64,000 nucleotides of DNA. Origin: Clostridiales bacterium. GTDB taxonomy: Bacteria; Bacillota; Clostridia; Oscillospirales; CAG-272. Of the stretch, positions 1-64,000 are shown piece after piece; positions within the stretch are counted from its first letter, which is position 1, and each line of letters opens with the position of its first letter. The notes beneath the pieces were generated by a model. The model was not told the DNA's origin. It was given only the letters and a program-made list of their open reading frames with translations, and ran no database searches. The stretch is from the NCBI GenBank assembly GCA_003150035.1, contig QALR01000013.1, forward strand, positions 12,690 through 76,689, written 5' to 3'. A program made the position numbers and the translations under genes.

Positions 1-405
1 GCCATTTATTTTGAAATTCCTAAGCGGTATTTGCTTCCGGTCGGACTTATCGCGCTTATCAGCTGGGCGGTTTATCTTGTTGCGGATTCCTTTGGACTTT
101 CTGCAGCGTGGGCGTCTTTTTTTGCCGCGCTCGTCTCCGATTTTTGCGCTTATTTCTGCGCCAGAACGCTGAAGGCACCGGTTATTCTGTTTTTGCTTGG
201 CGGCATTCTGCCTTTGGTTCCGGGTGTCGGCATTTACCGTGCGGTCTATAACATGATATACGGTGCGACAAGCGCTTCTCAGATATGGATCGAGACGTTG
301 CTTATCACAGGAGCGATTGCGCTTGCTATTTTTGTCATGGATACGGGTGTCGATATGGAAAAGCAAATCCGAAAGCATTTTAAGTCGCGCAGCGGGAAAC
401 ATTAA
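1..405 (+). CDS. threonine/serine exporter family (ThrE C-terminal / DUF3815-like) membrane protein, 5' end outside window
   Basis: The frame is open from base 1 (AIYFEIPKRY precedes the listed TTG at 31). The protein is a run of hydrophobic helices, with a GGILPLVPGVG motif typical of this family. Confidence 0.5.
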   Translation, partial: AIYFEIPKRYLLPVGLIALISWAVYLVADSFGLSAAWASFFAALVSDFCAYFCARTLKAPVILFLLGGILPLVPGVGIYRAVYNMIYGATSASQIWIETLLITGAIALAIFVMDTGVDMEKQIRKHFKSRSGKH

Positions 406-464
406 CAAAGGGTTTCCCCTTTTCCAAAAGGGAAGCAGCGTCTAAATTATTCGACAAGGAGGCG

Positions 465-1847
465 ATGAGTATGTTTTCAGCATATGAGCTTCATGAAAAA
501 ATCAAAGAGCTTCTGGAGAAAAGAGAGTTAAAATCCTTGCAGGAGCTTTTCCGGCACGAGAATCCCATCGATATTGCGGGGGCGCTTGACGGGTTCCCCG
601 AAAAGGAAGTGGCCATCGGCTTTCGGTTGCTTTCCAAAGAGCAGGCGGCCGAGGTCTTTGTAGAAATGGACAGCGAAACGCAGGAGGCCCTTCTTGCCAG
701 CTTTAACGATCATGAGCTTTCGGAAATCGTGGATGAGCTTTCTCTCGACGACGCCGCTGACCTAATTGAGGAGATGCCGGCCAATGTGGTTTCCAGAATT
801 TTAAAGAGCACAGACCCGGAGACGCGCCGGCTCATCAATGAGATTCTGCTTTATCCGCAGGACAGCGCCGGCAGCATCATGACGCCGGAATATGTCAGTC
901 TGCGCCGCGACATGACAGTGGAGGAGGCTTTTGAGAAAATCCGCACGGAGGGCGTAGACAAGGAAACCATTTATACCTGCTATGTCACGGAAAACCGGAC
1001 GCTTATCGGTATTATCTCCGCCAAGACCCTTCTGCTTTCCGACAGAGCGGCAAGGGTGGGCGATATGATGACGGCGGATTTTATCGCTGTGAAAACCACG
1101 GACGACAAGGAATTTGCCGCCTCTCAAATCAAAAAATACGGGTTCCTCGCTCTGCCGGTGCTTGATACGGAAAACCGGCTTGTCGGCATTGTCACGATTG
1201 ACGACGCGATGGACGTTATCGAATCAGAAACGACCGAGGATATCGAGCAGATGGCGGCGATTCTGCCGTCGGAGAAGCCGTATTTAAAAACAGGGATCTT
1301 TCGCTTGTGGGTATCCCGCATCCCGTGGCTTCTGCTCTTGATGGTATCGGCGACTTTTACCTCGAAAATCATTTCCTCCTATGAAGCGGCGCTTGCCGCC
1401 TGTGCCGCGCTGACGGCATTCATTCCGATGATTATGGATACGGGTGGAAATGCCGGCGGGCAGGCGTCCGTTACAGTTATCCGTGGTCTTTCGCTTGGGG
1501 AGATCGGACTTCGGAACGCGCTGCGTGTTGTCTGGAAGGAGCTGCGCGTATCCCTTTTGTGCGGCGCAACGCTTGCGCCTGTTGTTTTCCTCAAGGTGAT
1601 GTATATCGATGGCCTTTATGCAGAGCCGGACGGTGTGATGATCTCTCTTGTCGTCGCGGCGACGTTGCTTTTTGTCGTTGTGCTAGCGAAGCTTGTCGGA
1701 TGTCTTTTGCCGCTGCTTGCCAAAGCCGTTCATCTGGATCCTGCCGTGGTTGCCAATCCGTTTATCACCACGATTGTAGACGCACTTGCTCTCATTGTGT
1801 ATTTTGCTCTTGCTTCCCATTATATCCCCGCGCTGATGGGAGGATAG
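465..1847 (+). CDS. mgtE: magnesium transporter MgtE
   Basis: Acidic N-terminal MgtE_N region, two CBS-like repeats, and a C-terminal TM domain with DTGGNAGGQ. AAGGAGG lies upstream of the ATG. Confidence 0.92.
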   Translation: MSMFSAYELHEKIKELLEKRELKSLQELFRHENPIDIAGALDGFPEKEVAIGFRLLSKEQAAEVFVEMDSETQEALLASFNDHELSEIVDELSLDDAADLIEEMPANVVSRILKSTDPETRRLINEILLYPQDSAGSIMTPEYVSLRRDMTVEEAFEKIRTEGVDKETIYTCYVTENRTLIGIISAKTLLLSDRAARVGDMMTADFIAVKTTDDKEFAASQIKKYGFLALPVLDTENRLVGIVTIDDAMDVIESETTEDIEQMAAILPSEKPYLKTGIFRLWVSRIPWLLLLMVSATFTSKIISSYEAALAACAALTAFIPMIMDTGGNAGGQASVTVIRGLSLGEIGLRNALRVVWKELRVSLLCGATLAPVVFLKVMYIDGLYAEPDGVMISLVVAATLLFVVVLAKLVGCLLPLLAKAVHLDPAVVANPFITTIVDALALIVYFALASHYIPALMGG

Positions 1848-1850
1848 AGA

Positions 1851-1889
1851 AAGTCCGCTGTCACAGTTTTTGTGGCAGCGGACTTTTTT
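1851..1889. terminator. bidirectional rho-independent terminator between convergent mgtE and the phosphoesterase gene
   Basis: The arm aagtccgctgtcac pairs with gtggcagcggactt (one G-U) and is followed by a T-run. Confidence 0.65.
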
Positions 1890-1912
1890 GCGGGAGACAA
1901 GGTCCCCGCAGT

Positions 1913-2776
1913 TTATTGGACTGCGCAAGAGATTTCGGGTTTTTTGCTGTTCGCGGGGGCAAGGTCGATAACGACGAGCTCCGGCGGGTTGAATACCCGC
2001 GGAATCCGGTTGCGGCAGAGTCCGCGGCTGACTACCATAGAGGTTTTCTCTGTTAAGCGGTAAAGACCGCCTGCGTATTTTGGAAAAAGTCCCTGTCCCG
2101 GCGCGTATAAACCGTTTAAAAGAAACGGAACGCGGACCTGCCCGCCATGCGCGTGGCCGCAGACAACAAGGTCTGCGCCGCTTTTTGCGTAAGCGGACAC
2201 TCTTTCCGGACGATGGGAAAGCAAGATGCGAAAAGCGCCGGGCTTTGCCTCGCGGCGGCAGCGTTCTATCTGGCGGCGCCAACCGAAACGGTCGGCTTTT
2301 GAGAAGCCGGCGGGATCGTCAATGCCGGAAAGAGAAATTTCTCCGCCGGAAAGCGGAAGCGTATCTCCTTCCAGGACGACGACTCCGCAGGAACGCAGCT
2401 TCCTTTTGATGGCGTCCATACTTCCGGTACGGAATTCATGATTTCCGGATACATAGTAGCAGGGGAAGCTGCTTCCGAGTTCCTCAAAAAGCCGGCATGC
2501 TTCATCGGGAGGAACTCTCTCGTCTATCATATCCCCGACGAAGAAAACGGCGTCCGGTTTTTGTTTTTCAACGGCGGCGACAAGCGACTTTTGGCAAACT
2601 CCATATCGGGAGCTGTGCAGGTCGGCAATGACGATAAATCTTGCCGGTGTGCGGATTTTGTCTGTCAATATTCGGTAACGAACGATTTTCAGTGTTTCTT
2701 GCAGAGCCGCGCCGATCAGAAGCAGGGAAAAAGAGGCGGCAAGGGCGCCGGCAAGGGGTTTCTTGAGTGGTTTCAT
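1913..2776 (-). CDS. metallophosphoesterase (YkuE-like), N-terminal TM/signal segment
   Basis: Motifs DLH, GDMIDE, GNHE and GHAHGGQ appear in the canonical calcineurin-like order. Confidence 0.8.
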   Translation of the reverse strand: MKPLKKPLAGALAASFSLLLIGAALQETLKIVRYRILTDKIRTPARFIVIADLHSSRYGVCQKSLVAAVEKQKPDAVFFVGDMIDERVPPDEACRLFEELGSSFPCYYVSGNHEFRTGSMDAIKRKLRSCGVVVLEGDTLPLSGGEISLSGIDDPAGFSKADRFGWRRQIERCRREAKPGAFRILLSHRPERVSAYAKSGADLVVCGHAHGGQVRVPFLLNGLYAPGQGLFPKYAGGLYRLTEKTSMVVSRGLCRNRIPRVFNPPELVVIDLAPANSKKPEISCAVQ

Positions 2777-2806
2777 AAAAATCCTTCTAAAAAAATATTG
2801 AAAAAA

Positions 2807-3622
2807 TCAAAACGCCGCGCGGACGCTGTGGTAGAAATCAAGCGTGGAAAAATTCCGCTCCAAATGACAGAGGAGATATTTTTCGCACACGGAGGAGAAA
2901 TCCCGCAGCGCGTCGTCCTGCAGCTCAAAAGCAAAGATTCGTTCTAGCTTGGCATAAATCGTATAGCGCATGGCGGCGAATACGGAAGGGGAAAGCAGAG
3001 AGATAAGCTGCCCTGTATGGTGGTAGATGGCTTCCGCTTCGTTTTGACGGCAGGAGGCGGCCTCATATTCCGCCTGTGAGGCGCGGAAGCACTCTTCACA
3101 GCGGAAAATGCCGCCTGAAACGTCAAAATAATAGGTTTCGAGAGAGGATTTTCCGCATCCGGCGCAGGCGACAAGGTTCGGCAGAAAGCCGGCTTCCGCC
3201 GCCGCGCGAAGCTCAAAGACGGCTTTGATCTGTTCGGGCGGCTTGATTTTGCCGGCAATGGCGTAAAAGCAGTTGAGCACGAGGCGCAGAAGCGCTTCTT
3301 CCTTCTGTTCCTCTTGGGCGACGTCGGCGGCGACATCCGCAAGATAACCGGCAAGCGCCGCGCCCTCGAGCGTATCCCGGATATGATAGAAGCTTTCCAT
3401 GAGCGCACCCTGTCGGATATAATAGGTGCTTGCGGATTTGTAGAGCGTCATTTCCGAATAGGAAAAAAGCTGTGTCGGCGTAAAAAGCGGGCTTTTCAGG
3501 CGCTTGGCGCCTCTTGCAAAGACCGAGATCTTTCCGTATGCGGCGGTGAGCACCGTCATGATTTTGTCATAGTCGCCGATGGGGGTTTCTTTTAAGATCA
3601 GCCCTTTTACGGTTTCCGTCAC
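2807..3622 (-). CDS. recO: DNA repair protein RecO
   Basis: N-terminal OB-fold signature (GLILKETPIGDYDKI) and a C-terminal CxxC...CxxC zinc motif. GTG start with AGGAGG upstream. Sits downstream of era as in Bacillus. Confidence 0.85.
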   Translation of the reverse strand: MTETVKGLILKETPIGDYDKIMTVLTAAYGKISVFARGAKRLKSPLFTPTQLFSYSEMTLYKSASTYYIRQGALMESFYHIRDTLEGAALAGYLADVAADVAQEEQKEEALLRLVLNCFYAIAGKIKPPEQIKAVFELRAAAEAGFLPNLVACAGCGKSSLETYYFDVSGGIFRCEECFRASQAEYEAASCRQNEAEAIYHHTGQLISLLSPSVFAAMRYTIYAKLERIFAFELQDDALRDFSSVCEKYLLCHLERNFSTLDFYHSVRAAF

Positions 3623-3807
3623 GGCAAGACCTCCTTTCAGAATTTTGGCCCCGTCTTTTTTTCGTCGTCAAGAATCACCGCAAGGATGAGCACGCCGACC
3701 AATAGACATGACGGCGGACAGAGCGTAACGGACAGACGGGTAAGGGTCCATGTTCCAAACGGCTCCGACGAGCCAGTCTGACACGGTGTATGCCGCGGCA
3801 AAGAGCC

Positions 3808-4692
3808 TTATTCGTCCTTGAAGCCGAAATTCGCAATGACGGCGGTGCTGTCGCGCCAGTTTTCCTTGACCTTTACCCAAAGGTCGAGGAAAACCTTGAT
3901 CCCGAAGAACCGCTCCATATCCTCGCGTGCGCGGGAGCCGATTCTTTTCAGCATTTCTCCGTTTTTGCCGATGATAATCGGCTTGTGAGAGGCCTTTTCG
4001 CAGAAAATCTCCGCACGGATGGAGAGCAGGTTTTTCTTTTCGGAGAAGCTTTCGATGACGACGGCGACGCCGTGCGGAATCTCGTCGCCAAGGGAAAGCA
4101 GGAGCTTTTCCCGGATGATTTCGGAAGCGATGACGCGCTCCGGTTGGTCGGTTATCATATCGTCTGGAAAAAACCACGGTCCCGGCTCGGCAAATTTTTC
4201 AAGCTCTTCAAAGATGATCTCGACGTTCTTCCCGGTTTTGGCGGAAATCGGAATCACGGCGTCGAAATGGTGATGCTCGGAAAAGCGCGTGATGGTATCG
4301 CCAATTTTTTGCGCGTCACTGACGTCAATTTTATTGATGATGAGAATCGTCGGCAGCTTTGCCCCCTCAAACCGGCGTAAAAGCGAGGTTTCCACAGGCC
4401 CCACGCGGTCGCCTGCTTCCACAAGCAGGAGTACGACGTCCACATCTGCGGCGGCACCGTCTGCGATCTTCATCATGTAAGAACCGAGCTTGTCCTTCGG
4501 GCGGTGAACACCGGGCGTATCGAGAAAAACGTACTGCGTCTCACCCTTTGTCAGAATGCCGGTGATTTTCGTTCTTGTCGTCTGCGGCTTCGGGGAAACG
4601 ATGGAGATATGCTCGCCCAAGATGCTGTTGAGCAGCGTGGATTTACCGACGTTCGGCCGGCCGATGAGCGCCGCGAATAGATTCTTTTTCAT
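3808..4692 (-). CDS. era: GTPase Era
   Basis: G1 GRPNVGKST, G3 DTPG and G4 NKID motifs plus a C-terminal KH domain. The start was moved to the MKKNLF ATG at 4692 because GGAAAGGA lies upstream of it. Confidence 0.92.
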   Translation of the reverse strand: MKKNLFAALIGRPNVGKSTLLNSILGEHISIVSPKPQTTRTKITGILTKGETQYVFLDTPGVHRPKDKLGSYMMKIADGAAADVDVVLLLVEAGDRVGPVETSLLRRFEGAKLPTILIINKIDVSDAQKIGDTITRFSEHHHFDAVIPISAKTGKNVEIIFEELEKFAEPGPWFFPDDMITDQPERVIASEIIREKLLLSLGDEIPHGVAVVIESFSEKKNLLSIRAEIFCEKASHKPIIIGKNGEMLKRIGSRAREDMERFFGIKVFLDLWVKVKENWRDSTAVIANFGFKDE

Positions 4693-4732
4693 TGTGATAG
4701 TCCTTTCCCACCGTCCGGTGGCAGCATATTTT

Positions 4733-5536
4733 TTATAAAAGTTCGGGACGATGGAGCGCAAAGTCGATCGCCTGCCGCATAGAGAAAAGTCGGCATTCCG
4801 CCTGTCCGACGAATCCGATTTTCACGGAACCTGTCTGTGCTTCAAAGGCGACACCGATTGAGGGAAACCGGTCGGCATCGAAATCGGTGTCATAAAACCA
4901 TTTCCAAAGTGCTACTTCGTTTTCTGAGACGGAGGCTCCCATTTTGACGGACTGCTTTGAGAGCTTCGTCTCCGCATAATGGAGCGCAGAGCAGCGGTTA
5001 TACCCAACGCCGAGGAGCAGGACTTTGGCGTCCATCTGCAGACCTTTCCCGATCGGAGAATCGTCGCCGAACTGCGGGGTCAGTGCATGATCCGCCGTTA
5101 TATAAGCGGCATCTCTCCCGCAGGCACAAAAGGAGGTCTGCGGATGAGCGGAACGCAGAACCCCCGGGTAATGTCGAAAGCATTCCGCGATGGCACCCAC
5201 TCCTTCGGAGGGGGACTTGTCCCTGTCAAATGGAGGCATGGTTTCCCGGATAGCGGCATGCCATGCTGCCGGTACCGGTGGCGCTTCCCATTCGGCAGGG
5301 TCGGAATTACCGGGTGTATGTGCGGGCATGACGACGGTTCCGTTCTTTCCCACCGCATCAAGCAGCGCATTGCATACGGCCACCTGTCCTCCGCAGACCC
5401 ACCCTATGGCAGAAAGCGAGGAGTGGACAAACAAAGTATCTCCCGAACAGACGCCGAGCTTTTGGAGATCCTTTCGGAGACGGTCGTAGGTAATGGGGGT
5501 GCTTGTGATCTTTATGATGTCCGATTCGCTTGGCAT
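4733..5536 (-). CDS. AAC(3)-family aminoglycoside N-acetyltransferase-like protein (Antibiotic_NAT fold, YokD-like)
   Basis: Family-typical N-terminus GDTLFVHSSLSAIGWVCGG ... GTVVMPAHT, and a family-typical length of about 267 aa. Confidence 0.7.
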   Translation of the reverse strand: MPSESDIIKITSTPITYDRLRKDLQKLGVCSGDTLFVHSSLSAIGWVCGGQVAVCNALLDAVGKNGTVVMPAHTPGNSDPAEWEAPPVPAAWHAAIRETMPPFDRDKSPSEGVGAIAECFRHYPGVLRSAHPQTSFCACGRDAAYITADHALTPQFGDDSPIGKGLQMDAKVLLLGVGYNRCSALHYAETKLSKQSVKMGASVSENEVALWKWFYDTDFDADRFPSIGVAFEAQTGSVKIGFVGQAECRLFSMRQAIDFALHRPELL

Positions 5537-5562
5537 GGATATCCTTTCACGGCAGCCCTGTC

Positions 5563-6042
5563 TTATGTACGAGTAGCACCGATTTTGGTCAAGATTTTTT
5601 CCTGTGTTTGATTCATATAGACCTCATCCTCTGCGGCGCTCTCATGGTCGTAGCCGAGCAGGTGCAGAGTGGAATGAACGGCCAGAAAGGCGAATTCCCG
5701 CTCCGGGGAGTGTCCGTATTCCTGCGCTTGCGATATTGCTTTTTCCGCGCAGATGACAATATCGCCGAGCAGGACGGCGCCGTTTCCGGGATCGATATCT
5801 CCCGCTTCCTCTTCCCGCGCCATCGGGAAGGAAAGCACGTCGGTGGGCTTGTCCTTGCCGCGATAAGAAAGGTTGAGCGCGTGGATTTCCTCGCTGTCAA
5901 CAAAGCTTACGGAAATTTCGGCAGGATGGGGAAACGCTTCCTCACGCAGCGTTTCCGCTACTGCCCGGCGCACGAGCGCGCGTATGGCGGGGGTGATACT
6001 TACGACTTTCTGCCGGTTTTGAAAATAGATGGCATGTTTCAT
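5563..6042 (-). CDS. ybeY: rRNA maturation endoribonuclease YbeY
   Basis: HSTLHLLGYDH zinc-binding motif. Overlaps phoH by 4 nt. Confidence 0.9.
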   Translation of the reverse strand: MKHAIYFQNRQKVVSITPAIRALVRRAVAETLREEAFPHPAEISVSFVDSEEIHALNLSYRGKDKPTDVLSFPMAREEEAGDIDPGNGAVLLGDIVICAEKAISQAQEYGHSPEREFAFLAVHSTLHLLGYDHESAAEDEVYMNQTQEKILTKIGATRT

Positions 6043-7058
6043 TTGTCTCTGTCCTTTTTGGCGACATGGTATTTTTCGCTTTTGGCTCGCCTTTCTCGTT
6101 CGTATTTTTCATAAGCGAGGATGATTCGCTGGACCAGCTTGTGGCGCACGACATCGCGTTCGGTAAATTCATGGATGGCGATATCTTCGATGCCGCGCAG
6201 GATTTTCATTGCCTCAACAAGCCCGGAGCGCGTCCCGCGCGGAAGGTCAGTCTGTGTGATATCGCCCGTCACGACGGCTTTGGAGCCGGAGCCGAGCCTT
6301 GTGAGAAACATTTTCATCTGCTCCGGCGTTGTATTTTGTGCTTCATCCAGAATGATAAAGCTGTCGTCGAGCGTGCGTCCGCGCATATAGGCGAGAGGCG
6401 CGATTTCGATGGTGCCGCGCTCGATGTGCTTTTGATAGGTTTCCGCGCCGAGCATTTCAAAGAGCGCGTCATGAAGCGGGCGCAGGTACGGATCGATTTT
6501 GTTCTGCAAATCTCCCGGCAGAAATCCAAGCTTTTCTCCGGCCTCGACGGCGGGACGGGTCAGAATGATACGGGAAACCTGCTTATTGCGCAGCGCCTTG
6601 GAGGCAGCGGCGACGGCGAGAAAGGTTTTTCCCGTGCCCGCGGGACCGATGCCGAGAATAACGGTGTTTTTTTCCATCGCCTCAATATATTTTTTCTGTC
6701 CGAGCGTCTTGGCTTTGATCGGTTTTCCGCGGGTCGTGACGCAGATGCAGTCGTCGCCAAACCGCTCGAGCGGCTCGCCGCCTTTTACCATGGAAATGAC
6801 GTATTCGACGCTTTGCTCGGAGAGGTCGCTTCCCATTTCTGTCATGTTTTTCAGATATTCCATTGCCGTATAAGCGGCGAGCACCGAATCGCTGTCCTCG
6901 CCCCGGATGACGACGGCATCTCCAGCGGTTTTTTCCGTGTCGCGATTGGCAATGGAAACCCCAAAAGCCTTTTCCACAGCGGCGATGTTGCGATCAAAAT
7001 TGCCGAAGAGCGTCGCTGTTTGCAGTGCTGTATCGGTGAGAAGTGTTTTTTCGTACAT
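6039..7058 (-). CDS. phoH: PhoH-family ATPase
   Basis: Walker A GPAGTGKT, Walker B IILDEAQN, and conserved synteny with ybeY. Confidence 0.9.
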   Translation of the reverse strand: MYEKTLLTDTALQTATLFGNFDRNIAAVEKAFGVSIANRDTEKTAGDAVVIRGEDSDSVLAAYTAMEYLKNMTEMGSDLSEQSVEYVISMVKGGEPLERFGDDCICVTTRGKPIKAKTLGQKKYIEAMEKNTVILGIGPAGTGKTFLAVAAASKALRNKQVSRIILTRPAVEAGEKLGFLPGDLQNKIDPYLRPLHDALFEMLGAETYQKHIERGTIEIAPLAYMRGRTLDDSFIILDEAQNTTPEQMKMFLTRLGSGSKAVVTGDITQTDLPRGTRSGLVEAMKILRGIEDIAIHEFTERDVVRHKLVQRIILAYEKYERERRAKSEKYHVAKKDRDK

Positions 7059-7089
7059 AGCTACTCCTTATCTTTTCTTTACGTCTTGC

Positions 7090-8793
7090 TTAAACTTGAA
7101 GCAGTTTGTTTTCCGCCGCCTCGAAAAAACGGGGATCTCCCTTGCCGTTTCTGCAAAGCTCGTCCCAGATTTCATAAACGGCAGCGTTCCACCCCTGGTT
7201 GGCCTTGACGCCGTTTCCCTGAAGCGTATGCATATATTCATGGGTCGCGCCGTCGTAGTCGAGGTCGATGAAAAGCCGCCAGATCATGTTATCCACCGCA
7301 TCCGGCGCGCCGTGCAGATAGGCGTCGATATGGAACAGCATCTCATAAATATGGTAGGAACCTCCGTTGGCATATCGCCCGAGATCCATTTTTGCCATTT
7401 CTGGATGGATATAACCATACGCGCCATAGGCTTCCATCGGCAAATATTCACCGTCCGGGGCGGATACGATTTTGGTTCCGTAAGGCGTTTTCGCCTTGCT
7501 TTCCATGATGCGGCGGTATGTTTTGCGTACCATTTCGTCCGGCAGGAAGGTGTGTCCGAACAAAATAAAATGAAAAAGATCACCGACCGCAAAATCCAAG
7601 GCGAGATACGGCTTTTTCTCGCTCATAGGGATGTATTCGCCGTTGTAAAGCGAAAGATAGCGGTTGATTGCCTTTTTATATGTGTCATAAATTTCAAATC
7701 CCAATTCCTTTGCGGCGCGCAGCGCACAGACGCAAAGCCCCTGTGAATAGGAATCCAAATCGTCAAATTCAAAGCAGCAGATATCAAACCAGTTGCGGAA
7801 GGCACCATGCTCATCACAGTTGGGATAATAGCCTCCGTCGGTATGTTTGGAAAGACAAGCCATCATGATATCATACGCTTTGCGCGCAAGCTCTCGGTTA
7901 AAGGAACCTCCCTTTTTCACAATGCGGTATGACCAAATCAGATAAATCAAGGAATTTTCCGCCTGCTTCAGCCAGTCCTCGCGAAAGGCAAGATAGCACT
8001 GCATTTCCATATCGACAGGGAGAATCCACGTTTGATAGAAAGAATCTCTTACGTATTGGCAGTTAGCGTATTGAATGCCCGCGACAATCCAATAATCGCT
8101 TGTTCCGGATTCGTTGCGGCGATAGTGCATGTAGTTGCTGGCAAACGAAACGGCGTGGTAGGCCCTGCCGCAGCTGTCTCCCCAGACGTTGTCGATGGCG
8201 AGAAAGGCTTCCCGTCGGATCGCTTTCAGCGAGGCGGCCTCGCAGCTTTTTATGATGAATCGGAAGGTGTGTGTTTTCCCGCCGCCGATTTCGTGAAAAT
8301 ACGGAGGAAAATGATCTCCCTCAAAATTCGGAGAGCCTCCGGGGTCGCCGGAGGAAAGAAAAAATTCGCCGGTTTCTGGAAGAAAATGTTGCGTTGTGTA
8401 ATTGTCACAGTGGCCGGGATGGTCGGAGATAAAAAGGTTGGTTTTGCCTTCCCTGACCACGGCTGCCATTGGCACGGCGCTGCTGTCCATCTTAAACTGA
8501 TAATTACGGTAGTCGTGCGGACTTTGCCGCAGAAGCTGCTCATGCTTGCATGGGCCGTTAAAGGAGTAAAGCGTGCCGTCTCCGCTTCCGTAAAGGGAGA
8601 AATAGCATGCCGCGCTCCCTTCCGCCGCGGCAGTAAGCGTCACAAGCACGGCATCTCCTCTTGCAGAAAAAACCGCTGTGACGCGGATTTTCTGACAGCA
8701 TTGTTCCCATACGGCTTCATCCGGAAAGGGTTCTTTAATATCAAAAAGCGGATACGTACCACTTTTATCGTGCAAAAGAACTTTATATATCAT
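7090..8793 (-). CDS. conserved hypothetical protein, possibly (alpha/alpha)6 glycoside-hydrolase-like
   Basis: Clean 567-aa ORF with AAGGAG 9 nt upstream. The Trp/Tyr/Asp-rich C-terminal half resembles six-hairpin glycosidases, but no diagnostic motif was recognised. Confidence 0.4.
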   Translation of the reverse strand: MIYKVLLHDKSGTYPLFDIKEPFPDEAVWEQCCQKIRVTAVFSARGDAVLVTLTAAAEGSAACYFSLYGSGDGTLYSFNGPCKHEQLLRQSPHDYRNYQFKMDSSAVPMAAVVREGKTNLFISDHPGHCDNYTTQHFLPETGEFFLSSGDPGGSPNFEGDHFPPYFHEIGGGKTHTFRFIIKSCEAASLKAIRREAFLAIDNVWGDSCGRAYHAVSFASNYMHYRRNESGTSDYWIVAGIQYANCQYVRDSFYQTWILPVDMEMQCYLAFREDWLKQAENSLIYLIWSYRIVKKGGSFNRELARKAYDIMMACLSKHTDGGYYPNCDEHGAFRNWFDICCFEFDDLDSYSQGLCVCALRAAKELGFEIYDTYKKAINRYLSLYNGEYIPMSEKKPYLALDFAVGDLFHFILFGHTFLPDEMVRKTYRRIMESKAKTPYGTKIVSAPDGEYLPMEAYGAYGYIHPEMAKMDLGRYANGGSYHIYEMLFHIDAYLHGAPDAVDNMIWRLFIDLDYDGATHEYMHTLQGNGVKANQGWNAAVYEIWDELCRNGKGDPRFFEAAENKLLQV

Positions 8794-8849
8794 TCCTTCA
8801 TTCTCCTTGTTTTTGAAATCTGGCGAACGGTTTGAGGGCGGTATTGCGA

Positions 8850-10028
8850 TCAGCCCGTTTCAATTTTTACTTCCTCGGCGATGTTAAGGATACATTCTAC
8901 CTCTTCCCGCAAAACGAGACGGTCCCCGCTTTCAGAGATGTGCGTATGTCTGGCAAGGATCTCTGCATTTTCAAGCTCAGCTTCGCTTATCTTGTAGAGC
9001 TCTTCATAAGCGCGTGCGAGCGCCTCGGATTCTGTCAAGGTTTTTTCCTGCCATTCGTATTCCGCATAGGTCGTTTCCCGAACAAAAACAGGAAGTTTGA
9101 TTTTGCCGAAGAGATAGACGCGTTTTTCTGTTTCTATTCTATCACAATTCTCATAGGAAATGCTATCCTTTCCGAAAAGATTTAACGTTTTTGAAAAAAT
9201 TTTTACGGATTTCTGCTTTTCAAAGCTGCCTGTATAGACTTTTTCTGTCGTTTGATAAGGGATTTCCACGGTATAAGTGAGCGTGACCCTTGCCGTGACC
9301 TCGCCGCGTGCACGAACAAGACGATAGCCGAGCGCATTGGAGTCGATGATGCCGCTGACAAGCAAATCGCCCTTTTTGACGATTTGCCCGCGTGCCACAG
9401 CAGCAACGCCTCCTGTAACCTCCAGTGCCTCAATTTGTCCATCGAATGCCGCCACGAGATTGGAGGGCGCCTGCGTGTCGATGGATGTGGCATCTTCACT
9501 TCTTTCTCTCACCTCTACGGCGGCGACTGTGCCGCGCAGATTCAGGCTGATCCAAGAAAGCCCGTCGACGTCGAGAATCATTTTCTGCTCGATTTTTTCC
9601 GTGTCAAGCGAAGGGATGTAGGCGCCGAGCTTTACGCCGTTTTCCTCCAAGGCGTCAAGAATTTCCTTGTCTGAAAGATGCTCTGTGCCGGTAACGGTGA
9701 TATCCCAGACGAAAAAGGACGAGCAGATGATAAGCGCGAGAGCGAGAATCGCTCCTGCAGCAAGACCGATTCTCCCCTTGTAGCGCCGGAGAACGGCGAA
9801 AAGTCCGCAAAGCTCCCGCCTCTCCCCGACGAACCTTTCCTCCGCACGCAGCCGCCGATATCTTTTGAAGTCGGAAATGAACAGACAAAAAGACAAAGTC
9901 CCGTTTTCATTTTCCAGTCCGTGGAAGGGAATGTCCTGCGAGATGAGAAAATCGAGCGCGGATTTTCCGTCGGTTTCCGCCAAGGTTATCCGATAATAGC
10001 TTCTGATGAAGTGAAGGATATGTTCCAT
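8850..10028 (-). CDS. yqfD: sporulation protein YqfD
   Basis: About 390 aa with a single central TM segment (IGLAAGAILALALIICSSFFVW). Position directly downstream of yqfC. Confidence 0.8.
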   Translation of the reverse strand: MEHILHFIRSYYRITLAETDGKSALDFLISQDIPFHGLENENGTLSFCLFISDFKRYRRLRAEERFVGERRELCGLFAVLRRYKGRIGLAAGAILALALIICSSFFVWDITVTGTEHLSDKEILDALEENGVKLGAYIPSLDTEKIEQKMILDVDGLSWISLNLRGTVAAVEVRERSEDATSIDTQAPSNLVAAFDGQIEALEVTGGVAAVARGQIVKKGDLLVSGIIDSNALGYRLVRARGEVTARVTLTYTVEIPYQTTEKVYTGSFEKQKSVKIFSKTLNLFGKDSISYENCDRIETEKRVYLFGKIKLPVFVRETTYAEYEWQEKTLTESEALARAYEELYKISEAELENAEILARHTHISESGDRLVLREEVECILNIAEEVKIETG

Positions 10029-10081
10029 ATCTGCCTCCTTTTTGCCGTATACGGCGTATGGGTCCGAACTTTTCTCCGGCC

Positions 10082-10336
10082 CTATTCAAAGATTATGGTT
10101 TCGATGATGCCGCGGAACATCAGCTTTTTTTCTCCCGCCCAACACATGATAAGTCCTTTGCCCGCCACTTGAAGATACCCTTCTCCCGTTTTGACACGGA
10201 TTCTCTCCCGGCTGTATTCGTCAATGCCGAGAACGCCCGTCACCAGCATTTCACACCGCTCGGCTATCTCGATCGTTTCATGGGGAAGAAGCGGCGCCCT
10301 CGGCGGTCTTTCGGCTTTTGTTTTCTTGATTTTCAT
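10082..10336 (-). CDS. yqfC: YabP/YqfC-family sporulation protein
   Basis: Small beta-rich protein (ERCEMLVTGVLGIDEYSRERIRVKTGEGYLQVAG). The start was set at the MKIKK ATG (10336), which has GGAGGT upstream. Confidence 0.75.
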   Translation of the reverse strand: MKIKKTKAERPPRAPLLPHETIEIAERCEMLVTGVLGIDEYSRERIRVKTGEGYLQVAGKGLIMCWAGEKKLMFRGIIETIIFE

Positions 10337-10598
10337 AAGTTGACCTCCGCCAGAAAAAATACCCGTTTGCGCCATGTCGGGGGATTTTTCCTGCATATTC
10401 CTGCATATACTGAAACTCGATAGAAGAAATCCGCTTTTTGATGCGGCGTCCCGGCTGGATACACGCTTTTTCTGTATACGTATCCGTGAGATTATGAGAA
10501 AAGTCTACTATAAAGGAAGAGCCTAGGGGATGGCGTCATCCCGGCGTGCGCAAATGAACTTCTCTGGCCTCGGGGGACTTTTCTTCTTTCCTATTTTT

Positions 10599-11708
10599 AT
10601 GCGGGAGGTGTCGTCAATAAAACCAAACAGAACGAGTTTTTCTGTCTTGCTCTTAGTCATGCTTTCTCTTTGGCTGATGGGCTTTTCCTTGTTTTCGCCG
10701 GATGTTGCCGCTGCGTCTGCCGTGCGTGCTCTCTCTCTTTGTGCGGGCTCGGTCGTGCCGTCGCTCGCCGTTTTTGTAATAGGTGCAAAAATTCTTATCA
10801 AGACAGGTTTTTGCGAGAAACTGGCGAGCTCCCCGATAAGACGCCTTTGTCCGTATCTCGGGATGTCCTGTGCAGGGTTTACCGTCTTTCTCATCGGTCT
10901 TGTTTCTGGCTTTCCGATGGGGGCAGTGACGGCATCCGAGCTCGTCCGGCGCGGGAGCATGACAAAGGAAGAGGCGAGAGCTCTCATGCCGTTTTGCAAC
11001 AATGCCGGCCCCGCCTTTGTTATCGGAACCGTTGGCGCCGCCTTTTTCGGTTCGGTACGAATCGGCGGAGCTTTGTTTGCTGCGCAGACAGCGGCATCCG
11101 TCACGGCGGTTCTTCTTACGGCAAAGAAGAGAAGGGCGGTCGTCTTTTTTTCCGCCACCGCTGCGTCTGCCTCTTCGCCGCAGACAAAAGAAGGGGCGGC
11201 GGCGCGTATTGTTGCCTCCTCCGTGGCAGAAGGGGCCGCGGCGCTGCTGTCCGTTTGCGGCTTTGTTGTTTTCTTTTCGGTGCTGTCGGACTCTTTGCTT
11301 TCGGCTTTTTTGGCGGTCAGATGGGAAATCCCATCGGTTTTCAGCGCTGCGTTGCGAGGACTTTTGGAGATTTCCGGCGGCTTCGCAGCACTTGGCGCGG
11401 TGCGAGAGCTTTCCCAACCTGTGCTATTTGCTCTGTCTGGGCTGATGCTTGGTTTTGGGGGGCTTTCCGTTTGGATGCAGGCGGCGGACCGCGCCAGCTC
11501 TGCGGACATTTCTTTAACGGGATATTTGACCGGCAAAGGGCTTTGCGCCTTACTTTGTGCGTTTTTTGCCGTTCTTTTCGGCGCTCCTCCATGGAAAATT
11601 CCGGCAGCGTTTGCCGTGATTTTGGTGATTTTTTTGGGGCTCAGTGCCTTTTTTGCTGTCAACTATATAAAAAATCAGGGATTTTTCAAAAAAAGGGTGG
11701 AAAAATAG
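10599..11708 (+). CDS. ylbJ: sporulation integral membrane protein YlbJ-like (nucleoside-recognition/Gate domains); start uncertain (10530 or 10599)
   Basis: Polytopic membrane protein with VSGFPMGA and NNAGPAFVIGTVG motifs typical of YlbJ. Confidence 0.55.
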   Translation: MREVSSIKPNRTSFSVLLLVMLSLWLMGFSLFSPDVAAASAVRALSLCAGSVVPSLAVFVIGAKILIKTGFCEKLASSPIRRLCPYLGMSCAGFTVFLIGLVSGFPMGAVTASELVRRGSMTKEEARALMPFCNNAGPAFVIGTVGAAFFGSVRIGGALFAAQTAASVTAVLLTAKKRRAVVFFSATAASASSPQTKEGAAARIVASSVAEGAAALLSVCGFVVFFSVLSDSLLSAFLAVRWEIPSVFSAALRGLLEISGGFAALGAVRELSQPVLFALSGLMLGFGGLSVWMQAADRASSADISLTGYLTGKGLCALLCAFFAVLFGAPPWKIPAAFAVILVIFLGLSAFFAVNYIKNQGFFKKRVEK

Positions 11709-11758
11709 AAAGAGTTGCTGTATAATAGGAGCGTAAAAAATGGCGGGGAGGGGATATT

Positions 11759-11989
11759 GTGTTCGGGAAACAAACACCGGAAGAAAAAGCGGAATTAGAA
11801 AAATTTTGTGCCTTCTGTGAGTTTGGAACGCCGGTCCCCGGCGTGGACGGCGATGTGATTTGCATCAAGAAAGGTGTTGTCAAAGAAGATTTCGTTTGCC
11901 GTCGTTTCCGGTATGACCCTCTGAAACGAGATCCGAAGCAAAAGCCGCCTCTTCCCGAACTGGAAGCGGTGTCGCTTGATGATGACTGA
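11759..11989 (+). CDS. small hypothetical protein with a CxxC...C...C pattern
   Basis: 76-aa ORF with a GTG start. Its stop overlaps the mutS2 start region. Confidence 0.4.
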   Translation: MFGKQTPEEKAELEKFCAFCEFGTPVPGVDGDVICIKKGVVKEDFVCRRFRYDPLKRDPKQKPPLPELEAVSLDDD

Positions 11990-14396
11990 AAATATGGAGC
12001 AGAAAAAAAGCTTTGAGCGGGCGTGTGTCACGCTCGAATTCGATAAAGTCAAAGAAATGCTTGCCGCTGTCTGTCCGACGGAGGGGGCAAAAAAGCTTGC
12101 GGCGGCGCTGTACCCGTCGCGCACATTGCATACGGTGCGCCGTATGCTTGCCGAAACGGATGCGGCAAAGGCGATGCAGACCGTGAAAGGGATGCCTCCA
12201 TTTTACGGGATCGCTGATATTACGAACGCCGTGGACAGAGCGGACAAAGGGGCCGTGCTCACGCCAAAAGAAATCCTTGATGTCGGACGCACGCTCACGG
12301 CAGCGCGTGCCGTGCAGGCGTACCGAAACGCCGATCATACGGAGAAGACGGCGCTTGACGAATATTTTGTGCGCCTTTCCCAGAATAAGTTTTTGGAAGA
12401 TAAAATTGAACGCTGCTTTGTCGGCGAGGAGGCCTTTTCCGACAACGCCAGCGAAACCTTATACGACATCCGGCGCAAAATGCGCGCGGAAAACGCAAAA
12501 ATCCGGGACAGCCTGCAAAAATACATTACCGGAAGCACATATGTGAAGTTTTTGCAGGAGCCGATTGTCACCATGCGGGATGGACGGTACGTCATTCCGG
12601 TGAAGCAGGAATACCGCGGTGAAATCAAGGGCCTTGTCCATGATACCTCGGCGTCGGGCGCGACGCTTTTTATAGAGCCTCTTTCCGTTGTGGAGTCCAA
12701 CAATGAGCTGCGGCTGCTTGAGCGCCGTGAGGCGGATGAAATCGAGCGGATCCTCGCCGAGCTTTCTGCAGACATTGCGGCATGCGCAGCAAAGCTTGCC
12801 GAGAACTATCGGAATCTGACTTTGCTTGCTTTCATTTTCGGAAAAAGTCAGCTTTCCTTTCGCATGGAGGGCATGGCGCCGGAAATGACGGAAAAAAAAG
12901 AGATCTGCCTTATCCGCGCACGCCATCCTCTGATTTCATCGGATACCGTTGTTCCGATTACCGTAAGGCTTGGCGGGGACTTTGATACGCTTGTGATTAC
13001 AGGCCCGAATACGGGAGGCAAAACGGTGACGCTGAAAACGCTCGGCTTGTTTTCTCTCATGGCGCAGGCGGGACTGCACATCCCGGTGTCAGACGGCTCT
13101 GCCCTCGGCGTTTTTGACGACATTCTCGCGGATATCGGCGATGAGCAGAGCATTGAGCAGTCGCTTTCCACGTTTTCCTCTCACATGGTGAATATCGTGG
13201 AGATTTTGAGGCGTGTGGGGGAACGCTCCCTGGTTTTGTTTGACGAGGTAGGCGCCGGCACGGACCCCGTCGAGGGCGCGGCGCTTGCGGTTTCGATTTT
13301 GGAGGCGGTGCGGGAGCGTGGCGCGCTGTGTGCCGCGACGACGCATTATGCGGAGCTTAAATCTTACGCGCTAAACACGGAGGGCGTGTGCAACGCGTCC
13401 TGCGAATTCGATGTGGAGACTCTGCGGCCGACCTATCGGCTGATTATCGGGACTCCCGGCAAATCCAATGCGTTTGCCATTTCCCGCAAGCTTGGCCTGC
13501 CCGACGATATCATTTCCCGGGCGCAGGGATATGTTTCCGGGGAGAGCCGGCGGTTCGAGTCTGTCATCGAACGGCTGGAGGCGGAGCGGGTCGCTATGGA
13601 AAAAGCCAAGGCCGAGGCACAGGCTCTGCTTGACGCAGCACGTACGAAAAAAGCGGAAATGGATGATTTTGTCGAAAAACGCGAACGCGAGGCGGAAAAG
13701 GAACTGGAAAAGGCGCGCGCGTCCGCTGTGCGGATGGTAGAAAGCGCCAAGGCATCGAGCGAATTTATCTTTGAACAGCTGGAGAAGGTCAAGCGCGAGC
13801 GGGAAAGCGAAAATCTGGCGAAAACCCTTGAGCAGGCGAAACGCGATATCAAGCTTCATCTGAAAGAGAACAGTGACAGCTTGGATCCCGTAAGTCCCAA
13901 AGTCGTCGAGAACTATGTCTTGCCGCGACCGCTGAAAAAGGGGGACGAGGTCATCCTCGTGAGCATTGGGAAGCGCGGCGTTCTTCTTTCCGACCCGGAC
14001 AAGAACGGGAATGTCACCGTGCAGGCAGGAATCATCAAAACCAAAACCAATGTGAAAAATCTGATGCTCATCGACGGGGTGAGCGTGACCTTTACCGATA
14101 AGAACAGAAAAAAAGCGCCGGTGAAAAGCATGGGGGACCGTGTGACGGCAGCGTTCAATCCGGAGCTTGATCTTCGAGGCAATTACGCGGACGACGCATG
14201 TCTTCTGCTCGACCGCTTTCTTGATGACGCGATGCGTGCCGGCGTGACGCAGGTGCGTATCATTCACGGCAAGGGCACCGGCGTCCTGCGGCGCGCCGTG
14301 ACGGATTTTCTGCGGCGTGACGTAAGAGTTGCCTCCGTGCGCTGCGGCGCCGTCGGAGAGGGAGATACGGGCGTTGCTATCGCCGAACTGAAATAA
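11979..14396 (+). CDS. mutS2: endonuclease MutS2
   Basis: Walker A GPNTGGKT, DEVGAGTDP, a long coiled-coil, and a C-terminal Smr domain (LDLRG ... IIHGKGTGVLR). Confidence 0.92.
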   Translation: MMTENMEQKKSFERACVTLEFDKVKEMLAAVCPTEGAKKLAAALYPSRTLHTVRRMLAETDAAKAMQTVKGMPPFYGIADITNAVDRADKGAVLTPKEILDVGRTLTAARAVQAYRNADHTEKTALDEYFVRLSQNKFLEDKIERCFVGEEAFSDNASETLYDIRRKMRAENAKIRDSLQKYITGSTYVKFLQEPIVTMRDGRYVIPVKQEYRGEIKGLVHDTSASGATLFIEPLSVVESNNELRLLERREADEIERILAELSADIAACAAKLAENYRNLTLLAFIFGKSQLSFRMEGMAPEMTEKKEICLIRARHPLISSDTVVPITVRLGGDFDTLVITGPNTGGKTVTLKTLGLFSLMAQAGLHIPVSDGSALGVFDDILADIGDEQSIEQSLSTFSSHMVNIVEILRRVGERSLVLFDEVGAGTDPVEGAALAVSILEAVRERGALCAATTHYAELKSYALNTEGVCNASCEFDVETLRPTYRLIIGTPGKSNAFAISRKLGLPDDIISRAQGYVSGESRRFESVIERLEAERVAMEKAKAEAQALLDAARTKKAEMDDFVEKREREAEKELEKARASAVRMVESAKASSEFIFEQLEKVKRERESENLAKTLEQAKRDIKLHLKENSDSLDPVSPKVVENYVLPRPLKKGDEVILVSIGKRGVLLSDPDKNGNVTVQAGIIKTKTNVKNLMLIDGVSVTFTDKNRKKAPVKSMGDRVTAAFNPELDLRGNYADDACLLLDRFLDDAMRAGVTQVRIIHGKGTGVLRRAVTDFLRRDVRVASVRCGAVGEGDTGVAIAELK

Positions 14397-14497
14397 TTGG
14401 CAAAACCGGCAGGCATCCTCCGCGAGGAGCGGAGAGCCGTGCCGGAACGGACGACATAGATTTTCCATAAAATTATGAATCGAAAGGATACATAAGC

Positions 14498-15982
14498 ATG
14501 AAAAAACTAAAAATGCTTGCCGTGGATCTCGGTGCATCGAGCGGCCGCGGCATTGTCGGCGCCTTTGACGGAAATCGCTTCACGCTAGAAGAAAATCATC
14601 GCTTTCCCAATGAGCCCGTTATGGTTTCCGGACAGTTTACCTGGGATATTCTGCGTATTTTCCACGAGATAAAAATGTCTCTGCGCGCCTGTGCACAGGG
14701 AAACGACCGAGACATTGCCTCCGTCGGGATCGATACCTGGGGCGTGGATTTCGGGTTCCTCGACAAAAAAGGGCATCTGCTTTCCAATCCCGTTCATTAT
14801 CGCGACACCCGCACGGCGGGCATCCCTGCCTATTCGGCGGAAAAGGTCCCGAGTGATGAGGTCTATGGGATCACGGGCATTCAGGTGCTGGAGCTCAATT
14901 CTCTCTATCAGCTTTTAGCGATTCAAAAGGACACGCCGGAGCTTTTCGATATTGTTTCGGACATGCTGTTTGTCCCGGATCTGCTCAACTATTTCCTTAC
15001 GGGTTACAAACAGACGGAATATACCATTGCTTCCACAAGTCAGCTCCTGAATGCAAAAACGCGCGACTGGTCTTGGGAGCTGATTGAAAAATTCGGGCTT
15101 CCGGAAAAGCTGTTCGGCAGCATTGTCTCGCCGGGCACGGTCTGCGGCACGCTTACCCCGTCGCTTGCCGAGGAATTCGGCGGGCTGAATCCGAAGGTGA
15201 TTTCTGTTGCCGAGCACGACACGGGAAGCGCGGTTCTTGCCGTTCCCGCGAAAAATGAAAAATTTATCTGGCTTTCCTCCGGCACATGGTCCATTATGGG
15301 AACGGAAACGAAAGAGCCGGTTATCAGTGAAAAAACCAGAAGCTATAATTTTACCAACGAAGGCGGATATGGCGGAACCATCCGGTTTTCTAAAAATATC
15401 ACGGGGCTTTGGGTCGAGCAGGAGTCCCGCCGTCAATGGGAGCGCGAGGGAGAAAAGGTGTCCTTCCAAGAGCTTGCCGATGTGGCGGCGGCGGCGGAAC
15501 CGCTGCGCTGCTTCATCGACACCGACGACGCGCGTTTTGCAACGCCGGGCAACCTGCCGCGCCGTATCGCGGATTATTGCCGTGAAACCGGACAGTATGT
15601 TCCGCAGACAAAAGGAGAGATTGTACGCTGCATTCTGGAAAGTCTTGCGATGCGGTACCGTTATACAGTGGAATGTATCGACGAGATGTGCGGCGAGAGA
15701 ATCCCGGCTATCAACATCGTCGGCGGCGGAACCAAAGAGGATCAGCTTTCGCAGTTTGCGGCGACCGCGTGCGGACGGCCCGTATTTGCGGGGCCTGTTG
15801 AGGCGACGGCGCTTGGAAATATTGCGGCACAGACGATCGCGCTCGGAGAGATACGGGATATGTGGCAGGCAAGAGAGGTCATCGCGGATTCCTTTGAGGT
15901 AAAGGAATATGAACCCGAAGCGGATAAAAAAGGCGCGTGGGACGAAGCATACGGCCGTTTCCTCTCGCTTATCAAAGCATAA
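14498..15982 (+). CDS. rhaB: rhamnulokinase
   Basis: FGGY-kinase N-terminus AVDLGASSGR and overall RhaB-like sequence. Adjacent to rhaA. Confidence 0.85.
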   Translation: MKKLKMLAVDLGASSGRGIVGAFDGNRFTLEENHRFPNEPVMVSGQFTWDILRIFHEIKMSLRACAQGNDRDIASVGIDTWGVDFGFLDKKGHLLSNPVHYRDTRTAGIPAYSAEKVPSDEVYGITGIQVLELNSLYQLLAIQKDTPELFDIVSDMLFVPDLLNYFLTGYKQTEYTIASTSQLLNAKTRDWSWELIEKFGLPEKLFGSIVSPGTVCGTLTPSLAEEFGGLNPKVISVAEHDTGSAVLAVPAKNEKFIWLSSGTWSIMGTETKEPVISEKTRSYNFTNEGGYGGTIRFSKNITGLWVEQESRRQWEREGEKVSFQELADVAAAAEPLRCFIDTDDARFATPGNLPRRIADYCRETGQYVPQTKGEIVRCILESLAMRYRYTVECIDEMCGERIPAINIVGGGTKEDQLSQFAATACGRPVFAGPVEATALGNIAAQTIALGEIRDMWQAREVIADSFEVKEYEPEADKKGAWDEAYGRFLSLIKA

Positions 15983-16011
15983 AATGATTTGTTCTGAAAG
16001 GAATTGATAGT

Positions 16012-17262
16012 ATGGCAAACAAGGCATATGAACTGGCAAAAGAGGCATACGCGGCAATCGGCGTCAATACCGAGGCCGCCATGGAGCGTGTGAAAAATAT
16101 TCCGGTTTCCATCCACTGTTGGCAGGGGGATGATGTGCGCGGTTTTGAGAATCCGGATGGGGATCTGACCGGCGGCATTCAAACGACCGGAAACTATCCC
16201 GGACGCGCTCGCACGATTTCGGAGCTTCGCTCGGATATTGAAAAGGCGTTTTCGCTGATTCCTGGCACAAAGCGGCTCAGCCTGCACGCAATCTATCTTG
16301 ACAATCTCGGCGAGAAGGTCGCGAGAAATAAAATCGAGCCGAAGCATTTCGCAAGCTGGATCAATTGGGCAAAGGAGCGCCGCGTGGGTCTGGACTTTAA
16401 TCCGACCTGCTTCTCTCATGAGATGAGCGCGGACGGCTTTACGCTCAGCCATCCGAGCAAAGCGGTGCGCGATTTCTGGATTGAGCACTGCATTGCGTCG
16501 AGAAAAATCGCCGAATATATCGGCAGAGAAATGAACGATACGACGGTGACCAACTATTGGGTCCCCGACGGCTTCAAGGATATTCCGGTGGACCGCTACG
16601 GCGCGCGCGAACGTCTTGTCGACTCGCTCGACCAGATTTTTGCGGGAGATGTCGACACTAAGCATAACCTCAATGGGGTGGAGAGCAAGGTGTTCGGCAT
16701 CGGCGCGGAGAGCTGCACCATCGGCTCGCATGAATTCTATATGGGTTATGCGATGAAGAATAAGCTGCTTCTCACGCTAGATGCGGGGCATTATCATCCG
16801 ACGGAGGTCATTTCCGATAAGATATCGTCTGTTTTGCTGTATCTTGACGACATTTTGCTGCATGTGTCGCGTCCTGTACGTTGGGATTCTGACCATGTCG
16901 TGATTCTTGACGATGAGCTTCGCGCGATTGCACAGGAGATACTCCGCAATCATTTTGAGGGGCGCGTCCATATCGGACTCGACTATTTTGATGCCTCTAT
17001 CAACCGCATTGCGGCATGGGCAATCGGTTCGCGCAATATGCAAAAGGCGTTGCTGTTCGCTGCGCTTGAGCCGACGGAAAAGCTGCGTGAATGCGAACAT
17101 TCCTTCGATTATACGACGAGACTTGCCGTGCTTGAGGAGATGAAAACGATGCCTTTTGGTGCCGTCTGGGCGGAATACTGCGAGCGCTGCGGCGTTCCCG
17201 CCGGCATGGAATGGCTGGACGACGTCAGAAAATATGAAAAGGATGTATTATCAAAGCGTTGA
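16012..17262 (+). CDS. rhaA: L-rhamnose isomerase
   Basis: Characteristic N-terminus ([17 protein letters not shown]), about 416 aa. Confidence 0.9.
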
Positions 17263-17312
17263 CAAGATAAAATAACTGTGTAAATTTTCGAAGAAAAGGA
17301 TACGGTTATTTT

Positions 17313-18482
17313 ATGAAAAATTTGCACAGGAAATCATTTCGCGTATGGGGGGCGGCCCTTCTCGCGTCGGCGTTTCTCGCGTCGCTTGTTTCCTGTGCAT
17401 TTTCCGGTTCGAAGGGAGTTTATACGCAGGCATTCGGGCTGCATTTTCTGAAAGAAGAAGCGGCCCCGGTAAGGGTGACCTTTGCTGCCGCCGGGGATAA
17501 CCTTATCCATTCCAGTATTTATAAAGAGGCATGTGCCGGGAGCGGCTATGATTTCTCCCCGGTTTACACCGAGATATCCGATTTTATTTCTTCCTTCGAT
17601 GTTGCCTTTGTCAATCAGGAAACACCGCTTGGCGCAGAGAATTTTTCGGGATATCCAAGATTCTGTTCGCCTTTTGAGGTCGCTGACGCGCTTGCGGGCG
17701 CGGGCTTTGATGTTGTGAACCTCGCGAATAACCACATGCTCGATCGCGGCGAGCAGGGGCTTCGCCGAACCAGGGAATACCTTGAAAACACGGTCGAGCT
17801 TGTCGTCGGAGGAGACGCCGACGGATATCGGATCCTTGAGCGGGAAGGAATCAAAATCGCTTTTCTTGCCTATACCTATTCGACAAACTGCGACGACAAT
17901 ATCGATGTGCCGCGCATATCCGAGGAGCGGATACGCCGGCAGGTGACGCAGGCGCGCGAGGCGGCGGATCTTGTTTTTGTCTCCATGCACTGGGGTGTTG
18001 AATATGATATCGGTGAATATGTCGAGTGTTTTCATCCCACGACGGCTCAAATCCAAATGGCAGAACTCCTGACGGAGCTTGGTGTGGATGTTGTCATCGG
18101 CACACATCCGCATGTTTTGGAAGGGATCGAGTGGAAAACTGCATCCGACGGACACAGAACGCTTATCGCCTATTCTCTCGGCAACCTTGTTTCCAATATG
18201 CGGTTCGATAAAACCCTGCTCGGCGGCATTTTGACTCTTGACATAATCAAAAATAAGGATTACACTTATATAAATAGGGCGCAAATTTATCCGGTTGTTT
18301 GCCATTATTCGACGGCATACACGGGGCACAAAATCTATTTTCTTCGCGATTATACGGATACCCTTGCGAAATCCCATGGAACCTGTCTGCAGCAGAACGA
18401 GAAACCATTTGGCAGGGAGACGCTTATCGCATATTATGAAAACAATATTCCGCCGGAGTTCCGGCCGGAGCATTACGCATAA
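17313..18482 (+). CDS. CapA-family (PGA_cap metallophosphatase-like) lipoprotein
   Basis: Lipobox LVSC after a signal peptide. Motifs GDNL, NLANNH, HWGVEY and GTHPH. Confidence 0.75.
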   Translation: MKNLHRKSFRVWGAALLASAFLASLVSCAFSGSKGVYTQAFGLHFLKEEAAPVRVTFAAAGDNLIHSSIYKEACAGSGYDFSPVYTEISDFISSFDVAFVNQETPLGAENFSGYPRFCSPFEVADALAGAGFDVVNLANNHMLDRGEQGLRRTREYLENTVELVVGGDADGYRILEREGIKIAFLAYTYSTNCDDNIDVPRISEERIRRQVTQAREAADLVFVSMHWGVEYDIGEYVECFHPTTAQIQMAELLTELGVDVVIGTHPHVLEGIEWKTASDGHRTLIAYSLGNLVSNMRFDKTLLGGILTLDIIKNKDYTYINRAQIYPVVCHYSTAYTGHKIYFLRDYTDTLAKSHGTCLQQNEKPFGRETLIAYYENNIPPEFRPEHYA

Positions 18483-18498
18483 AAAAGGAGACGGAAAA

Positions 18499-19554
18499 AT
18501 GATCAATTTGGAAAAAGAAATCCGAGAACAGCCTGCGGTGCTTGCCGGCGTCGCGGCGGCAAATCTTGATACGATACGCGCGCTTGTGGATGAAATCCGT
18601 GCGGCGGATATCACGAATGTTCAGTTTGCGGCAAGGGGGACCTCTGATCATGCGGCGATCTTTGCGCAGTATTTGATCCATACGGTTGTCGGCGTTCCCT
18701 GCGGGCTTGCCACGCCCTCTGTCATTTCCAAATATCACGGAAAGCTTGCCTTTGAAAAAACATTGGTTATCGGGATCTCTCAGTCTGGCAAGGCGGCGGA
18801 CGCGCTTGCGGTTATCGAGCGCGCGAACCAGACAGGGGCCTTGACGGTAGCGGTTACGAACGACGCAGCCTCGCCGCTTGCTAGAACTGCCAAATATCAT
18901 TTGTATTGCCATGCGGGGCCCGAAACCAGCATTGCGGCAACAAAAACCTTTACCTCTCAGATGATGGCATTGGCACTGCTTGCCGCCGTGTGGGCAGGGG
19001 ACGAAAGCTTGCTCGCGGCACTCGCCGGCGTTTCCGGCGACGTAGAAAAGCTGCTTACATATATGCCGGAAAAGCTGTCGCAGGTCGTAAAGGCGTATGA
19101 GACTATGCAGGCAGCTGTCGTGCTTGGCCGCGGTTTTGCTTATCCCATGGCCTGCGAGGGAACTCTGAAAATTTTGGAAACCAACGGAATCAAAATGCGC
19201 GGGTACGCGGTGTCTGATTTTCATCACGGACCGAAGGCGCAGATCCATCCCGGGGACGTCGCGATTGTCCTTGCGCTGCGCGGCGCAGTCATGGACGACG
19301 CGGTGGAAATGACCGAAGAACTTCTGAAAATCGGCGCGAAGGTCATTCTCATTACGGATGACGACTCTCTCTCGGAGAGGGAAAACATTTGCGTGCTGCG
19401 TATACCGAACAGCACGACATATTCCGTGCCCGATGCGCTCTCTGCCTTTTCCGCCGCTGTGACGCTGCAATTGTTTGCGCTCGAGCTAGTGCTCGCGCGC
19501 GGAATTGATCCTGATGCCTCGAAAGTGCTGAAAAAAGTTACGATTACAGTTTAA
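18499..19554 (+). CDS. SIS-domain sugar-phosphate isomerase/deglycase-like protein (two SIS repeats)
   Basis: GlmS C-terminal-like sequence (ARGTSDHAA, GISQSGKAAD). The start was set at the MINLEK ATG with AAGGAG upstream, because the longer ORF would overlap the CapA gene. Confidence 0.75.
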   Translation: MINLEKEIREQPAVLAGVAAANLDTIRALVDEIRAADITNVQFAARGTSDHAAIFAQYLIHTVVGVPCGLATPSVISKYHGKLAFEKTLVIGISQSGKAADALAVIERANQTGALTVAVTNDAASPLARTAKYHLYCHAGPETSIAATKTFTSQMMALALLAAVWAGDESLLAALAGVSGDVEKLLTYMPEKLSQVVKAYETMQAAVVLGRGFAYPMACEGTLKILETNGIKMRGYAVSDFHHGPKAQIHPGDVAIVLALRGAVMDDAVEMTEELLKIGAKVILITDDDSLSERENICVLRIPNSTTYSVPDALSAFSAAVTLQLFALELVLARGIDPDASKVLKKVTITV

Positions 19555-19614
19555 TAAAGCGCTGTATTTGATATCAAAATATGCGGCAATGTGCCGTACG
19601 GAAGGAGAAAAGAA

Positions 19615-20907
19615 ATGAATTTTGACATGCTGCACCCGGCCGATCAGATCGTAATGATCATGAATCGAATCTATTATTATGGAATGACGACGACCTCGGG
19701 AGGAAATCTTTCCATCCGCGATTCGGAGGGAACCGTTTGGATTAGCCCCAGTGGGATTGACAAGGGAAGCCTGCGACGTGAGGATATTATGCAGATTAAG
19801 CCGGACGGTACGATCGTCGGCATCCACAGACCGTCCTCCGAATACCCGTTCCACCTGGCTATTTATAAAAAGCGTCCGGATTTAAAGGCTGTGCTGCATG
19901 CTCATCCTCCGGCTCTTGTCGCGTTCAGCCTGCTTCGCAAAATTCCGGATACTTCTATCATTCCCGACGCCAGATTCCTTTCCGGTAAAATCACGATTGC
20001 CAAATATGCTCTCCCGGGGAGCGCGCTTCTCGGCGAGAAAATTTCGGCGGAATTTGAAAAGGGTATCAACACGGTGGTGTTGGAAAATCACGGTGTGGTC
20101 CTAGGAGCGACCTCTCTCTTCCGGGCCTTTATGAATTTTGAAACGCTCGATTATTGCGCAAGAATTCAAATCAACGCAAAAGCGCTTGGCGGCCATATTC
20201 ATGGACTTTCCGAGCGTCACATGGAAATCTATAAAAATAAAACGGCACCTAGCATGGAGGAGTTTGTACCAGAAACGCATACAAGCGAGGCGCTTGGCGT
20301 ACGTCGCGATATGTGCGAGCTCATACACCGCGCTTATGGCAATCAGCTTTTCACGAGTGACCAAGGGACCTTTTCCTGCAAGCTTTCGGACGGCTCCTTT
20401 ATCATCACTCCTTATGCCAAAGACAGAAATTATCTGGAACCCGAGGATCTTGTCTTGATCCGGGATGGCAAATGCGAAGCGGGAAAAACGCCGTCGCGCT
20501 CTGTGAAGCTTCATTCGATTTTGTATGAGAGAGACCCCGATATCAAGTCTGTCATCGTGGCGCATCCGCCGCACATCATGGCGTTTGCGATTACGGAAGA
20601 AACGTTTGATGCCCGTTTGATTCCGGAGAGCTATATTGCTTTGAAAAACGTGCGCAAATATCCGTTTGGCTCCTCCTTTATGCAGCCGGAGCTTCTTGCA
20701 AAGGAAATTTCCATTAAAAATCCTGTCGTCATTATTGAAAATGACTGCGTCATTGCGGCGGGGACGTCACTTCTCAATGCGTTTGACCGGCTTGAGGTTA
20801 TGGAATACAGCGCAAAATCGCTCGTGGAGGCGGCAAGCCTCGGCGGAGAGGTTATCAAGATCAATCCTGAAGAGGTAAAGGAAATCGAGGTCGCCTTCAA
20901 GCTTTAA
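19615..20907 (+). CDS. tandem class II aldolase/adducin-domain protein (probable rhamnulose-1-phosphate aldolase analogue)
   Basis: Two about 200-aa aldolase_II repeats. Repeat 1 keeps SGGN, HAH and ENHG; repeat 2 has SDQG, VAH and ENDC. GAAGGAG lies upstream. Confidence 0.7.
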   Translation: MNFDMLHPADQIVMIMNRIYYYGMTTTSGGNLSIRDSEGTVWISPSGIDKGSLRREDIMQIKPDGTIVGIHRPSSEYPFHLAIYKKRPDLKAVLHAHPPALVAFSLLRKIPDTSIIPDARFLSGKITIAKYALPGSALLGEKISAEFEKGINTVVLENHGVVLGATSLFRAFMNFETLDYCARIQINAKALGGHIHGLSERHMEIYKNKTAPSMEEFVPETHTSEALGVRRDMCELIHRAYGNQLFTSDQGTFSCKLSDGSFIITPYAKDRNYLEPEDLVLIRDGKCEAGKTPSRSVKLHSILYERDPDIKSVIVAHPPHIMAFAITEETFDARLIPESYIALKNVRKYPFGSSFMQPELLAKEISIKNPVVIIENDCVIAAGTSLLNAFDRLEVMEYSAKSLVEAASLGGEVIKINPEEVKEIEVAFKL

Positions 20908-20959
20908 TTCCTGCGGGATACGGCTCCCATAAATTTTAGAAATAGAGAGGACAATTGGC

Positions 20960-22087
20960 ATGGAGAAAAACTATTACGGAGAGCTCAGCATCATTGGCAT
21001 GAAGGGCAGCGAAAAATTTCTTGAAAATGTCGACTGGTATCTGCATCAATGGCGTAAGGACAAGGAAGGAACGTTTCTTGTCAACGCCGATTGTCCCCGG
21101 TTCGGCTCCGGTGAGGGCAAGGGTATCATTCATGAGACGATGCGCGGCCATGACACCTATATTTTTGCGGATGTATTCAACTATGGCGTGACGTATAAGA
21201 TGTATGGCATGAATGTTCCGATGAGTCCGGACGACCATTATCAGGATCTCAAGCGGATTATCTGCGCAATCGGCGGAAAAGCGCGCCGTGTTTCCGTGAT
21301 TATGCCGATGCTCTACGAGGGCAGACAGCATCGCCGTACCTCAAGGGAGTCCCTCGACTGCGCGATGGCACTGCAGGAGCTTGTTTCTATGGGGGTTTCC
21401 AATATCATTACCTTTGACGCACACGATTCCCGTGTTCAGCAGGCCATTCCGCAGAGTGGCTTTGACAATGTGCGCCCTTCCTATCAAATGCTGAAGGCGC
21501 TCGTCAGAGAGTTTCCGGATATTACCTTTGACAAGGATACGCTGATGATCGTCTCTCCGGACGAGGGCGCGATGTCCCGTTCCATGTACTATTCTTCTGT
21601 GCTCGGCCTTGAGCTTGGTATGTTCTATAAGCGCCGCAATTATACCATTGTCATTGACGGGCGCAATCCGATCGAGGCGCACGAATTTCTCGGCCGTTCC
21701 GTTGAAGGAAAGGATATTATCGTAGTCGATGATATGATTGCGACAGGCGAGTCCACTCTTGATATCGCGGAACAGCTAAAGGAAAAGGGCGCGCGCCGCG
21801 TGTTCATTTTTGCCACGTTCGGACTTTTTACGGCGGGCTGTGATAAAATTGACGCCGCCTATGAGAAGGGCCTGCTCGATAAGATTTTCACGACAAACCT
21901 CAATTACCGGCCGCAAAGCATTATTGACCGTCCGTGGTATGCGGAGGTCAATATGTGTAAATATGTTTCTTATATCATCGACACGCTGAATTCCGATTCC
22001 TCTATTAGTGATCTTCTTAACCCTGTGGGAAGAATCCACGCTCTTGTGGACCGCGTACAGGCGGCGAATAACGGAGAGCTTCGATAA
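20960..22087 (+). CDS. ribose-phosphate pyrophosphokinase family protein (long Prs paralogue)
   Basis: Prs-like motifs (VIMPMLYEGRQHRR, VVDDMIATGES). Confidence 0.75.
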   Translation: MEKNYYGELSIIGMKGSEKFLENVDWYLHQWRKDKEGTFLVNADCPRFGSGEGKGIIHETMRGHDTYIFADVFNYGVTYKMYGMNVPMSPDDHYQDLKRIICAIGGKARRVSVIMPMLYEGRQHRRTSRESLDCAMALQELVSMGVSNIITFDAHDSRVQQAIPQSGFDNVRPSYQMLKALVREFPDITFDKDTLMIVSPDEGAMSRSMYYSSVLGLELGMFYKRRNYTIVIDGRNPIEAHEFLGRSVEGKDIIVVDDMIATGESTLDIAEQLKEKGARRVFIFATFGLFTAGCDKIDAAYEKGLLDKIFTTNLNYRPQSIIDRPWYAEVNMCKYVSYIIDTLNSDSSISDLLNPVGRIHALVDRVQAANNGELR

Positions 22088-22168
22088 ATTTCACGTTTGC
22101 CCGAATATTCTAATAGGAAGGAAAAATATACATAATTTACTGACATCCAAAAGAAAGAAGGTTTTTCT

Positions 22169-22420
22169 ATGTCAAATAGCAGTTCCCTTACAGAAGCCTA
22201 TGAAAGCCTGCCGAAGCTTGCGAAAATTATTCTTCAGATTTTCTTCGGCGCCTTCATCGGCGGGATTTACCGCATCATCCGGTACGTGGAGACCAGAAAT
22301 ATCGTAACGCTTGTAGTTGGAATTCTGGTTTTGGTCACGTTTATCGGCAATATCATTGCGTGGATCGTCGATTTGGTGACAGAAATCACAGTCGGACGTA
22401 TTACCGTTCTCGCGGACTGA
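22169..22420 (+). CDS. small membrane protein, two TM helices
   Basis: 83-aa ORF with two hydrophobic helices and a purine-rich stretch upstream. Confidence 0.45.
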   Translation: MSNSSSLTEAYESLPKLAKIILQIFFGAFIGGIYRIIRYVETRNIVTLVVGILVLVTFIGNIIAWIVDLVTEITVGRITVLAD

Positions 22421-22690
22421 AACAAAAAAAGAGAGATTTGCCAACGCCAGATAAGGAAGTTTTTTAAAGAAAAAAATGAAGTATCTTTATTGATACAACA
22501 AACGCCGTTTTCCTGCTTATTGCGGTGTGAGTATAAAAACCAATTGGAACACGGACATGACGAACCCCTGTATCGTGTGGTACAACGGCATTCTGTATGA
22601 TATAACCTGCGTATACACATTCGAGGGCTACAAGAGGATTTGACCCTATATTGCAGCTGACGGGCAAGGCAAATAGGTCCTTTAAGCACA

Positions 22691-22719
22691 AACGGCAAGC
22701 GCAAAATGCGCTTGCCGTT
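22691..22719 (-). terminator. hairpin downstream of the nuclease gene
   Basis: 12-bp perfect stem aacggcaagcgc / gcgcttgccgtt with a 5-nt loop. The flanking T-runs are weak. Confidence 0.5.
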
Positions 22720-22736
22720 GTGTTCTGTATTGCACT

Positions 22737-24023
22737 TTATTCGTTTATAAGTGAAACAATCCAACGAATCCAACCTTTAATGCTTGAGGAACGGCGAACA
22801 AAAGTACTGTCGCTTTCAACCTGATAAAGCTCTGATTGCTTCATAATATTAACTATTTCACTTGTTGACGGCATAACGCCATTTTGTAGATACAGGCGCA
22901 ATGAAGCATTAAAAGCCCTATGTGACAATATGATATTACAATATGCTAATTGCCGTTGCTTAAATCCTAAATTAAGTATGCGTCTCCCAGTGTCACTTAT
23001 CGAATACAGCGGATTTCCGCTTTCTTTTCTTTTTTCAAGCAATCCCAGATAGCGTGCCGCGTCCGTATAATAGTTTGTTTGTCTTGAATCAAAATCATAT
23101 CTTTCAGTTACGTCTGTCCGGCTTAATTCCTGTGCGCTGACAAGTTCACAAAGATTGATAACTCTTTCAAAGTTATCTGCTTGTGGAAACGGCACCTTAG
23201 GTTCAACAGCAATAACAGCATTTTCCAAAACCGACTGAATATCAGAAACTGAAATTGCTGTATCTTCAATAGAATAATTTCTTTGTTTTACCAGCCTTAA
23301 TGAATTATAATGATTAGGGTCATCAAATGTATATTCAAAAAGCCGATATATACCGTTAGAATATATAAGGAAAATAGGCCTTACGGGTTTCGTTACACGA
23401 CTTTGCCATACGCGGAACGGATAATATAGCTGTCTTATCAAAAAATCTTCTGCAAGATCCAGCTTTGCTTCAAATATCGCCAAAGAAGAAACCCCTTCAT
23501 AGGCTGCATCTATTTCAATTTGTGAATTATTTACATCAACTTTTCGAACGGAACCTGTTTTTGTGTCGCCAATATTGAAAGAAAATGTACCTGAACCCAT
23601 ACGCCCCGAAACAGTAGAAACAATGTCGCTATCATCCATAAATTCCGAAATTATTCCTGAATCAGCGGCGCAATTCAAAGCGATTGCTTCACTTGGAATA
23701 TTGTTGCTATCCAAACTTTGAATATAAGTGGGTAAAGATACCTTGGTTATAGGTGAGCTATCCACTTCAAATTTATGGTATGCATCAAAATGCGAAATAA
23801 TATAATCACCGCGTGTTACAGGCAAAATAGCTAATTGATTATCTGCGAACAATTTGGGCAAGTTTGTTGTATGGTCAAATTTTACCATTAACCGTGGTTC
23901 ACGAAATTCTTTTATTTGTGTAGCGGAGATATTAAAAAATCCGTCGCTTCCAATATAACGCAAAATGTCGTATTTGTTAAACAGTTGTTCCCATGCTACA
24001 TCATTCAAACTTGCATTACTCAT
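22737..24023 (-). CDS. putative type II restriction endonuclease (PD-(D/E)XK core plus a C-terminal helical/wHTH-like domain)
   Basis: The candidate catalytic segment IEIDAAYEGVSSLAIFEAKLD fits a D...ExK pattern. It overlaps the methyltransferase stop by 8 nt (ATGAGTAA). AT-rich. Confidence 0.55.
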   Translation of the reverse strand: MSNASLNDVAWEQLFNKYDILRYIGSDGFFNISATQIKEFREPRLMVKFDHTTNLPKLFADNQLAILPVTRGDYIISHFDAYHKFEVDSSPITKVSLPTYIQSLDSNNIPSEAIALNCAADSGIISEFMDDSDIVSTVSGRMGSGTFSFNIGDTKTGSVRKVDVNNSQIEIDAAYEGVSSLAIFEAKLDLAEDFLIRQLYYPFRVWQSRVTKPVRPIFLIYSNGIYRLFEYTFDDPNHYNSLRLVKQRNYSIEDTAISVSDIQSVLENAVIAVEPKVPFPQADNFERVINLCELVSAQELSRTDVTERYDFDSRQTNYYTDAARYLGLLEKRKESGNPLYSISDTGRRILNLGFKQRQLAYCNIILSHRAFNASLRLYLQNGVMPSTSEIVNIMKQSELYQVESDSTFVRRSSSIKGWIRWIVSLINE

Positions 24024-24852
24024 AATTTCTCACCACAACTTCATCAACATCTCCGCGCTTGCTACCAACAGAATTGATAGCGCGTTTAGCCTGTACTATG
24101 GTAATATTGTATGCTGCATACTGTTCCAGAATAAAAGGTGTAGCTGAATTTGAAAGCATAAACTTGATACCGCGTTTGTTCAAATTATCGCAATATTGAC
24201 GCAGGCGCACTTGGTCCTCTTTAGAAAAACCGCCTTTTGAATATCCAGTAAAGCTTGATGTTTCCGATATTGGGTCATACGGGGGATCAAGATACACAAA
24301 TGTACCTTTTTTTATATTCGCTAAAACTTCCCCATAATCTACACATGAAAAATAAACTGTTGCCGCGTTGAAATAAGCACTTACTGCACGCAACACAGGC
24401 TCATTTACAATGTTTGGATTTCGATAATGGCCAAACGGAGAATTAAATTCTCCTGCATTATTAACACGATAAAGCCCGTTGTAACAGGTTTTATTCAAAT
24501 ATAAAATACGTGCTGCCCGTTCAACTGCTGATAAAGAACTGTACTTTTTTTTATCCCTGTCCCAATCGCGAACAGCATAGAAAAAATCCGAATCATTTTT
24601 ATATTGTTTAAGTTCCTCTATCAACTCATCAACACTATCCTTTATAACCGTGTAGACACAAAGCAAATCTGTGTTAATATCATTAACATAGGCTATATTA
24701 GGTTGCAAATGAAACAGAAGCGCCCCGCCGCCGACAAATGGTTCACAATACGATGTAATTTTCTTTGGTAACAACGGCGAAAAAGTTTCAATAAGTTGTC
24801 TTTTGCCGCCTACCCATTTCAAAACAGGCGCGACAAGCTTGTTTTTCTTCAT
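24016..24852 (-). CDS. D12-class (Dam-like) N6-adenine DNA methyltransferase
   Basis: KWVGGKRQL, FVGGGA and DPPY motifs. The start was set at MKKNK (24852), which has AAGGAG upstream. Confidence 0.85.
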   Translation of the reverse strand: MKKNKLVAPVLKWVGGKRQLIETFSPLLPKKITSYCEPFVGGGALLFHLQPNIAYVNDINTDLLCVYTVIKDSVDELIEELKQYKNDSDFFYAVRDWDRDKKKYSSLSAVERAARILYLNKTCYNGLYRVNNAGEFNSPFGHYRNPNIVNEPVLRAVSAYFNAATVYFSCVDYGEVLANIKKGTFVYLDPPYDPISETSSFTGYSKGGFSKEDQVRLRQYCDNLNKRGIKFMLSNSATPFILEQYAAYNITIVQAKRAINSVGSKRGDVDEVVVRNYE

Positions 24853-25169
24853 AGTAGGCGAAGCTCCTTTCCTTAAGACACAACAATTCATAGTTTATTG
24901 TAGCACAAGTTACACGCAAACTCAATAGAGAATTCCTGATTTTTTACGGTATCTTTCGGTATCGGCTTGCAGATTTAAGCGACAAATGAGCATAAAAAAC
25001 GGAGGAAGCTCCTATTTTACAAGGGTTCCTGCCGTTCCCTATATTCTCCTTCTCAAAGATGCTTTTTATTACATTGTTCCGCCAAATTCCTTCCTTGGCC
25101 GGCGTTAGCTTTTCTCTTTTTTCATTTCGAAAAAATTTTTTGCAGCGAAGGAAAGATGTACGCCGGCGC

Positions 25170-26264
25170 TCACAGGTTCAATGTCATATCGCCGTTCTTT
25201 ACCCAACCGAATTTTCTCGTCAGAAAATCAAACAACAAAGACAGAACGGCGGGGAGCACAAAGCAAACGAGGATGAGTCCTGTCCAATTCAGCGCCGTGA
25301 CCGCGTCCGGATAGCCGTTCGACGTATCATACCAACCGAGGATCATTCCGATGGGACCGAGCAGCCCACAGGTGCCCATGCCGGAGTTGATAGCCGCGCC
25401 ATACATTTTCAAGTCGAATACACAGGTGGCGAGCGGCCCGGTGATTGCGGAGGCAAGCGTCGGCGCAATCCAGATACAGGGATTTTTGATGATATTCGGC
25501 ATCTGAAGCATGCTCGTGCCGATTCCCTGAGAGAGAAGCCCTCCCCATTTGTTTTCACGGAAGCTGATAACGGCAAAGCCTACCATCTGCGCACAGCAGC
25601 CCGCAACGGCCGCGGCTCCTGCAATGGCAAGTCCCTCTGACCCGCCCGCAGCCGCAGCGCTTCCGGTAAGTGAGAGCCCCGCGCAGACAGCGGCGCTTGA
25701 AATCGGGAGAGTCAGCACCACGCCGATCACCACGGAAACGATAAGCCCCGTGACAAACGGAGCCTGCAGCGCCGCCCATCCGATAAAGTCACTGATATAG
25801 CCGACGGCAACGCCGATATAGGGGGCAATGAGGATAGATAGTCCGCCGCCGACAAGAATGGTGACAAACGGGGTCACAATAATATCCACTTTTGTTTTTT
25901 TGGAGACGAGCATTCCGACCTCAGCCGCGATAATAGCAATGAAAAAGACCGCGAGCGGACCTCCGGCCGCGCCGAGTGTATTCGCCGCGTAACCGACCGC
26001 CGCCGAAGAAAAAATCACGAGCGGATGCCCGCCAAGAGAATAGGCGATGGCGGCTCCCATCGCCGGACCTGCCATCTGTTGGGCAAAGCTTCCGATGGTC
26101 GCGAGAAAGTCAAGGCCCGGAATCATTCCGAGCGCGCTGAAAATCGTGCCGATGAGAAGGGAGGCGAAGAGTCCCTGTGCCATCGCGCCCATTGCGTCGA
26201 TAAAATATCGTTTGGCAAGCCGCCGCAGTATACTGCCGGCGGATTTTTTTTCTATGCTGTCCAT
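25170..26264 (-). CDS. PTS EIIC-like permease (PTS_EIIC_2 family)
   Basis: Polytopic Gly/Ala-rich membrane protein with a family-like N-terminal half (LFASLLIGTI, GPAMGAAIAY). Confidence 0.55.
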   Translation of the reverse strand: MDSIEKKSAGSILRRLAKRYFIDAMGAMAQGLFASLLIGTIFSALGMIPGLDFLATIGSFAQQMAGPAMGAAIAYSLGGHPLVIFSSAAVGYAANTLGAAGGPLAVFFIAIIAAEVGMLVSKKTKVDIIVTPFVTILVGGGLSILIAPYIGVAVGYISDFIGWAALQAPFVTGLIVSVVIGVVLTLPISSAAVCAGLSLTGSAAAAGGSEGLAIAGAAAVAGCCAQMVGFAVISFRENKWGGLLSQGIGTSMLQMPNIIKNPCIWIAPTLASAITGPLATCVFDLKMYGAAINSGMGTCGLLGPIGMILGWYDTSNGYPDAVTALNWTGLILVCFVLPAVLSLLFDFLTRKFGWVKNGDMTLNL

Positions 26265-26369
26265 TGTTTCGGTTCCTCTTTGAAGAAAAATATTTACTGA
26301 CTATCATATCATCTCTGTGAGAGTATGTCAATAAAAAACGGAGTTTCTCCATTTTTTTTCGGTAAATTC

Positions 26370-26398
26370 TTGCACTTTCGGAAAGGATATATTATAAT
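26370..26398 (+). promoter_or_regulatory. sigma-A-type promoter for pncB
   Basis: TTGCAC, 17 nt, TATAAT, located 34 nt upstream of the pncB ATG. Confidence 0.5.
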
Positions 26399-26431
26399 GA
26401 AATAGAATTTTTACCATCAAAGGAGCTCTCT

Positions 26432-27871
26432 ATGCTTGACCGCACCAACTATACGATGCTGCTCGATTTTTACGAGCTGACCATGGCGAATGGATATTTT
26501 GTTTCCGGCAAAGCCGATGAAATTGCATACTTTGACGTATTTTTCCGTGATATTCCGGACGGAGGCGGCTATGCCATCGCGGCAGGTCTTGACGAGGTTA
26601 TCGGATATATTGAAAATCTGAAATTTACCGAAGAGGATATTGCTTATCTCCGTTCAAAGAACATTTTTGACGAGAAGTTTTTGGAATATCTGAAGACCTT
26701 CCGCTTTACGGGAGACATATATGCGATTCCGGAGGGTACTCCGATTTTCCCGCATGAGCCGATTATGACGGTGCGCGCCCCTGCGATTGAAGCGCAGTTT
26801 ATCGAGACGTTTGTTTTGCTCGCGCTCAACCACCAATCGCTGATTGCGACCAAGGCAAACCGGATTGTGCGGGCAGCGGGAGGACGTCCCGTCGCGGAGT
26901 TTGGCGCACGCCGTGCGCAGGGGGCGGAAGGCGCCATCTACGGCGCGCGCGCCGCTTTCATCGGCGGATGCGCTTCTACCTCCTGCACGATGAGCGACCG
27001 GGATTTTCATGTCAACGCTTCCGGAACGATGGCGCATTCTTGGGTGCAGATGTTTGACAGCGAGTATGAGGCCTTTGAAACATATTGCAGAATATATCCC
27101 GACAATGCGACGCTACTCATTGATACGTATAATGTCCTGAAAAGCGGGCTTCCGAACGCGATCCGGGCGTTCAAAAACGTGCTTGTGCCGCGGGGGATCC
27201 GGAATTTCGGCGTGCGTATCGATTCCGGCGATATCGCCTATCTGACCAAAAAAATCCGCGCGGCGTTTCTGCGTGAGGGCTTTACCGAGGCAAAAATCGT
27301 CGTTTCCAATTCGCTCGACGAATATATTATTCGGGATATCATCAGCCAGGGCGCGGAAATCGATTCTTTCGGTGTCGGAGAGCGGCTGATTACGGCAAAA
27401 AGCGACCCGGTTTTCGGCGGCGTATATAAGCTTGTGGCAAAGGAAAAGAACGGCGTCATTGAGCCGAAAATTAAAATCAGTGAAAATCCGGAAAAAATCA
27501 CCAATCCGCATTTCAAAAAGGTTTATCGAATCTATGACAACGAGAGCGGGAAGGCGGCGGCAGACCTGCTTTGTGTGTATGACGAGGTTATAGATGAAAC
27601 CGAGCCGCTTGAAATTTTCGATCCGCAGAATACGTGGAAGCGCAAAACATTTACCAATTACCATCTGCGTCCTCTTCTTGAGCCGATTTTCCGCGACGGA
27701 AAGCGGGTATATACCTCGCCGTCTGCCGTCGAAATCCGTGCCTACTGCGCAGAGCAGACGGATAAGCTATGGGATGAGGTCAAGCGCTTTGAGAATCCGC
27801 ACAAATATTATGTGGACCTTTCCCGCAAGCTTTGGGAACTCAAACAAAGTATGCTTCGGATGGGGTCATAA
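26432..27871 (+). CDS. pncB: nicotinate phosphoribosyltransferase
   Basis: Full-length PncB-like sequence (TDFYELTM-type N-terminus, GTMAHSW, RIDSGD). Confidence 0.9.
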   Translation: MLDRTNYTMLLDFYELTMANGYFVSGKADEIAYFDVFFRDIPDGGGYAIAAGLDEVIGYIENLKFTEEDIAYLRSKNIFDEKFLEYLKTFRFTGDIYAIPEGTPIFPHEPIMTVRAPAIEAQFIETFVLLALNHQSLIATKANRIVRAAGGRPVAEFGARRAQGAEGAIYGARAAFIGGCASTSCTMSDRDFHVNASGTMAHSWVQMFDSEYEAFETYCRIYPDNATLLIDTYNVLKSGLPNAIRAFKNVLVPRGIRNFGVRIDSGDIAYLTKKIRAAFLREGFTEAKIVVSNSLDEYIIRDIISQGAEIDSFGVGERLITAKSDPVFGGVYKLVAKEKNGVIEPKIKISENPEKITNPHFKKVYRIYDNESGKAAADLLCVYDEVIDETEPLEIFDPQNTWKRKTFTNYHLRPLLEPIFRDGKRVYTSPSAVEIRAYCAEQTDKLWDEVKRFENPHKYYVDLSRKLWELKQSMLRMGS

Positions 27872-27886
27872 AGATAGGAGGAAGCT

Positions 27887-29089
27887 ATGACGTATTTGGG
27901 AGAAGTTGTTTCATCCGCATTTTCCATTATTTTCTTTATTGCTGTCATTGCAGCACTCGGCTATCTGGTTGGGGGAATCCATATCAAGGGCGTATCGCTT
28001 GGAACGGCAGGGGTTTTGCTTGTCGCGCTGATTTTCGGCGTAGTGGCAAGCTATGTTCCGTCCTTTGAAATCGGGGGGAGCACCATCTCGCTTTACAACG
28101 ATGCACTGGCGGGTAATTTTAAGCTAGTGTCTCAAATTGGGACGGCGTTTTTTGTTACCTCAATAGGACTCATCGCGGGACCGAAGTTTTTCCGAACTTT
28201 CAATAAAAAATCGATTTCTTATATTTTAATGGGGATTATTGTGATTGTGGCAGGCGCGCTTGCGGCTGTGCTGCTTCTGGTCGTGGACCCGGATTTGTCC
28301 GCAGAAATGGCGGCGGGTATTTTGACCGGCGCCCTGACGAGCACGCCCGGGCTTTCCGCCGCGCAGGAATCCGCCGCAGAAAGCGGGGTTGCAGAGATTA
28401 CAGCCGGGTATGGGATTGCTTATGTTTTTGGCGTTCTTGGCGTGGTTTTATTTGTGCAGATTATCCCGAAGCTTTTGCGGGTCAATGTCGAAAAGGAACG
28501 CGAATCCTTTCAGGCGGCCAATGTTATTTCCGTCAAGCCGATCACCCGCAAGCTGACGAAGCTTGATCCGTTCGGCGCATTTGCTTTCTTCCTTGCGATT
28601 TTTCTCGGTTGCCTTATTGGCTCCATCAAGATTCCCGGTATCAACTTTTCGCTCGGGACATCCGGCGGAACCTTGATTTCCGGTCTTATCGTCGGTCATT
28701 TCGGCCATCTGTTTGGCATTGACTGCCGAATCAATAAGGAAACGCTCCAGTTTTTCAGAGAGCTGGGTCTTGTGTTGTTCCTTATCGGCGCGGGCGTGCC
28801 GGGCGGCGTCAGCTTTATGGAGAATATTGCGCTGAAATACTTCCTTTATGGCGTCATTCTCACGCTTGTCCCGATGATTGTCGGCTTTATTGTCGCTAAA
28901 TATATTTTCAAGCTCAGTATTTTCAACAATCTTGGTTCTATCACGGGAGGCATGACTAGCACACCAGCACTGGATGCGCTGATTCGCGCTGCCGGAACGG
29001 ATGAGGTATCCTCTGCCTATGCTGCCACCTATCCGATCGCGCTTGTCAGTGTCGTGCTTGCTGCGAAAATTATTGTAATGGTGTTTTAA
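27887..29089 (+). CDS. AAE-family (YidE/YbjL-type, Asp-Al_Ex repeats) transporter
   Basis: Two homologous 5-6 TM halves. The N-terminus GYLVGGIHIKGVSLGTAGVLLVALIFG is typical of the family. Confidence 0.6.
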   Translation: MTYLGEVVSSAFSIIFFIAVIAALGYLVGGIHIKGVSLGTAGVLLVALIFGVVASYVPSFEIGGSTISLYNDALAGNFKLVSQIGTAFFVTSIGLIAGPKFFRTFNKKSISYILMGIIVIVAGALAAVLLLVVDPDLSAEMAAGILTGALTSTPGLSAAQESAAESGVAEITAGYGIAYVFGVLGVVLFVQIIPKLLRVNVEKERESFQAANVISVKPITRKLTKLDPFGAFAFFLAIFLGCLIGSIKIPGINFSLGTSGGTLISGLIVGHFGHLFGIDCRINKETLQFFRELGLVLFLIGAGVPGGVSFMENIALKYFLYGVILTLVPMIVGFIVAKYIFKLSIFNNLGSITGGMTSTPALDALIRAAGTDEVSSAYAATYPIALVSVVLAAKIIVMVF

Positions 29090-29126
29090 TCCTGCTAAAA
29101 ATTAAAGAATAGGAATGGAGAATATT

Positions 29127-31169
29127 ATGAAACAATCTAAATGGATGTGGTGCCCCGGAGATTTTGAGCTTTATCACGGAATGCTCGTTCACAACAGACG
29201 CACACAGGGCGGTGTTTTTCCCCCGTCCGATGGGGAACCAGTTTCTGGACAGCATGGAACAGCCGCTCTTGGCCCCGTCTACTATCCGCCGATGTGGCGG
29301 GTCGATTCGCCGCGCAGAACCCTTTTTCTCTATAAGGTGGCAATCTTGGAGAAGCCGGAGACGGTGACTTTCTATGCGAATACCGAGCATGCCAGTATTC
29401 TTGCCGACGGTGTGCGCTATCCTGCCGGTGTTACCGTAACGTTGAAGCCCGGGCGCCAGATGGTCAAAATTTTTGCTTATAAGGATGGAGGGCTTCCCGC
29501 GGTTTATTGCGTTGGGGATACCTTTGCCTCTGATGAAACATGGCAGCACGGCTCTTTTGGACTCGGAGATCTTCCTGCCGGAACCAATGATATGTATACG
29601 GAGCTTTCTGACAATCCGGAAGTTTTCAAGTTCGCCTATGAGCGCATTCATCCGGTTTCTTCTGAAAAGGTGCAGGGCGGCATGCTTTTTGATTTTGGCT
29701 GTGAGCGATTCGGAAAGTTGATTTTTGAGAGGGTAACGCCGGCGGACGCAGCCTTCCTTATCGTATGCGGCGAATCCCGCGAAGAGGCGCTCGATCCGGA
29801 AAATGCTATCGTGCTAGTGCGTGCGACAGCAAAAGACGGCGGCTTTGTTTCTTCGGCTGTGGCATTCCGGTATGTGTTTGTGCCGGATTTCGGCGGCAGC
29901 TATGTGTTTTCTGCGGATTTTGAGTACCTTCCGCTTGAGGACAAGGGCGCGTTTCATTCGGATGATGCGCTAGTCAACAAAATTTGGGAGGTGTCCGCTT
30001 ATACCTTGCACCTCAATGCGCGCGAGGGCTTTTTTGACGGAATCAAGCGTGACCGTTGGGTTTGGGGCGGAGATGCGTACCAGAGCTTTTTTGTCAATTA
30101 TTATTTGATGAATGACAACGATATTGTGCGCCGCACGCTGCGAATCCTGCGTGGCGCAGAGCCGATGACCGCCCATATCAATACCATTCCCGATTATACG
30201 TTCTATTGGATCATGGGCATCTGGGAATATTATTTCCACACGGGCGATATTGACTTTGTCCGCGCACTTTATCCGCAGATGCGTTCTACCATGGCGTTTA
30301 TCCGGAGCAGACTGGACGAAGACGGACTTTATACAAAATATAACGGGGATTGGGTTTTTGTCGACTGGTCCAAATTCGACAAGGATTCGGGTCCGTTTTG
30401 CGCCGAACAGATGCTGCTCTGTCGCGCCTATACCTGTATGGCAAGTTGTGCGGCGCTTCTTGGGTACGCTGAAGAGGAAATTACCTACCGGGCGGAAGCT
30501 TCTTCTCTTGAGGAAAAAATCAACGCGCGCTATTGGGATGAGGAAAAGGGCGGCTTTGTGGACGATTACAAAACCGGCAACCGGAATATTACCCGTCATG
30601 CCAATATCTTTGCGCTGCTCTATGATTTGACAAGTGAGGAGCGAAAGGCGAAGATCATTACCCATGTCATCAAAAATAAGGAAATCCGCCCGATTACAAC
30701 GCCGTATTTTGAATTCTTTGAACTTGACGCGATGTGCCAAATCGGGGAATTTGATTATATGACGGATATGCTTCACAGCTATTGGGGCGGCATGATTCGT
30801 CTCGGAGCCACCACGATTTGGGAGGAATATTTCCCGGATAGAGAGGGTGCGGAGCATTATGCGATGTACGGGCGTCCCTATGGCAAAAGTCTTTGCCATG
30901 CGTGGGGAGCATCACCGATTTATCTTCTCGGCAAGTATGCACTCGGCGTGCGTCCGACCTCCCCGGCTTATGCGACCTATGAGGTAAGGCCGAATCTTAT
31001 GTGCTTCGGAAGCATTTCTGGCAAGGTTCCGACACCGAATGGGGTGGTGGAGGTTTCCATGGATAAAACCGGCGTGACTGTGCGTGCGGATGTGGACGGA
31101 GGAACGCTTGTCATCGCAGATAAGACCTATCCCATTGAAAAGGGAAGCGTGTTGACGGTTCAATATTAA
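29127..31169 (+). CDS. GH78-like alpha-L-rhamnosidase family protein
   Basis: Six-hairpin domain segment DGIKRDRWVWGGDAYQS and C-terminal beta domain. Fits the rhamnose gene context elsewhere in the window. Confidence 0.55.
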   Translation: MKQSKWMWCPGDFELYHGMLVHNRRTQGGVFPPSDGEPVSGQHGTAALGPVYYPPMWRVDSPRRTLFLYKVAILEKPETVTFYANTEHASILADGVRYPAGVTVTLKPGRQMVKIFAYKDGGLPAVYCVGDTFASDETWQHGSFGLGDLPAGTNDMYTELSDNPEVFKFAYERIHPVSSEKVQGGMLFDFGCERFGKLIFERVTPADAAFLIVCGESREEALDPENAIVLVRATAKDGGFVSSAVAFRYVFVPDFGGSYVFSADFEYLPLEDKGAFHSDDALVNKIWEVSAYTLHLNAREGFFDGIKRDRWVWGGDAYQSFFVNYYLMNDNDIVRRTLRILRGAEPMTAHINTIPDYTFYWIMGIWEYYFHTGDIDFVRALYPQMRSTMAFIRSRLDEDGLYTKYNGDWVFVDWSKFDKDSGPFCAEQMLLCRAYTCMASCAALLGYAEEEITYRAEASSLEEKINARYWDEEKGGFVDDYKTGNRNITRHANIFALLYDLTSEERKAKIITHVIKNKEIRPITTPYFEFFELDAMCQIGEFDYMTDMLHSYWGGMIRLGATTIWEEYFPDREGAEHYAMYGRPYGKSLCHAWGASPIYLLGKYALGVRPTSPAYATYEVRPNLMCFGSISGKVPTPNGVVEVSMDKTGVTVRADVDGGTLVIADKTYPIEKGSVLTVQY

Positions 31170-31174
31170 ACGAG

Positions 31175-31220
31175 GAAGAACGGAATGAAGTCTGTTTTGG
31201 CGGATTTCCGTTCTTTTTTT
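31175..31220 (+). terminator. rho-independent terminator after the GH78-like gene
   Basis: Stem gaagaacggaa ... ttccgttc followed by T7. Confidence 0.6.
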
Positions 31221-31299
31221 GTGCGAAAAAACGTAAAACGCCATTTATGGCCGTTCATGTATAAAATGTAATGGATTCTAAAACTTTTCATGAATTCTA

Positions 31300-31345
31300 T
31301 TGACAGGGAGTCGTTTTTTCTCATAGAATTGCTAACAGTGTTAGC
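31300..31345 (+). promoter_or_regulatory. sigma-A-type promoter plus a palindromic operator upstream of the marR-ABC operon
   Basis: TTGACA (31300-05), 18 nt, TAGAAT (31324-29), immediately followed by the perfect palindrome GCTAACA-G-TGTTAGC (31331-45). Confidence 0.5.
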
Positions 31346-31384
31346 GATATGACATGAGATATGTAAGAAGAGGAGGACAGCTTC

Positions 31385-31987
31385 ATGGATTATGAGAAGC
31401 TTGCGGCGGAATTCATGGATATCCTGCCGAAGCTGCTTCAAATTCCCATGCAGAAGGATGCCGACAGGCTAGTGCGGGGAGAAATGTTCGCGCTGAGATA
31501 TTTGTTTGAGGAAGGTCCGCAGACTCCGGGAAAAATCAGCGAAAAAATGAATATCAGCACAGCGCGTACGGCAAAGCTTCTTGCCGTATTGGAGGCAAAG
31601 GGATTTCTTGTTCGAGTGCCGGATGGAGCCGATAAGCGAAAAAGCCGTGTGACCCTGACGGAGAAGGGAGCGCGGCATATTGCCGCCCACAGAAAGCTTT
31701 TTCTGAGGATGGTCACCGACATGATGAAAGCGCTTGGAGAGCATGACGCGCTCGAATATGTGCGTATCACCAGGCGGGTTTTAGAAAATGCCGCCGTCGG
31801 AAAGGAAGAACGGGTTTTTGACCCTCTTTCCCATAAGGCGCCTGCACCGTCATGTGACGCTGCGGGGGATAGAAAAGCTAGCCAGAGCCTTTCATCGCCT
31901 GCTGAATGCGAAAAGGAACCATCCGCCGGAGAGGCGGGAAACTTCTCGACCGAGTTATATTCAAAGAAAGGAAAGGGACAGAAATGA
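31385..31987 (+). CDS. MarR-family transcriptional regulator with a C-terminal extension
   Basis: wHTH core (ISTARTAKLLAVLEAKGFLVRVPDGADKRKSRVTLTEKG). Its stop overlaps the next ATG (ATGA). Confidence 0.8.
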   Translation: MDYEKLAAEFMDILPKLLQIPMQKDADRLVRGEMFALRYLFEEGPQTPGKISEKMNISTARTAKLLAVLEAKGFLVRVPDGADKRKSRVTLTEKGARHIAAHRKLFLRMVTDMMKALGEHDALEYVRITRRVLENAAVGKEERVFDPLSHKAPAPSCDAAGDRKASQSLSSPAECEKEPSAGEAGNFSTELYSKKGKGQK

Positions 31988-33747
31988 TTCGAATTTTCAG
32001 ACATTTAAGAACAAAGGAATGGTGCTTTGTCATTCTCAGCGTTCTGTTTATTGTTGCACAGGTTTGGTTAGATCTCCGTCTCCCGGAATATATGACGGAA
32101 ATTACCGCGCTTGTGCAAACAGAAGGCAGTGAGATGGCGGAAATCTATTCCGCCGGCGGGAAAATGCTGCTGTGCGCTCTGGGAAGCCTCATCACGTCTG
32201 TTGTTGTCGGTTTTTTTGCCGCACAAGTAGCCGCGAACCTGTCGAGACGTCTGCGGCGGGAAATCTTTGAGAAGGTAGAATCCTTTTCTATGGAGGAAAT
32301 CTCTGGATTTTCAACAGACAGCCTCATTACGCGCTCGACCAATGATATTACCCAGATCGAAATGATTGTGGCAATGGGACTTCAGCTCATTGTCAAGGCG
32401 CCGATTATGGCGGTGATGGCGATTCTGAAAATTCAGGATAAAGGGACATGGCAGTGGTCGGCCCTTACCGCATGTGCAGTTGTGCTGCTCGTGACAACAA
32501 TCCTCATCATTATGTTTTATTCAGTTCCAAAGTTCAAGCGGATTCAGGGGCTGACCGACAATCTCAACCGCGTGTCGAGAGAAAATCTCACAGGCCTGCG
32601 CGTTGTCCGCGCATACAATGCCGAGACGTATCAGGAAGAAAAATTTGACAGAGCAAATGAGGAGCTTACCGGAACCCATTTGAAGGCACAAAGGGCCATG
32701 CAGGTGATGAGTCCGATGATGAGCCTTGTCATGAATGGAATTACACTTGGAATCTATTGGATCGGCGCCTATTTGATTGATGCCGCGGGAATCTCCGACA
32801 AGCTTCCGATCTTCTCCAATATGGTTGTTTTTTCGTCGTATGCGATGCAGGTCATCATGGCGTTCACCATGCTCACGATGATTTTTATTATGTTGCCGAG
32901 AGCTGCCGTATCCGCGAAGCGCATCGAGGAAGTGTTGGATACGAAGCCCACGATTTTGGATGGGACTGCAAGCAGCGGCGAGGTCGGACTTTGCGGCGAG
33001 GTGGAGTTCCGACATGTCAGCTTCAAATATCCGGATGCGGAGGATTATGTTCTTCATGATATCAGCTTTACTGCGCATAAAGGAGAAACGGTTGCCTTTA
33101 TCGGTGCGACGGGAAGCGGGAAAAGCACGATTGTCAATCTTGTCGCGAGATTTTATGATGCAACGGAGGGGGAGGTCCTTGTTGACGGAATCAACGTCAA
33201 GGATTATCGGCTGAGGGACCTTTACAACAAGCTCGGCTATGTGCCGCAGCGGGCGGTGCTGTTCTCCGGTACAGTGAAATCAAACGTCGCGTTCGGGGAT
33301 AACGGGAAGCCGCCGGCGGACGAAACGGAGATCGCAGCGGCGGTCCGTACGGCGCAGAGCGCCGACTTTGTGGAAAGGCTTGAGGGGCAATATGATGGCG
33401 CCGTCGCGCAGGGAGGCGCGAATTTCTCCGGCGGACAAAAGCAGCGGCTTTCCATTGCAAGGGCAATCTGCCGTAAGCCGGAAATTTACATTTTTGACGA
33501 CTCGTTCTCTGCATTGGATTATAAAACGGACAGGGTCCTGCGCTCCGCGCTGAAAAAAGAAACGGCGGGCGTGACGAGCTTGATTGTAGCCCAGAGAATC
33601 GGGACGATCAAGGACGCGGACCGTATTATTGTTATCGATGAGGGCAGAGCGGTCGGCATCGGAACGCATGACGAGCTGATGGCATCCTGCGACGTTTATC
33701 GCGAGATTGCCTTGTCACAGCTTTCAAAGGAGGAACTTGGCGCATGA
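31984..33747 (+). CDS. ABC exporter, fused permease/ATPase (first of two, likely heterodimer partner)
   Basis: 6-TM domain, Walker A GATGSGKST, signature FSGGQKQR, Walker B IYIFDD. Confidence 0.85.
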   Translation: MIRIFRHLRTKEWCFVILSVLFIVAQVWLDLRLPEYMTEITALVQTEGSEMAEIYSAGGKMLLCALGSLITSVVVGFFAAQVAANLSRRLRREIFEKVESFSMEEISGFSTDSLITRSTNDITQIEMIVAMGLQLIVKAPIMAVMAILKIQDKGTWQWSALTACAVVLLVTTILIIMFYSVPKFKRIQGLTDNLNRVSRENLTGLRVVRAYNAETYQEEKFDRANEELTGTHLKAQRAMQVMSPMMSLVMNGITLGIYWIGAYLIDAAGISDKLPIFSNMVVFSSYAMQVIMAFTMLTMIFIMLPRAAVSAKRIEEVLDTKPTILDGTASSGEVGLCGEVEFRHVSFKYPDAEDYVLHDISFTAHKGETVAFIGATGSGKSTIVNLVARFYDATEGEVLVDGINVKDYRLRDLYNKLGYVPQRAVLFSGTVKSNVAFGDNGKPPADETEIAAAVRTAQSADFVERLEGQYDGAVAQGGANFSGGQKQRLSIARAICRKPEIYIFDDSFSALDYKTDRVLRSALKKETAGVTSLIVAQRIGTIKDADRIIVIDEGRAVGIGTHDELMASCDVYREIALSQLSKEELGA

Positions 33748-35537
33748 CACGAGGGATGCAGCATAAAAAAAGGGGCTTGTCAGAAAGACCCGTTAATTTT
33801 AAGAAATCCATAGGGAAGCTTGTTTCCTTCTGCCGCCCGTATATTCCTGCTATTCTTGTTGCGATGGCCTGTGCGCTCGCAAGCGCGGTGCTTACGGTTA
33901 TCGGGCCGGATAAGGTAAGCGAGCTTACGGGACTTATCGAGGAGGGCTTTCTCTCCGGTATCGATTTTGAGGCGGTACTTACCATTTGCTATACTTTAAT
34001 TGCGTTTTATGCCGCAAGCGCTCTTCTCGGATTGACACAGGGACTTGTTATGACGACGGTTAACCAGACCGTTTCCAAAAATCTGCGCCGTTCGATTTCG
34101 AGAAAAATCAACCGGCTTCCGATGGATTATTACAACAAAACCAGCTTTGGCGACGTGCTGTCCCGCATCACCAACGATGTGGACACGATCAGCGAAACGT
34201 TGCAGCGCAGTATCGTTCAGATGGTTTCCGCCGCGGCGCTTTTTATCGGGTGCCTCGTTATGATGTTCCGGACGAACTGGATTATGGCCGTCACTGCGAT
34301 TGCCGCCTCTCTGATTGGGTTTGCGTTTGTGACGATTGTGACAAAAAGCTCCCAGAAATATTTTATCGCGCGTCAGGAATGGCTCGGCAAAATCAACGGG
34401 CATATTGAGGAGGTATATTCCGGACACAGTATCGTCCGTCTTTACAATGCGGAGGAGCAGCAAAGTCACGCTTTTAACGGAATGAATGAAAAGCTTTACG
34501 AGTGTAATTGGAAGTCTCAGTTCTTTTCGGGACTCATGATGCCGGTTATGAGCTTTATCGGCAATTTCGGTTATGTGGCGGTCTGTGTGGTCGGTGCGAT
34601 GCTTGCTATGAACGACAGAATCGATTTCGGCGTGATTGTTGCCTTTATCATTTATGTCAGGCTGTTTTCAAGCCCGCTTTCTCAGATCGCACAGGCGATG
34701 ACGAGCCTGCAATCCACGGCGGCAGCGTCAGAACGGGTATTTGACTTCCTCGAAGCGCCGGAAATGCCGGATGAATCGGAAAAAACAACGGTTCTGAAAG
34801 ACGTGCGCGGCGAGGTCGAATTTGACCATGTGTATTTTGGGTATGACAGCGATAACATTATCATCCATGACTTCTGCGAGCATATCTATCCCGGGCAAAA
34901 AGTCGCCATTGTAGGACCGACCGGCGCCGGTAAGACGACAATGGTCAATCTTCTGATGCGCTTTTATGATGTCACAAGCGGAGAAATCAAAATCGACGGT
35001 GTGCCGACAAGCTCCCTTACGAGGGAGAACGTCCACGCTTTGTTCGGCATGGTGCTTCAGGATACGTGGCTTTTTGAGGGGACCATCCGGGAAAATGTCG
35101 TATACGGCAAGGAGAATATCAGTGACGAGCAGGTAGAGAGAGCTTGTCGCGCAGTCGGGATGCATCATTTTATTAAAACGCTTCCGCATGGATACGACAC
35201 GGTGATCGACGACAAGATGAATCTTTCTGCCGGACAAAAGCAGCTCCTTACCATTGCGCGCGCTATGATTGAAAATGCGCCGATGATTATTCTTGACGAG
35301 GCGACAAGCTCTGTCGATACCCGAACGGAGGTTCTTATTCAGAACGCGATGGACAGGATGACGCAGGGCAGGACGTCGTTTGTCATTGCACACCGGCTTT
35401 CCACTATCCGGAATTCGGATAAAATCCTTGTGATGAAAGACGGAAATATTATTGAGAGCGGCAATCACGAGGAACTGATGGCAAAAGGCGGTTTCTATGC
35501 CGACCTATACAACAGTCAGTTTGAGGATGCTTCGTAA
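33744..35537 (+). CDS. ABC exporter, fused permease/ATPase (second of two, likely heterodimer partner)
   Basis: Walker A GPTGAGKTT, signature LSAGQKQL, Walker B IILDEATS. Overlaps the upstream gene by 4 nt. Confidence 0.85.
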   Translation: MTRGMQHKKRGLSERPVNFKKSIGKLVSFCRPYIPAILVAMACALASAVLTVIGPDKVSELTGLIEEGFLSGIDFEAVLTICYTLIAFYAASALLGLTQGLVMTTVNQTVSKNLRRSISRKINRLPMDYYNKTSFGDVLSRITNDVDTISETLQRSIVQMVSAAALFIGCLVMMFRTNWIMAVTAIAASLIGFAFVTIVTKSSQKYFIARQEWLGKINGHIEEVYSGHSIVRLYNAEEQQSHAFNGMNEKLYECNWKSQFFSGLMMPVMSFIGNFGYVAVCVVGAMLAMNDRIDFGVIVAFIIYVRLFSSPLSQIAQAMTSLQSTAAASERVFDFLEAPEMPDESEKTTVLKDVRGEVEFDHVYFGYDSDNIIIHDFCEHIYPGQKVAIVGPTGAGKTTMVNLLMRFYDVTSGEIKIDGVPTSSLTRENVHALFGMVLQDTWLFEGTIRENVVYGKENISDEQVERACRAVGMHHFIKTLPHGYDTVIDDKMNLSAGQKQLLTIARAMIENAPMIILDEATSSVDTRTEVLIQNAMDRMTQGRTSFVIAHRLSTIRNSDKILVMKDGNIIESGNHEELMAKGGFYADLYNSQFEDAS

Positions 35538-35543
35538 AAAATA

Positions 35544-35576
35544 AAAAGCGCGGTTCCGGAGAAACCGCGCTTTTTT
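35544..35576 (+). terminator. rho-independent terminator of the ABC operon
   Basis: gcgcggtt / aaccgcgc stem followed by T6. Confidence 0.75.
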
Positions 35577-35747
35577 CAGAGAGACGGATCTTTTCCCTGA
35601 AACATAAGTCTCTTAAGAGATTTTAAGGTTTTTTTAAGAGACTTGATAATTTTGCGGGATTTGGTATAATATAAATATTGAAAGAGATGAAAAAATCCTC
35701 CGAAAAAGCGAGGGACCTTTCCTTTTTATCTCTGCTTGGGAGGGCGT

Positions 35748-36113
35748 ATGAGACTTATTGGAAACATTTTATGGATTTTATTATGTGGATTCTGGCTTTT
35801 TCTTGAATGGGCGCTTGTGGGACTTCTCTGGTGCATCACGATTGTCGGCATCCCGTTCGGCGTGCAGTGCTTGAAAATGGCAGGACTAATGCTTGCCCCG
35901 TTTGGTAAACAGGTTATCTACGGCGGCGGGGTGGTATCCCTGCTCGTCAACATCCTTTGGCTGATTTTCGGAGGCTTTGCCCTTGTTATCAGTTCGGCGC
36001 TGCTTGGACTTGTCCTTTGCGTTACCATTATTGGAATTCCGTTCGGTAAGCAATGCTTTAAGTTTGCCAAGCTTGCGCTTATGCCGTTTGGCGCATCGGT
36101 GGTACGTGTCTGA
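35748..36113 (+). CDS. yccF: YccF-domain inner membrane protein
   Basis: Duplicated motif ITIVGIPFG.QC.K.A.L.L.PFG. Confidence 0.75.
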   Translation: MRLIGNILWILLCGFWLFLEWALVGLLWCITIVGIPFGVQCLKMAGLMLAPFGKQVIYGGGVVSLLVNILWLIFGGFALVISSALLGLVLCVTIIGIPFGKQCFKFAKLALMPFGASVVRV

Positions 36114-36344
36114 AAGGAAGTTCCGTTGGCTTTTCTTCTATGCTCCTCATGTGCGGCTTTTCTGTTTTGGAAAAGCCGCATTTTTCCATGCAGAAGGCTG
36201 GAACGCGTGTTTTTTTGCGTTCCCAGCGCTTCAAACGGACAAATTCGGCGCAAGCCCGATTTTTATCTTTCGAGAGGGCATGGCTTCATGATGTCCGAAT
36301 TTTCTTTTCCGGCATATACTGTCGGTGAAGGAGGTGAAAAAGAA

Positions 36345-36863
36345 ATGAATATGGGTAATTGCATGAACAGATGGAATGACCGTTCGCAGGGAAGATGCGG
36401 CTGTGGCTGCGGCAATTCAAATGCCGGGACGCTTTGTGTCGGAACCTCCGGGAACAGAGATACCGGAGCGCCGCTTGTAACGGATCTTGCCGGTGCGACG
36501 GAAAGAAACGGAAACTTTCGTAAAGTGTTTTGGACCGGAGAGAATCTTCAGGTAACGCTGATGAGCTTGAATCCGGGTGAAGATATCGGACTTGAAAGAC
36601 ATGAGGATACCGATCAGCTCCTTTTCGTTACGAGCGGCGATGGAATCGTTCAGACCGGGAACTGCCGGAACAATTTGTGTCAGTGCCGAGCTTCTGCGGG
36701 AACAGGAATTTTTGTTCCTGCCGGGACATGGCATAATTTGACGAATACCGGCACGACGCCCCTGAAGTTGTTTTCTGTCTACGCGCCGCCGGAACATCCG
36801 CGCGGTCTTGTCGAAGAAACGAAGCCCTGTGCCGCCAGGAGACGCTGTGGGTGCCGATCGTAA
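36345..36863 (+). CDS. cupin-domain protein with Cys/Gly-rich termini
   Basis: Cupin core (GEDIGLERHEDTDQLLFVTSGDG ... AGTWHNLTNTG). GAAGGAGGTG lies upstream of the ATG at 36345. Confidence 0.7.
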   Translation: MNMGNCMNRWNDRSQGRCGCGCGNSNAGTLCVGTSGNRDTGAPLVTDLAGATERNGNFRKVFWTGENLQVTLMSLNPGEDIGLERHEDTDQLLFVTSGDGIVQTGNCRNNLCQCRASAGTGIFVPAGTWHNLTNTGTTPLKLFSVYAPPEHPRGLVEETKPCAARRRCGCRS

Positions 36864-36874
36864 AAACAGAGCAG

Positions 36875-36905
36875 AGGAGGACTCCTTTCGGGGTCCTCCC
36901 TTTTT
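36875..36905. terminator. bidirectional terminator between the cupin and GH94 genes
   Basis: ggaggactcc / ggggtcctcc stem followed by T5. Confidence 0.6.
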
Positions 36906-39810
36906 AAAGCAGAATTTCAACAGTGTGAACTTTCCCGTCATGGGGACATGGGAGCCGTCCGTGGAAGGGGCTCCCGTCAAAGGCAAAGACGGTCCCGGCG
37001 CCTGCCCTTGCGAATCCCAGACGCTTCCGGATATGTACGTCAAGGGTTGTGTCTTTTGTTTTTACGGTGTAGGATACGGTTTCCATATCCGGCGGCAAAA
37101 GCGGAGAAAAGACGATTTCCGTGCCTGTGTATGAAAAACCGAGCATTTCCGATATTGTGAGGCTGAGCCAGCTTGCCGTGCCGGACAGCATGGGGCCAAT
37201 ATTTTCTCCGGTGCGGCTGTTGTTGTACTGCGTGCAGAAGCGCGGATTGCCTTTTGTGATAAAGGGATGCTCCATGGTTTTATAGGGGAGTACGGTGTCT
37301 ACCGCAAAATAGGCAAGACGGGAAAGGCGGGCCGCGGTCGCCGTGTCCGATACGGTTTTTGCCGCGCAAAGAGCGGCGCATGCCGCCATCATTGCCGCAT
37401 GCTTGAACACACCGCCGTTCTCTCTGTCGCCGGGGAAATAAGCATCCGCAGCGCCTCCCCTGGCAAGCCGTTCGAGATGGCACGGCGTACATAGCTTGAT
37501 GCCGGCGTCTGTGACAAGATAGGCTTCAATCCTGTCCAGCATGGTATGGATTTGCGCCTCACTTGCCACTCCGGATAAAATCGACCAGCTGAATGAGTTG
37601 AGAAAATACGTGCCGGGAATCTTTTCATCGGCGCTGAGCCCGTCGCCCGCAGCACCGAGATAGGTATAGCCGCCGTCTCTTGTTCCGCCGACAAGAACTC
37701 GCGCGAAAAAATCATTCTTCCAACAGCAGGACCTGATTTTCTCTGCAAGAGATGCGGAATATGCCTCCATCTTTTCCTGGCAGGAGGCGTCTCCCGCTAG
37801 TGTGGCGAGTTTGGCAATGTTGTCGTATGCGATTTTCAGCAGGAAAGCGTTCATTACGCTTTCGGAATAAGAGCTTTGCAGCGGCGCCCCGTAGGGCTCG
37901 CCTGTCCGGGCAAGCTGCGCAAGATAGCGTCTCTCCTTTTCGGGACCGTCGATCCAATCGTCGTCCACCTTCAGGCAATCGTTCCAATCCGCTTTGTCAA
38001 GCAGCGGCAGTCCGTGTGCGCCGACGGAAATACGTCCGCTGTAGGTGACGATGGCAAGCAGTGTTTCCATAACCGTACGGCGGCAGCCCTCCTTGCCGGC
38101 TATCGGATACGATTCGGAAAGAAACGCCGTGTCCTGCGTCAGGCAAACATACCGATAGACAGCTTGGACGAGCCATAAGCCATCGTCCGAGCACATGCCC
38201 GGCTCCTTTCCGGTCTCATAAAAGTTATGATTGGCATAGCCCATTTCCCATACGTTGGAGAGCCATTCGCCGAGCATCCCGCGGGCAAGCTCGTCTTCTC
38301 CCATGCCGATGATATAGGGAAGAGAGGCAAACATATCCTGTATCTCACGGAACCCGATTTCCCGGTACGCTTTCTGTGTCCATGCAAAGGAGCGGGACAC
38401 ATAGGATTGATAATACACCTGGAACGGCAGATTTCGGTTGACGTAGGCATCAAAGAGAGTATTTCCCGTTTTGACCTGCAGAAAACCGGCATAGCGCTCG
38501 GAAAATGCTTTCACACGGGCGAGCGCCTCCTCTGCGGCATGGGGCTTCCGATAGGTCTCGACAAGGCGGGCAAGCATTCCGGAGACGGTATCGTTTGAGC
38601 CTCCTTTTGTGATGGTCATGCCGACAAGACAGTCCGCGGCGCGCGTCCCGCCTGCGGGGAGCGGGAGCTTCTTCGAGATGGCAAAAAACGGGACAATCTT
38701 AGTCGTATGGGAACAGGAAAGATGCGCTGCGTTCTGCGGATGATACAGCGTTCCGTTGCCGATAAAATCAGAGTAGCTTGCTGTGTATTCATCCATGAAT
38801 TCTCCCTCGGAAACAAGCAGGGCAAAGCGCTTATAGGGTTTTAAATATTGCGGGTGTGGGTTCGGCGAGAGGACTGCCGGCACTCCGTCTATTTTCCAGA
38901 TGCCGCTTTCCCACGTTACGCTCGCATAAATAATGTCGTTCATCGCGGATTCCGGCGTGGCAAGTCCAAACATGCCGGTAAAGACGATTTTGATAATTCG
39001 TTCGCGGCCCGTCTTATTCTCAATGGTGACATGCTGCATCTCAACCGCCTCTGGCATTCCTTCCTCCTGCGGCAGGATAAAGATCGTGCGTACAATGCGA
39101 AGCCCGCATTTCGTTTCATACGTAATCACGGTATGGTTCTGTGAATGGCGGCAGATGGCGGAGCCGACATTGGTTTTCGCGTCGGCGGAATAAAAGATGA
39201 CCTCCCCGTTTTCGATAAGATAGAACTGTCGGTTGCAGGGCTCGCCGTTTTCCTCGGGGATCAGATTGTAACGCGTAGACGTGACCTGTCTTGCCGCCGT
39301 CCCGCGGAAGGAACCTCGTCCGAGAGAATCGAGCGCGCCCTTGGGGGTGGTGAGAAGAGGCGATGAGAAGCCGATCCGATTGCCGATAAGAAGATTGACA
39401 TCAAAGTGCGTGCCGATTTTGCCCGCTTTCAAATCGATCAGATGATCTCCATTTTCATCCAATTTGCCGGCGCTCCCGCAGACGGAAGCATATAGCGTGC
39501 ACAAAGCCTCTGCGATTTCGGCGGGAAGCGGCGCTTCGCCCGGTTCGGTCAGGTGGCGCACGGTGTCGCCGAATAAAAAGAGGCTGTTTTGCTCCGAAAA
39601 CGATTCGAGATAGCGGGCAGTCAGAGGAAAATTCAGGATATATTCGGAAAGCGGCGCGTAAAACGGGAGTCCGGCGGCGCCGATCACCTTTCCGGAAAGA
39701 GATAGGTAAGAGGCGCAGAACGCGCCGGTGACGGAACTGCCAAATATTTTGCAGAGCACGTCTTCGGGACCTCCCGTGCAGGATCTGGCGGTTTCTCTTG
39801 TGAGCTTCAT
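36904..39810 (-). CDS. GH94-family glycoside phosphorylase-like protein (cellobiose/chitobiose phosphorylase family)
   Basis: 968 aa. The family-typical motifs ADWNDCL and RENGGVFKHAAMM appear in the expected order. Confidence 0.75.
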   Translation of the reverse strand: MKLTRETARSCTGGPEDVLCKIFGSSVTGAFCASYLSLSGKVIGAAGLPFYAPLSEYILNFPLTARYLESFSEQNSLFLFGDTVRHLTEPGEAPLPAEIAEALCTLYASVCGSAGKLDENGDHLIDLKAGKIGTHFDVNLLIGNRIGFSSPLLTTPKGALDSLGRGSFRGTAARQVTSTRYNLIPEENGEPCNRQFYLIENGEVIFYSADAKTNVGSAICRHSQNHTVITYETKCGLRIVRTIFILPQEEGMPEAVEMQHVTIENKTGRERIIKIVFTGMFGLATPESAMNDIIYASVTWESGIWKIDGVPAVLSPNPHPQYLKPYKRFALLVSEGEFMDEYTASYSDFIGNGTLYHPQNAAHLSCSHTTKIVPFFAISKKLPLPAGGTRAADCLVGMTITKGGSNDTVSGMLARLVETYRKPHAAEEALARVKAFSERYAGFLQVKTGNTLFDAYVNRNLPFQVYYQSYVSRSFAWTQKAYREIGFREIQDMFASLPYIIGMGEDELARGMLGEWLSNVWEMGYANHNFYETGKEPGMCSDDGLWLVQAVYRYVCLTQDTAFLSESYPIAGKEGCRRTVMETLLAIVTYSGRISVGAHGLPLLDKADWNDCLKVDDDWIDGPEKERRYLAQLARTGEPYGAPLQSSYSESVMNAFLLKIAYDNIAKLATLAGDASCQEKMEAYSASLAEKIRSCCWKNDFFARVLVGGTRDGGYTYLGAAGDGLSADEKIPGTYFLNSFSWSILSGVASEAQIHTMLDRIEAYLVTDAGIKLCTPCHLERLARGGAADAYFPGDRENGGVFKHAAMMAACAALCAAKTVSDTATAARLSRLAYFAVDTVLPYKTMEHPFITKGNPRFCTQYNNSRTGENIGPMLSGTASWLSLTISEMLGFSYTGTEIVFSPLLPPDMETVSYTVKTKDTTLDVHIRKRLGFARAGAGTVFAFDGSPFHGRLPCPHDGKVHTVEILL

Positions 39811-39914
39811 AAGGAATGTCCTCCGGTTGCGTTTGAGATATTCATAAGAGATGCCCTTATTATATCACCGGCGGCGCTGTTTTTCAATCGGTTTATAAAG
39901 ACTTGCTTTGGAAA

Positions 39915-39948
39915 AACGATATGCGGCAAGGCTTTGCCGCATATCGTT
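39915..39948 (-). terminator. terminator of the oxidoreductase/small-ORF operon
   Basis: 15-bp perfect stem aacgatatgcggcaa / ttgccgcatatcgtt with T-runs on both sides. Confidence 0.65.
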
Positions 39949-40156
39949 ATTTTGAAATGTGTTTATCCTTGGGTAAAAGAGGAAGATATTCCTCCCACCG
40001 GTACTCGCGGATTGGCATAACAGGATGCTTTTCATCATCGAAGAGGAGAACTAAGGCGGGATGGATATCGTTATAATTTTCGGCAAAATAGTATCCTTGC
40101 AGTTTCCCATCGCGAATCAGCCGCCGTGCGACGGCGTGATAGCTGTAATATCCCAT
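39947..40156 (-). CDS. small conserved hypothetical protein
   Basis: 69-aa ORF starting at MGYYSY, 1 nt after the upstream stop, which suggests translational coupling. Confidence 0.45.
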   Translation of the reverse strand: MGYYSYHAVARRLIRDGKLQGYYFAENYNDIHPALVLLFDDEKHPVMPIREYRWEEYLPLLPKDKHISK

Positions 40157-40157
40157 G

Positions 40158-41615
40158 CTACCGTGTCTTTCCAACGCCTTTTTCCGCGGGACCATCTAGC
40201 AGCCTTCCGTCTATGTCGAACCGGGAGCCGTGACATGGACAGTCCCAGCTTTTTTCATCCGGATTCCACACGAGCTCGCAGCCGAGATGCGGACATTTCA
40301 CCGAGACAACATGCAGCTTGGTTTTTCCATCCGGCAGAATTTCCCGATAAACGCCGCGTTTATGCCCGCCGATTTGCACAATTCCGCCGTGTCCGGGCGG
40401 AATTGTGCGAGCGTCCCGGTTCGGTAGATAAAAAACCTGCTTTGCGAGGCTTCCGGCGGTCTGTATACCGTCCGAGAGGATGGCGGCAATTCCGACAAGC
40501 TTGCGGGATGGGGAAAAAACGGACGCATAACGGTTGGGCTTTCTTCGGATCAGATCGCAGAGGAGCTTTGCCGCGACCATGGCGCTAGTCATCCCCCATT
40601 TGCAAAACCCCGTCGCAACATAGGTATCCGGTGTATTCTTGGAAAAGCGTCCGATATATGGGATATGATCCGGCGTCATACAGTCCTGTGCGGACCATTG
40701 ACACAAAATCTGAGCGCCGGGAAAGAGCCGTTCCGCTGCCTGCTTGAGCGTTTGAAAGCTGCCGCCGTCTGGATTTTTTCCCGTTCGGTGTCCCGCACCG
40801 CCGAGCAATATGACGCCGTCTCCGGCCCCTCGAAGAGAAAAGCCATCCTTGTCCGCTCCGTAATACATGCCGTGAAGGTGAAACGCGCTCTCCAGTGCAA
40901 TAACGTAACTTCGTTCTCTGTGCATTCGCATAAAATAGAAGCCCGGCAAATTGATTTTGGGGAAATTTGTAGCGAAGATGAGCTTTTTAGCGTGGATGCT
41001 TCCCCCCGGTACTGTTACCGAACGACCTTTTATCGCAAGCACCGGGGAGTTTTCGTAAATTTCCAGTCCGGGGAGCAGCGCCGTGAGAAACTTGAGCGGA
41101 TGAAACTGCGCTTGCTTTTCAAAACGGACGGCGCCCGCCGCCGAAAAGGGAAGCTCGGTTTCTATGACAAAAGAGGCGGGCAGTCCAAGCGCAATCGCCG
41201 ATTCGGTTTCTCTTTTCAGCGCTTCCCTATCTGTAGAATACACATAGGCAGGGAGCGTTTCCATTTCGCATTCAATGTTTTTTTCGTTTGCGATTCTGCG
41301 GTATTCCGCAATCGCCGCTTCGCTCGCCTCCGCGTAGGCGCGCGCCGTTGTGAAGCCATGCGTTCGGATCATTTTTTCATAAATAAGTCCATGCTGTGAG
41401 GTGATTTTGGCGGTGGTACGTCCGGTTTGCCCGGAAAAAAGCGAAGCTGCCTCTAGCACGGTGCACCGTACTCCTTTTTCTGTCAGCATATAGGCCGTCA
41501 GAATTCCCGCGATGCCGCCGCCGATTATCAGAACATCTGTGTGACTATCCCCGGTAAATGAAGGATAGGAAGGGACGGATACCGTTTTCTCCCATAAGGA
41601 TTTTGTGCTTTCCAT
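40158..41615 (-). CDS. FAD-dependent oxidoreductase fused to a C-terminal Rieske [2Fe-2S] domain
   Basis: N-terminal GxGxxG (IIGGGIAGI). C-terminal CPHLGC ... CPCHGS Rieske motif. Confidence 0.8.
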   Translation of the reverse strand: MESTKSLWEKTVSVPSYPSFTGDSHTDVLIIGGGIAGILTAYMLTEKGVRCTVLEAASLFSGQTGRTTAKITSQHGLIYEKMIRTHGFTTARAYAEASEAAIAEYRRIANEKNIECEMETLPAYVYSTDREALKRETESAIALGLPASFVIETELPFSAAGAVRFEKQAQFHPLKFLTALLPGLEIYENSPVLAIKGRSVTVPGGSIHAKKLIFATNFPKINLPGFYFMRMHRERSYVIALESAFHLHGMYYGADKDGFSLRGAGDGVILLGGAGHRTGKNPDGGSFQTLKQAAERLFPGAQILCQWSAQDCMTPDHIPYIGRFSKNTPDTYVATGFCKWGMTSAMVAAKLLCDLIRRKPNRYASVFSPSRKLVGIAAILSDGIQTAGSLAKQVFYLPNRDARTIPPGHGGIVQIGGHKRGVYREILPDGKTKLHVVSVKCPHLGCELVWNPDEKSWDCPCHGSRFDIDGRLLDGPAEKGVGKTR

Positions 41616-41647
41616 GATACGCGCTCTCCTTTGGTTGTGTTTCGCGG

Positions 41648-41884
41648 TTACCTATCTGCGGATTTGCTGTCCGCGAGCTTTTGCACAAAATCTGCCATTT
41701 CCGCTTTGGAGTCGATGTTCTGCGCCCTGCGGATGACTTCCTCTTGCTGTATTTTACTCATAGTCGAAAATTTTTCCATTGCCGCTATATTTTGGGCAAA
41801 AGCCATGCCGAGTCCTAGTGGAATTTCGCTGTTTGTCAAATTTTTATCCATCATTTCCTCCCGCCCGTTTTTCATGTCGGGCAT
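41648..41884 (-). CDS. small hypothetical protein
   Basis: 78-aa ORF with a conserved-looking core GLGMAFAQNIAAMEKF. Confidence 0.4.
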   Translation of the reverse strand: MPDMKNGREEMMDKNLTNSEIPLGLGMAFAQNIAAMEKFSTMSKIQQEEVIRRAQNIDSKAEMADFVQKLADSKSADR

Positions 41885-41980
41885 TTTTATAGATTTCGAA
41901 AAAGATTCCGGAGCGCCGCGATGAGGCGCCGTTCCTCTTTATTTTTTGCAGAACTCGCTTTCTCATTCAGAAATCGAAAA

Positions 41981-42010
41981 AAGTCTCCGCTTTTGGCGGA
42001 GACTTTTTTT
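41981..42010 (-). terminator. terminator after the DUF3794/LysM gene
   Basis: aagtctccgc / gcggagactt stem flanked by A/T runs. Confidence 0.7.
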
Positions 42011-43697
42011 ATATAACCTTACTGTATCCCGGTGTGCCGGAACTGCGTTTTGGGATAACCAGAACGCCAGAGACTGTGTCGGCAGATATGCCGTTGACGG
42101 CCATAATTTCCGGAACCGTGGTGCGGTATTTTTTCGCGACGTCCCACAGCGTATCTTCCGCTGTCGGGTAGTAAAGAGTGAGTGAGGCGCCGGAGCTCCG
42201 GGAAATCGGCTGATCCTTGTATACATTGCTTTGCTTTATCATTTCCTGCTTGTGCTTTTCAAAAATTACATAGGGGATGAAGATTTCAAGGTCACTGTAA
42301 ATGTTGTTTTCATCGAGTCTGCTCACAGCGGACATTACGAAGGCGTCGGCGATGTAGCCGAACGATTCCGGTATGCGTCCGGCTTCCGTTTGTGCGCGGA
42401 AGGGAACAGAATAATTGCGGCTTTGATAGACGCCGGCTCCGTTTGTTAGAATGACCGAGACCTCTGCGTTTCCGCTAAAAATCAGCTTGCCGGACTGCTT
42501 TTCGACGCTCTCCACCGAGGCGGTAGCCGTTGTGGCGACAATTTCATCAAAATCGGTGTCGTCGCGCGACGTGCTGCCGTCTGCCGTAAAGTTAAAGGCT
42601 TTTGTATAGAGCACGGTGTCGTATTCTAACGCTTCTGTTTCCTCAGCGCTCTCAAAATCCGTCGAATACATATCGGTCGTGACCTCGTTCTCTTCATTGC
42701 AAAAGACTCTGGCGAATACGTTGTAATTGAAGTCAAGCTCGACGGTGCGGCTTTCCCCAAAATTATTTTCCTGCGGACGGAATTCAAGAGAGTCGGTACG
42801 GACGGATGCGAAAGGAACACAGCTCTCTGTTACTCCCTCGGCTTCGATTTCGCCGGAAATCGGGATTTTTCTCGAGAACGCCACATATTTCGGTGGTACC
42901 GTGTTTTCAGCGTCAGCGGACTGCTCTGTTTTTGCAAGATAAAGGATGCTAGTAACGATGTCCCCTTTATAGGTGAGTTTGTTTTCCCCTGCACGCATAT
43001 CGCTGATATAAGGGTCTAGCTCTACGGCGATGATATCCTCAATCGCCGGCATGGAAGCATCGATCTCAAGGTCTTCACTGATAGGCGTTGCGGTCTCTTC
43101 GGCGCTTGTTTCATAGACGCTCCAGATGGCGCGGTTGCGGTATTGTAGCGCCGCTTCCTCATCGGAGGTTAGTCTGCCTGAGACGGCCGGTACGGTGGAG
43201 GTGCGGCACATCACAGAAGCTTTGGCAACTATCTTCGCTTTCGCCGTTAATTTGCGTGGATTTTGAAGTCTGCAGGAAACATTGGCAATTCCCGGCTCAA
43301 ACAGGATATCGCAGTCGCCTGCTGCGCCGGATACCGCCATCTCTCCTGAAAAATCCGTGTCGAATTCCGCACTTCGGATGTTGCCGTCGCTTGTCGCATA
43401 GACGATATAAAATTTGATCTTTCCGTCGTATTCTAACGTATCCGCCGAGAGATATTTGCTGCTCTCGCCGATTTTTGCGCTTACCTTGAGGAGTCTGTTG
43501 ATGTCGGGAAGATAGTCCGGCAGATTGTACTCGGTCGAAACCTCCTTGGTGGTCGCGCCTTCAAAAGTTTTGGAGAGGACGCTGTGCCCCATATCGTTTT
43601 CGCTGTTTTGCATAAACATATCCATTCCTGCTTTCTCGGCGAAATATCGTAGCCGCCGGTCCTCGCCGCAGACAAAGGCGGATTTTATTTGATTCAA
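42009..43697 (-). CDS. DUF3794-repeat protein with a C-terminal LysM domain (SpoVID/SipL-like); start uncertain
   Basis: C-terminal LysM (YYPTAEDTLWDVAKKYRTTVPEIMAVNGI). Repeated beta-rich modules. Sits next to sigK. Confidence 0.6.
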   Translation of the reverse strand: MNQIKSAFVCGEDRRLRYFAEKAGMDMFMQNSENDMGHSVLSKTFEGATTKEVSTEYNLPDYLPDINRLLKVSAKIGESSKYLSADTLEYDGKIKFYIVYATSDGNIRSAEFDTDFSGEMAVSGAAGDCDILFEPGIANVSCRLQNPRKLTAKAKIVAKASVMCRTSTVPAVSGRLTSDEEAALQYRNRAIWSVYETSAEETATPISEDLEIDASMPAIEDIIAVELDPYISDMRAGENKLTYKGDIVTSILYLAKTEQSADAENTVPPKYVAFSRKIPISGEIEAEGVTESCVPFASVRTDSLEFRPQENNFGESRTVELDFNYNVFARVFCNEENEVTTDMYSTDFESAEETEALEYDTVLYTKAFNFTADGSTSRDDTDFDEIVATTATASVESVEKQSGKLIFSGNAEVSVILTNGAGVYQSRNYSVPFRAQTEAGRIPESFGYIADAFVMSAVSRLDENNIYSDLEIFIPYVIFEKHKQEMIKQSNVYKDQPISRSSGASLTLYYPTAEDTLWDVAKKYRTTVPEIMAVNGISADTVSGVLVIPKRSSGTPGYSKVI

Positions 43698-43853
43698 ATT
43701 TATTCACGGACCGATGATTTTATGACTGCAGCACGGAATTTCCGATGAAAATCATGCCTGCGGAGCTAGCTCCGCTTTGCCTTCCTGCGCTTTTGGCTTT
43801 GTTTTGTACGCATAAAAAGAAAAAGATTAAGAATGTGGAGAGAAAAACTGTTC

Positions 43854-44546
43854 TTAAAATGGGGAGTGAGACAGATGCTTGCTGATTTTTTCCAGAGCCG
43901 CTTTTTCAATACGCGATACGTAGGAGCGGGAGATGCCAAGCTTTGCCGCCGTTTCTCTTTGCGTGATAGCCGGTTTTCCGTTCAGCCCATATCGCATGGT
44001 GATGATCTGACGTTCCCGCGGCTCCAGAAGATTGTTGACGATCTCAAGCGCCCTCCGGCTCTTAAATTTCAGGTCGAGGTCATCGGCAATGGTGTCGTCC
44101 ACGCTGATGATATCGATATAGGTGAGAGGATTCCCGTCTTTGTCCGTATCAATGGTCTCGTTGATGGATACCTCACAGGAGCTTTTCTTTTGGGTGCGAA
44201 AATACATCAGAATTTCATTTTGAAGGCATTTGCTAGCATAGGTGGCAAATCTTGCGCCATTGGAAACATCAAAGGAATCGATTGCTTTAATAAGACCGAT
44301 GGTTCCGACTGAGATAAGATCATCCTGATTTTTGCTTGTGGTATAGTATTTTTTTACGATATGGGCGACCAAGCGCAGGTTATGCTCGATGAGCTTTTCA
44401 CGCGCTTTCATGTCGCCCTCACGCATCCTGCGGAAGCATTCTGCCTCTTGCGCGGGAGGCAGAGGCGGCGGAAAGCTCTGTGAATAGGAAACCTTGAGGA
44501 ACAGGTATAGAATATTGGACATAAGCCATGACAAAAAATAGGACAT
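43854..44546 (-). CDS. sigK: sporulation sigma factor SigK (pro-sigma-K), uninterrupted
   Basis: Hydrophobic pro-sequence, then SFPPPL, IEHNLRLVAHIVKKY, and regions 2-4. The start was set at 44546, which has GGAGGG upstream. Confidence 0.8.
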   Translation of the reverse strand: MSYFLSWLMSNILYLFLKVSYSQSFPPPLPPAQEAECFRRMREGDMKAREKLIEHNLRLVAHIVKKYYTTSKNQDDLISVGTIGLIKAIDSFDVSNGARFATYASKCLQNEILMYFRTQKKSSCEVSINETIDTDKDGNPLTYIDIISVDDTIADDLDLKFKSRRALEIVNNLLEPRERQIITMRYGLNGKPAITQRETAAKLGISRSYVSRIEKAALEKISKHLSHSPF

Positions 44547-44720
44547 GACGACCCTCCGAAATCCGCTGCAGAAGGCGTCCGCTGCGGAAATTCCGGCGGA
44601 CGTTGCGAGCGGGACTCTTTTATCATATATATTCACAAAAATCAAAACCTTGCGTATTTTCTATTGCGTACCCCAATATTTTTGTGTATAATAAAGCTAT
44701 GACAAAGGAGGTGCTCTCAG

Positions 44721-45068
44721 ATGATGTCGGATATAATAGGGACAGTCATTCCCCTTCTTGTTTTGCTTGTATTTTTGATTGTCATCGGCATCGCTGTGTT
44801 TTCCGTTTTCAGAACCATTTCACAGGGAAAAAAGAATGCCGCCTGTCCGCGGGTTACCGCCCCCGCCACATTGGTTGCCAAGCGGCATTTGGTTCGCGGG
44901 AGCGGCAGCACAGCGAGCCGCACATGGTATTACATGACATTTGAATTTGAAAGCGGCGACCGTGCGGAGTTTTCTGTGCCGTCAGACGTATTTGGGCTTT
45001 CTGTCGAAGGAGATCATGGGAAGCTGATGTTTCAGGGAACTTGGTTTATCAGCTTTGAGAGGGAATGA
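44721..45068 (+). CDS. DUF2500-domain membrane protein
   Basis: N-terminal TM helix followed by a beta-rich domain. AAAGGAGG lies upstream. Confidence 0.6.
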   Translation: MMSDIIGTVIPLLVLLVFLIVIGIAVFSVFRTISQGKKNAACPRVTAPATLVAKRHLVRGSGSTASRTWYYMTFEFESGDRAEFSVPSDVFGLSVEGDHGKLMFQGTWFISFERE

Positions 45069-46060
45069 AAAAGGTTTTTCAGGCGAGGCATGCAATGAAA
45101 GATTGGAACGAACCTATCTATAAATATGCGGTTGTGGACATCGGTGCGAACAGCGTGCGAATGAACCTCTACGACATCGATACGCGGACCGGCGCGTTCA
45201 CGGTTTTTGCGTCTGCGCGCAGTATGCTAGGCCTTGCCGCTTATGTGAAGGATGAAATGTTGACGGCAGACGGGGCGGGAAAGCTGTTTTCTGTGCTGCG
45301 GGAATTTCTTGCGAGGGCAAACAGCGTCCCATGCGACGGTTTTTTTGCGTTTGCCACTGCGTCTCTGCGTGGGCTTGCCAACAGCGAAGAGGTCCTCCGC
45401 AATATCAAAGACAAGCTTGGCATTGAAATTGAGATTATCAGCGGGAGAACAGAAACCTTTTATGATTTTACGGCAATCCGGAACCGTTTTCCGTCGGTTT
45501 CCTGCGGAACCTTCATCGATATGGGAGGAGGAAGCACGGAGATTGCCGTTTTCGACGCAGACGGGATCCGGGTGCAGGAAAGCTTGCCTGTCGGGTGTGT
45601 CCGCTTGATGAAGAACTTCACGAATGCGACGAAACGAGATCCGTTTCCGGATGAAAAGGAAGTCGAGCGCATCCGGCAATATGTAAGGCAGACCATTTCG
45701 GCCTATCCAAATTTTCGGAACGTGGGCGGTACGGCATTTTTTATCGGGGGTACGGCACGTGCGTCCATGCGACTGCACGACGCGGATGCGAGCTCTGTTT
45801 CGGACGGCAGCACACTTTCCGTATCGGAACTGAAAAAAACAGCGGACGCCGCGATTTGCGACGCCCGCGCAGGAGGAAACCATATCCGGAGTGTGGTGCC
45901 GGATAGGGCAGCCACCATCATTCCCGGCCTTTTTGCCTATTTGGAGATTGCCGCGTATATGGGACTCTCTGGCTTTATCTTGAGCACGGCCGGGGTAAGG
46001 GAAGGCTATTTGATTGAGTTCATCAGGAAAATGCTTCCCCGAAGATTTCAAGAAACTTAA
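45065..46060 (+). CDS. Ppx/GppA-family phosphatase
   Basis: ASKHA-fold motifs VDIGANSVR and DMGGGSTE. Confidence 0.75.
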   Translation: MKKVFQARHAMKDWNEPIYKYAVVDIGANSVRMNLYDIDTRTGAFTVFASARSMLGLAAYVKDEMLTADGAGKLFSVLREFLARANSVPCDGFFAFATASLRGLANSEEVLRNIKDKLGIEIEIISGRTETFYDFTAIRNRFPSVSCGTFIDMGGGSTEIAVFDADGIRVQESLPVGCVRLMKNFTNATKRDPFPDEKEVERIRQYVRQTISAYPNFRNVGGTAFFIGGTARASMRLHDADASSVSDGSTLSVSELKKTADAAICDARAGGNHIRSVVPDRAATIIPGLFAYLEIAAYMGLSGFILSTAGVREGYLIEFIRKMLPRRFQET

Positions 46061-46616
46061 ATTTGATTTTGTATTTCGGGCTTTCGCCGTCGGTAAGGAT
46101 TTCAATCTGCTCCGGGGAAAAGCCCGTTTTGATTAGGGATTCCTCGGTCTTTGCCACATTCGTGCAAAGCGCCGGATACAAAACGCACCACCAGTTTTTT
46201 CCTTCGGCGGCACCAATCTGGATGCGAAGGGACTGGTAAACGCCGGCAGGCAGACTCATGGTTTCGTAATGACGGGTCGGATAATTTTCTTCCGATAAGA
46301 TGACAGCGACGGGAAGATCCTCTCCGAGGCTTTCAAGCGTGTCGTCACATACCTCTCGGATATGGTCAAGATTATCGGTAATAACCGCTACCGCGTCCGT
46401 CGGATTTTCGGCGTTTGCCAGGAGCATTTGCATTTCTTCTAGCACGGCATCGCGAACGGCAAGCTTGACGCTTTGATCGTGTTCACTGTCGGAATTCGCA
46501 AGCACGTGAAGACGGACGGTGTTTTCATAGATCATGCGATCGTCGTCTGTGGGCATAAACCCACAGAATAGACAGCAAGCAAGGACAAGACAAGCAAAGG
46601 TAACGAGATATTTCAT
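46023..46616 (-). CDS. spoIIR: stage II sporulation protein R
   Basis: Signal/TM segment plus RLHVLANSDSEHDQ..K..VRD. The start was set at MKYLV (46616), which has AGGAGG upstream. Confidence 0.8.
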   Translation of the reverse strand: MKYLVTFACLVLACCLFCGFMPTDDDRMIYENTVRLHVLANSDSEHDQSVKLAVRDAVLEEMQMLLANAENPTDAVAVITDNLDHIREVCDDTLESLGEDLPVAVILSEENYPTRHYETMSLPAGVYQSLRIQIGAAEGKNWWCVLYPALCTNVAKTEESLIKTGFSPEQIEILTDGESPKYKIKFKFLEIFGEAFS

Positions 46617-47024
46617 TTTAACCTCCTGTAAGGACAAATCCGTATAGATAGACGGAAGAGCCTTATGTATTTTTTTGTTTGGTATCCTTATTATTCCACC
46701 GTTTTATCGGTTTATTCATTAGATCAGGAAAAAATTTCCTCTTCTAAATGGAGCAGAAAAGATAAAGCAACTCCGGTATCCGCGGGGGACACCGGAGAAT
46801 GCTTTCCAGTTTCATGAAAATCAGTTTTTTATAAATCTATTAAAAACAGCTTATAAAAATCCGATTAAAATCAGAGCGCAGTTTGATGAGATCGCTCAAT
46901 CAAGCTGCGACGACTGCAACCTGAGCGGGGAGCGAATGCTCCCTAGTCTTTCGGCGGGGTTTATTCCACCGAAAGACTAAAACGGAGCGCGCCGCCTTTG
47001 TGGCGGGGAACGTCTGCTCTATGG

Positions 47025-47225
47025 TTATTTCGTCTTGATCGAGTTCTCATAGGACTCGATCATCTTTTTAACCATCTGACCGCCTACGGAACCAGCCTGC
47101 TTAGAGGTGAGATCGCCGTTATAACCCTGTTTCAGGTTGACGCCAACTTCGCTCGCAGCTTCCATCTTAAATTTGTCGAGAGCTTCTTTTGCTTCAGGAA
47201 CAAGCTTTTTGTTGCTACTTGCCAT
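47025..47225 (-). CDS. alpha/beta-type small acid-soluble spore protein
   Basis: Two conserved SASP blocks: KFKMEAASEVGVNL, and the germination-protease-site-like region GDLTSKQAGSVGGQMVKKMIE. Confidence 0.85.
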   Translation of the reverse strand: MASSNKKLVPEAKEALDKFKMEAASEVGVNLKQGYNGDLTSKQAGSVGGQMVKKMIESYENSIKTK

Positions 47226-47596
47226 TTTAAATCTCCTCAAAATTTATATTCATCAAAATGAATTGTAAAAACAGCGTGCTATGGTTCGACCGACCTTTAG
47301 AATCCGCCATGCGAATTTTGCAAAATCTGTGTACCGTTCACACATCTGTTGTTATAAAACGCGGAAAATTTTTTCTCCGCAGAACACGTACGTTTGGTTT
47401 GCCGCCGCGTTCTGGTATTATTATAAACTTTGCATTCTGTTTTATAAGTGGCAATTTTTTCAGTTTATATGCTTTGTTAAATAGACCTTGGTTGCTCAGT
47501 GTGGTTTTTCCTGACGCTTGAAAACGTTCATGCTTGTGCGATTGACAAACCATATAAAGAAAGAGGCGCTCAAAATACATAAAAATAAAATAAAAC

Positions 47597-47640
47597 GGAG
47601 AGATAACACAAGAGGCGTTATCTCTCCATTCTTCTTTTTT
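47597..47640. terminator. strong hairpin with T-rich flanks on both strands
   Basis: 11-bp stem ggagagataac / gttatctctcc, then ttcttctttttt on the + strand. Confidence 0.55.
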
Positions 47641-47653
47641 AAGTGAGAACATG

Positions 47654-47684
47654 CAAAAATCCTTTCCCTTTTTCGGGAAAGGAT
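47654..47684 (-). terminator. rho-independent terminator of rpmB
   Basis: atcctttccc / gggaaaggat stem followed by T5 on the minus strand, 22 nt after the rpmB stop. Confidence 0.75.
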
Positions 47685-47705
47685 CAAGCTTTTTCAAAAT
47701 CCCAA

Positions 47706-47891
47706 TCAGACTCTTTCCACCTTGCCTGCACGCAGACAACGAGAGCACACCGCAACGGTTTTATGAGTTCCGTTTACCACGGCGCTGACCTTTCTGATGT
47801 TGGGTTTCCATGTTCTGCTCGTTTTGCGGTTGGAATGGGAGACGTTGTTGCCGAACGTGACACCCTTTCCGCAGTACATACATTTTGCCAT
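47706..47891 (-). CDS. rpmB: 50S ribosomal protein L28
   Basis: MAKCMYCGKG...NNVSHSNRKTSRTWKPN is the canonical L28 sequence. Confidence 0.92.
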   Translation of the reverse strand: MAKCMYCGKGVTFGNNVSHSNRKTSRTWKPNIRKVSAVVNGTHKTVAVCSRCLRAGKVERV

Positions 47892-48047
47892 CTTCCTGCA
47901 CCTCCCTTGGATGTTTGGATTATCTCAAACAAACGGATATACCTCCGTCTATGAGTTATCATAACATAGTAAACCTTATTATATCATAGCTTTTCCAAAA
48001 AATCAAGCTTTTTTTCTTTTCTGCTTGTTATTTTCCGAAGTGGGTTT

Positions 48048-48710
48048 CTATTGTTGATGAATTTCCGGTAAATACGCCTCAAGGCGGTGGATTTTGAACC
48101 CCTTGGATGAAAAGTTCCTTTCATATTCGGTCATAATATTATTATCTGCCCACTCGCTTGCATGAAGGTCGCGGGTGAGATTTCGAAGGTTGAACCCTAC
48201 CGCCTCAAATTCTGCTACAGAAAAATCGAATAAATCCAAATTATCTGTTTTGAATTCTATTGTGCCGTCCGGGATAAGAAGCCCGGCAAGGCGAAGCAGA
48301 GAATCCCGATGGGTGAGACGCCTTTTTGCATGGCGAGCCTTCGGCCACGGGTCACAGAAGTTAAGATAAATCCGTGCCGCACAATGAGGGGGAAGCAGCT
48401 GAGGCAGATATTCCGCGTCACAGCAGAGAAATTTTATGTTGTGAAGCTCTATGTGCTTGGCTTTTTCTGCAGCGAGGAGGATAACATCATTTATCCGCTC
48501 CACGGCGAGAAACCCTATTTCCGGATGCTTTTGAGCGAGTTCCGTGATAAACGCGCCTTTCCCACAGCCAATTTCTAGTCGAATCTCAGACACGTCGGGA
48601 AAAATCTCTGCAGGAAAGACCGGCGTTGGTTGTCCTTTGTCAAATGGCAGAAACAATTCGCGGCATGCCTCGCGACGACGCTCTCCGTTTTTTCGTTTTC
48701 GTACCCGCAT
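48048..48710 (-). CDS. trmB: tRNA (guanine-N7)-methyltransferase
   Basis: SAM-binding motif LEIGCGKG and DPWPK. The start was set at MRVRKRK, which has GAGG upstream. Confidence 0.85.
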   Translation of the reverse strand: MRVRKRKNGERRREACRELFLPFDKGQPTPVFPAEIFPDVSEIRLEIGCGKGAFITELAQKHPEIGFLAVERINDVILLAAEKAKHIELHNIKFLCCDAEYLPQLLPPHCAARIYLNFCDPWPKARHAKRRLTHRDSLLRLAGLLIPDGTIEFKTDNLDLFDFSVAEFEAVGFNLRNLTRDLHASEWADNNIMTEYERNFSSKGFKIHRLEAYLPEIHQQ

Positions 48711-49110
48711 GACCGGACCTCGCTGCATGGATTCGGGATCTCTTATCTGGTAGAAGAGAGCGGCACGGACATAGCACGACTGTTATCCGCCCGGATTTGC
48801 CGAATGTATTTTATCATAAATATTGTGTTTTTTCAACAGGCAGTGAAGATTTTTGAATATAAAAAATGGGTGTTGGCAGGAGATTTTATGGATGTTAGGC
48901 CTCTTCGGACAGAATCGAAGCGCGTCACTCAAAAACTGTTTAACGAAAAGCTACGGATTTAATAAAGAAAAAACGGCGTTTTTTATGAATAAAATCAAAA
49001 GATTCGGAGAGAATACGTATTGTCGAAAGATAACAACATTGACAGATAATCATACAAATAAAAAATGTGCCGCGCAGCGGACATTTTAAATGAGAATCGG
49101 AGGTTATATT

Positions 49111-49329
49111 ATGCTCGACAGAATTGCGCTTATCCTCACCATCATAGGCGCGCTCAACTGGGGAAGCATCGGTCTTTTCCGTTTCGATATCGTCGCATGG
49201 ATCTTCGGCGGGCAGGATGCTCTTGTCAGCCGGATCGTATACACGGTTGTAGCTCTTGCGGGAATCTGGTGTATTTCTCTTCTTTTCCGTGAACGAGATA
49301 CGGAAGAAATTACAGGCGACGTCAGATAA
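49111..49329 (+). CDS. DUF378-domain membrane protein
   Basis: GALNWG...FD motif and two TM helices. Confidence 0.7.
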   Translation: MLDRIALILTIIGALNWGSIGLFRFDIVAWIFGGQDALVSRIVYTVVALAGIWCISLLFRERDTEEITGDVR

Positions 49330-49406
49330 GGCGCTATATTTACAAAAATCCGGCAGTCCCTTCATAAAAAGAGACCGCCGGGTTTTTTTGCTCACAAATG
49401 GGTATA

Positions 49407-50114
49407 TTACGCCTTTATTTTTATCATCTGTGCTCGGATTTCCTCGCACTTAGCATCAAGCTGTGCGTTCGGAGCAACCGGAACATCCAGGACGGTTTCG
49501 CCGTTTGCCCGGATAATCAGATGATAGGCTTTGACCTTATCTTTTTCCACCAATTTCTCTTCGTAATCGATTTTGATGTCCTCTATATCATAAAACCGAA
49601 TTTCTTTGATGGTTTCGCTTTCGCTGTCTTCTGTCAGGGAAATTCTTTTTGTAGCCGCAAGAATACCGACCTCGGTAAAAAATAAGGCTGTTATAGCGTA
49701 GAGGGAGGAACGGTATTTTCGGTCATTTTTTCCGCGTCGATAAACCCATCCTTTTGTGTCTGCATCCAAGAGGAAGCTTCCGGTCAGGACGGACTCGATT
49801 TTGGCCTTGGCGTTGCTGGAAAGATGGAAGCGTTCCGTGATTTCTTTGGCGTATCCTTCTGCCCGCACCGATACATAGGCATCAATATCTTTTTCGCCGG
49901 AACGTCTGTACTGTGGAATCCACGCTATGCAGGCGCCGATGATTACGAGCGCGATTGCGGCGAAATCCTGATAAGGAACTAAATAAACCCAGAAAAAATA
50001 AGACAGCACGATCATGATAACACCGATGGCGAGCAAAACAATGCCTACATAAAAATGAGTGTCAGCGCCTTTGAAATAGCGCAGGTTCTTGCTGTAATCC
50101 ATAAAATCCACCAT
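49407..50114 (-). CDS. hypothetical membrane protein (2 TM plus a cytoplasmic PH-like domain?)
   Basis: Clean 235-aa ORF with two N-terminal TM helices. Confidence 0.45.
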   Translation of the reverse strand: MVDFMDYSKNLRYFKGADTHFYVGIVLLAIGVIMIVLSYFFWVYLVPYQDFAAIALVIIGACIAWIPQYRRSGEKDIDAYVSVRAEGYAKEITERFHLSSNAKAKIESVLTGSFLLDADTKGWVYRRGKNDRKYRSSLYAITALFFTEVGILAATKRISLTEDSESETIKEIRFYDIEDIKIDYEEKLVEKDKVKAYHLIIRANGETVLDVPVAPNAQLDAKCEEIRAQMIKIKA

Positions 50115-50404
50115 GCTTTACCGCTCACAAGCGGCAAATCCTTTCTTAATTTCTCAGCTGCATAGAACAAAAGATGTGCGCAGAAATTGAGGCGGTCGGG
50201 CGTGGAACTTTGCGTCTTTTCGGTTTTCCCCGTTGAATCATGAAAAGAAGTTTTCTATATTATAAATAAAATTTCTTGTTTTGTCAATATTTATATCCAA
50301 TTATGATATCAACTGTTCGTTGAGTGAATCAAATATTTTGATAGAAAATTGAATAAAAGACAAAAAACTGTCTCGTAGAGAATATCGCGTGCGTTTTGCA
50401 GCTA

Positions 50405-50442
50405 TAAAAAAGCCGTGTGCCGCTGAGCGTGCACACGGGCTT
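50405..50442 (-). terminator. rho-independent terminator of the 357-aa gene
   Basis: aagcccgtgtgc / gcacacggctt stem (one bulge) followed by T6 on the minus strand. Confidence 0.7.
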
Positions 50443-50478
50443 CTATTCTTGAACCATAGGGCTTGATGTTGAAACGAT

Positions 50479-51552
50479 TTATTCTGTTTTTTCAAAGGGA
50501 GCGGGCAATGCGCCTGTGTAGCGGTAAAGACGGATATGGGAATCAAATTCTCCGTTTTCTCCATGGTCCTCGGAGAAATAGAAGTACCCGTCTCCAAGGG
50601 AAGCCATGCCGGTGGTTCCGTATCGGAATTCGTATCCGTAAATTCCGGAGGCTTCGTCGAAAAGACCTGTCTGCCTAAGAGCGAGAACCTCGCCGACTTC
50701 ACCGGCACAGCCGAGGAGCGGCTCCGTACGCGGCGCCTGCTTTCCATCGATGACGTATAAAGAATAGTTGGGATATTGTTCTTTTCTTCCGCGGTAGACC
50801 GCCATGAAAATATCTCCGGTATAGGCATCGTATTCCAGATTTTGAACACCGTATTCTGTATTCCCGGTCCGAACAAAATATTTCCCGTCGCAGCAGGCGG
50901 GCCCGCTTGTGTGGATGTTCTCTGACGAAAGGACGGCTTCGAAGGGAAGAATGGCTTCCGGACGATAGGAGAGCAGCACCTGATAGTCATTGTCGGTGCG
51001 GGTTTTGTCACCGTAAATGCCGTATGCGACAAACAAACGCATATCGTTGCTTTTGCCGGGCATAGGAGCAAAAGTAATCCCGTCAATGCCGGAACAGCCA
51101 TGGCGATGCGCCATAGACTTGCCGTGCTCGGTCCAAACTGCCAGATAATCTTCGGTCGCTTCACGCAGCCAAACAGTGGTCACGATCCCATCGCGTGTGG
51201 CACTCATGTCCGGACGTGTAATTTTTTCTCCGTCAAAAATTGCAATATAAAAAGCGTTTTTGACTTGACCGTCGAGTCCGAGCTTTTTTAAGATTCCCCG
51301 GCCGATTTCGTCGTTTTTATATTCCAAAGAAGCATAAATTCGTCCGTCTGTCTCGTTATAGGCAAGGCAACCGAGATGCCCGGTAAATCCTTTCACAGAG
51401 CCAATGAGGTTCCCCGCCATGTCAAGCTTGATAAGAGCAGTGGTAAAAGAGCAGTAGATATATTGCCTTTTTTTGTCGATTGCAATTCCTTGGATATGTC
51501 CGGTACGCCATTTTCCGGTATAAATGGTCTTTGGCAGTGCAAAATGTCCCAT
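50479..51552 (-). CDS. hypothetical protein, beta-propeller-like
   Basis: 357-aa ORF with a repetitive beta-strand/Gly-Asp pattern and no signal peptide. Preferred over the overlapping 50301..51164 frame, which is Pro/Ser/Thr-rich and low-complexity. Confidence 0.45.
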   Translation of the reverse strand: MGHFALPKTIYTGKWRTGHIQGIAIDKKRQYIYCSFTTALIKLDMAGNLIGSVKGFTGHLGCLAYNETDGRIYASLEYKNDEIGRGILKKLGLDGQVKNAFYIAIFDGEKITRPDMSATRDGIVTTVWLREATEDYLAVWTEHGKSMAHRHGCSGIDGITFAPMPGKSNDMRLFVAYGIYGDKTRTDNDYQVLLSYRPEAILPFEAVLSSENIHTSGPACCDGKYFVRTGNTEYGVQNLEYDAYTGDIFMAVYRGRKEQYPNYSLYVIDGKQAPRTEPLLGCAGEVGEVLALRQTGLFDEASGIYGYEFRYGTTGMASLGDGYFYFSEDHGENGEFDSHIRLYRYTGALPAPFEKTE

Positions 51553-51615
51553 TTTTCTTCTTCCCTTCTATGATTTTGCATTTCCGTAAAGGCATAAAGT
51601 ATTCGTAATGCACAA

Positions 51616-52437
51616 TTATTCCAGCAATCTAAGAAAATCTGACATAGCCATATCTCGCACCACGTAGCTGCGCGGCAGGCGGGTATTGGGATAATATTCA
51701 CAAGTAGGATGTTCTGTCGTGTAGCAATATTCATACCCACATTCCGCGGCGACAAGCTCCGATAAACTATCATATGCACCGCTCGGATAGGCAAGCGCGC
51801 GCACGGGTTCTCCTGTCAGCTCTTCGAGCCAACGCCGGGATTCTGCGAGTTCGGCCTCGAGCGTTTCCTTATCGATACCGGCGAGGTTCTGGTGGGTTTT
51901 GGTATGGCTTGCAAAACGAATATGTCCGCTTTCCTGCATTTCAAGAATTTGTTCCTCATTCAAATGCCCTTCGGTGCCAATGAGGTCGGAAATGAGGAAA
52001 ATGGTCGCTTTCATGTCATATTTTTCAAGGAGAGGCAGGACATTCGTGTAATTGTCTGCATATCCATCGTCAAAGGTAAGGACGACACAGGGCTCTCCTC
52101 TGGTTTCGGCGAGTTCATCCGCAAAGACGGTTTTATAGCCGAGCCGCTTGATTTCAGCGAGCTGCGCTTCAAAATCTGAGATCCGCACGAAGAGGTATTC
52201 GTTCGGACCATAGGTCTCATCGGATACCAGATGATAAAGCAAAACCTTGGTATTATCCGTATAGGAATACGGCGCGGCGACAGAGCTTCCGGCAAGGAAA
52301 AAAACGAGTATTGAAGCCAGAATAACAGCGGCAAAGGACACGAGTACGGCTGCCCGTGCCCGGGAGGCGCTTTTGGTGCCCTTTGGCTTTTGGAGCTTGG
52401 GGAGGGCAGATTCACTCGTTTGAAGCTGCTGTTTCAT
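51616..52437 (-). CDS. polysaccharide deacetylase (NodB homology) family protein with an N-terminal TM anchor; start uncertain (52437, 52521 or 52533)
   Basis: VLTFDDGYADNY and HTKTH motifs. Confidence 0.75.
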   Translation of the reverse strand: MKQQLQTSESALPKLQKPKGTKSASRARAAVLVSFAAVILASILVFFLAGSSVAAPYSYTDNTKVLLYHLVSDETYGPNEYLFVRISDFEAQLAEIKRLGYKTVFADELAETRGEPCVVLTFDDGYADNYTNVLPLLEKYDMKATIFLISDLIGTEGHLNEEQILEMQESGHIRFASHTKTHQNLAGIDKETLEAELAESRRWLEELTGEPVRALAYPSGAYDSLSELVAAECGYEYCYTTEHPTCEYYPNTRLPRSYVVRDMAMSDFLRLLE

Positions 52438-53380
52438 CGTTTGTGCCGATATTGAGAATCGGGAGGGTGCCGCCTTCACCGCCGACGTAGGTCGGCAACT
52501 TGCCGTCCCATTTTTCAACATATTTGTATTCAATCAGGTCAGAAGACAGGCTGTCCCCGATTTTCGCGTTTGCTTCCGCTTCTTTTTCTCCGGCGTACGC
52601 CCTTGCGTCTGCTTCGATCTTTTGTACTTCCGCAGCGGCTTCCGCCTCAATGACGGCGCGCTCAGCAGCGGCTTCTGCCTCCAGAATGGCCTGCTCCTGC
52701 TCAATCTGCGCCTTCAGCTTATTCTGTTCGGCGACCTGTTTTGCCTCTACCGCATCGGTGTATGTATCGGAAAAATCGAGGTTTTCAATCGAGGCGTCAA
52801 TGACCTCAATGTTATAGGCTGCAAGCTTTTCGACCAGAATCGCTTTGATTTCGGAGGAAAGCTGTTCCCGGCTGGCAATCAGACTTTCTGCATTATATTT
52901 GGCGATGACGCTTTTTACAGATTCCTGAACTCTCGGTTCAATGACGGTGGAATAGTAGTCCTTGCCAATGGTTCTGTAAATGGTTTGAGCGTTCGCCTTT
53001 TCAATCTGGTAGTTTAGGGTGTAGATGGTGGCGACCTCCTGAATATCGCTTGAAAAGCAGGAAAGCTCCACCATAGATTTCTGAATGCGGTTGTCCATTT
53101 TGATGACTTGCTGCCACGGCGCTTTTGCATGGATACCTGCCTCATAGGTGTAATCTTCCACGCGGCCGAAGGACGTAACGATGCCGGTATGTCCCGTTGG
53201 AATCGATGTTATGCAGCTAATAGAAATCAGCGCGATGCCAAGAACAAGACATGCGCCACAGGCGGCGCTGCCCGCTTTTTTCTTTTTCGGAAACATGCCG
53301 TTTTTGCATTTTTTCAGCACAGAAATAATGATTCCAATGCTAGCGACCAAAGCCAGAATGCCAATCACAAAAAGAAACAT
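52412..53380 (-). CDS. SPFH/band-7 (prohibitin-like) membrane protein
   Basis: N-terminal TM helix, SPFH core, and an Ala/Glu-rich coiled-coil. Confidence 0.8.
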   Translation of the reverse strand: MFLFVIGILALVASIGIIISVLKKCKNGMFPKKKKAGSAACGACLVLGIALISISCITSIPTGHTGIVTSFGRVEDYTYEAGIHAKAPWQQVIKMDNRIQKSMVELSCFSSDIQEVATIYTLNYQIEKANAQTIYRTIGKDYYSTVIEPRVQESVKSVIAKYNAESLIASREQLSSEIKAILVEKLAAYNIEVIDASIENLDFSDTYTDAVEAKQVAEQNKLKAQIEQEQAILEAEAAAERAVIEAEAAAEVQKIEADARAYAGEKEAEANAKIGDSLSSDLIEYKYVEKWDGKLPTYVGGEGGTLPILNIGTNDETAASNE

Positions 53381-53639
53381 AGAAACACTCCCATTCCGCC
53401 GTCTGACGCGGCTTTTGTATTTTAGAATATCAACGGTATCATTCTATCTTTTTTTCGCAGAGATGTCAAGACTTTTATGAACAGAAGCGCTTTTTAGAAA
53501 GATGGAAAAAAGTATTTTTCATTTATTCTCCAAGGGTTTTTAGTTCCTGTGTGTTTCTTTGTTTTCTGCTCTGATTTTGTATAACCTTCTCCTGCTTTGG
53601 GTAAAATAACCATATCAAAAAAAGAAAGGAATGCGAACT

Positions 53640-54893
53640 ATGAAAAAAGTCGGAATCACATTTTTCATCTTATGCATGCTTCTTTGTCTTGGCGTCTCGG
53701 CAAGTGCTGCCGGGCTTTTGTCGCCCGCTATCTCGGTCTTGCAGGAGGAGACCGCTATGATAAAAACGGGAGTGGGGACCAACTCGGTATCCTTTGATGC
53801 AGAGGATTTTACGGAACTGCTCGGCGATGAAGATTTCCTCGCCATCGAAATTACCTCGCTGCCGGAGGTATCGGATGGAGTTTTGAAGCTTGGGGCCGTC
53901 GACGTGACGCCGGGGCAGCTCATTTCGTATGAGGCGCTCGCGGCACTCCGGTTTATTCCGGCGCAGGAGGGAGCGGTTGCCACATTTCAGTTCAAGCCGT
54001 ATGGAGACCGTTATGAAAATTCCTTTGTCTGCACCGTCTGTATGCTGGATGCCTTAAATTTTGCTCCGACGGCAGCCGCGACGGAGCTTGACGCAAAAGA
54101 ATCGATACCGGTGTACGCGACTTTGTCGGCGGAGGATCCAGAGGGGGATGCCGTGACGTATGTCATTGTAGAAAAACCGAAAAAGGGAACGTTGAAGCTT
54201 ACGGATGAAATCGCCGGCAGCTATTGTTATACGGCGGACGAGGGTACGGCAGGGAAGGACTCCTTCACGTATATTGTCGTGGATGCCTATGGAAACCAGT
54301 CGGAACCTGCGACGGTGAATATTGCAACAACGGAAAATGGGACGGGAATCCTTTATACGGACCTTGCGGGCAGTGAATATCAGCTTCCGGCGGTGGCAAT
54401 GGCGGAAATGGGGGTCATTGTCGGAGAACAGATTGGCGATGAGAGATTCTTTTATCCGGACAAAACCGTTTCCAGATCCGATTTTCTCATCATGGCAATG
54501 AACGCGATGGGAATCGATCCTACCCTGATTGCAGCGGATGAATCCGGCTTTGCCGACAGTGCTTCTTTTACGGAGTATCAGAATGAATATATTTCCGCGG
54601 CCGCAGGGCTGTCGCTTGTTGTCGGAATCGATACGGAGGACGGCCGATGCTTCCTGCCGAACGAGGCGATTACGTCTGCGCAGGCGGCAACGCTCATCAG
54701 CAGGATTGCGGCCATGGAAGAGTTGCCGTTTGGCGACGCTGTTTATGCCTGCGTCGGAACGGATGACGAAATATCAGACGATGGGTATGCGATGCTGGCG
54801 TCCGTCGGGCTTGCCTTGTCTGAGGACAGGGATGTCCGGCTGACGCGGGCGGATACGGTTTCTTTGCTTTATACACTGACCTGTATGCAATAG
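53640..54893 (+). CDS. secreted Ig/cadherin-like repeat protein with three C-terminal SLH-like repeats
   Basis: Signal peptide. DSFTYIVVDAYGNQSEPATV looks like a cadherin-like/VCBS module. Three degenerate SLH repeats at the C-terminus. Confidence 0.55.
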   Translation: MKKVGITFFILCMLLCLGVSASAAGLLSPAISVLQEETAMIKTGVGTNSVSFDAEDFTELLGDEDFLAIEITSLPEVSDGVLKLGAVDVTPGQLISYEALAALRFIPAQEGAVATFQFKPYGDRYENSFVCTVCMLDALNFAPTAAATELDAKESIPVYATLSAEDPEGDAVTYVIVEKPKKGTLKLTDEIAGSYCYTADEGTAGKDSFTYIVVDAYGNQSEPATVNIATTENGTGILYTDLAGSEYQLPAVAMAEMGVIVGEQIGDERFFYPDKTVSRSDFLIMAMNAMGIDPTLIAADESGFADSASFTEYQNEYISAAAGLSLVVGIDTEDGRCFLPNEAITSAQAATLISRIAAMEELPFGDAVYACVGTDDEISDDGYAMLASVGLALSEDRDVRLTRADTVSLLYTLTCMQ

Positions 54894-54910
54894 GAGGAAA
54901 GGGAGGTAAA

Positions 54911-54940
54911 CGGGAAATCCTTCGGGATTTCCCGTTTTTT
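54911..54940 (+). terminator. rho-independent terminator
   Basis: cgggaaatcc-ttcg-ggatttcccg followed by T6. Confidence 0.8.
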
Positions 54941-54952
54941 CTCGCAATCATC

Positions 54953-54982
54953 TTGACAAGAGGTTTTTCGTCATGCTATAAT
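54953..54982 (+). promoter_or_regulatory. sigma-A promoter of tRNA-Gln
   Basis: TTGACA, 18 nt, TATAAT with an extended -10 TGc. The tRNA 5' end lies 22 nt downstream. Confidence 0.6.
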
Positions 54983-55004
54983 AAATCCGCTTTCATATGG
55001 ATAT

Positions 55005-55082
55005 TGGGATATAGCCAAGTTGGTTAAGGCACAAGACTTTGACTCTTGCACTCCGCTGGTTCGAGTCCAGCTATCCCAGCCA
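55005..55082 (+). tRNA. tRNA-Gln (anticodon UUG), CCA encoded
   Basis: Hand fold: acceptor TGGGATA/TATCCCA, D arm GCC..GGC, anticodon stem CAAGA/TCTTG with loop CTTTGAC, T arm GCTGG-TTCGAGT-CCAGC, discriminator G, CCA. The variable region appears to be 6 nt. Confidence 0.85.
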
Positions 55083-55098
55083 TCATGAGTGTCTGATT

Positions 55099-55532
55099 TA
55101 GATGCAGGCACGAAAAAACGAGAAAAGCGGAGATTTCGAGAGATTTCTCCGCTTTTTTCGACTCTGAAGTTTTTCGAAATTTTGTAGATGCATTTCGGGC
55201 ATTTCGGGTCTGTAGACAGATTCGAACCGGCGAAATGCATTTTTTGATATAGATTCCCCACAGAAGCAAAACCGTGGACAGATTCGAACCGCCACACACT
55301 TTCCGAAGCCTTTCAAAAATCCTTCCCGTTCAAAATTTATTTACAAAGCCATAGATGCAACGACGTTTTGGACAGATTTGAACTACCACACTACTCCACC
55401 TGCCGAAAACAAGGTGAATCCAAAAAAGATGCAATTTCAGTTTGGATAGATTCGAACCACCACATTGCTTCAAAAGCAATGTAAAACGCAAATACAAAAT
55501 AGCTCCATCGTTTCAATGGACAGATCCGAACT
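55099..55532. repeat. array of five degenerate direct repeats (core TGGACAGATTCGAAC) with a companion TAGATGCA box
   Basis: Cores at 55213, 55275, 55369, 55443 and 55517. Boxes at 55099, 55185, 55352 and 55426. No credible coding potential. Confidence 0.75.
55123..55158 (+). terminator. rho-independent terminator after tRNA-Gln
   Basis: aaaagcggaga / tctccgctttt stem followed by a T-run. Confidence 0.7.
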
Positions 55533-55561
55533 ATCGAAAACCAAATACTGACCTGCTGAAG

Positions 55562-55596
55562 ACAAAGAAAAAGCCACGGATCATAAAACCCGTGGC
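55562..55596 (-). terminator. minus-strand terminator-like hairpin
   Basis: gccacgg / ccgtggc stem with a 10-nt loop, followed on the minus strand by tttttctttg. Confidence 0.4.
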
Positions 55597-55712
55597 AAAA
55601 TATTTATCTCCCCGACAAACAGTAACAGGTTTATCGATGAGATAATTATATCACAAAACCGAGAACAAGTAAACCTATATCCTGTAAACAATCGTAAATA
55701 TTCTTTCTACAT

Positions 55713-55749
55713 AGCCAAATGCTTATCAGCCAAGCGTTTGGCTTTTTTT
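55713..55749 (+). terminator. plus-strand rho-independent terminator or attenuator 22 nt upstream of the first island gene
   Basis: 10-bp stem agccaaatgc / gcgtttggct (one G-U) followed by T7. Confidence 0.7.
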
Positions 55750-55771
55750 ATTGCAGAAAGGATGATAACAG

Positions 55772-56644
55772 ATGAATGCAATTATCTCAAAGGGCGACAA
55801 AACTGCTCACGTTCAACTCCCCGTAGAACGAAAACAGTTGGCTGGCGCTCTCTCGTATTTGGGAGCAAATCATACTTCCGATTACGACCTCAAATATAAT
55901 GAGGAAAACAAAGACGGACTCAAGGTTTCGCTGGAATGCTTCGGTGTCGTAGAAAACGCAATTGCCAAGGCTCTTCCCGTTGGCTTCCGTTTTCACACGC
56001 TCAATGAGTCACTCACCTTGATGGGCAACCTCCCCTATCAGAACAGACGAGAGGTCGAAAACACAATCAAGGTTGATGGACTCGACTCCTATGAGCAACT
56101 CAACAGAATGCTGACCGAAGCCTATCCTCAGTCAGTTACAACCAAGTACTACTGTCCGCTGACCATTCAGGTTCATAGCCGAGATTGCTACGGTGACATC
56201 GATGAGGACGGCTATGAGGAAGATGCAGAGTTCGCAGCTCGGCACGAAGATCTGATTCGTCAGAAGATGTTGGAGTATAACGCCTATGATGAATGTAATA
56301 TGGCAGAATATTTCCACGGCAACAACGGTGTCTCCGAAAAGCTTCGTTCCGCTGATTGGGATTTTGAGCGCAGAAACGGTGAGCTCTACGGATGTATCAC
56401 CGTGCAGACCGCAGGCCCCCTCACAGAGGACGAGGAACAGGATCTCAAGGACTGGATCTCCGGTCAGAACTCGGACGGTCTCGGCGAAGGATTTGAGCAG
56501 AGAGAGATCTACCTTGACGGCACTCGTTACGGTGGCTTTATGTATGTGAGCCTTTGGAACTCCGGTGACGATTATTATATCGACAACCAAGACGAGTTCG
56601 AGGATCGCCTCATGTCGGACGGCATGACGATGGGTGGGATGTAA
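55772..56644 (+). CDS. island hypothetical protein, acidic, G-M-T-M-G-G-M tail
   Basis: 290-aa ORF. Its stop overlaps the next ATG (TAATG). Confidence 0.6.
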   Translation: MNAIISKGDKTAHVQLPVERKQLAGALSYLGANHTSDYDLKYNEENKDGLKVSLECFGVVENAIAKALPVGFRFHTLNESLTLMGNLPYQNRREVENTIKVDGLDSYEQLNRMLTEAYPQSVTTKYYCPLTIQVHSRDCYGDIDEDGYEEDAEFAARHEDLIRQKMLEYNAYDECNMAEYFHGNNGVSEKLRSADWDFERRNGELYGCITVQTAGPLTEDEEQDLKDWISGQNSDGLGEGFEQREIYLDGTRYGGFMYVSLWNSGDDYYIDNQDEFEDRLMSDGMTMGGM

Positions 56645-56988
56645 TGGCTCTTCTGTTCTCCCACGTTCGTGTTTCAACTCCCGATGGCAACGAAGCGGAA
56701 TTCCTCGTCAGCGGTATTCCCAGAGAATTTGATGACTTCGAATACTACACAGCATTCGAAGATTTCCTTGATGGCATTGAGGAAGACCCCGAAATCAGCG
56801 TACACGCTGAAGCCTATCTTTACGGCGAAGGTGAAACCTTCAAGGCATCCATTGAGGAAGTGGCATACTTCCATCTACGAATGCAAAATGATGAGAGATT
56901 CCTCTCTGGTCATTGCGACAATATCGAATCTGTTGACTTCACCTGCAACTACTCTCCCGATGAACTCTTCGGGATGGATTGGGGGTGA
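56644..56988 (+). CDS. island small, very acidic protein
   Basis: 114 aa. Hand count gives 27 Asp/Glu against 5 Lys/Arg. Confidence 0.6.
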   Translation: MALLFSHVRVSTPDGNEAEFLVSGIPREFDDFEYYTAFEDFLDGIEEDPEISVHAEAYLYGEGETFKASIEEVAYFHLRMQNDERFLSGHCDNIESVDFTCNYSPDELFGMDWG

Positions 56989-56990
56989 GT

Positions 56991-57329
56991 ATGACAGAAA
57001 ACTACTACGATGTACTCCTTGGCTTTTCGGACGAGCTGGATGATAAGAGTACAGAACTTTACAGTGTGAAAGAAGTGGCTGACTTCATTCATACTCACGG
57101 TGGCGGTTATATCACCGAAACAGATGGCACTCCACTACTTCAGATTGCATACGGTAATTATTTTGAAATTAGCGAAGAAAGTGATTTCTATAGCGATATC
57201 GAAGATAATACCTTACGCAATGAGGGCGAGGGTATGTGCTTCGTCTTCTGCAATGATATGCGTTACAAATACGCACTCATGGCAGAACTCCGCAAAGGCG
57301 AAGGCTTTGAGGACCGATATCAATGGTAA
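56991..57329 (+). CDS. island small acidic protein
   Basis: 112 aa from the ATG at 56991, which has GGGGGTGA upstream. 25 Asp/Glu against 8 Lys/Arg. Confidence 0.6.
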   Translation: MTENYYDVLLGFSDELDDKSTELYSVKEVADFIHTHGGGYITETDGTPLLQIAYGNYFEISEESDFYSDIEDNTLRNEGEGMCFVFCNDMRYKYALMAELRKGEGFEDRYQW

Positions 57330-57345
57330 GGAAAGAGGTGAACCA

Positions 57346-57606
57346 ATGAACTATTTTGATAAGAACGGCAACCAGATCAAGGCAGGTATGGATATCCGCA
57401 TGGCAGACGGCAGCTTCGAGCGAGTCTATGAAACCACCGACGCCTATGGAAATCCCGACCTTGGTATCAACGCATCCAACGAGGAATATCTCGAAAGACA
57501 TCCCTATGCCAGCCGAGAGTATTACTCCCTCTGCAATTTCGACATGAGCGAGGTTGAGATCGTCGATCAGATGGAACTGCCCGGAATGTCCATGGGTGGG
57601 ATGTGA
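57346..57606 (+). CDS. island small acidic protein, G-M-S-M-G-G-M tail
   Basis: 86 aa. AAGAGGTG lies upstream. 16 Asp/Glu against 6 Lys/Arg. Confidence 0.6.
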   Translation: MNYFDKNGNQIKAGMDIRMADGSFERVYETTDAYGNPDLGINASNEEYLERHPYASREYYSLCNFDMSEVEIVDQMELPGMSMGGM

Positions 57607-58358
57607 GAAAGCATATGGTAAATAGGAAAGAAACCAATCTCGACGGTGTCAAGGCAATGGCACGAACACTGCTTTACACCGACATCAATAAAACAGCCTA
57701 TTCGCCCATAGTCGTTCAGCATCCCTTCACCAACACAGGTATCACTATGGTGATGAGAAACGGCGAACCGCAATGCATTGACATTACAGCAGACAGCAAT
57801 GCTCTGCATGAATGGCGCAAGATGGTTTGTCAGCAGATCGATTCCTCCAAGAGCGCGTTTGAAATCTATATGATGACGAACAAGCCTTACGGAATGACGT
57901 TCCTCAAATACGCAGCTCATCACCTGTCCAAGAAGGATTTCTCACAGATCCTTGCGGATGCATGGATACGTTCAGAGAATCCGAATGACGATCCCAACCT
58001 GCCTCAAGCCAAGCTCCTATCGTTGTTTCAATCGGCAGAGCCACGGCATCTGATGTCCCAAGACGAACTGAATACGCTGAATGATCTTGACTCCACGGTA
58101 ACCGTTTATCGTGGCGTTACTTCATTTAACGCTAAAAACGTTAAGGCTCTCTCGTGGACATTGGACAGAAGCGTTGCCGAGTGGTTCGCAACACGGTTCG
58201 ATGAAGACGGCACGGTGTATCAGGCTCGGATCGATAAACCGCACATTTATGCCTATTTCGATGGCAGAAACGAGTCCGAAGTTATTGTGGATCCGAAATA
58301 TCTGATGGATATCACGGAATCCGAATCGATGGATAACTCCTTCGATATCACTATGTAA
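57603..58358 (+). CDS. island protein with C-terminal R-S-E ADP-ribosyltransferase-like motifs (candidate); start at GTG 57603 or ATG 57615
   Basis: VYRG ... LSWTLDRSVAEWFA ... NESEVIV occur in the order expected for YRG / STS / ExE motifs. Confidence 0.35.
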   Translation: MRKHMVNRKETNLDGVKAMARTLLYTDINKTAYSPIVVQHPFTNTGITMVMRNGEPQCIDITADSNALHEWRKMVCQQIDSSKSAFEIYMMTNKPYGMTFLKYAAHHLSKKDFSQILADAWIRSENPNDDPNLPQAKLLSLFQSAEPRHLMSQDELNTLNDLDSTVTVYRGVTSFNAKNVKALSWTLDRSVAEWFATRFDEDGTVYQARIDKPHIYAYFDGRNESEVIVDPKYLMDITESESMDNSFDITM

Positions 58359-58375
58359 GAAAGGAGATCAAGCTA

Positions 58376-58789
58376 TTGACCTTTTTTGAAAAAGAGCTTC
58401 ACAGGCTCTTTGACGATTCTGAATGTATTTCGGCTGATGCGGTTTTCGCTGGGAAGACAATGATTGCTCCTATCGGTGAAGATTTAAGAGCCAAGGTACA
58501 ATTCGTCTACACGAATACCCACGCAAAGTATGATGCCTTGCGGCTGACCATCATCAACCGCCACGAAGGTACGGTGGATAGCGAAACCTTCAAGTTCAAG
58601 GATATCATCGGTATGAAGGGCGGCCGTGAACCCCATATATGGGAAGACGGCCAAAGGGTTGACTGGTATATCTATCATCCAACCGCATCCGATTACAACT
58701 TCATTACCGATGTTGTTGAGGACTATATCTCCATGTACGCCGACCAAGCATATCGCTTTGACGGTGGAATGGCCATGGGAGGCATGTAA
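58376..58789 (+). CDS. island hypothetical protein, G-M-A-M-G-G-M tail
   Basis: 137 aa. TTG start 8 nt after AAAGGAG. Confidence 0.55.
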   Translation: MTFFEKELHRLFDDSECISADAVFAGKTMIAPIGEDLRAKVQFVYTNTHAKYDALRLTIINRHEGTVDSETFKFKDIIGMKGGREPHIWEDGQRVDWYIYHPTASDYNFITDVVEDYISMYADQAYRFDGGMAMGGM

Positions 58790-59553
58790 TGGAATATTCC
58801 TTCAGCCAATTGAGCAACATCGCCAAGAGCTTGCGAGAACGCTATCCCATAGGCACTCGCATCAAACTCATCAGTATGGGAGATGATCCACGTCCGATTC
58901 CGCCCGGAACCAAAGGCACGGTTGAGGGTATCGATGACATTGCTACCGTCTTCTGCAGGTTCGACAACGGCAGAAGCCTCGGTTTGGCATACGGAGAGGA
59001 TCATTACAGAGCCTTAACGCAAGCCGAGCTTCTCGAAGAAAAGTGCGCACGGAATTACGACAAGTATTACGAGGCCGTCCACCGAGATATCTTTGCGGAT
59101 GTAGACCTTGACCGCTTCGCCGAGGAAATCGAGAATGCGAATGACAACTACACCACCGAGATTTTGGGGCAGCTTCACGATAAGTTCGTCGAGATTTATG
59201 ACACCGACAGTGTCGATGGTCTCGTCGGATTCATCCAAGTACCTGCTATCGTCGAATCCCTTCAGACAGGTGACTACTATCCTGCCCTTGTAACACTCGA
59301 CTTGGACTCCTCCGGAGAACATTGGGGTACGTGCGTTATGACACCGACAGGCGTAATTGACCACGGTGTAACGGAAGAAACCGAAGCAGAAAAAGCCTTC
59401 ATGCAGAATCTTGTGCCGTACCGATACTGGTACACAGTAAATTGCGAGAGCGACATCCATGTGGATATGGCAGAGTGTCCCGAAGATATTTGGGATATCA
59501 TCTCCGCAGCCACAGGACAGACGTTTGAGCAGAACGGAGGTATGAGCCTCTGA
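58789..59553 (+). CDS. island protein with a DUF4314-like N-terminal domain
   Basis: The segment GTRIKLISMGDDPRPIPPGTKGTVEGIDDIATVFCRFDNGRSLGLAYGED matches my recollection of the DUF4314 signature. Confidence 0.5.
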   Translation: MEYSFSQLSNIAKSLRERYPIGTRIKLISMGDDPRPIPPGTKGTVEGIDDIATVFCRFDNGRSLGLAYGEDHYRALTQAELLEEKCARNYDKYYEAVHRDIFADVDLDRFAEEIENANDNYTTEILGQLHDKFVEIYDTDSVDGLVGFIQVPAIVESLQTGDYYPALVTLDLDSSGEHWGTCVMTPTGVIDHGVTEETEAEKAFMQNLVPYRYWYTVNCESDIHVDMAECPEDIWDIISAATGQTFEQNGGMSL

Positions 59554-59570
59554 GTAATCAAATCAAATAT

Positions 59571-60845
59571 TTGGACATGTTCGCCGGCATTGGTGGGTTC
59601 AGATCAGGACTCTCCAAGTTCGGCGATTTTTTTGTCCCCGTAGGATTTTGCGAGATAGATCCCTATGCTCGACGAGCCTACGAAGCAATCTATGACACGA
59701 AAGGAGAACTATTTTTTGAAGACGCAAGAAAGATCGTCCCCGAAGAACTGCCGGATATCGACCTTATTTGCGGCGGATTCCCTTGCCAAAGCTTTTCTAT
59801 TGCTGGAAAGCGAGGGGGCTTTGAAGACGCCAGAGGAACTTTGTTCTTTGAAATCGCTCGGATTGCCCGAGTTAAAAGACCTAAGTATCTGCTCCTTGAA
59901 AACGTTCCCGGACTCCTATCGCATGACAGCGGCAGGACGTTTGCGACCATCCTCAATGCGCTTTCAGAATTGGGGTACAATGTCGCATGGCAGGTGCTTA
60001 ACAGCGCGAATTTTGGAGTACCCCAAGCCCGAAAAAGAGTGTTTCTTATCTGCTATCTTGGAGAAGAATGCCCCGGAGAGATACTATCTTTCACCGACGC
60101 AAATCCAAAAACTATTGTTCAAAAGCTCGGTGGCAGACAAGGCGACCGAGTCTATGACCAAGACGGACTGAGTTGCACTCTGACGAGCAACGGCGGCGGT
60201 TTCGCTGGAAATACAGGTCTCTACTCCGTAGGACAGCTTCCCATCAAATCCTTGACCAAATCGGGCTATCAGATTGCCGAACCCGGCGACAGCATTGATT
60301 TGGCATATCCGAACTTGAACACCCGACGAGGTAGAGTCGGCAAACAGATCGCACACACGATCACGCCGAATATCACGCAGGGTGTTTATTTTATCGATAT
60401 GAACCCCGAACCCAAGATCACCGAGCTTGCCCGTTGCATTACTGCCCGACAGGATGCAGGTATCAGCAACCGTAAGGGTGAGCATTCCGGTGTCTTGGAA
60501 AAGGCAGAAGAAGGACCAAGAGCAGTCCTCACTCCCGATCGAGAAACCATTCGACAGCAAGGCAGACGAATGAAGGATCCCGAAGAACCCATGTTTACGC
60601 TCACCACGCAAGACCTGCACGGTGTAGCAGATAACGACAAGATCCGAAAGCTCATGCCCATTGAGTGCTGGCGATTGCAAGGATTCACGGACGAGCAATT
60701 CCACAAAGCACAATCCGCAGGTCTCTCCGATGCAAGACTCTACAAGATGGCAGGTAATGCGGTAAGCGTACCTGTTATCACTGCCCTCGGTGAGATTATT
60801 AAGCGAGTCCACGAGAACTCGCAGAAGGAGGCCGATAATGGCTAA
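59571..60845 (+). CDS. DNA (cytosine-5)-methyltransferase, orphan (true start probably upstream, e.g. CTG 59550)
   Basis: Motifs FAGIGG (I), GGFPCQSFS (IV), ENV (VI), QARKRV (VIII) and GNAVSVPV (X). Confidence 0.88.
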   Translation: MDMFAGIGGFRSGLSKFGDFFVPVGFCEIDPYARRAYEAIYDTKGELFFEDARKIVPEELPDIDLICGGFPCQSFSIAGKRGGFEDARGTLFFEIARIARVKRPKYLLLENVPGLLSHDSGRTFATILNALSELGYNVAWQVLNSANFGVPQARKRVFLICYLGEECPGEILSFTDANPKTIVQKLGGRQGDRVYDQDGLSCTLTSNGGGFAGNTGLYSVGQLPIKSLTKSGYQIAEPGDSIDLAYPNLNTRRGRVGKQIAHTITPNITQGVYFIDMNPEPKITELARCITARQDAGISNRKGEHSGVLEKAEEGPRAVLTPDRETIRQQGRRMKDPEEPMFTLTTQDLHGVADNDKIRKLMPIECWRLQGFTDEQFHKAQSAGLSDARLYKMAGNAVSVPVITALGEIIKRVHENSQKEADNG

Positions 60846-61647
60846 TAATGTCACAAACAAGTTGAGATTCGATAAATGCTCCAAGGAACGGTGTCGTGAA
60901 ATACTCGAAGCGATTCAGATTGATAGAATCGGCCTTGGTTCAATCGATTTCAACAAAATCATTCCCGAGCCTTATTTTCCGTCAGATCAAGATTGTATCA
61001 ATTGGCGAATCAAGAATTGGGATACAAAATGGGAAGCTTACGGTTACCGTGACGGAATTCAGTATGATGAGGACAAGAATGAAATTAGCTTCCTTACTGC
61101 AAACAGATCGGCAAGAAAAATCATTATTGCACTCTCCCGACAATATCCCGATGTTTTATTCGAACTGCGATACGCTGACGAGAATTTCGGTTACAACGTG
61201 GGAGAAATCAGCATTATGGCAGGTGAAGACTTCGATGGAAGAATCCCGAAGGATAACACCTATGAAGCACAGGAGCTTGCCGCAGATGTAATGGGCAAGA
61301 AACTCGCCTTCGATATCGAATCCGCTTCGGGTTACGTTCGCAAGATCGATGCGAATCTGTACGAATACTGTGAAGGTGTTCACGTCTCGCAATCATTCCA
61401 ATGTGATCAGTCACTCGGACATCCCGTAGTCCTATGCTATGACTTTGACAACAGCAAGGTGTGGCTTGAAATGTATCCTCTGCTTGATGAAGATGACGAT
61501 ATGTATGAAGATATCAAGAACAGCATTCAAGCATGGGGCATCCATCCCTGTGAATCATGGGATGACTTCAACAGCTACGTTCAATGCCTTGGTGAGGATG
61601 CCATGGAAGCAGCCTACTACGATGAAGGGGGGATGACAATGTGCTGA
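60838..61647 (+). CDS. Api92/DUF1281-like ferredoxin-fold protein
   Basis: N-terminus MANNVTNKLRF and FNKIIPEP ... NWDTKWEA motifs. GAAGGAGG lies upstream. Overlaps the C5 methyltransferase gene by 8 nt. Confidence 0.5.
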   Translation: MANNVTNKLRFDKCSKERCREILEAIQIDRIGLGSIDFNKIIPEPYFPSDQDCINWRIKNWDTKWEAYGYRDGIQYDEDKNEISFLTANRSARKIIIALSRQYPDVLFELRYADENFGYNVGEISIMAGEDFDGRIPKDNTYEAQELAADVMGKKLAFDIESASGYVRKIDANLYEYCEGVHVSQSFQCDQSLGHPVVLCYDFDNSKVWLEMYPLLDEDDDMYEDIKNSIQAWGIHPCESWDDFNSYVQCLGEDAMEAAYYDEGGMTMC

Positions 61648-61724
61648 CCTTCTTTATCGGTCTGTTTGTTGGCGGCATCGTGGGAGTAGTCACGATGTGC
61701 CTCTTTCAGATCAACCGCAAATAA
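61641..61724 (+). CDS. candidate 27-aa hydrophobic micro-protein (not in the ORF track)
   Basis: GTG start 8 nt after GGGGGG. Translation MLTFFIGLFVGGIVGVVTMCLFQINRK gives one TM helix with a basic C-terminus. Confidence 0.35.
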   Translation: MLTFFIGLFVGGIVGVVTMCLFQINRK

Positions 61725-61805
61725 CAAATAAACAATAAGGTCGTTTTGCAAAAGAAAAGCAAGACGGCCTTTTCTTTTTGCAATTCGGTCTTGGAAAGGA
61801 TCCGA

Positions 61806-62678
61806 ATGAACAGTTTTATGTCGTGGGTAGGCGGCAAAAAAGCCTTGCGAGATGCAATCGTAACAAGGCTACCAAACTCCTGCGACAGATACGTTGAAGT
61901 GTTCGGCGGTGGCGGTTGGGTGCTCTTTCATAAGACACCCGGCAAATTCGAAGTATACAACGACTTCAACCCCAATCTTGCAAACCTGTACAGGTGTGTG
62001 AGAGATCATCCCGACGAGCTCTGCGAAGAACTCCGATACTCTCTGAACTCAAGGACAGACTTTGAGCATATCCGAGAGGTACTCAAAAGCAAGACCGCTA
62101 TCCCCGACATCAAACGTGCCGCCTACTTCTATCAGATCATCCGAGAAAGCTACGCATCAGGACTCGACTCCTTCGGGGCGCAACCCCACAATATGTGGCG
62201 TAACTTTCCGCTGATCACTGAAGCATCCCGACGCTTGCAAAGCGTTGTGATAGAAAACAAGGACTTCGAAAAGCTCATTTCGCAGTATGACCGTCCCAAC
62301 ACCATCTTCTACCTCGATCCTCCTTACTATGAAACCGAGGACTATTACGAGGATGTAGGCTTCGGACGAGCCGACCACGAAAGGCTTTGCAATGCCTTAA
62401 TGAAGATCAAAGGCAAATTCCTTCTCTCGTACAATGACTGCCCCGAAATTCGGGAGCTGTACTCCAAAGAAGGAATCATGATCGAGTCCACCACACGCAT
62501 CTCGAATATTGCCCAACGGTTTGATGCCGGAAAGCAATATCCCGAATTGCTTATTTCCAACTATGACACCCATGAGGAAGGAATCCTCTCAAGACAACTC
62601 ACACTCTTCGACGATTTCGAAGAATCAGAAAAAATATTAAAGGAGCACAAGATTATATGGAAATCAAATGTAAAATAA
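61806..62678 (+). CDS. D12-class N6-adenine DNA methyltransferase, orphan
   Basis: SWVGGKKAL, FGGGG and DPPYY motifs. The start was set at MNSFMSW. Confidence 0.85.
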   Translation: MNSFMSWVGGKKALRDAIVTRLPNSCDRYVEVFGGGGWVLFHKTPGKFEVYNDFNPNLANLYRCVRDHPDELCEELRYSLNSRTDFEHIREVLKSKTAIPDIKRAAYFYQIIRESYASGLDSFGAQPHNMWRNFPLITEASRRLQSVVIENKDFEKLISQYDRPNTIFYLDPPYYETEDYYEDVGFGRADHERLCNALMKIKGKFLLSYNDCPEIRELYSKEGIMIESTTRISNIAQRFDAGKQYPELLISNYDTHEEGILSRQLTLFDDFEESEKILKEHKIIWKSNVK

Positions 62679-62899
62679 CTTTTTCTCTCCCCAAAGACCT
62701 CATGGAGGCTCTTGACATCAACGATGACACTCCTGTCATCGCTTCCATCTCGGATGGTCGGATCACGGTAGAAATCGTCGATGACGAGGATGAGTACACC
62801 GAGGATGACCTCTACGACGAGGACGATGGCGACTGTGAGGACGGTTGTGAGCATTGCGAATACTTCTGCCCCCACTGTGGCAAGTGTGTTCTCAACTGA
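62657..62899 (+). CDS. AbrB/SpoVT-fold-like protein with a poly-acidic linker and a six-Cys cluster
   Basis: N-terminus ITFSLPKDLMEALDINDDTPVIASISDGRITVEIV, then DDEDEYTEDDLYDEDDGD, then C-x3-C-x2-C-x3-C-x2-C-x2-C. Confidence 0.5.
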   Translation: MEIKCKITFSLPKDLMEALDINDDTPVIASISDGRITVEIVDDEDEYTEDDLYDEDDGDCEDGCEHCEYFCPHCGKCVLN

Positions 62900-62914
62900 C
62901 CAGAGGTGACCGCC

Positions 62915-63196
62915 ATGAACAAGATCTACAGACTCATCGGCAAAGAAGGCCGAACCACCATTCCTTTCGACATTCGTCTCAAGATGCGCATCGGCTACAA
63001 CAGCCTCCTCTCCTATGAGATGAAGGACGAAAACACCATCATCCTCCGCCGTGAGAAGGTCTGCGACCACTGCAGCGACCACGGTGTCAAGGAAGGTTCT
63101 ATCCTTGACGTGGTCAACAGCCTCACCGAAACCGAGCAGAAGGCTCTCCACAGATACCTCTCCATCAAGCTCTCCACGGGCAAGGAGCATCGATAA
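62915..63196 (+). CDS. AbrB/SpoVT-fold DNA-binding protein
   Basis: GRTTIPFDIRLKMRIGYNSLLSYEMKDENTIILR. AGAGGTGA lies upstream. Confidence 0.55.
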   Translation: MNKIYRLIGKEGRTTIPFDIRLKMRIGYNSLLSYEMKDENTIILRREKVCDHCSDHGVKEGSILDVVNSLTETEQKALHRYLSIKLSTGKEHR

Positions 63197-63921
63197 TGCC
63201 TGTACCGTTATATCGCTACTCCTTCCGTGAAGCCAAGGAGCACGACGAAATACAGGAATGGAAGCAGTCCCATGCGGAAAACATCCGCTGCCGAGATGCA
63301 ATCGACAAGATGGTATCGGAACGGTACAGCAACAATATCATGCCGAACAACATCATCAAGGATGCATGTGCCGAGTTTGGTATTGACCGTGTAGGATGGG
63401 TGTTAGCCACAACCGTCAGCGAAAACAGCAACGATGGCAGATACCGACCGGATACCCGTCGTTGGTCGATGCAAGCCTTCTATATTCCCAACGACTCACG
63501 CAATCATGAAATCGAGCTTCGAACTCACCCCGAACTGGTCAACGGCATGGTTGGACAGTACAGAAAATACCTGTCCGAGGAACTCGGAATCCTGTCCAAA
63601 GAAGCATGCCTTCCCAACAGCAACGGTGAGGACTATACCGAAAAGCTTCTCATCTTGCACACAGACGCTCTTGCGGAAGATTACAAGAAAGGCGAATATC
63701 AATACTTTTATGCCAACGGTGGAAACGGTTGCCGTCCCACCTCTCTTGGTCGCAAGATCTTCGGCTTCTTCCTTTCCGATGGCGAGAAAACACAGTTCGT
63801 CCGTGGAGATTTCATCGGCATTGCAGATCCCGAACAGGTTCCCGATTGGGTGAACGAAAACCTTGAAAAATACTTGCACGGACAGGAAAATACAGAAGAC
63901 GGAGGTATGAAACTCGAATGA
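63196..63921 (+). CDS. DUF3849-domain protein
   Basis: The segments YRYSFREAKEHDEIQEWKQSHAENIRCRDAI ... RVGWVLATTV ... THPELVNG fit my recollection of the DUF3849 pattern. Confidence 0.65.
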   Translation: MPVPLYRYSFREAKEHDEIQEWKQSHAENIRCRDAIDKMVSERYSNNIMPNNIIKDACAEFGIDRVGWVLATTVSENSNDGRYRPDTRRWSMQAFYIPNDSRNHEIELRTHPELVNGMVGQYRKYLSEELGILSKEACLPNSNGEDYTEKLLILHTDALAEDYKKGEYQYFYANGGNGCRPTSLGRKIFGFFLSDGEKTQFVRGDFIGIADPEQVPDWVNENLEKYLHGQENTEDGGMKLE

Positions 63922-64000
63922 GAATCAATATCTATCAGATCGATGGTGACAAGGACACCAACAGAGTCAAGTTCGACAGCTATCACCGTACCCTTGAAAA
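63918..64000 (+). CDS. YodL-like domain protein, 3' end outside the window
   Basis: MRINIYQIDGDKDTNRVKFDSY resembles the YodL-domain N-terminus. The ATG overlaps the upstream stop (ATGA). Confidence 0.4.
   Translation, partial: MRINIYQIDGDKDTNRVKFDSYHRTLE

Follow-up and report, generated by a model that had tools for sequence, protein, structure and literature searches.

A probable integrative conjugative element at tRNA-Gln(UUG) of a Clostridiales bacterium and its putative establishment gene train

The 64,000-nt stretch analysed here (the window) comes from an uncultured member of the gut Clostridia. Its DNA behind tRNA-Gln(UUG) very probably represents the first 9 kb of an integrative conjugative element (ICE), one of a family abundant in gut Clostridia, with site-specific insertion at the 3′ terminus of this tRNA gene; the first genes of the element, a tightly coupled train, would form an establishment/anti-defence module. 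As mobile DNA such an element is ordinary in kind, but it has a pilus gene cluster of a sort unusual among Gram-positive bacteria, and its insertion site, common to many gut Clostridia, is little understood.

The tRNA-Gln junction and the region upstream of the train

Four conspecific contigs (L021, L023, L025 and L026) match the window at 99–100% up to 55082/55083 and diverge after it. The element attaches at the 3′ end of tRNA-Gln(UUG), which forms the chromosomal half of attL, and by this sequence comparison the left junction of the element coincides with it to the nucleotide. The terminus that starts there (the A-type end; Table 1) occurs once in the window against 0 expected by chance and lies 4 nt past tRNA-Gln at 24 of 25 genome loci of other species, where tRNA sequences and neighbours differ; its 19-mer repeats, in inverted orientation, the last 19 nt of the 'B module', a conserved end of neighbouring units in other genomes. 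Together with the repeats described below, this ICE-type left end adjoins tRNA-Gln in L034, L058, L104, L122 and L130. The terminator-like hairpin behind it is kept alongside the A-type end across species; it is part of the element end and now terminates the tRNA-Gln transcript. A preliminary description of this DNA had proposed a search for the empty site; no true one was recovered, and the alternative alleles at the tRNA hold other units.

Between the terminus and the train, five direct repeats, spaced 62, 94, 74 and 74 nt start to start, are candidate protein-binding sites. A degenerate pattern has four matches against 0.00 expected, the minus-strand reading of the repeats resembles a tRNA T-loop (GGTTCGAATC), and the array recurs at equal offsets in L104, L122, L022 and L002. 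Past them lies a variable cargo slot, empty in the window, where other copies hold minus-strand cargo genes between the equivalents of 55579 and 55630: a 137-aa gene on 500 bp of inserted DNA in L002, MerR, GNAT, methyltransferase and DUF998 genes in L007, and an aminoglycoside nucleotidyltransferase-like gene in L014. L104 joins tRNA-Gln, A-type end, repeats and L007-type cargo on one sequence. In all three of L002, L007 and L014, where the train is found behind different upstream cargo, homology to the window restarts at 55630, and identity up to the train stays at the level given in Table 1 although the DNA further upstream differs. This conserved region is presumed to be the promoter/operator of a long operon; a scan of the plus strand upstream of the train revealed no sigma-70 consensus, and the segment 55540–55780 folds as single-stranded DNA with z = −3.9.

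Composition and products of the gene train

The train (55772–64000) comprises 13 complete genes and a partial one, all on the plus strand, the first of them starting 690 nt past tRNA-Gln, with successive junctions of −1, +2, +16, +8, +17, −1, +23, −8, +98, −22, +15, −1 and −4 nt. The earlier count of about 15 ORFs joined by 1–8-nt overlaps or gaps below 20 nt was approximately right, except that there are 14 genes, one 98-nt gap, one 22-nt overlap and one junction of +23. Most of the proteins are strongly acidic (D+E versus K+R, for example, 55/26, 27/5, 25/8 and 25/5), in agreement with the small acidic proteins described before. The codon shift also claimed there is borne out: synonymous codon fractions differ between train and core genes by 0.109 (mean absolute difference), as against 0.042 ± 0.007, with a maximum of 0.062, in random core-gene sets of equal size. 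The claimed fall in G+C is not: the three hand counts behind it were exact (43.3%, 45.0% and 71.7%) but came from chosen lines, and mean G+C is 48.3% in the train and 50.1% in 1–54900, a drop of 1.8 points that is not beyond chance because 30% of same-sized segments of the remaining sequence are as low or lower; over 1 kb, G+C nowhere exceeds 57.7%.

Table 1. Features of the left end of the element and of the gene train (window coordinates).
Feature	Position	Strand	Evidence or remark
tRNA-Gln(UUG), intact	55005..55082	+	ARAGORN; Rfam tRNA, 63 bits
Left terminus of the element (A-type end)	55083..55113	+	TCAT + GAGTGTCTGATTTAGATGC + AGGCACGA
Terminator-like hairpin with T-run, CGAGAAAAGCGGAGA / TCTCCGCTTTTTTCG	55119..55160	+	Inverted repeat I3, 93% complementary
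Five direct repeats of (T)GGACAGATTCGAACC	55212..55533	+	Repeat family D2
Hairpin (55573–55596) and breakpoint of variable cargo slot	55573..55630	.	Terminator scan; copy comparison
Conserved region 5′ of train, with palindrome, hairpin and ribosome-binding site	55630..55771	+	97–98% identity, L002/L007/L014
Palindrome TGAGATAATTATATCA (I6)	55638–55653		Within conserved upstream region
Hairpin with T-run	55713–55743		Within conserved upstream region
Six genes (290, 114, 112, 86, 247 and 137 aa), acidic	55772..58789	+	Without Pfam family
247-aa protein	57615–58358	+	PHROG 4776, 1.2e-34
254-aa protein, N-terminal DUF4314	58789..59553	+	Pfam PF14192, 1.9e-27
Orphan C5 cytosine DNA methyltransferase, 422 aa	59577..60845	+	Pfam PF00145, 3.6e-77
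269-aa protein, DUF1281_C (Api92-like ferredoxin-like)	60838..61647	+	PF18406, 1.1e-09; PHROG 12644, 4.2e-18
Orphan D12-class N6-adenine DNA methyltransferase (Dam-like)	61746..62678	+	Pfam PF02086, 8e-34
Two small AbrB/MazE-fold (SpoVT-AbrB-like) proteins, 80 and 93 aa	62657..63196	+	Weak profile matches
DUF3849 protein, 241 aa	63196..63921	+	Pfam PF12960, 2.3e-33
YodL + DUF3846 protein, start only (234 aa in full)	63918..64000	+	L001 gene 10723–11427, PF14191 + PF12957

The first six train proteins match nothing in Pfam, NCBIfam or PDB. The family of the 247-aa protein has 4507 representative relatives, with YRG, SWT and ExE motifs that are nearly invariant and conserved in 81 members; judged by motif conservation alone, it is a candidate R-S-E ADP-ribosyltransferase (structure models, at pLDDT 36, were too poor to use). 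Additional Pfam matches in this family come from single members each, weakly for ArdA (E = 0.001) and more clearly for Amidoligase_2 and MobL. Pfam confirmed the preliminary calls of DUF3849, YodL, DUF4314 and the C5 and N6 methyltransferases throughout. L002 and L007 carry a 182-aa variant of the DUF4314 gene with no DUF4314 match in the precomputed Pfam annotation. The C5 methyltransferase matches the PADLOC models MTase_II and oMTase, and the D12 methyltransferase, annotated on other contigs with either 310 or 290 aa, likely starts at 61806 (290 aa). PADLOC recognised no restriction partner for either enzyme; the present host carries a D12 methyltransferase of its own (24016–24891), 31% identical to that of the train, plus a putative nuclease. 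The two AbrB/MazE-fold proteins, of which the 80-aa one is very acidic with a Cys-rich tail, are candidate regulators or antitoxin-like proteins, called below curated cut-offs (MazE_antitoxin, 0.0045 and 0.01; AbrB-family TIGR01439, 2.8e-4). For the DUF3849 protein, the collection index lists 176 blocks with the identical sequence, and the window stops inside the gene that follows it.

Continuation beyond the window and relatives

The element was read further on a 129.9-kb metagenome contig (the source of L001, L011, L155 and L158) that is 99.889% identical to window positions 53196–64000, tRNA-Gln flank included. On it, a Tad/Flp-like pilus cluster, an 813-aa adhesin with MucBP, TrbL/VirB6-like and VirB4-like genes of a Gram-positive-type T4SS, the relaxase region, VirD4 and cargo follow in this order, the whole element being a single long array with nearly all genes on the plus strand. 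The pilus cluster encodes CpaB (TIGR03177, 75.9 bits at a threshold of 71 bits), a TadA/VirB11-class ATPase, a MinD/ParA-like protein and a Peptidase_A24 prepilin peptidase. The TrbL/VirB6-like protein, 11.6 kb past the window end, matches TrbL_5, and the VirB4-like ATPase (13.9 kb) matches NCBIfam VirB4_plasma (3.1e-93) and the CD1110 family (2.1e-49); a pentapeptide-repeat protein gene is listed between the latter and the relaxase (18.9 kb), which is a MobL protein (PF18555, pLS20-type) whose N-terminal 60% is ~30% identical in tblastn to Bacillus plasmid 'MobP3 family relaxase' genes. The relaxosome/coupling module comprises a small protein, MobL, a Toprim/DUF3991 protein, an HTH protein and VirD4 (21.7 kb; T4SS-DNA_transf, TrwB_AAD_bind and TraG-D_C domains). 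Past VirD4 come an IS21 element and cargo resembling a ribosomal-peptide (RiPP) biosynthesis cluster, and an IS110 fragment is also present. Thus, the relaxase and T4SS genes, VirD4/VirB4-like ATPases included, that the preliminary description had placed beyond 64000 are indeed encoded at the same site, whereas the recombinase and the right-end repeat it also expected were not found in the 49.6 kb of element read, a minimum for its length; this copy may be defective, or may rely on a recombinase provided from elsewhere.

In many further species of gut Clostridia, tRNA-Gln is likewise followed by the A-type end, often within tandem arrays built of small recombinase-less units, some of which contain Gut-1, an orphan motif of Rfam. 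At least three unrelated left-end types occur at the site, one of them containing Gut-1 RNA, and relatives of the element carry three different integration modules. Identical or near-identical copies were found in several samples, and copies 86–98% identical over the compared segments, with other cargo, sit at tRNA-Gln of other species; the region past VirD4 also differs (L152, L153 and L154), holding differing cargo, of defence or other kinds.

That this copy is a decaying former ICE, fixed beside tRNA-Gln or mobilised only in trans, is unlikely: the conjugation genes seen are all full length, the copies in several samples and in other species argue against decay, and ~13 kb of the 129.9-kb contig extends past the last gene read, although the missing recombinase, the insertion right behind VirD4, the IS110 fragment and two metagenome variants with internal deletions and fused or truncated genes (L013 and L014) would fit such a history. 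A prophage or phage-plasmid fragment is highly improbable. Four train proteins do have PHROG matches (three of unknown function, one annotated antitoxin) and IMG/VR contigs called viral contain relatives of the VirD4 gene, but ~50 kb without capsid, terminase, tail or lysis genes, the presence of VirB4, VirD4, TrbL and relaxase genes, and zero megablast matches to 50,697 phage records all point away from a phage.

Proposed function, order of transfer and comparison with known systems

As the establishment/anti-defence module of an ICE, the train would act on several fronts. Pre-methylation by its orphan C5 and N6 methyltransferases would let element DNA survive restriction on arrival in a new host; the very acidic small proteins may mimic DNA or inhibit defence proteins; and the 247-aa protein, with its R-S-E-like motifs, might modify some target in the host. 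The DUF3849, YodL and DUF4314 proteins may be stand-alone counterparts of domains fused in polyvalent proteins elsewhere. Shine–Dalgarno sequences embedded in the final codons of the preceding gene would account for both the tight coupling and the recurring ...MxMGGM* C-termini, and the coupled genes would be co-expressed stoichiometrically from a single promoter at 55630–55771.

In pLS20, the type system for MobL, oriT occupies a gap between genes, ahead of small genes and that of the relaxase, and the template strand is nicked (PMC5313138). By analogy, oriT may lie here in a 370-bp gap ~18 kb past the window end. Transfer would then move the template strand of the entire array, with the T4SS and pilus genes entering the recipient first and the train following, roughly as ORFs 23–36 from oriT. 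With such an oriT and nick, the train, which in the donor is the promoter-proximal part of the operon, could have its transcription start early after entry, yet would not be the first DNA in. The 'early-entry, anti-defence cargo' of the preliminary description is thus partly upheld: orphan methyltransferases are a hallmark of leading regions (PMC11541004), but this order of entry would speak against a leading position, and no characterised anti-defence family (ArdA, Acr etc.) was found among the train proteins in Pfam, NCBIfam, PHROGs, PADLOC or PDB.

Possibly, though we regard it as doubtful, the train products are instead made in the donor and act there by pre-modifying DNA, or are themselves carried through the T4SS. 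Iyer, Burroughs, Anand, de Souza and Aravind reportedly described in 2017 the polyvalent proteins of conjugative elements and phages, of which DUF3849, YodL and DUF4314, all present in the train, are said to be typical families and which are said to have been proposed as translocated through the T4SS. The train is, moreover, the first module past the sole conserved upstream region, with every later module co-directional, and a pLS20-like oriT would leave it ~18–27 kb from the nick rather than adjacent (PMC5313138). Against action in the donor, a nick on the template strand would also permit transcription from the entering strand, and the train encodes no fused polyvalent protein.

The element that we favour, an ICE with an establishment module, shares with pLS20 of Bacillus (MOB_L/RelLS20; PMC5313138, PMC8708921) a MobL-family relaxase behind a small gene and a ~370-bp gap, and a single very long co-directional conjugation operon with VirB4, VirD4 and establishment genes aboard. 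pLS20, however, is a plasmid, whereas the present element is integrated at a tRNA; the relaxase is only ~30% identical to the pLS20 type over its N-terminal 60%; the Tad-like pilus cluster and MucBP adhesin are features of the present element; and its presumed establishment genes form one tightly coupled train instead of several regulated operons. As in the anti-defence islands of plasmid leading regions (Samuel et al., 2024; PMC11541004), orphan methyltransferases accompany many small uncharacterised genes in uniform orientation, compatible with the template strand being transferred, but ssb, psiB, ardA and anti-CRISPR homologues were not detected here, the train would follow the T4SS and pilus genes, and its promoter region is presumed, in contrast to a demonstrated Frpo-type promoter. 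DUF3849, YodL, DUF4314, methyltransferase and ART-like modules are reported to occur together also in polyvalent proteins, there as domains of one giant protein and here as separate, translationally coupled ORFs.

A pilus machine and adhesin beside the T4SS recall the accessory type IV pili of Gram-negative elements (IncI R64/TP114 PilV, PAPI-1; PMC9045228, PMC12857230), and this type IV-pilus-class machine presumably serves, with the adhesin, in mating-pair formation; unlike those pili, it is of the Tad/Flp class (CpaB, TadA-like ATPase, A24 peptidase) and belongs to a Gram-positive host. Finally, as in the ICE/CIME accretion of ICESt1/ICESt3 tandem arrays (PMC5704250), tandem units without recombination genes share ICE end sequences at one site, but here the ends consist of a 19-mer inverted repeat and a ~150-nt structured module on one side only, and at least three unrelated left-end types, one with Gut-1 RNA, occupy the site.

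An integrated element beside tRNA-Gln

Four same-species contigs encoding an identical 417-aa Big_9 protein match the window at 99–100% identity as far as 55082/55083 and diverge after it, and several further contigs break within 55131–55214, the pattern expected of a polymorphic junction. From 55083 the sequence reads TCAT-GAGTGTCTGATTTAGATGC-AGGCACGA..., followed by a terminator. A scan of species-representative genomes for the 19-mer within this left terminus (55083–55113, the A-type end) returned at least 120 stretches against a chance expectation of ~17, nearly all of the matches listed being from gut Clostridia, Oscillospiraceae or 'Eubacteriales' MAGs, human and ruminant. The A-type end lay 4 nt past the tRNA-Gln gene in 24 of 25 loci tested, where the tRNA-Gln genes vary by species in sequence and neighbours. 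Because same-species sequences diverge at 55082/55083 and the A-type end stands beside tRNA-Gln across species, the element starts at 55083 and, by these alignments, its left junction is fixed to the base.

Each of the five direct repeats that follow is preceded by an (A)TAGATGCA-like word and reads, on the minus strand, GGTTCGAATCTGTCC, which is tRNA T-loop-like. A derivation of the repeats from tRNA remnants was rejected: they have GGTTCGAATC in common with the T-loop, but the T-arm cannot form. A boundary at 55630 was also discarded, as contigs L104, L002 and L022 put the repeats and the A-type end within the element. The breakpoint at 55579/55630 in L002, L007 and L014 marks an internal cargo slot, which is unoccupied in the window, and 55630–55771 is 97–98% conserved whatever the cargo, with a palindrome and hairpin directly before the first ribosome-binding site. 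Five contigs (L034, L058, L104, L122, L130) carry the A-type end and repeat array beside their own tRNA-Gln; in L104 the repeats are followed by the minus-strand cargo that lies upstream of the downstream gene run in L007. In L117, the sequence beside repeat 1 runs straight into the 3' half of a tRNA-Gln. L022 also has a separate small mobilisable element (475–3813) with a Mob_Pre relaxase and a 583-aa large serine recombinase; it sits just upstream of the tRNA-Gln site, directly before Big_9, in the place that the Band_7 gene occupies in other contigs of the species.

A 129.9-kb ENA contig from the same site is 99.889% identical to the window over 53196–64000, a stretch that takes in the tRNA flank and the Band_7 and Big_9 genes, and a second contig is 100% identical over 56381–64000. 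On the former we found the three components that define the transfer machinery of an ICE (VirB4-type ATPase, coupling protein and relaxase), all outside the window and 11–24 kb past its end. The relaxase matched the MobL profile PF18555 at E ≤ 1e-5, and in tblastn it was related to that of Bacillus conjugative plasmids ('MobP3 family relaxase', ~30% identity). The element is very probably an ICE, a class already known. The preliminary description had placed here the end of an integrated element with its relaxase and T4SS past base 64000, as MobL, the VirB4-like ATPase and VirD4 now bear out, whereas the recombinase it also anticipated there and a second copy of the end motif were absent from the 49.6 kb read (to 104.6 kb window-equivalent), within which the right junction was not reached. 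Megablast of 55100–64000 gave no match among plasmid and phage records, and the outermost cargo protein none in JGI metagenomes and IMG/VR; VirD4 relatives in IMG/VR were distant and had no A/B end motifs.

Features of the element and its surroundings. Plain coordinates are window positions; kb values for the 129.9-kb contig (L011 and L158) are window-equivalent, and rows from YodL/DUF3846 to the RiPP-like cluster are in gene order
Feature	Position	Remarks
tRNA-Gln(UUG)	55005-55082	intact; ARAGORN and Rfam
Hairpin and T-run	55119-55160	3' of tRNA-Gln
Five direct repeats of GGACAGATTCGAACC	55212-55533	part of element
Six proteins ending ...M(x)MGGM or ...GGM(x)(x) before the stop	56620-56646, 57585-57606, 58765-58791, 59535-59553, 61630-61647, 63900-63921	
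YodL/DUF3846	63.9 kb	
SpoVG-like protein		
DUF6133 small protein		
Peptidase_A24		
CpaB		TIGR03177, above cut-off
MinD/ParA-like protein		
TadA/VirB11-class ATPase		
Two ~300-aa proteins		without assignment
DUF4320 and two small proteins		before adhesin
813-aa MucBP/DUF8195 adhesin	72.4-74.8 kb	
Tad/Flp-like pilus cluster and 813-aa adhesin, overall	L011 2873-9949 and 10001-12442	65.3-74.8 kb; inside ICE
DUF7768, DUF3852		
TrbL_5	75.6 kb	
VirB4-like ATPase	77.9-79.8 kb	NCBIfam 3.1e-93
DUF6329 and pentapeptide-repeat protein		
DUF6103		
370-bp gap	L011 19759-20130	several inverted repeats
142-aa protein		
MobL relaxase	82.9-84.2 kb	PF18555
DUF3991/Toprim		
HTH_36		
VirD4	85.7-87.5 kb	three Pfam domains
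IS21 (istA/istB)		
PP-binding, glyoxalase, NTP_transf_5		minus-strand cargo
IS110 fragment		
RiPP-like cluster	L158 70-7312; ~97-104.6 kb	two 47-aa peptides, two radical-SAM/SPASM enzymes, ABC transporter; also two proteins without assignment
B module	L023 3995-4152; L101 431-600; 97 ends in L028-L147	
Gut-1 RNA (RF01706)	L036 27-97, 2839-2908; L075 4156-4232, 5494-5563	52-91 bits (gathering score 50); outside window

Among the relatives compared, the Toprim and VirD4 proteins are 86–98% identical. Copies of the element with different cargo, and beside tRNA-Gln genes of other species, are indirect evidence of excision and transfer. Since L014 carries a large serine recombinase, L148 PemK, Xis and a tyrosine integrase beside hemN/lepA, and L013 a Tn916-type Xis/Int, integration modules are swapped within the family. 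A right end here would be expected to read ...GCATCTAAATCGGACACAC-NTCA-CA before host DNA, in this species probably the 92-nt segment CCGGCAGTGCCGG.... The region after VirD4 is a cargo hot spot, with YpsA and an HTH gene following the cargo in L152 and L153. Close relatives differ there (L152 5492–12049; L153 7191–15252; L154 5018–14917), the kinds of cargo being Ssp-like phosphorothioation genes (PAPS_reduct, DUF4007, BrxC/PglY-like, cysteine desulfurase-like), a DUF6079, N6_N4 methyltransferase and SNF2 set, and ricin-lectin/peptidase genes. Internal fusions in the metagenome variants L013 and L014 (a T2SSE/MobL hybrid ORF; a truncated Dam gene joined to pilus genes) reflect either genuine deletions or chimeric assemblies.

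Every full-length copy seen has a Tad-like cluster and a large adhesin before the T4SS genes. A Tad/Flp (type IVc) system was taken to comprise CpaB, a TadA/CpaF ATPase, a prepilin peptidase, TadB/TadC platform proteins and a Flp pilin. CpaB exceeded its curated cut-off and a Peptidase_A24 protein is present; the ATPase matched the T2SSE, VirB11 and TadA models, all below cut-offs, the 308-aa and 292-aa proteins had no profile matches, and the 76-aa DUF6133 proteins are candidates for the pilin. Other copies of the element have 1080–1328-aa Flg_new/DUF8195 adhesins in place of the 813-aa one. Accessory type IV pili occur on Gram-negative IncI plasmids and PAPI-1 (PMC9045228), and Tad loci on Cutibacterium plasmids (PMC5696575); a Tad/Flp-like cluster with a large adhesin on a Gram-positive ICE is less expected.

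The gene train and its possible roles

The gene run that precedes the pilus cluster (the train, 55772 to the window end) consists solely of plus-strand genes, 13 complete and one partial, with junctions of −1, +2, +16, +8, +17, −1, +23, −8, +98, −22, +15, −1 and −4 nt. Profile matches identified DUF4314, C5 methyltransferase, DUF1281_C, D12 N6 methyltransferase and DUF3849 domains, with YodL/DUF3846 as the gene starting at 63918. The preliminary description was thus right about the one-directional train and these domains, and also about a codon shift, since synonymous usage in the island differs by 0.109, compared with 0.042 ± 0.007 in randomly drawn sets of core genes. Its G+C drop did not stand: the hand counts of three lines were exact but the lines were selected, and mean G+C is 48.3% in the island versus 50.1% in the rest of the window, where 30% of equal-sized windows are as low. 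Six genes (290, 114, 112, 86, 247 and 137 aa) had no match in Pfam, NCBIfam or PDB, the 80-aa and 93-aa proteins gave AbrB/MazE-fold matches, all sub-threshold, and the majority of the products are very acidic.

The C-termini recur, ending before the stop in ...MTMGGM, ...MSMGGM, ...MAMGGM, ...GGMSL, ...GGMTMC or ...GGMKLE, because the Shine-Dalgarno sequence (GGAGG/GGGTGGG) and the next ATG lie within the final codons of the gene before. The train genes are translationally coupled, and the coupling is imprinted at the protein level in these C-termini. The near-identical junction DNA could be a recombination point for module shuffling; variants differ at 57133–57249 and 58804–59026.

The 247-aa protein belongs to a family of 4507 representatives with no Pfam or PDB profile match, in which YRG, SWT and ExE motifs are at least 90% conserved in 81 members; an R-S-E ADP-ribosyltransferase was defined by the ART fold with catalytic Arg, Ser-x-Ser/Thr and Glu-x-Glu motifs. 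Extra Pfam matches occur in single family members, weak for ArdA (E = 0.001) and clearer for Amidoligase_2 and MobL. When three train proteins and a profile built from the 247-aa family were searched against PDB sequences, nothing meaningful emerged, and AlphaFold2 models from single sequences of the 290-aa and 247-aa proteins had a pLDDT of 36 and were not used for fold searches. An exact look-up of the window's 290-aa protein returned no record, whereas the exact DUF3849 protein was present in 176 blocks of the collection index; an Rfam scan of 54800–64000 found only the tRNA. Elsewhere in the window, a low-G+C island (37–41%) on the minus strand at 22737–24891 encodes what is probably a host restriction-modification pair: a 291-aa D12 N6-adenine methyltransferase, which shares 31% identity with the orphan Dam-like enzyme of the ICE, and a 428-aa DUF6996/DUF6997/DUF7226 protein.

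In the MOB_L system of pLS20, oriT is intergenic, upstream of auxiliary and relaxase genes, and is nicked on the template strand (PMC5313138). The counterpart here would be the gap before the 142-aa gene and mobL, which is rich in inverted repeats. If the pLS20 analogy holds, the transferred strand would be the template of the whole plus-strand array, an orientation that would fit transcription from the entering strand, for which the transferred strand must serve as template (PMC11541004). The predicted entry order would be DUF6103, the pentapeptide protein, T4SS genes, adhesin, pilus genes and then the train, as ORFs 23–36, ~18–27 kb past the nick. Because in the donor the train is also the module nearest the promoter, a donor role (pre-methylation, or export of train proteins) and early expression in the recipient are both plausible and not mutually exclusive. 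PADLOC matched only two orphan methyltransferases, with no adjoining nuclease, and Pfam, NCBIfam, PHROGs and PADLOC detected no ArdA, anti-CRISPR, PsiB or SSB in the train. The orphan methyltransferases, the acidity and the motifs of the 247-aa family count for an anti-defence role, and the earlier proposal of early-entry anti-defence cargo is, on these sequence features, plausible.

Tandem units, the B module and Gut-1

Most genome matches to the 19-mer were to its inverted form, which terminates a ~150-nt conserved segment (the B module) at the end of neighbouring units in other genomes, and the genes of each unit are directed toward it. The module reads TACATAGG..GCAAGCATGGCG-(hairpin)-CCCATCATCGCCAAGGGGTTAGTGTACCCTCTGCAAAATC..GTGCATCTAAATC(AGCCACACACGGTTTTGCATCTAAATC)GGACACAC-NTCA-CA and contains one or two copies of GATTTAGATGC; its hairpin occurs as two haplotypes in which four pairs are changed on both sides (compensatory), and it has no Rfam family match and no recombinase nearby. 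The units are arranged in tandem, their junction, ...GGACACAC GTCA CA TGAT GAGTGTC..., being a ~48-bp imperfect palindrome with a central CA, and the tRNA junction reads ...CCCAGC CA TCAT GAGTGTC.... After CA comes the A-type end, or a 92-nt segment (exactly duplicated in L101) and then the A-type end, or a terminator, the Rfam Gut-1 RNA and an inverted Gut-1-like set. Gut-1 is found directly after tRNA-Gln and terminator and recurs behind the B module of each unit, in many cases with an inverted Gut-1-like partner; these positions tie it to the tRNA-Gln insertion hot spot. When described in 2010, Gut-1 was confined to the human gut, its organism and function not known (PMC2864571).

The small units carry XRE-TPR regulators, sigma factors, an ABC transporter and Abi-like and S8-peptidase genes, and no recombinase; ORF clustering across 120 genome chunks likewise revealed no recurrent one. 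A place for the serine recombinase of L014 beside B-type ends was not supported, tblastn giving no match near the 97 ends. Large-serine-recombinase sites were recognised as ~50-bp imperfect palindromes with a 2-bp crossover and a serine recombinase gene in the element, and no such gene was found near these unit ends. The central dinucleotide and symmetry lead us to favour a serine recombinase at the junctions, but only tentatively, given left ends of unrelated kinds, the array of repeats and the lack of a nearby recombinase.

We entertain tentatively, as a possibility with the odds against it, that the ICE is the autonomous member of an undescribed tRNA-Gln integration system of gut Oscillospiraceae/Clostridia and that its Tad-like pilus and adhesin form a conjugative pilus in a Gram-positive host. 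Insertion in such a system would occur directly 3' of a ...CA, either the tRNA's terminal CCA or the ...GTCACA closing the previous unit, and so give tandem arrays. Every unit would be closed by the structured B module and opened by one of at least three unrelated kinds of left end, one of them Gut-1; on this view the motif would be no free-standing sRNA but part of the end or att region of a mobile element. The recombinase-less small units with their regulators, sigma factors, Abi-like and transporter genes would be mobilised in trans. No description of the tRNA-Gln array system or of its link to Gut-1 was found in the literature searched, and both appear undescribed so far.

Implications and relation to known systems

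As an ICE, the element is expected biology for gut Clostridia. Its family architecture (putative establishment train, Tad-like pilus with adhesin, T4SS, MobL relaxosome), with two cargo hot spots for resistance-like, phosphorothioation (Ssp-like), BREX-like and RiPP-like genes, helps in the annotation of gut metagenomes and in following gene flow. tRNA-Gln provides a precise cross-species attachment site and Gut-1, an orphan motif since 2010, gains a genomic context; a pilus machine in a Gram-positive conjugative element would run contrary to the current textbook statement. About ten of the train proteins, uncharacterised and highly conserved, form a compact group of anti-defence candidates.

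Among known systems, the relaxosome is pLS20-like and the T4SS is of the Firmicutes type. With polyvalent proteins the train has the DUF3849, YodL and DUF4314 families in common; there, however, effector domains are fused in one large polypeptide, whereas the train consists of 13 separate ORFs of 80–422 aa. Leading-region islands are among the first ORFs to follow oriT on its leading side, whereas by the pLS20 analogy the train would occupy ORFs 23–36 (PMC5313138, PMC11541004).

Follow-up and report, generated by a model that had tools for sequence, protein, structure and literature searches.

A helically phased repeat array with inverted copies of the target tRNA T-arm in the putative left arm of an integrative element of Clostridia

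What is the function of an array of degenerate direct repeats that lies behind a tRNA-Gln gene at the border of a genomic island? In a 64-kb window (by which we mean the whole stretch of Clostridiales DNA analysed, 64,000 nucleotides), the first-pass annotation had described five 16-nt cores accompanied by a shorter box, placed them between the tRNA and the island, and suggested a multi-site protein-binding array, naming recombinase arm-type sites, iterons or a centromere-like parS array, and operators for two AbrB-fold proteins as candidates. We analysed the array (Table 1) together with related loci, namely 60 loci from public genomes and metagenomes, mostly of gut and rumen Clostridia, which were retrieved with the first island protein as query.

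Table 1. Coordinates of the tRNA target, the junction and the features of the array in the window
Feature	Position	Strand	Basis or remark
tRNA-Gln(TTG), integration target (attB left half)	55005..55082	+	ARAGORN and Rfam
Junction	55081..55088	.	CA of the CCA end (candidate crossover dinucleotide) plus variable hexamer TCATGA
Terminal box TAGATGCA (unit 0)	55099..55106	+	part of terminal inverted motif GATTTAGATG
Bidirectional terminator hairpin GCGGAGA...TCTCCGC, flanked by A and T runs	55113..55158	.	inverted repeat
Degenerate core-like GCGGAGATTTCGAGAG	55127..55142		within terminator hairpin, 28 nt after terminal box
Unit 1 box TAGATGCA	55185..55192	+	28 nt start-to-start before core 1
Core 1	55213..55228	-	minus strand TGCATTTCGCCGGTTCGAATCTGTC
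Core 2	55275..55290	-	consensus copy; no clear box, TAGATTCC 25 nt before
Conserved TTTATTTACAAAGCCA element between units 2 and 3	55336..55351		minus strand reads TTTGTAAAYA
Unit 3 box TAGATGCA	55352..55359	+	17 nt start-to-start before core 3
Core 3	55369..55384	-	motif scan
Unit 4 box AAGATGCA	55426..55433	+	17 nt before core 4
Core 4	55443..55458	-	motif scan
Degenerate unit 5 box TAGCTCCA	55500..55507	+	17 nt before core 5
Core 5	55517..55532	-	homologous to first unit of family C arrays
Empty cargo slot, outside the array	55573..55707	-	promoter 55673-55645, terminator hairpin 55596-55573

A motif scan of the window recovered all five cores at the positions first described, with start spacings of 62, 94, 74 and 74 nt as reported and zero to two mismatches each to TGGACAGATTCGAACC. 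The rest of the 64 kb held two matches, both with three mismatches (at 13552 and 48906); chance would supply 0.61 core matches per window, and seven were reached in none of 100 shuffles. The CCACA said to continue copies 2 to 4 is there, one base further on than described (GCCACA, ACCACA and ACCACA). The box TAGATGCA occurs four times in the window against 1.5 expected, which is not significant alone, and three of these copies fall within 260 nt; with the variant AAGATGCA, also listed before, and the degenerate TAGCTCCA, the boxes number five where four had been recorded. The reported distance of 17 nt between box and core holds from start to start, in unit 5 as well as in units 3 and 4, and leaves an actual gap of 9 nt. 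In unit 1 it is 28 nt, and as a core-like GCGGAGATTTCGAGAG follows the terminal box at the same 28 nt, the array effectively comprises six units, the sixth degenerate and beginning at the very end of the element. All of these five to six units are found 17-450 bp away from the junction, and boxes are also present in the other arm. Core 1 is enclosed by the inverted repeat ATGCATTTCG/CGAAATGCAT (55188-55197/55231-55240), which is 10 bp long rather than the 8 bp given earlier, and the tandem GCATTTCGG duplication reported near it is present. The TTTATTTACAAAGCCA element between units 2 and 3 is common to family C (see below) and has 95% identity in its bin. The view that no plausible open reading frame covers the region held up, with at least two stops in every frame of both strands in 8 of 8 distinct related arrays, which excludes a protein-coding reading. 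Core copies were confined to this element end in the window and in the relatives examined, and a REP/BIME-like dispersed repeat, which the first-pass annotation had proposed checking for, is ruled out, since neither the 64-kb window nor the 20-kb stretches of elements contain a further copy with two or fewer mismatches.

The array does not lie between the tRNA and the island, as had been described. By the alignments, the island begins at 55083, right after the tRNA CCA, and the array constitutes its left arm. In many of the 60 loci a plus-strand tRNA stands a few hundred bp upstream of the homologous gene, namely tRNA-Gln(TTG) in the window and in L003, L017, L026, L032 and L061, tRNA-Gln(CTG) in L006, L007, L009 and L016, tRNA-Trp in L011, L012, L020, L021 and L038, and tRNA-Cys in L008. 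Behind all four tRNAs the window sequence from 55083/55089 on (terminal box, terminator and array) is kept, and the same left-end sequence is also kept at two non-tRNA sites (L013 and L033); the terminator is 76-94% conserved beside different tRNAs. In each host, the 3' acceptor strand of the tRNA co-varies with the host's own 5' strand, so that the whole tRNA must be chromosomal and the junction falls at the CCA end. The junction was defined by alignment of 10 loci, in which the hexamer after CA varies among near-identical elements (TCATGA, TGATGA, TGTTGA, TGATGC and TCATGC) and is followed by invariant GTGTCTGATTTAGATGCAGGCACG, the element sequence proper beginning at 55089 (GTGTCTGATT...). 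Judged by eye, the hexamer showed no correlation with the hypervariable spacer alleles.

Two related loci (L022 and L027) have the left end joined to the right end, as a circular joint or a tandem, and here the right-left junction reads CATCTAAATC-N12-CA-N12-GATTTAGATG, a symmetric 46 bp of the form box10-N12-CA-N12-box10. This corresponds to the imperfect inverted repeat of ~40-50 bp around a central dinucleotide by which large serine recombinase att sites are recognized. Inverted copies of the terminal box (CATCTAAATC) mark the right end in L022, L027 and L001, and a second right-end box, CATCTAAAT, lies 44 bp further in, giving two inverted boxes at the right end in all. No element end motifs were found in viral contigs, and searches of plasmid and phage collections for similar arrays matched the tRNA only.

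Arrays of one to five units occupy the corresponding position in relatives, with unchanged orientation. Five units of near-identical sequence are present in L001, L003, L010, L022, L026, L032, L033, L053 and L061, and recombination between cores has left four units in L013 and two in L017. Family B (L016) has four units, family C (L011, L012, L020, L021, L024, L038 and L060) three to four, and two further families have a single unit (L006, L007 and L009; L008 and L005). The array is absent from L074, a related element upstream of a thi operon, and from its relatives L048-L050 at their right-left junctions.

Read on the minus strand, the core is GGTTCGAATCTGTCCA, that is, a T-loop, the 3' half of a T-stem and the first two acceptor bases, and each core is preceded on that strand by a 5-nt stretch able to pair with it. 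The T-loop of the adjacent tRNA-Gln(TTG) is GTTCGAGTC (55059-55067). When the minus strand of each array was aligned to the sense strands of all target tRNAs (antisense controls scored 5-11), the best-matching tRNA class was the class behind which the element sits in 14 of 15 arrays from five families. Family A scored 13-20.5 against tRNA-Gln(TTG) and at most 13.5 against other classes, family B 15 against tRNA-Gln(CTG) versus 12-13, and family C 17.5-21 against tRNA-Trp versus at most 14.5; the two single-unit families leaned the same way toward their own target tRNA, more weakly. Exact runs shared with the target tRNA reach 17, 20 and 14 nt, among them TTTCGCTGGTTCGAATC, the 17-nt run between unit 1 and the tRNA-Gln of L003, and TGTCGTGGGTTCAAGTCCTT, between family C unit 3 and the tRNA-Trp of L021, and core 1 on its minus strand (TGCATTTCGCCGGTTCGAATCTGTC) reproduces tRNA-Gln(TTG) from the end of the anticodon stem through the variable loop to the T-arm. 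The copied part of the tRNA is the variable loop plus T-arm; similarity does not extend into the acceptor 3' strand, and the copied segment ends 10-14 nt from the crossover. The T-loops of family A and B cores are mostly canonical (GGTTCGAATC; G53 T54 T55 C56 R57 A58), while core 5 and many family C cores carry G58, family C stems are always mismatched at positions 50/64, and array stems use many G.T pairs. On the strength of this matching, the cores are inverted copies of the variable loop and T-arm of the target tRNA, by true homology, where the first-pass annotation had seen a mere resemblance to a reversed T-loop in a sequence unable to fold as a tRNA; the inability to fold is upheld by the standard detectors. 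That annotation had missed the relation of the cores to the target, as it had the ownership of the array by the element and the whole-turn spacing described below.

The boxes follow the element end in a corresponding manner, the internal box agreeing with the terminal box in each family. Family A has the box sequence GCATCT, the L006 type GTCATCT and the L008 type TGGCATCTTTTT; in family C the terminus and internal box alike read GGATCG in L011 and L038 and GGATCT in L012, L020 and L021, and its boxes resemble the degenerate unit 5 box TAGCTCCA of the window (ATGGAGC or ATGGACT on the minus strand). Remnants of attL or attR are excluded as the source of the units, which run opposite to the target tRNA and do not reach the acceptor end, and a sense T-arm followed by TGCATCTA on one strand is seen at neither end junction.

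In the window, the centre of the target T-loop is separated from those of the cores by 160, 222, 316, 390 and 464 bp, which at 10.5 bp per turn is 15.24, 21.14, 30.10, 37.14 and 44.19 turns. Corresponding distances are 159, 221, 326 and 390 bp in family C and 162, 222, 328 and 403 bp in family B. The Rayleigh R is 0.95-0.96 for families A and C, with its maximum at exactly 10.50 bp, and 0.80 for the pooled arrays against a null mean of 0.22, the pooled arrays being homologous and hence not independent. Differences in length between families come to about one turn (316 versus 326; 74 versus 64; box to core 17 versus 28), and the one unit of the L006 family, at 14.38 turns, does not keep phase. 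Intrinsic bending by phased A-tracts is not supported (R = 0.17 at 10.5 bp). A comparison of cores with spacers in homologous element ends, proposed with the first description of the array, gave mean pairwise identities of 95.1% and 82.7%, respectively, and the conservation value of cores plus boxes was reached by 71 of 5,000 random windows. Family A shows zero indels over 389 aligned nt, with some spacer segments only ~70% identical, and its hairpin segments combine hypervariable sequence with fixed length.

Downstream, the plus strand of the element encodes DUF4314, two DNA methyltransferases, DUF3849, YodL/DUF3846, SpoVG and a Tad-like pilus locus, a gene set that includes anti-restriction-type genes. 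No Rep or Par domains were found in 9 kb of the window or in 20 kb of L061, and no relaxase, oriT, DDE transposase or IS110-type recombinase was seen in the element sequence examined. Iterons or parS sites, both proposed earlier, are not supported: the 20 kb seen contain neither a rep nor a par gene, and the repeats are 62-94 bp apart, unlike the ~11-22 bp of such sites; the operator proposal fared no better, as nothing links the array to the AbrB-fold proteins 7 kb away. Next to the array is an empty cargo slot, whose promoter and terminator bracket variable minus-strand cargo genes in relatives; the slot is filled with genes in L001, L013 and others, and the segment is missing in L010, L011, L012, L016, L017, L026 and L033. 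The array is flanked by two terminators, and a long co-oriented operon without a visible promoter lies downstream of it; the minus strand of the array comes right behind the cargo-slot terminator, with no dedicated promoter seen. Serine recombinase genes were seen in relatives only. In L001 a large serine recombinase gene lies 2.9 kb upstream of a right end of the same type, and L069 and L074 each have three serine recombinase genes in a row. Relatives also encode a 284-aa protein consisting of a Recombinase domain only.

With the units so tRNA-like in sequence, their folding deserves scrutiny. Only the genuine tRNA-Gln was detected by ARAGORN in standard mode and by Rfam RF00005, whose covariance model gave no match in the array units even at E ≤ 10, and no Rfam family matched the array. 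These searches exclude real or decayed tRNA genes, and the T-arm homology together with the rejection by standard detectors indicates that the units are derived from tRNA without being tRNAs. Unit 4 was called as mtRNA-Gln only in relaxed or mitochondrial (armless) ARAGORN modes; at minimum energy it folds into a cloverleaf without a D-arm. Each of units 3 and 4 is a module of 65 nt, made up of an acceptor-like stem and an anticodon-arm-like hairpin and followed by a 9-nt spacer that holds the box; in the minus-strand unit 55437-55501 the hairpin loop TTTTGAA carries TTG, the Gln anticodon. Unit 1 is a palindrome that folds on both strands, and apart from it the folding z-scores of the units range from -0.5 to -1.2; for the whole array as single-stranded DNA they are -1.8 (minus strand) and -1.1 (plus strand). 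No covariation was found (RNAalifold term +0.8, double changes in 3 of 105 pairs), and the whole-array RNAalifold fold pairs neighbouring palindromic TTCGAA cores. On the minus strand, T-stem pairs comprise 100 Watson-Crick, 56 G.T and 29 mismatched, against 100, 8 and 77 on the plus strand, and unit 1 shows changes that look compensatory (GCCGG/CTGTC, GCCGG/CCGGC and GGTAG/CTGTC). The pairing and these changes are a hint of a minus-strand hairpin; tRNA ancestry combined with transition bias can explain most, not all, of the strand bias. Homologous units of family C either have the T-loop motif base-paired, within an outer stem, to sequence upstream of it or adopt other folds, and what is conserved there is the primary sequence TTCG-NNN-GTTCRRATCCTT.

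Given that each unit joins a T-arm copy to a copy of the terminal box and that units are spaced by whole turns, they are most likely protein-binding sites for integration or excision. We propose, with a little under half of our overall confidence, that the array is a set of phased double-stranded DNA sites for the recombination machinery of the element. It would serve as the left arm (attL/P') of an integrative element whose insertion site is immediately behind the CCA of a tRNA, and would comprise five to six bipartite sites, in each of which the core represents a distal part of attB and the box a part of attP, all on one face of the helix and in register with the T-loop of the adjacent target tRNA. 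Recombination proteins of the element (the integrase, which is probably of the large serine type, or a partner protein, or both) may bind these sites, wrapping the arm into a complex of higher order with an assisting or controlling part in integration and excision, by analogy with the att arms and res accessory sites of other systems. Phasing, the excess of core over spacer conservation, the lack of indels, weak folding and the absence of covariation all agree with the multi-site protein-binding array first suggested, and of the candidates then named, arm-type or accessory sites of a recombinase would fit best, as the boxes track the termini and the cores the target. To our knowledge, sites of ~50 bp suffice for large serine recombinases and no accessory sites are known for them, so that an accessory role here would be unprecedented in that group.

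Much of this evidence bears equally on a phased DNA-binding array of another kind, for which we see a small but real chance: a centromere-like partition site, a replication control site, or a multi-operator or silencing region at which an element regulator (e.g., the AbrB-fold proteins) insulates the element from the strong tRNA promoter. Phasing, conservation and constancy of length fit such a role just as well, and the position of the array between two terminators, ahead of a co-oriented operon lacking a visible promoter, suits it; however, it leaves unexplained why the cores copy the target tRNA and why the boxes are identical to the terminal inverted motif at both ends, there is no par or rep gene in the 20 kb seen, and because cargo genes intervene in relatives, the array stays with the element end and not with the first gene. 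Alternatively, the units might do nothing, as decaying inverted duplications of the 3' part of the target tRNA or the leftovers of a former element-borne tRNA array, multiplied in tandem and merely passed on with the element. Their clear derivation from tRNA, the variation in copy number from one to five by recombination between cores, and the existence of related elements at non-tRNA sites without an array are all compatible with a functionless relic, which we nevertheless consider unlikely, as the cores are far better conserved than the sequence between them, indels are lacking, families that differ in length by one turn stay in phase, att duplications would have the reverse orientation, and the boxes co-vary with the termini.

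Other alternatives place the function in a single strand. A minus-strand noncoding RNA of five tRNA-like modules lacking the D-arm, serving as a decoy or processing signal (e.g., for RNase P/Z or tRNA-targeting enzymes), would account for T-stem pairing that is found on the minus strand only (56 G.T pairs versus 8), for the mitochondrial tRNA-Gln call and D-armless minimum-energy cloverleaf of unit 4, for 65-nt units with 9-nt spacers in units 3 and 4, for hairpin segments that are hypervariable yet fixed in length, and for the minus-strand terminator that closes the array. We doubt it, since the folding z-scores are not significant, covariation is lacking, the Rfam tRNA model finds nothing at E ≤ 10, many T-loops have G58, family C units fold otherwise or pair the T-loop motif, a terminator lies ahead of the array with no dedicated promoter seen, and multiples of 10.5 nt would serve no purpose for an RNA. 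The same minus-strand pairing could belong to single-stranded DNA, with hairpins on the putative transferred strand acting as a single-strand origin, priming site or promoter after conjugation; the leading-type genes have the minus strand as their template, and the first gene has no visible double-strand promoter. This we regard as distinctly improbable, considering a fold z-score of just -1.8, the opposite-strand cargo genes that separate the array from the first gene in relatives, the lack of any relaxase or oriT in what was seen, and the failure of such an element to explain target mimicry and helical phasing. Least probable of all, in our view, is a bispecific guide like the bridge RNA of IS110, whose core would pair with the target tRNA gene and whose box would pair with the element end. 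Location at the element end and the co-variation of core with target and box with donor terminus speak for it, and against it stand a copied tRNA segment that ends 10-14 nt short of the crossover, the weak support for a fold, five units phased as DNA, and an element in which no IS110-type recombinase was seen.

How, then, do the proposed phased recombination sites compare with known systems? The attP arms of lambda, HP1, P4 and mv4 likewise carry direct repeats over hundreds of bp beside the crossover and inside the element. Lambda-like arm-type sites are needed for a wrapped recombination complex and are bound by heterobivalent tyrosine integrases, and many of these elements target tRNA 3' ends. 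However, known arm-type sites are unrelated to the target, whereas the repeats described here are inverted copies of the target T-arm; the element supplies no tRNA 3' segment and the crossover lies at the CCA; the recombinases of relatives are of the serine and not the tyrosine type; and the 450-bp array occupies one arm only. The accessory sites of serine resolvases and invertases (Tn3/gamma-delta res II/III, Sin site II and the Hin/Gin enhancer) share the principle of extra sites in helical register, bound by the recombinase or by architectural proteins next to the crossover site of a serine recombinase. Such sites wrap DNA and control the directionality of the reaction. They belong, though, to small serine recombinases and number two to three within ~120 bp, whereas the recombinases of relatives are of the large type. 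Multi-site transposon ends (the TnsB sites of Tn7 and L1-L3/R1-R3 of Mu) combine a terminal site with subterminal direct copies and have fewer, inverted copies at the other end, as is the case here, but at the outermost positions the two ends of this element do not form an inverted repeat, no DDE transposase was seen, and the junction is att-like, with a right-left joint of CA plus a variable hexamer. Repeats of tRNA 3' fragments that flank islands (att duplications and accretion remnants) also put pieces of the target tRNA at the border; these keep the orientation and 3' end of the tRNA, in contrast to the units here, which are inverted and short of the acceptor end, lie in tandem inside one element end, and are conserved and phased. 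IS110 bridge RNA, finally, is a feature of the element end with two parts matching target and donor end, but differs in recombinase type, the match here is beside the crossover, and a conserved fold was not found. By these comparisons the array may function most like the att arms of lambda-type elements or the accessory sites of serine resolvases, while fitting neither class. A limited literature search found no precedent for repeats that mimic the target tRNA in an att arm.

Two aspects make the array unusual: (i) its repeats are inverted copies of the target T-arm that change with the target across families, and (ii) the recombinases of relatives are of the large serine type, which is not known to need accessory DNA. 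A further, rather unlikely possibility is that the array is a target-specifying adaptor in which each unit physically couples a copy of the targeted tRNA segment with a copy of the element end; a large serine recombinase might use it as a DNA scaffold, or it might be a guide akin to bridge RNA. Were this so, exchange of the T-arm copies would offer a route from tRNA-Gln to tRNA-Trp or tRNA-Cys, and target choice would have a programmable layer of a kind not known for serine-recombinase elements. Even without a function, the array cleanly marks where elements of this family really begin on the left, directly after the CCA. If functional, it could explain target switching and would be relevant to serine integrases as genome-engineering tools, and it would show how elements that reside behind tRNA genes in gut Clostridia recognize or regulate their attachment site.

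In family C, the more distant elements that carry three to four array units and mostly lie behind tRNA-Trp, the array units contain a T-stem 50/64 mismatch identical to that which our parse places (as C.C or T.T) in the host target tRNA-Trp genes of L020, L021 and L038. The sigma-70 promoter that drives the tRNA-Gln gene of the window is perfect (12/12 matches; TTGACA-18-TATAAT, TG-extended), and the transcript of this gene is now ended by a terminator that the element brings. Array breakpoints at or within cores were found in several related loci (L002, L013, L017 and L027). Two loci, L027 and L032, look like deletion derivatives in which neither end of the element has been lost; L027 has the first four genes of the leading region followed by a right end, a CA junction and a left end, whose array stops short at core 3. 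A second, different repeat structure adjoins the array in L001 and L002, consisting of a series of short GC-rich hairpins with (AT)GAAG before each, and in L001 this run stands in place of the terminal box and terminator.

Beside the array in the window, a good minus-strand promoter (TTTACT-17-TGaTATAAT) leads directly into a terminator hairpin, forming an empty cargo slot. This promoter-terminator pair encloses differing minus-strand genes in relatives: the gene in L001 encodes a CHAP-domain protein, that in L013 encodes an HTH_3 protein, and several more are unannotated. Other relatives lack the entire segment. The hairpin and T-run preceding the first island gene are kept in all of the approximately 60 loci, regardless of the upstream sequence, and abut the ribosome-binding site, leaving too little space for an ordinary promoter of a long plus-strand operon.

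Coordinates of features in the window and in related loci (L handles)
Feature	Location	Detail
Sigma-70 promoter of tRNA-Gln	window 54953-54982	
Empty cargo slot	window 55573-55707	promoter and terminator hairpin, no gene between
Cargo-slot promoter	window 55673-55645	minus strand
Cargo-slot terminator hairpin	window 55596-55573	
Hairpin then T-run	window 55713-55743	AGCCAAATGCTTATCAGCCAAGCGTTTGGCTTTTTTT; directly 5' of the ribosome-binding site
tRNA-Trp genes with 50/64 mismatch	L020:2729-2804, L021:2720-2795, L038:445-520	
Second repeat structure	L001:4405-4620, L002:2380-2600	
Apparent deletion derivatives	L027:1-4022, L032:4897-6870	
Three consecutive serine-recombinase-type genes	L069:870-4878, L074:7594-11629	518, 282-284 and 534-542 aa
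thi-box leader	L074:13640-13800	
Element continuation past window end	L061:12396-20726	context same as window's

The related locus L069 and the array-less element L074 each encode a recombinase trio with a PemK-type toxin gene upstream, and the middle gene of the trio (282-284 aa) has a 'Recombinase' domain only. Just beyond the right end of the element in L074, a thi-box (TPP riboswitch-like) leader precedes thiS/F/G/H. The 20 kb available for L061 showed neither a relaxase gene nor type IV secretion genes. The continuation of the element there encodes a prepilin peptidase, an RcpC/CpaB-like protein, a T2SSE ATPase, a DUF4320 protein and an adhesin of very large size (MucBP/DUF8195), which jointly make up a Tad-like pilus locus.

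What the first reader, a model, noticed from the sequence alone, without database searches (positions are those of the whole stretch)
56621..63921. Recurrent 24-nt gene-end cassette that encodes G-M-x-M-G-G-M tails, and a wider GGM tail, on island proteins
Seen in sequence: three otherwise dissimilar genes end with near-identical 24-mers.
- 56621-56644: ggcATGacgATGGGtGGgATGTAA
- 57583-57606: ggaATGtccATGGGtGGgATGTGA
- 58766-58789: ggaATGgccATGGGaGGcATGTAA

These give the tails GMTMGGM, GMSMGGM and GMAMGGM. Three more genes end NGGMSL (59533-59553), EGGMTMC (61624-61647) and DGGMKLE (63895-63921), and one ends GMDWG (56971-56988).

Partial explanation: the Gly-Gly codons spell GGAGG, GGTGG or GGGGG, which lies 6-12 nt before the next start in most junctions. 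In other words, the ribosome-binding site of the downstream gene is embedded in-frame, which gives translational coupling. At the 57606 junction the spacing fits neither candidate start cleanly.

Not explained by that: the invariant ATG right after the SD-like element, and the two upstream Met codons.

Inference (speculative): the tail could also be a shared C-terminal signal, for example for T4SS-mediated co-transfer of leading-region proteins or as a degron. Alternatively the cassette could be a module-shuffling junction.
Basis: partly seen in the sequence, partly recalled or inferred. Interest (0 to 1): 0.7.

Follow-up and report, generated by a model that had tools for sequence, protein, structure and literature searches.

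The report
Shared Gly-Met tail on conjugative-element proteins
Many unrelated proteins of a gut-Clostridia conjugative element, and the DNA-transfer enzyme (relaxase) of small elements that ride along with such elements, end in the same short, floppy Gly/Met tail (…G-M-x-M-G-G-M), which is conserved as a peptide and is most likely an address tag for export through the conjugation machine, with the ribosome-binding site of the next gene often written into its two glycine codons.

Summary
Three genes end in GMxMGGM and four more in shorter Gly/Met tails, all in the island that starts after tRNA-Gln at 55005-55082. None is expected by chance.

The three "24-mers" are not a DNA cassette. Their identity follows from Met (ATG) and Gly (GGN) codons, the wobble sites differ, and the flanks are unrelated.

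It is a peptide motif. The core is M-G-G-[M/L/I] plus 0-3 residues at the very C-terminus. In about 1 Mb of related loci it occurs 61 times at gene ends and 2 times internally. It persists in homologs of 27-48% identity and is disordered in an AlphaFold model.

At least 10 unrelated families carry it, including ArdA-like, SpoVG, pentapeptide-repeat, ribbon-helix-helix, DUF4314 and DUF3849 proteins. All 110 MobL relaxases of a clade found in small mobilizable elements without their own coupling protein also carry it. There the Gly codons are not SD-like and no gene follows.

The embedded Shine-Dalgarno reading is only a secondary overlay: GGAGG at 66 of 82 coupled junctions, and impossible at 2 of the 7 window junctions.

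The best reading, inferred and not shown, is a type IV secretion or coupling-protein recognition signal. A second element family carries a different, basic shared tail on the same kinds of proteins. I found no description of either tail in the literature searched.

The parts
55005..55082 (+). tRNA-Gln (UUG). The island with the tailed genes begins just downstream, so this is the likely integration site of the element.
   Evidence: ARAGORN and Rfam tRNA, 63 bits.
55772..56644 (+). Gene 1, 290 aa, no Pfam family. It ends ...LMSDGMTMGGM, with the tail codons at 56621-56641.
   Evidence: ORF. 120 close homologs keep the tail although the 3 residues before it vary. 55 of 84 representatives at or below about 50% identity have a core or unit tail. 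In the AF2 model residues 285-290 have pLDDT below 50, after a helix at 273-284.
56644..56988 (+). Gene 2, 114 aa, ends ...ELFGMDWG. This is a half unit (G-M-x-hydrophobic). Likely homologs (matched by length and C-terminal context only) end ELFGMEMK or ELFGMEMN.
   Evidence: GGGGGTGA lies 6 nt before the next ATG at 56991.
57346..57606 (+). Gene 4, 86 aa, ends ...ELPGMSMGGM. The next start is ATG 57615, 15 nt after the Gly-Gly codons (GGTGGG).
   Evidence: A homolog of 76% identity has a different linker but keeps ...ELTMGGM.
58376..58789 (+). Gene 6, 137 aa, ends ...FDGGMAMGGM. Here GGAGGC also serves as the SD for the overlapping ATG at 58789 (TAATG).
   Evidence: All 20 family members in the fetched loci carry the tail.
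58789..59553 (+). Gene 7, DUF4314 protein, 254 aa, ends ...FEQNGGMSL (one GG-M-x-hydrophobic unit). The next gene (Dcm) starts 36 nt after the Gly-Gly codons, so these cannot be its SD.
   Evidence: Pfam DUF4314, E 1.9e-27. Spacing. The tail is conserved in 13 loci.
60838..61647 (+). Gene 9, DUF1281_C protein, 269 aa, ends ...YYDEGGMTMC. GGGGGG lies 9 nt before the GTG at 61641 of a small hydrophobic ORF.
   Evidence: Pfam..
63196..63921 (+). Gene 13, DUF3849 protein, 241 aa, ends ...TEDGGMKLE. Family members in other loci (same BLAST cluster) end GITMGGM, TMGGMNMK, GGINLN or GGMTLS at the same place.
   Evidence: Pfam DUF3849, E 2.3e-33. Family table.
59577..60845 (+). Dcm-type cytosine methyltransferase. 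It has no Gly/Met tail and serves as a control gene within the island.
   Evidence: family 5: 0 of 24 with a tail.
61806..62678 (+). Dam-type (MethyltransfD12) methyltransferase. It has no tail and serves as a control gene within the island.
   Evidence: family 4: 0 of 24 with a tail.

Best explanation
The recurrent gene-end 'cassette' is a conserved C-terminal peptide, not a DNA element. It is a disordered Gly/Met tail built from one or two GG-M-x-M units. The core is M-G-G-[M/L/I], with 0-3 residues after it. It usually follows a polar or acidic linker.

The tail is attached to the extreme C-terminus of many unrelated accessory proteins of a family of integrative conjugative elements of gut Clostridia. 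These include anti-restriction and establishment-type proteins. It is also attached to the MobL relaxases of small mobilizable elements that depend on such conjugative elements.

I propose that it is the address tag by which the element's type IV coupling protein (VirD4-like) or T4SS recognises proteins to be exported with the DNA into the recipient cell. This step is inferred, not shown.

Because Gly-Gly can be written GGAGG, evolution has often recruited these two codons as the Shine-Dalgarno site of a tightly coupled downstream gene. That is a secondary, dual-coding use. It explains the wobble bias but not the motif.
For: Shown: it is a peptide, not DNA.
- Identity is confined to the codon-determined bases, and the flanks are unrelated.
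- In relaxase tails, synonymous sites vary (GGA/GGC, GTC/GTT, GGC/GGT, GGG/GGA) with no amino-acid change.

Shown: it is specific to the C-terminal end.
- Among 1231 genes of the fetched loci that were not selected by the search pattern, MGG[MLI] occurs 61 times within 0-3 residues of the C-terminus. It occurs 2 times in 267,434 internal positions.
- GM.MGGM is terminal 107 times and internal 5 times.
- When the gene-1 domain is internal in larger proteins there is no Gly/Met motif at the junction. Some of those longer proteins carry GGMGGM at their own far end.

Shown: it is deeply conserved.
- In 38 homologs of 27-48% identity, the last four columns M-G-G-M are conserved at 0.58, 0.79, 0.76 and 0.55. 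The linker before them scores 0.16-0.45 and the protein mean is 0.46.

Shown: it is disordered. AF2 gives pLDDT below 50 for residues 285-290 only.

Shown: it occurs on many families.
- The exact tail ends ORFs of at least 60 codons in 111 of 129 metagenome and IMG/VR hits. These fall into about 20 BLAST-unrelated clusters. A minority are non-element or spurious ORFs, such as a GroEL fragment, a PilT-like protein and low-complexity ORFs.
- Pfam identifies ArdA, MobL+Sel1, pentapeptide-repeat and SpoVG proteins, plus a weak below-cutoff RepB-like match read as ribbon-helix-helix.

Shown: it is independent of an SD.
- MobL relaxases, a 381-aa ArdA-like protein and an RHH protein use GGC or GGT codons. 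Their next gene is about 55-420 nt away.

Link to conjugative export.
- Relaxases were retrieved with only their N-terminal catalytic domain as query. All 110 full-length hits end in a Gly/Met tail: GGMVMGGM and close variants in 90, and GMTMKGW, WGGMTMK or GGMTMGW in the rest.
- These relaxases sit in small elements made of an excisionase-like gene, a Rep-like gene, the relaxase and tyrosine integrases. There is no coupling protein or T4SS, and the relaxase is the only tailed protein.
- Proteins of the machinery lack the core tail: Tad-like pilus proteins, the coupling protein, integrases and methyltransferases. TadC-like proteins do end SLGGMFG (see evidence against).

Parallel case.
- An element with a different conjugation module (Maff2, TrbL_2, PrgI, and a coupling protein only about 27% identical) carries a different shared tail. 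It is a basic run followed by D/G-x-E-E-L/H.
- That tail is on its ArdA-like, LPD34, DUF3801, SpoVG and gene-1-like proteins, and not on its machinery.

State of knowledge: a 2025 review says evidence on substrate recognition in Gram-positive T4SS is limited (PMC12857230).
Against: - No experiment and no interaction prediction links the tail to a coupling protein.
- The window ends before the T4SS, coupling-protein and relaxase genes of this element. Its conjugative nature is inferred from relatives.
- Some MobL relaxases lack the tail: L078, L021, the second relaxase of L149, and plasmid OY725859. The tail is therefore not universal.
- The methyltransferases of the island, which might also be expected to act early in the recipient, lack it.
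- TadC-like membrane proteins end SLGGMFG at an SD-coupled junction. This shows that an SD alone can generate a GG-M-like ending.
- The metagenome loci were chosen by the motif, and many are related elements. Counts are therefore not counts of independent events.
Confidence: 0.5

Rival explanations
1. The tails are only a by-product of translational coupling. The downstream gene's Shine-Dalgarno site (GGAGG) lies in frame as Gly-Gly, and nothing is selected at the peptide level.
For: - 66 of 82 tails with a gene starting within 25 nt use GGAGG.
- In the window, 3 to 5 of the 7 junctions have a plausible spacing of 6-12 nt.
- A TadC-like protein ends SLGGMFG at a GGAGGT junction.
Against: - The Met residues flanking Gly-Gly are massively enriched: 51 of 84 after and 40 of 84 before, against a 2.4% background.
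- Frame 0 is used 84 times, against 44 and 15 for the other two frames.
- The tail is kept with GGC/GGT codons and no downstream gene on relaxases, ArdA-like and RHH proteins.
- Two window junctions have spacings of 15 and 36 nt.
- Other island junctions carry ordinary intergenic SDs.
- The motif survives at 27-48% identity.
Confidence: 0.05
2. The tail is a C-terminal degron or protease tag that keeps establishment proteins and the relaxase short-lived.
For: - Short, disordered, hydrophobic C-terminal tags are the usual form of bacterial degrons (established knowledge, for example ssrA-tagged substrates of ClpXP).
- The proteins that carry the tail are ones needed only transiently.
- The tail is disordered.
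Against: - A GroEL fragment recovered in the metagenome pattern scan, from an unidentified organism, ends ...GMGAGMGMGGM. That matches the same pattern, and GroEL is an abundant, stable protein.
- No host chromosomal ORF in the 55 kb of the window outside the island has the tail.
- A degron does not explain why a different element family uses a different shared tail on the same protein families.
- It does not explain why, in the mobilizable elements, only the relaxase is tagged.
Confidence: 0.12
3. The tail is a docking peptide for some other common partner, not the T4SS. Candidates are an element-encoded hub or chaperone, the host chaperonin, membrane association, or metal (Cu(I)) binding by Met motifs.
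For: - It is conserved, disordered, at the C-terminal end and often preceded by an acidic linker. In form this resembles the acidic-plus-hydrophobic C-terminal tip of SSB (established knowledge).
- It resembles the (GGM)n tail of GroEL (PMC12571646, listed).
Against: - No candidate partner gene was identified.
- The one protein class whose fate is known, the relaxase, is a T4SS substrate.
- Relaxases of elements without their own machinery carry the tail.
Confidence: 0.2
4. The 24-mer is a DNA-level cassette: a recombination or module-shuffling junction, or a linker or protease site of polyvalent proteins.
For: - The same domains occur alone and fused in polyvalent proteins of such elements (PMC5512222, PMC12084326).
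- ATGTAATGG junctions could fuse genes by a single change.
Against: - There is no similarity outside the codon-determined bases.
- The wobble sites vary.
- In 23 representatives where the gene-1 domain is followed by more sequence, no Gly/Met motif lies at the junction.
- Fused proteins carry one tail, at the far end only.
Confidence: 0.03

Closest known systems
C-terminal translocation signals of T4SS substrates in Gram-negative systems: the Arg-rich tail of Agrobacterium VirB/D4 substrates, and the Glu-rich E-block plus hydrophobic C-terminus of Legionella Dot/Icm effectors (established knowledge; reviews listed)
   Same: - A short, unstructured signal at the extreme C-terminus, shared by unrelated proteins.
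- Carried by the proteins that travel, not by the machine.
- Often an acidic stretch followed by hydrophobic end residues.
- The alternative basic tail seen in L144 resembles the positively charged VirB/D4 type.
   Different: - The composition is Gly/Met, which is not known for any T4SS signal.
- The hosts are monoderm Clostridia.
- The cargo is anti-restriction and establishment proteins and MobL relaxases.
- No experimental proof exists.
GroEL/Hsp60 C-terminal (GGM)n tails
   Same: - The same residues and repeat logic (GGM, MGGM), disordered, at the extreme C-terminus (PMC12571646).
- A GroEL fragment was itself picked up by the pattern scan.
   Different: - The carrier proteins are not chaperonins.
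- The tail is shorter, at 1-2 units.
- It usually has an x residue between the Met residues (G-M-x-M).
- The GroEL tail works inside the folding chamber.
Shine-Dalgarno sites embedded in the 3' end of the upstream gene (translational coupling, with TAATG or ATGA overlaps)
   Same: GGAGG is encoded as Gly-Gly 6-12 nt before an overlapping start at several junctions.
   Different: - The constraint extends to the flanking Met codons.
- It persists without any downstream gene and with non-SD codons.
Protein transfer during conjugation: F-plasmid PsiB, SSB and ParB (PMC8406263), and polyvalent proteins predicted to be delivered with the DNA (PMC5512222)
   Same: - The same functional class of proteins (anti-restriction, establishment).
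- The same domains (ArdA, YodL, SpoVG-type neighbours).
   Different: Neither of these two papers defines a sequence tag. I did not find one described in PMC8406263, which I saw only as an abstract. A term search of PMC5512222 found no mention of such a tail. Here a discrete tag is visible on stand-alone single-domain proteins.

Membership tests
Embedded Shine-Dalgarno / translational coupling | A GGAGG-like element 5-10 nt upstream of the downstream start. | tested here: inconclusive
   Window spacings are 6, 6, 15, 6, 36, 9 and 12 nt. Two of the elements are GGTGG. The feature is met at about 3-5 of the 7 junctions. Across loci, 66 of 82 coupled junctions use GGAGG.
Embedded Shine-Dalgarno / translational coupling | The constraint is limited to the SD nucleotides and is lost when no gene follows. 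| tested here: not met
   The Met codons on both sides are conserved. The tail is kept with GGC/GGT and no downstream gene for about 55-420 nt.
T4SS C-terminal translocation signal | A short, unstructured signal at the extreme C-terminus, shared by unrelated substrates. | tested here: met
   61 terminal against 2 internal occurrences. About 20 unrelated clusters. pLDDT below 50 for residues 285-290.
T4SS C-terminal translocation signal | Present on a bona fide substrate (the relaxase) and absent from the machinery. | tested here: met
   All 110 MobL relaxases of one clade carry it. The coupling protein, Tad-like pilus proteins, integrases and methyltransferases lack it. It is not universal among MobL relaxases.
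T4SS C-terminal translocation signal | A cognate T4SS or coupling protein in the same element or in a helper element. | tested here: inconclusive
   The window ends before the transfer genes. Relatives show a Tad-like pilus locus. Coupling-protein genes lie next to tailed genes in L078 and L059, and a coupling-protein remnant lies in L009.
T4SS C-terminal translocation signal | Necessary and sufficient for coupling-protein-dependent transfer into recipients. | not testable with these tools
   This needs translocation reporter assays and tail-deletion matings.
GroEL-type (GGM)n tail | A Gly-Gly-Met repeat at the C-terminus of a chaperonin. | tested here: not met
   The motif resembles it, but the carriers are ArdA, MobL, SpoVG, DUF4314, DUF3849 and similar proteins.
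Repeated DNA cassette / recombination junction | Nucleotide identity beyond what the encoded peptide dictates, extending into the flanks. | tested here: not met
   The alignment of the three gene ends shows identity only at ATG and GG positions.
Inter-domain linker or cleavage site of polyvalent proteins | The motif sits between domains in fused versions. | tested here: not met
   In all 23 representatives with an internal gene-1 domain there is no Gly/Met motif at the junction.
C-terminal degron | The tag shortens protein half-life through a host protease. | not testable with these tools
   Only indirect evidence is available. A GroEL fragment with a matching tail was recovered, and the tail is absent from the chromosomal ORFs of the window.

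The most novel reading that the evidence does not exclude
C-terminal tails are interchangeable address codes of conjugative elements in monoderm bacteria. The Gly/Met tail (G-M-x-M-G-G-M) marks the set of proteins that one large family of gut-Clostridia elements injects into recipients, namely relaxases, anti-restriction proteins and DNA mimics. A basic ...K-D-x-E-E-L/H tail does the same for another family. Mobilizable elements hitch a ride by putting the helper's code on their relaxase. If so, the tail would let the exported 'effector' repertoire of Gram-positive conjugation be read directly from sequence.
Probability: 0.4. Interest if true: 0.85.

Novelty: new variant of a known kind. Interest (0 to 1): 0.75.

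Why it matters
How Gram-positive conjugation systems choose their protein substrates is largely unknown (PMC12857230).

A short tag that can be recognised from sequence, shared by relaxases and anti-restriction proteins, would do three things:
- make that question directly testable by tail swaps, reporter fusions and peptide binding to the coupling protein;
- allow the co-transferred anti-defence arsenal of gut mobile elements to be predicted from sequence;
- explain which mobilizable elements can use which helper.

It is also a clean example of dual coding, in which a peptide signal and the next gene's ribosome-binding site share the same six bases.

Tried and rejected
- Pfam, NCBIfam and PHROGs scans of the island proteins gave no functional name for genes 1-6.
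- The AF2 model of gene 1 had no significant match in the PDB; all E-values were above 0.01 and TM-scores about 0.1.
- The pattern scan of IMG/VR gave only 4 hits, which is chance level, so the tail is not a phage feature.
- Literature searches for GGM or MGGM tails found only GroEL/Hsp60 work. Searches on MobL, Tad, polyvalent proteins and Gram-positive translocation signals found nothing on such tails.
- The search for plasmid-borne tailed relaxases found one Subdoligranulum plasmid relaxase (38% identity). It lacks the tail and sits with its own coupling protein.
- Walking from the window to the T4SS and relaxase genes of this very element failed. Flanks reached only the Tad-like pilus, the adhesin and a few genes beyond.
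- Rejected: DNA cassette or recombination junction, polyvalent-protein linker, and SD-only by-product.
- My simple gene caller misses short downstream genes. The 'uncoupled' class is therefore noisy, and I rely only on the families checked by eye.

Full report
**1. The observation**

- The degenerate 24-mer GGNATGNNNATGGGNGGNATGTRA matches only these three places in the 64-kb window. It gave no match in 100 dinucleotide-preserving shuffles.
- Of 509 stop-to-stop ORFs of at least 60 codons, the six finding tails that match the scan pattern (GGM, MGG or GM.M near the end) all lie in the island at 55.7-64 kb. The only other match is a loose ...ALMGG at 1847. GMDWG was checked directly.
- The island begins right after a tRNA-Gln gene at 55005-55082.
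- 7 of the 14 complete island genes carry a tail.

**2. What the '24-mer' is**

The nucleotide identity is what the peptide dictates. Met has one codon and Gly is GGN.

- The three copies differ at the Gly wobble positions (c/a/a, t/t/a, g/g/c), at the x codon (acg/tcc/gcc) and at the stop.
- An alignment of 140 nt around each copy shows no similarity outside the cassette.
- The unit of conservation is therefore the peptide G-M-x-M-G-G-M, not a DNA cassette.

**3. Context**

- Gene 7 is a DUF4314 protein. The gene at 60838 has a DUF1281_C domain. The gene at 63196 is a DUF3849 protein. Genes 1-6 have no family.
- Dcm- and Dam-type methyltransferases, a small MazE-like protein and an AbrB-like protein lie between them.
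- Contigs carrying the identical DUF3849 protein continue with YodL/DUF3846, SpoVG, Flp-like pilins (DUF6133), a prepilin peptidase, a Tad-like ATPase and platform proteins, and a large adhesin.
- Genome hits are Ruminococcus, Oscillospiraceae and other Clostridia MAGs.
- These domains are the ones described for conjugative elements of Bacillota (PMC5512222, PMC12084326).
- A decayed copy (L009) fuses the DUF1281_C gene to the C-terminal half of a VirD4-like coupling protein.
- The transfer genes of the element in the window itself lie beyond the window.

**4. The tail is a C-terminal peptide motif shared by unrelated families**

IMG/VR gave 4 hits, which is chance level.

- 111 of 129 matches end ORFs of at least 60 codons. 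With the tail trimmed off, they fall into about 20 BLAST-unrelated clusters. A minority are non-element or spurious ORFs, such as a GroEL fragment, a PilT-like protein and low-complexity ORFs.
- Pfam names several of them: ArdA anti-restriction proteins, MobL relaxases with Sel1 repeats, a pentapeptide-repeat protein and SpoVG, plus a weak below-cutoff RepB-like match read as ribbon-helix-helix.
- The tail usually follows an acidic or polar linker, for example ...EDEGMDMGGM or ...DEEETEGFGMSMGGM.

Genes in these loci that were not selected by the pattern give an independent count.

- MGG[MLI] lies within 0-3 residues of the C-terminus 61 times.
- It lies elsewhere 2 times in 267,434 positions. 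The expectation is about 0.01 per offset.

The weak tails of the window are the same element.

- Members of the DUF3849 protein's BLAST family end GITMGGM, TMGGMNMK, GGINLN, GGMTLS or GGMKLE at the same position.
- The tail is best described as one or two GG-M-x-hydrophobic units.

**5. Depth of conservation**

- 120 close homologs of gene 1 keep GMTMGGM while the three residues before it vary between MSD and ANQ.
- In a search of representatives clustered at 50% identity, 84 proteins have the gene-1 domain as their last domain. 34 of them have the MGG[MLI] core and 21 have a unit-like tail. Most of the rest have Met-rich degenerate endings.
- In an alignment of 38 homologs of 27-48% identity, the last four columns are conserved at 0.58-0.79. 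The linker scores 0.16-0.45 and the protein mean is 0.46.
- AlphaFold2 models gene 1 with mean pLDDT 87.5. Only residues 285-290, the tail, fall below 50, after a terminal helix.
- When the same domain is followed by more sequence (23 representatives), no Gly/Met motif marks the junction. A few of these longer proteins carry GGMGGM at their own far end.
- There is thus one tail per polypeptide, at the end.

**6. The Shine-Dalgarno reading**

It is real but secondary.

- Where a gene starts within 25 nt, 66 of 82 tails spell GGAGG.
- In the window the spacing from Gly-Gly to the next start is 6, 6, 15, 6, 36, 9 and 12 nt. Two junctions, 57606 and 59553, cannot use it. Two others offer only GGTGG.
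- Other island junctions have ordinary SDs.
- At gene ends with an in-frame GGAGG, the next residue is Met in 51 of 84 cases and the preceding residue is Met in 40 of 84. The Met background is 2.4%.
- MobL relaxases, a 381-aa ArdA-like protein and an RHH protein keep the tail with GGC or GGT codons. Their next gene is about 55-420 nt away.
- Selection therefore acts on the peptide. The SD is written into its glycine codons when a coupled gene follows.

**7. Which proteins carry it, and the link to transfer**

- Tailed families: gene-1-like and DUF4314 proteins, ArdA-like proteins, a 233-aa family, gene-6-like proteins, DUF3849, DUF1281_C, RHH, SpoVG, pentapeptide-repeat proteins and MobL relaxases.
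- Families without the core tail: both methyltransferases, gene 5, the Tad-like pilus proteins (TadC-like proteins end SLGGMFG at an SD-coupled junction), the coupling protein, integrases and excisionases.

The relaxase is the one protein known from established work to pass through the T4SS.

- I searched with only the N-terminal catalytic domain of a tailed MobL relaxase, so the hits were not selected by their C-termini. All 110 full-length hits end in a Gly/Met tail: GGMVMGGM and close variants in 90, GMTMKGW in 11, WGGMTMK in 7 and GGMTMGW in 2.
- These relaxases sit in small integrative mobilizable elements made of an excisionase-like gene, a Rep-like gene, a 139-aa accessory gene, the relaxase and tyrosine integrases. 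There is no coupling protein or T4SS. The relaxase is the only tailed protein there.
- Three MobL relaxases that sit next to their own coupling protein lack the tail: L078, L021 and the Subdoligranulum plasmid OY725859. This sample is small and partly biased.

**8. A second tail class**

Some distant gene-1 homologs end ...KKSGPEL or ...KSKDEEL.

- One lies in L144, in an element with a different transfer module: Maff2, TrbL_2, PrgI, DUF3801 and a coupling protein only about 27% identical.
- Seven unrelated accessory proteins there end in a basic run followed by D/G-x-E-E-L/H. They are two ArdA-like proteins, a 422-aa protein, LPD34, DUF3801, SpoVG and the 723-aa gene-1-like protein.
- The methyltransferases, the coupling protein, Maff2, TrbL_2 and PrgI do not.
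- L145 and L146 show the same on SpoVG and on the gene-1-like protein. L143 and L147 show it on the gene-1-like protein only.
- In L151, three consecutive small proteins end RKGGER, RSGGER and KDGKER.
- The Gly/Met loci held no Maff2, TrbL_2 or PrgI homologs, although they mostly sample accessory regions.
- The same protein families thus wear different tails in different element families. This is what an element-specific address tag predicts.

**9. Interpretation**

- Shown: the tail is a conserved, disordered peptide specific to the C-terminal end. It is shared by unrelated accessory proteins and by relaxases. It is independent of the SD, though the SD is often overlaid on it.
- Inferred: it is the recognition or translocation signal for the coupling protein or T4SS. 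I put this at about 0.5.
- Rivals:
  - Another common docking partner, about 0.2.
  - A degron, about 0.12. A GroEL fragment from the scan ends in the same pattern, and the degron idea does not explain element-specific tail classes.
  - An SD-only by-product, about 0.05.
  - A DNA cassette or linker, about 0.03.

**10. Comparison with what is known, and novelty**

- The closest known kind is the C-terminal translocation signal of Gram-negative T4SS substrates.
- In sequence, the closest is the (GGM)n tail of GroEL.
- I found no description of a Gly/Met tail, or of the basic alternative, on proteins of conjugative elements.
- A 2025 review states that evidence on substrate recognition in Gram-positive systems is limited.
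- I class it as a new variant of a known kind, conditional on the proposed function.

**11. Limits**

- The loci from the pattern scan were chosen by the motif, and many are related elements.
- My gene calling is crude.
- The T4SS of this particular element was not reached.
- Nothing here tests transfer.

Noticed in passing
L144:1-15733; L145; L146; L143; L147: A second shared C-terminal tail. It is a basic run followed by D/G-x-E-E-L/H, for example KSKDEEL, KDESEL, HSGEEH or KKSGPEL. In L144 it is on ArdA-like, LPD34, DUF3801, SpoVG and gene-1-like proteins of an element with Maff2, TrbL_2, PrgI and a distinct coupling protein, and it is absent from the machinery. L145 and L146 show it on SpoVG and the gene-1-like protein; L143 and L147 on the gene-1-like protein only.
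   Followed up: partly
L151:13956-17040: Three consecutive small proteins downstream of the adhesin end RKGGER, RSGGER and KDGKER. They are followed by a 2263-aa polyvalent protein (MutS_I, N6_Mtase, Eco57I). This may be a third tail variant.
   Followed up: no
window 55005-55082 and 55083-55771: tRNA-Gln lies directly upstream of the island, so it is the likely attachment site. About 690 nt of non-coding sequence lie between the tRNA and the first island gene. No integrase lies at this end within the window.
   Followed up: partly
L136:11498-19132 (continuation of the window's element); L151, L152: The element carries a complete Tad/Flp-like pilus locus followed by a MucBP or Flg_new adhesin of 800-1300 aa. 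The locus has DUF6133 pilins, an A24 prepilin peptidase, RcpC/CpaB-like, TadZ-like, T2SSE ATPase, TadB/C-like and DUF4320 proteins.
   Followed up: partly
P0016, P0017, P0023 (385 aa; homologs of window 55772-56644): Some gene-1 homologs are fused at their C-terminus to about 95 aa of an IS200-type Y1 transposase (PF01797) and end ...DPFMGSK. An insertion at the gene end has replaced the tail.
   Followed up: no
window 61641-61724: A small hydrophobic ORF (GTG start, 27 aa, MLTFFIGLFVGGIVGVVTMCLFQINRK) overlaps the end of the DUF1281_C gene. The public gene calls seen in L136 do not include it.
   Followed up: no
L009:12201-13457: In the Oscillospiraceae MAG chromosome CP091718 the element is decayed. 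One ORF joins the N-terminal part of the DUF1281_C protein to the C-terminal half of a VirD4-like coupling protein (55-59% identical to those of L059, L021 and L078).
   Followed up: partly
window 59553-59577: The Dcm methyltransferase start (ATG 59577 or TTG 59571) has no recognisable SD. The nearest GGAGG is 36 nt upstream, inside the DUF4314 gene.
   Followed up: no
L136:16775-17653 (TadC-like, 292 aa): A membrane protein of the pilus machinery ends SLGGMFG, with GGAGGT before an overlapping TAATG start. This is the one case that looks like a pure SD by-product.
   Followed up: no
L149:9162-17228: Two mobilizable elements sit in tandem, each with a MobL-Sel1 relaxase. The first relaxase ends GGMVMGGM. 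The second ends ...PQGYTMQFH, a degenerate tail without Gly-Gly.
   Followed up: no
window 57615-58358: Gene 5 (247 aa, no tail) matches PHROG 4776 of unknown function (E 1e-34). It is the only island gene of unknown function with a clear phage-protein family match.
   Followed up: no
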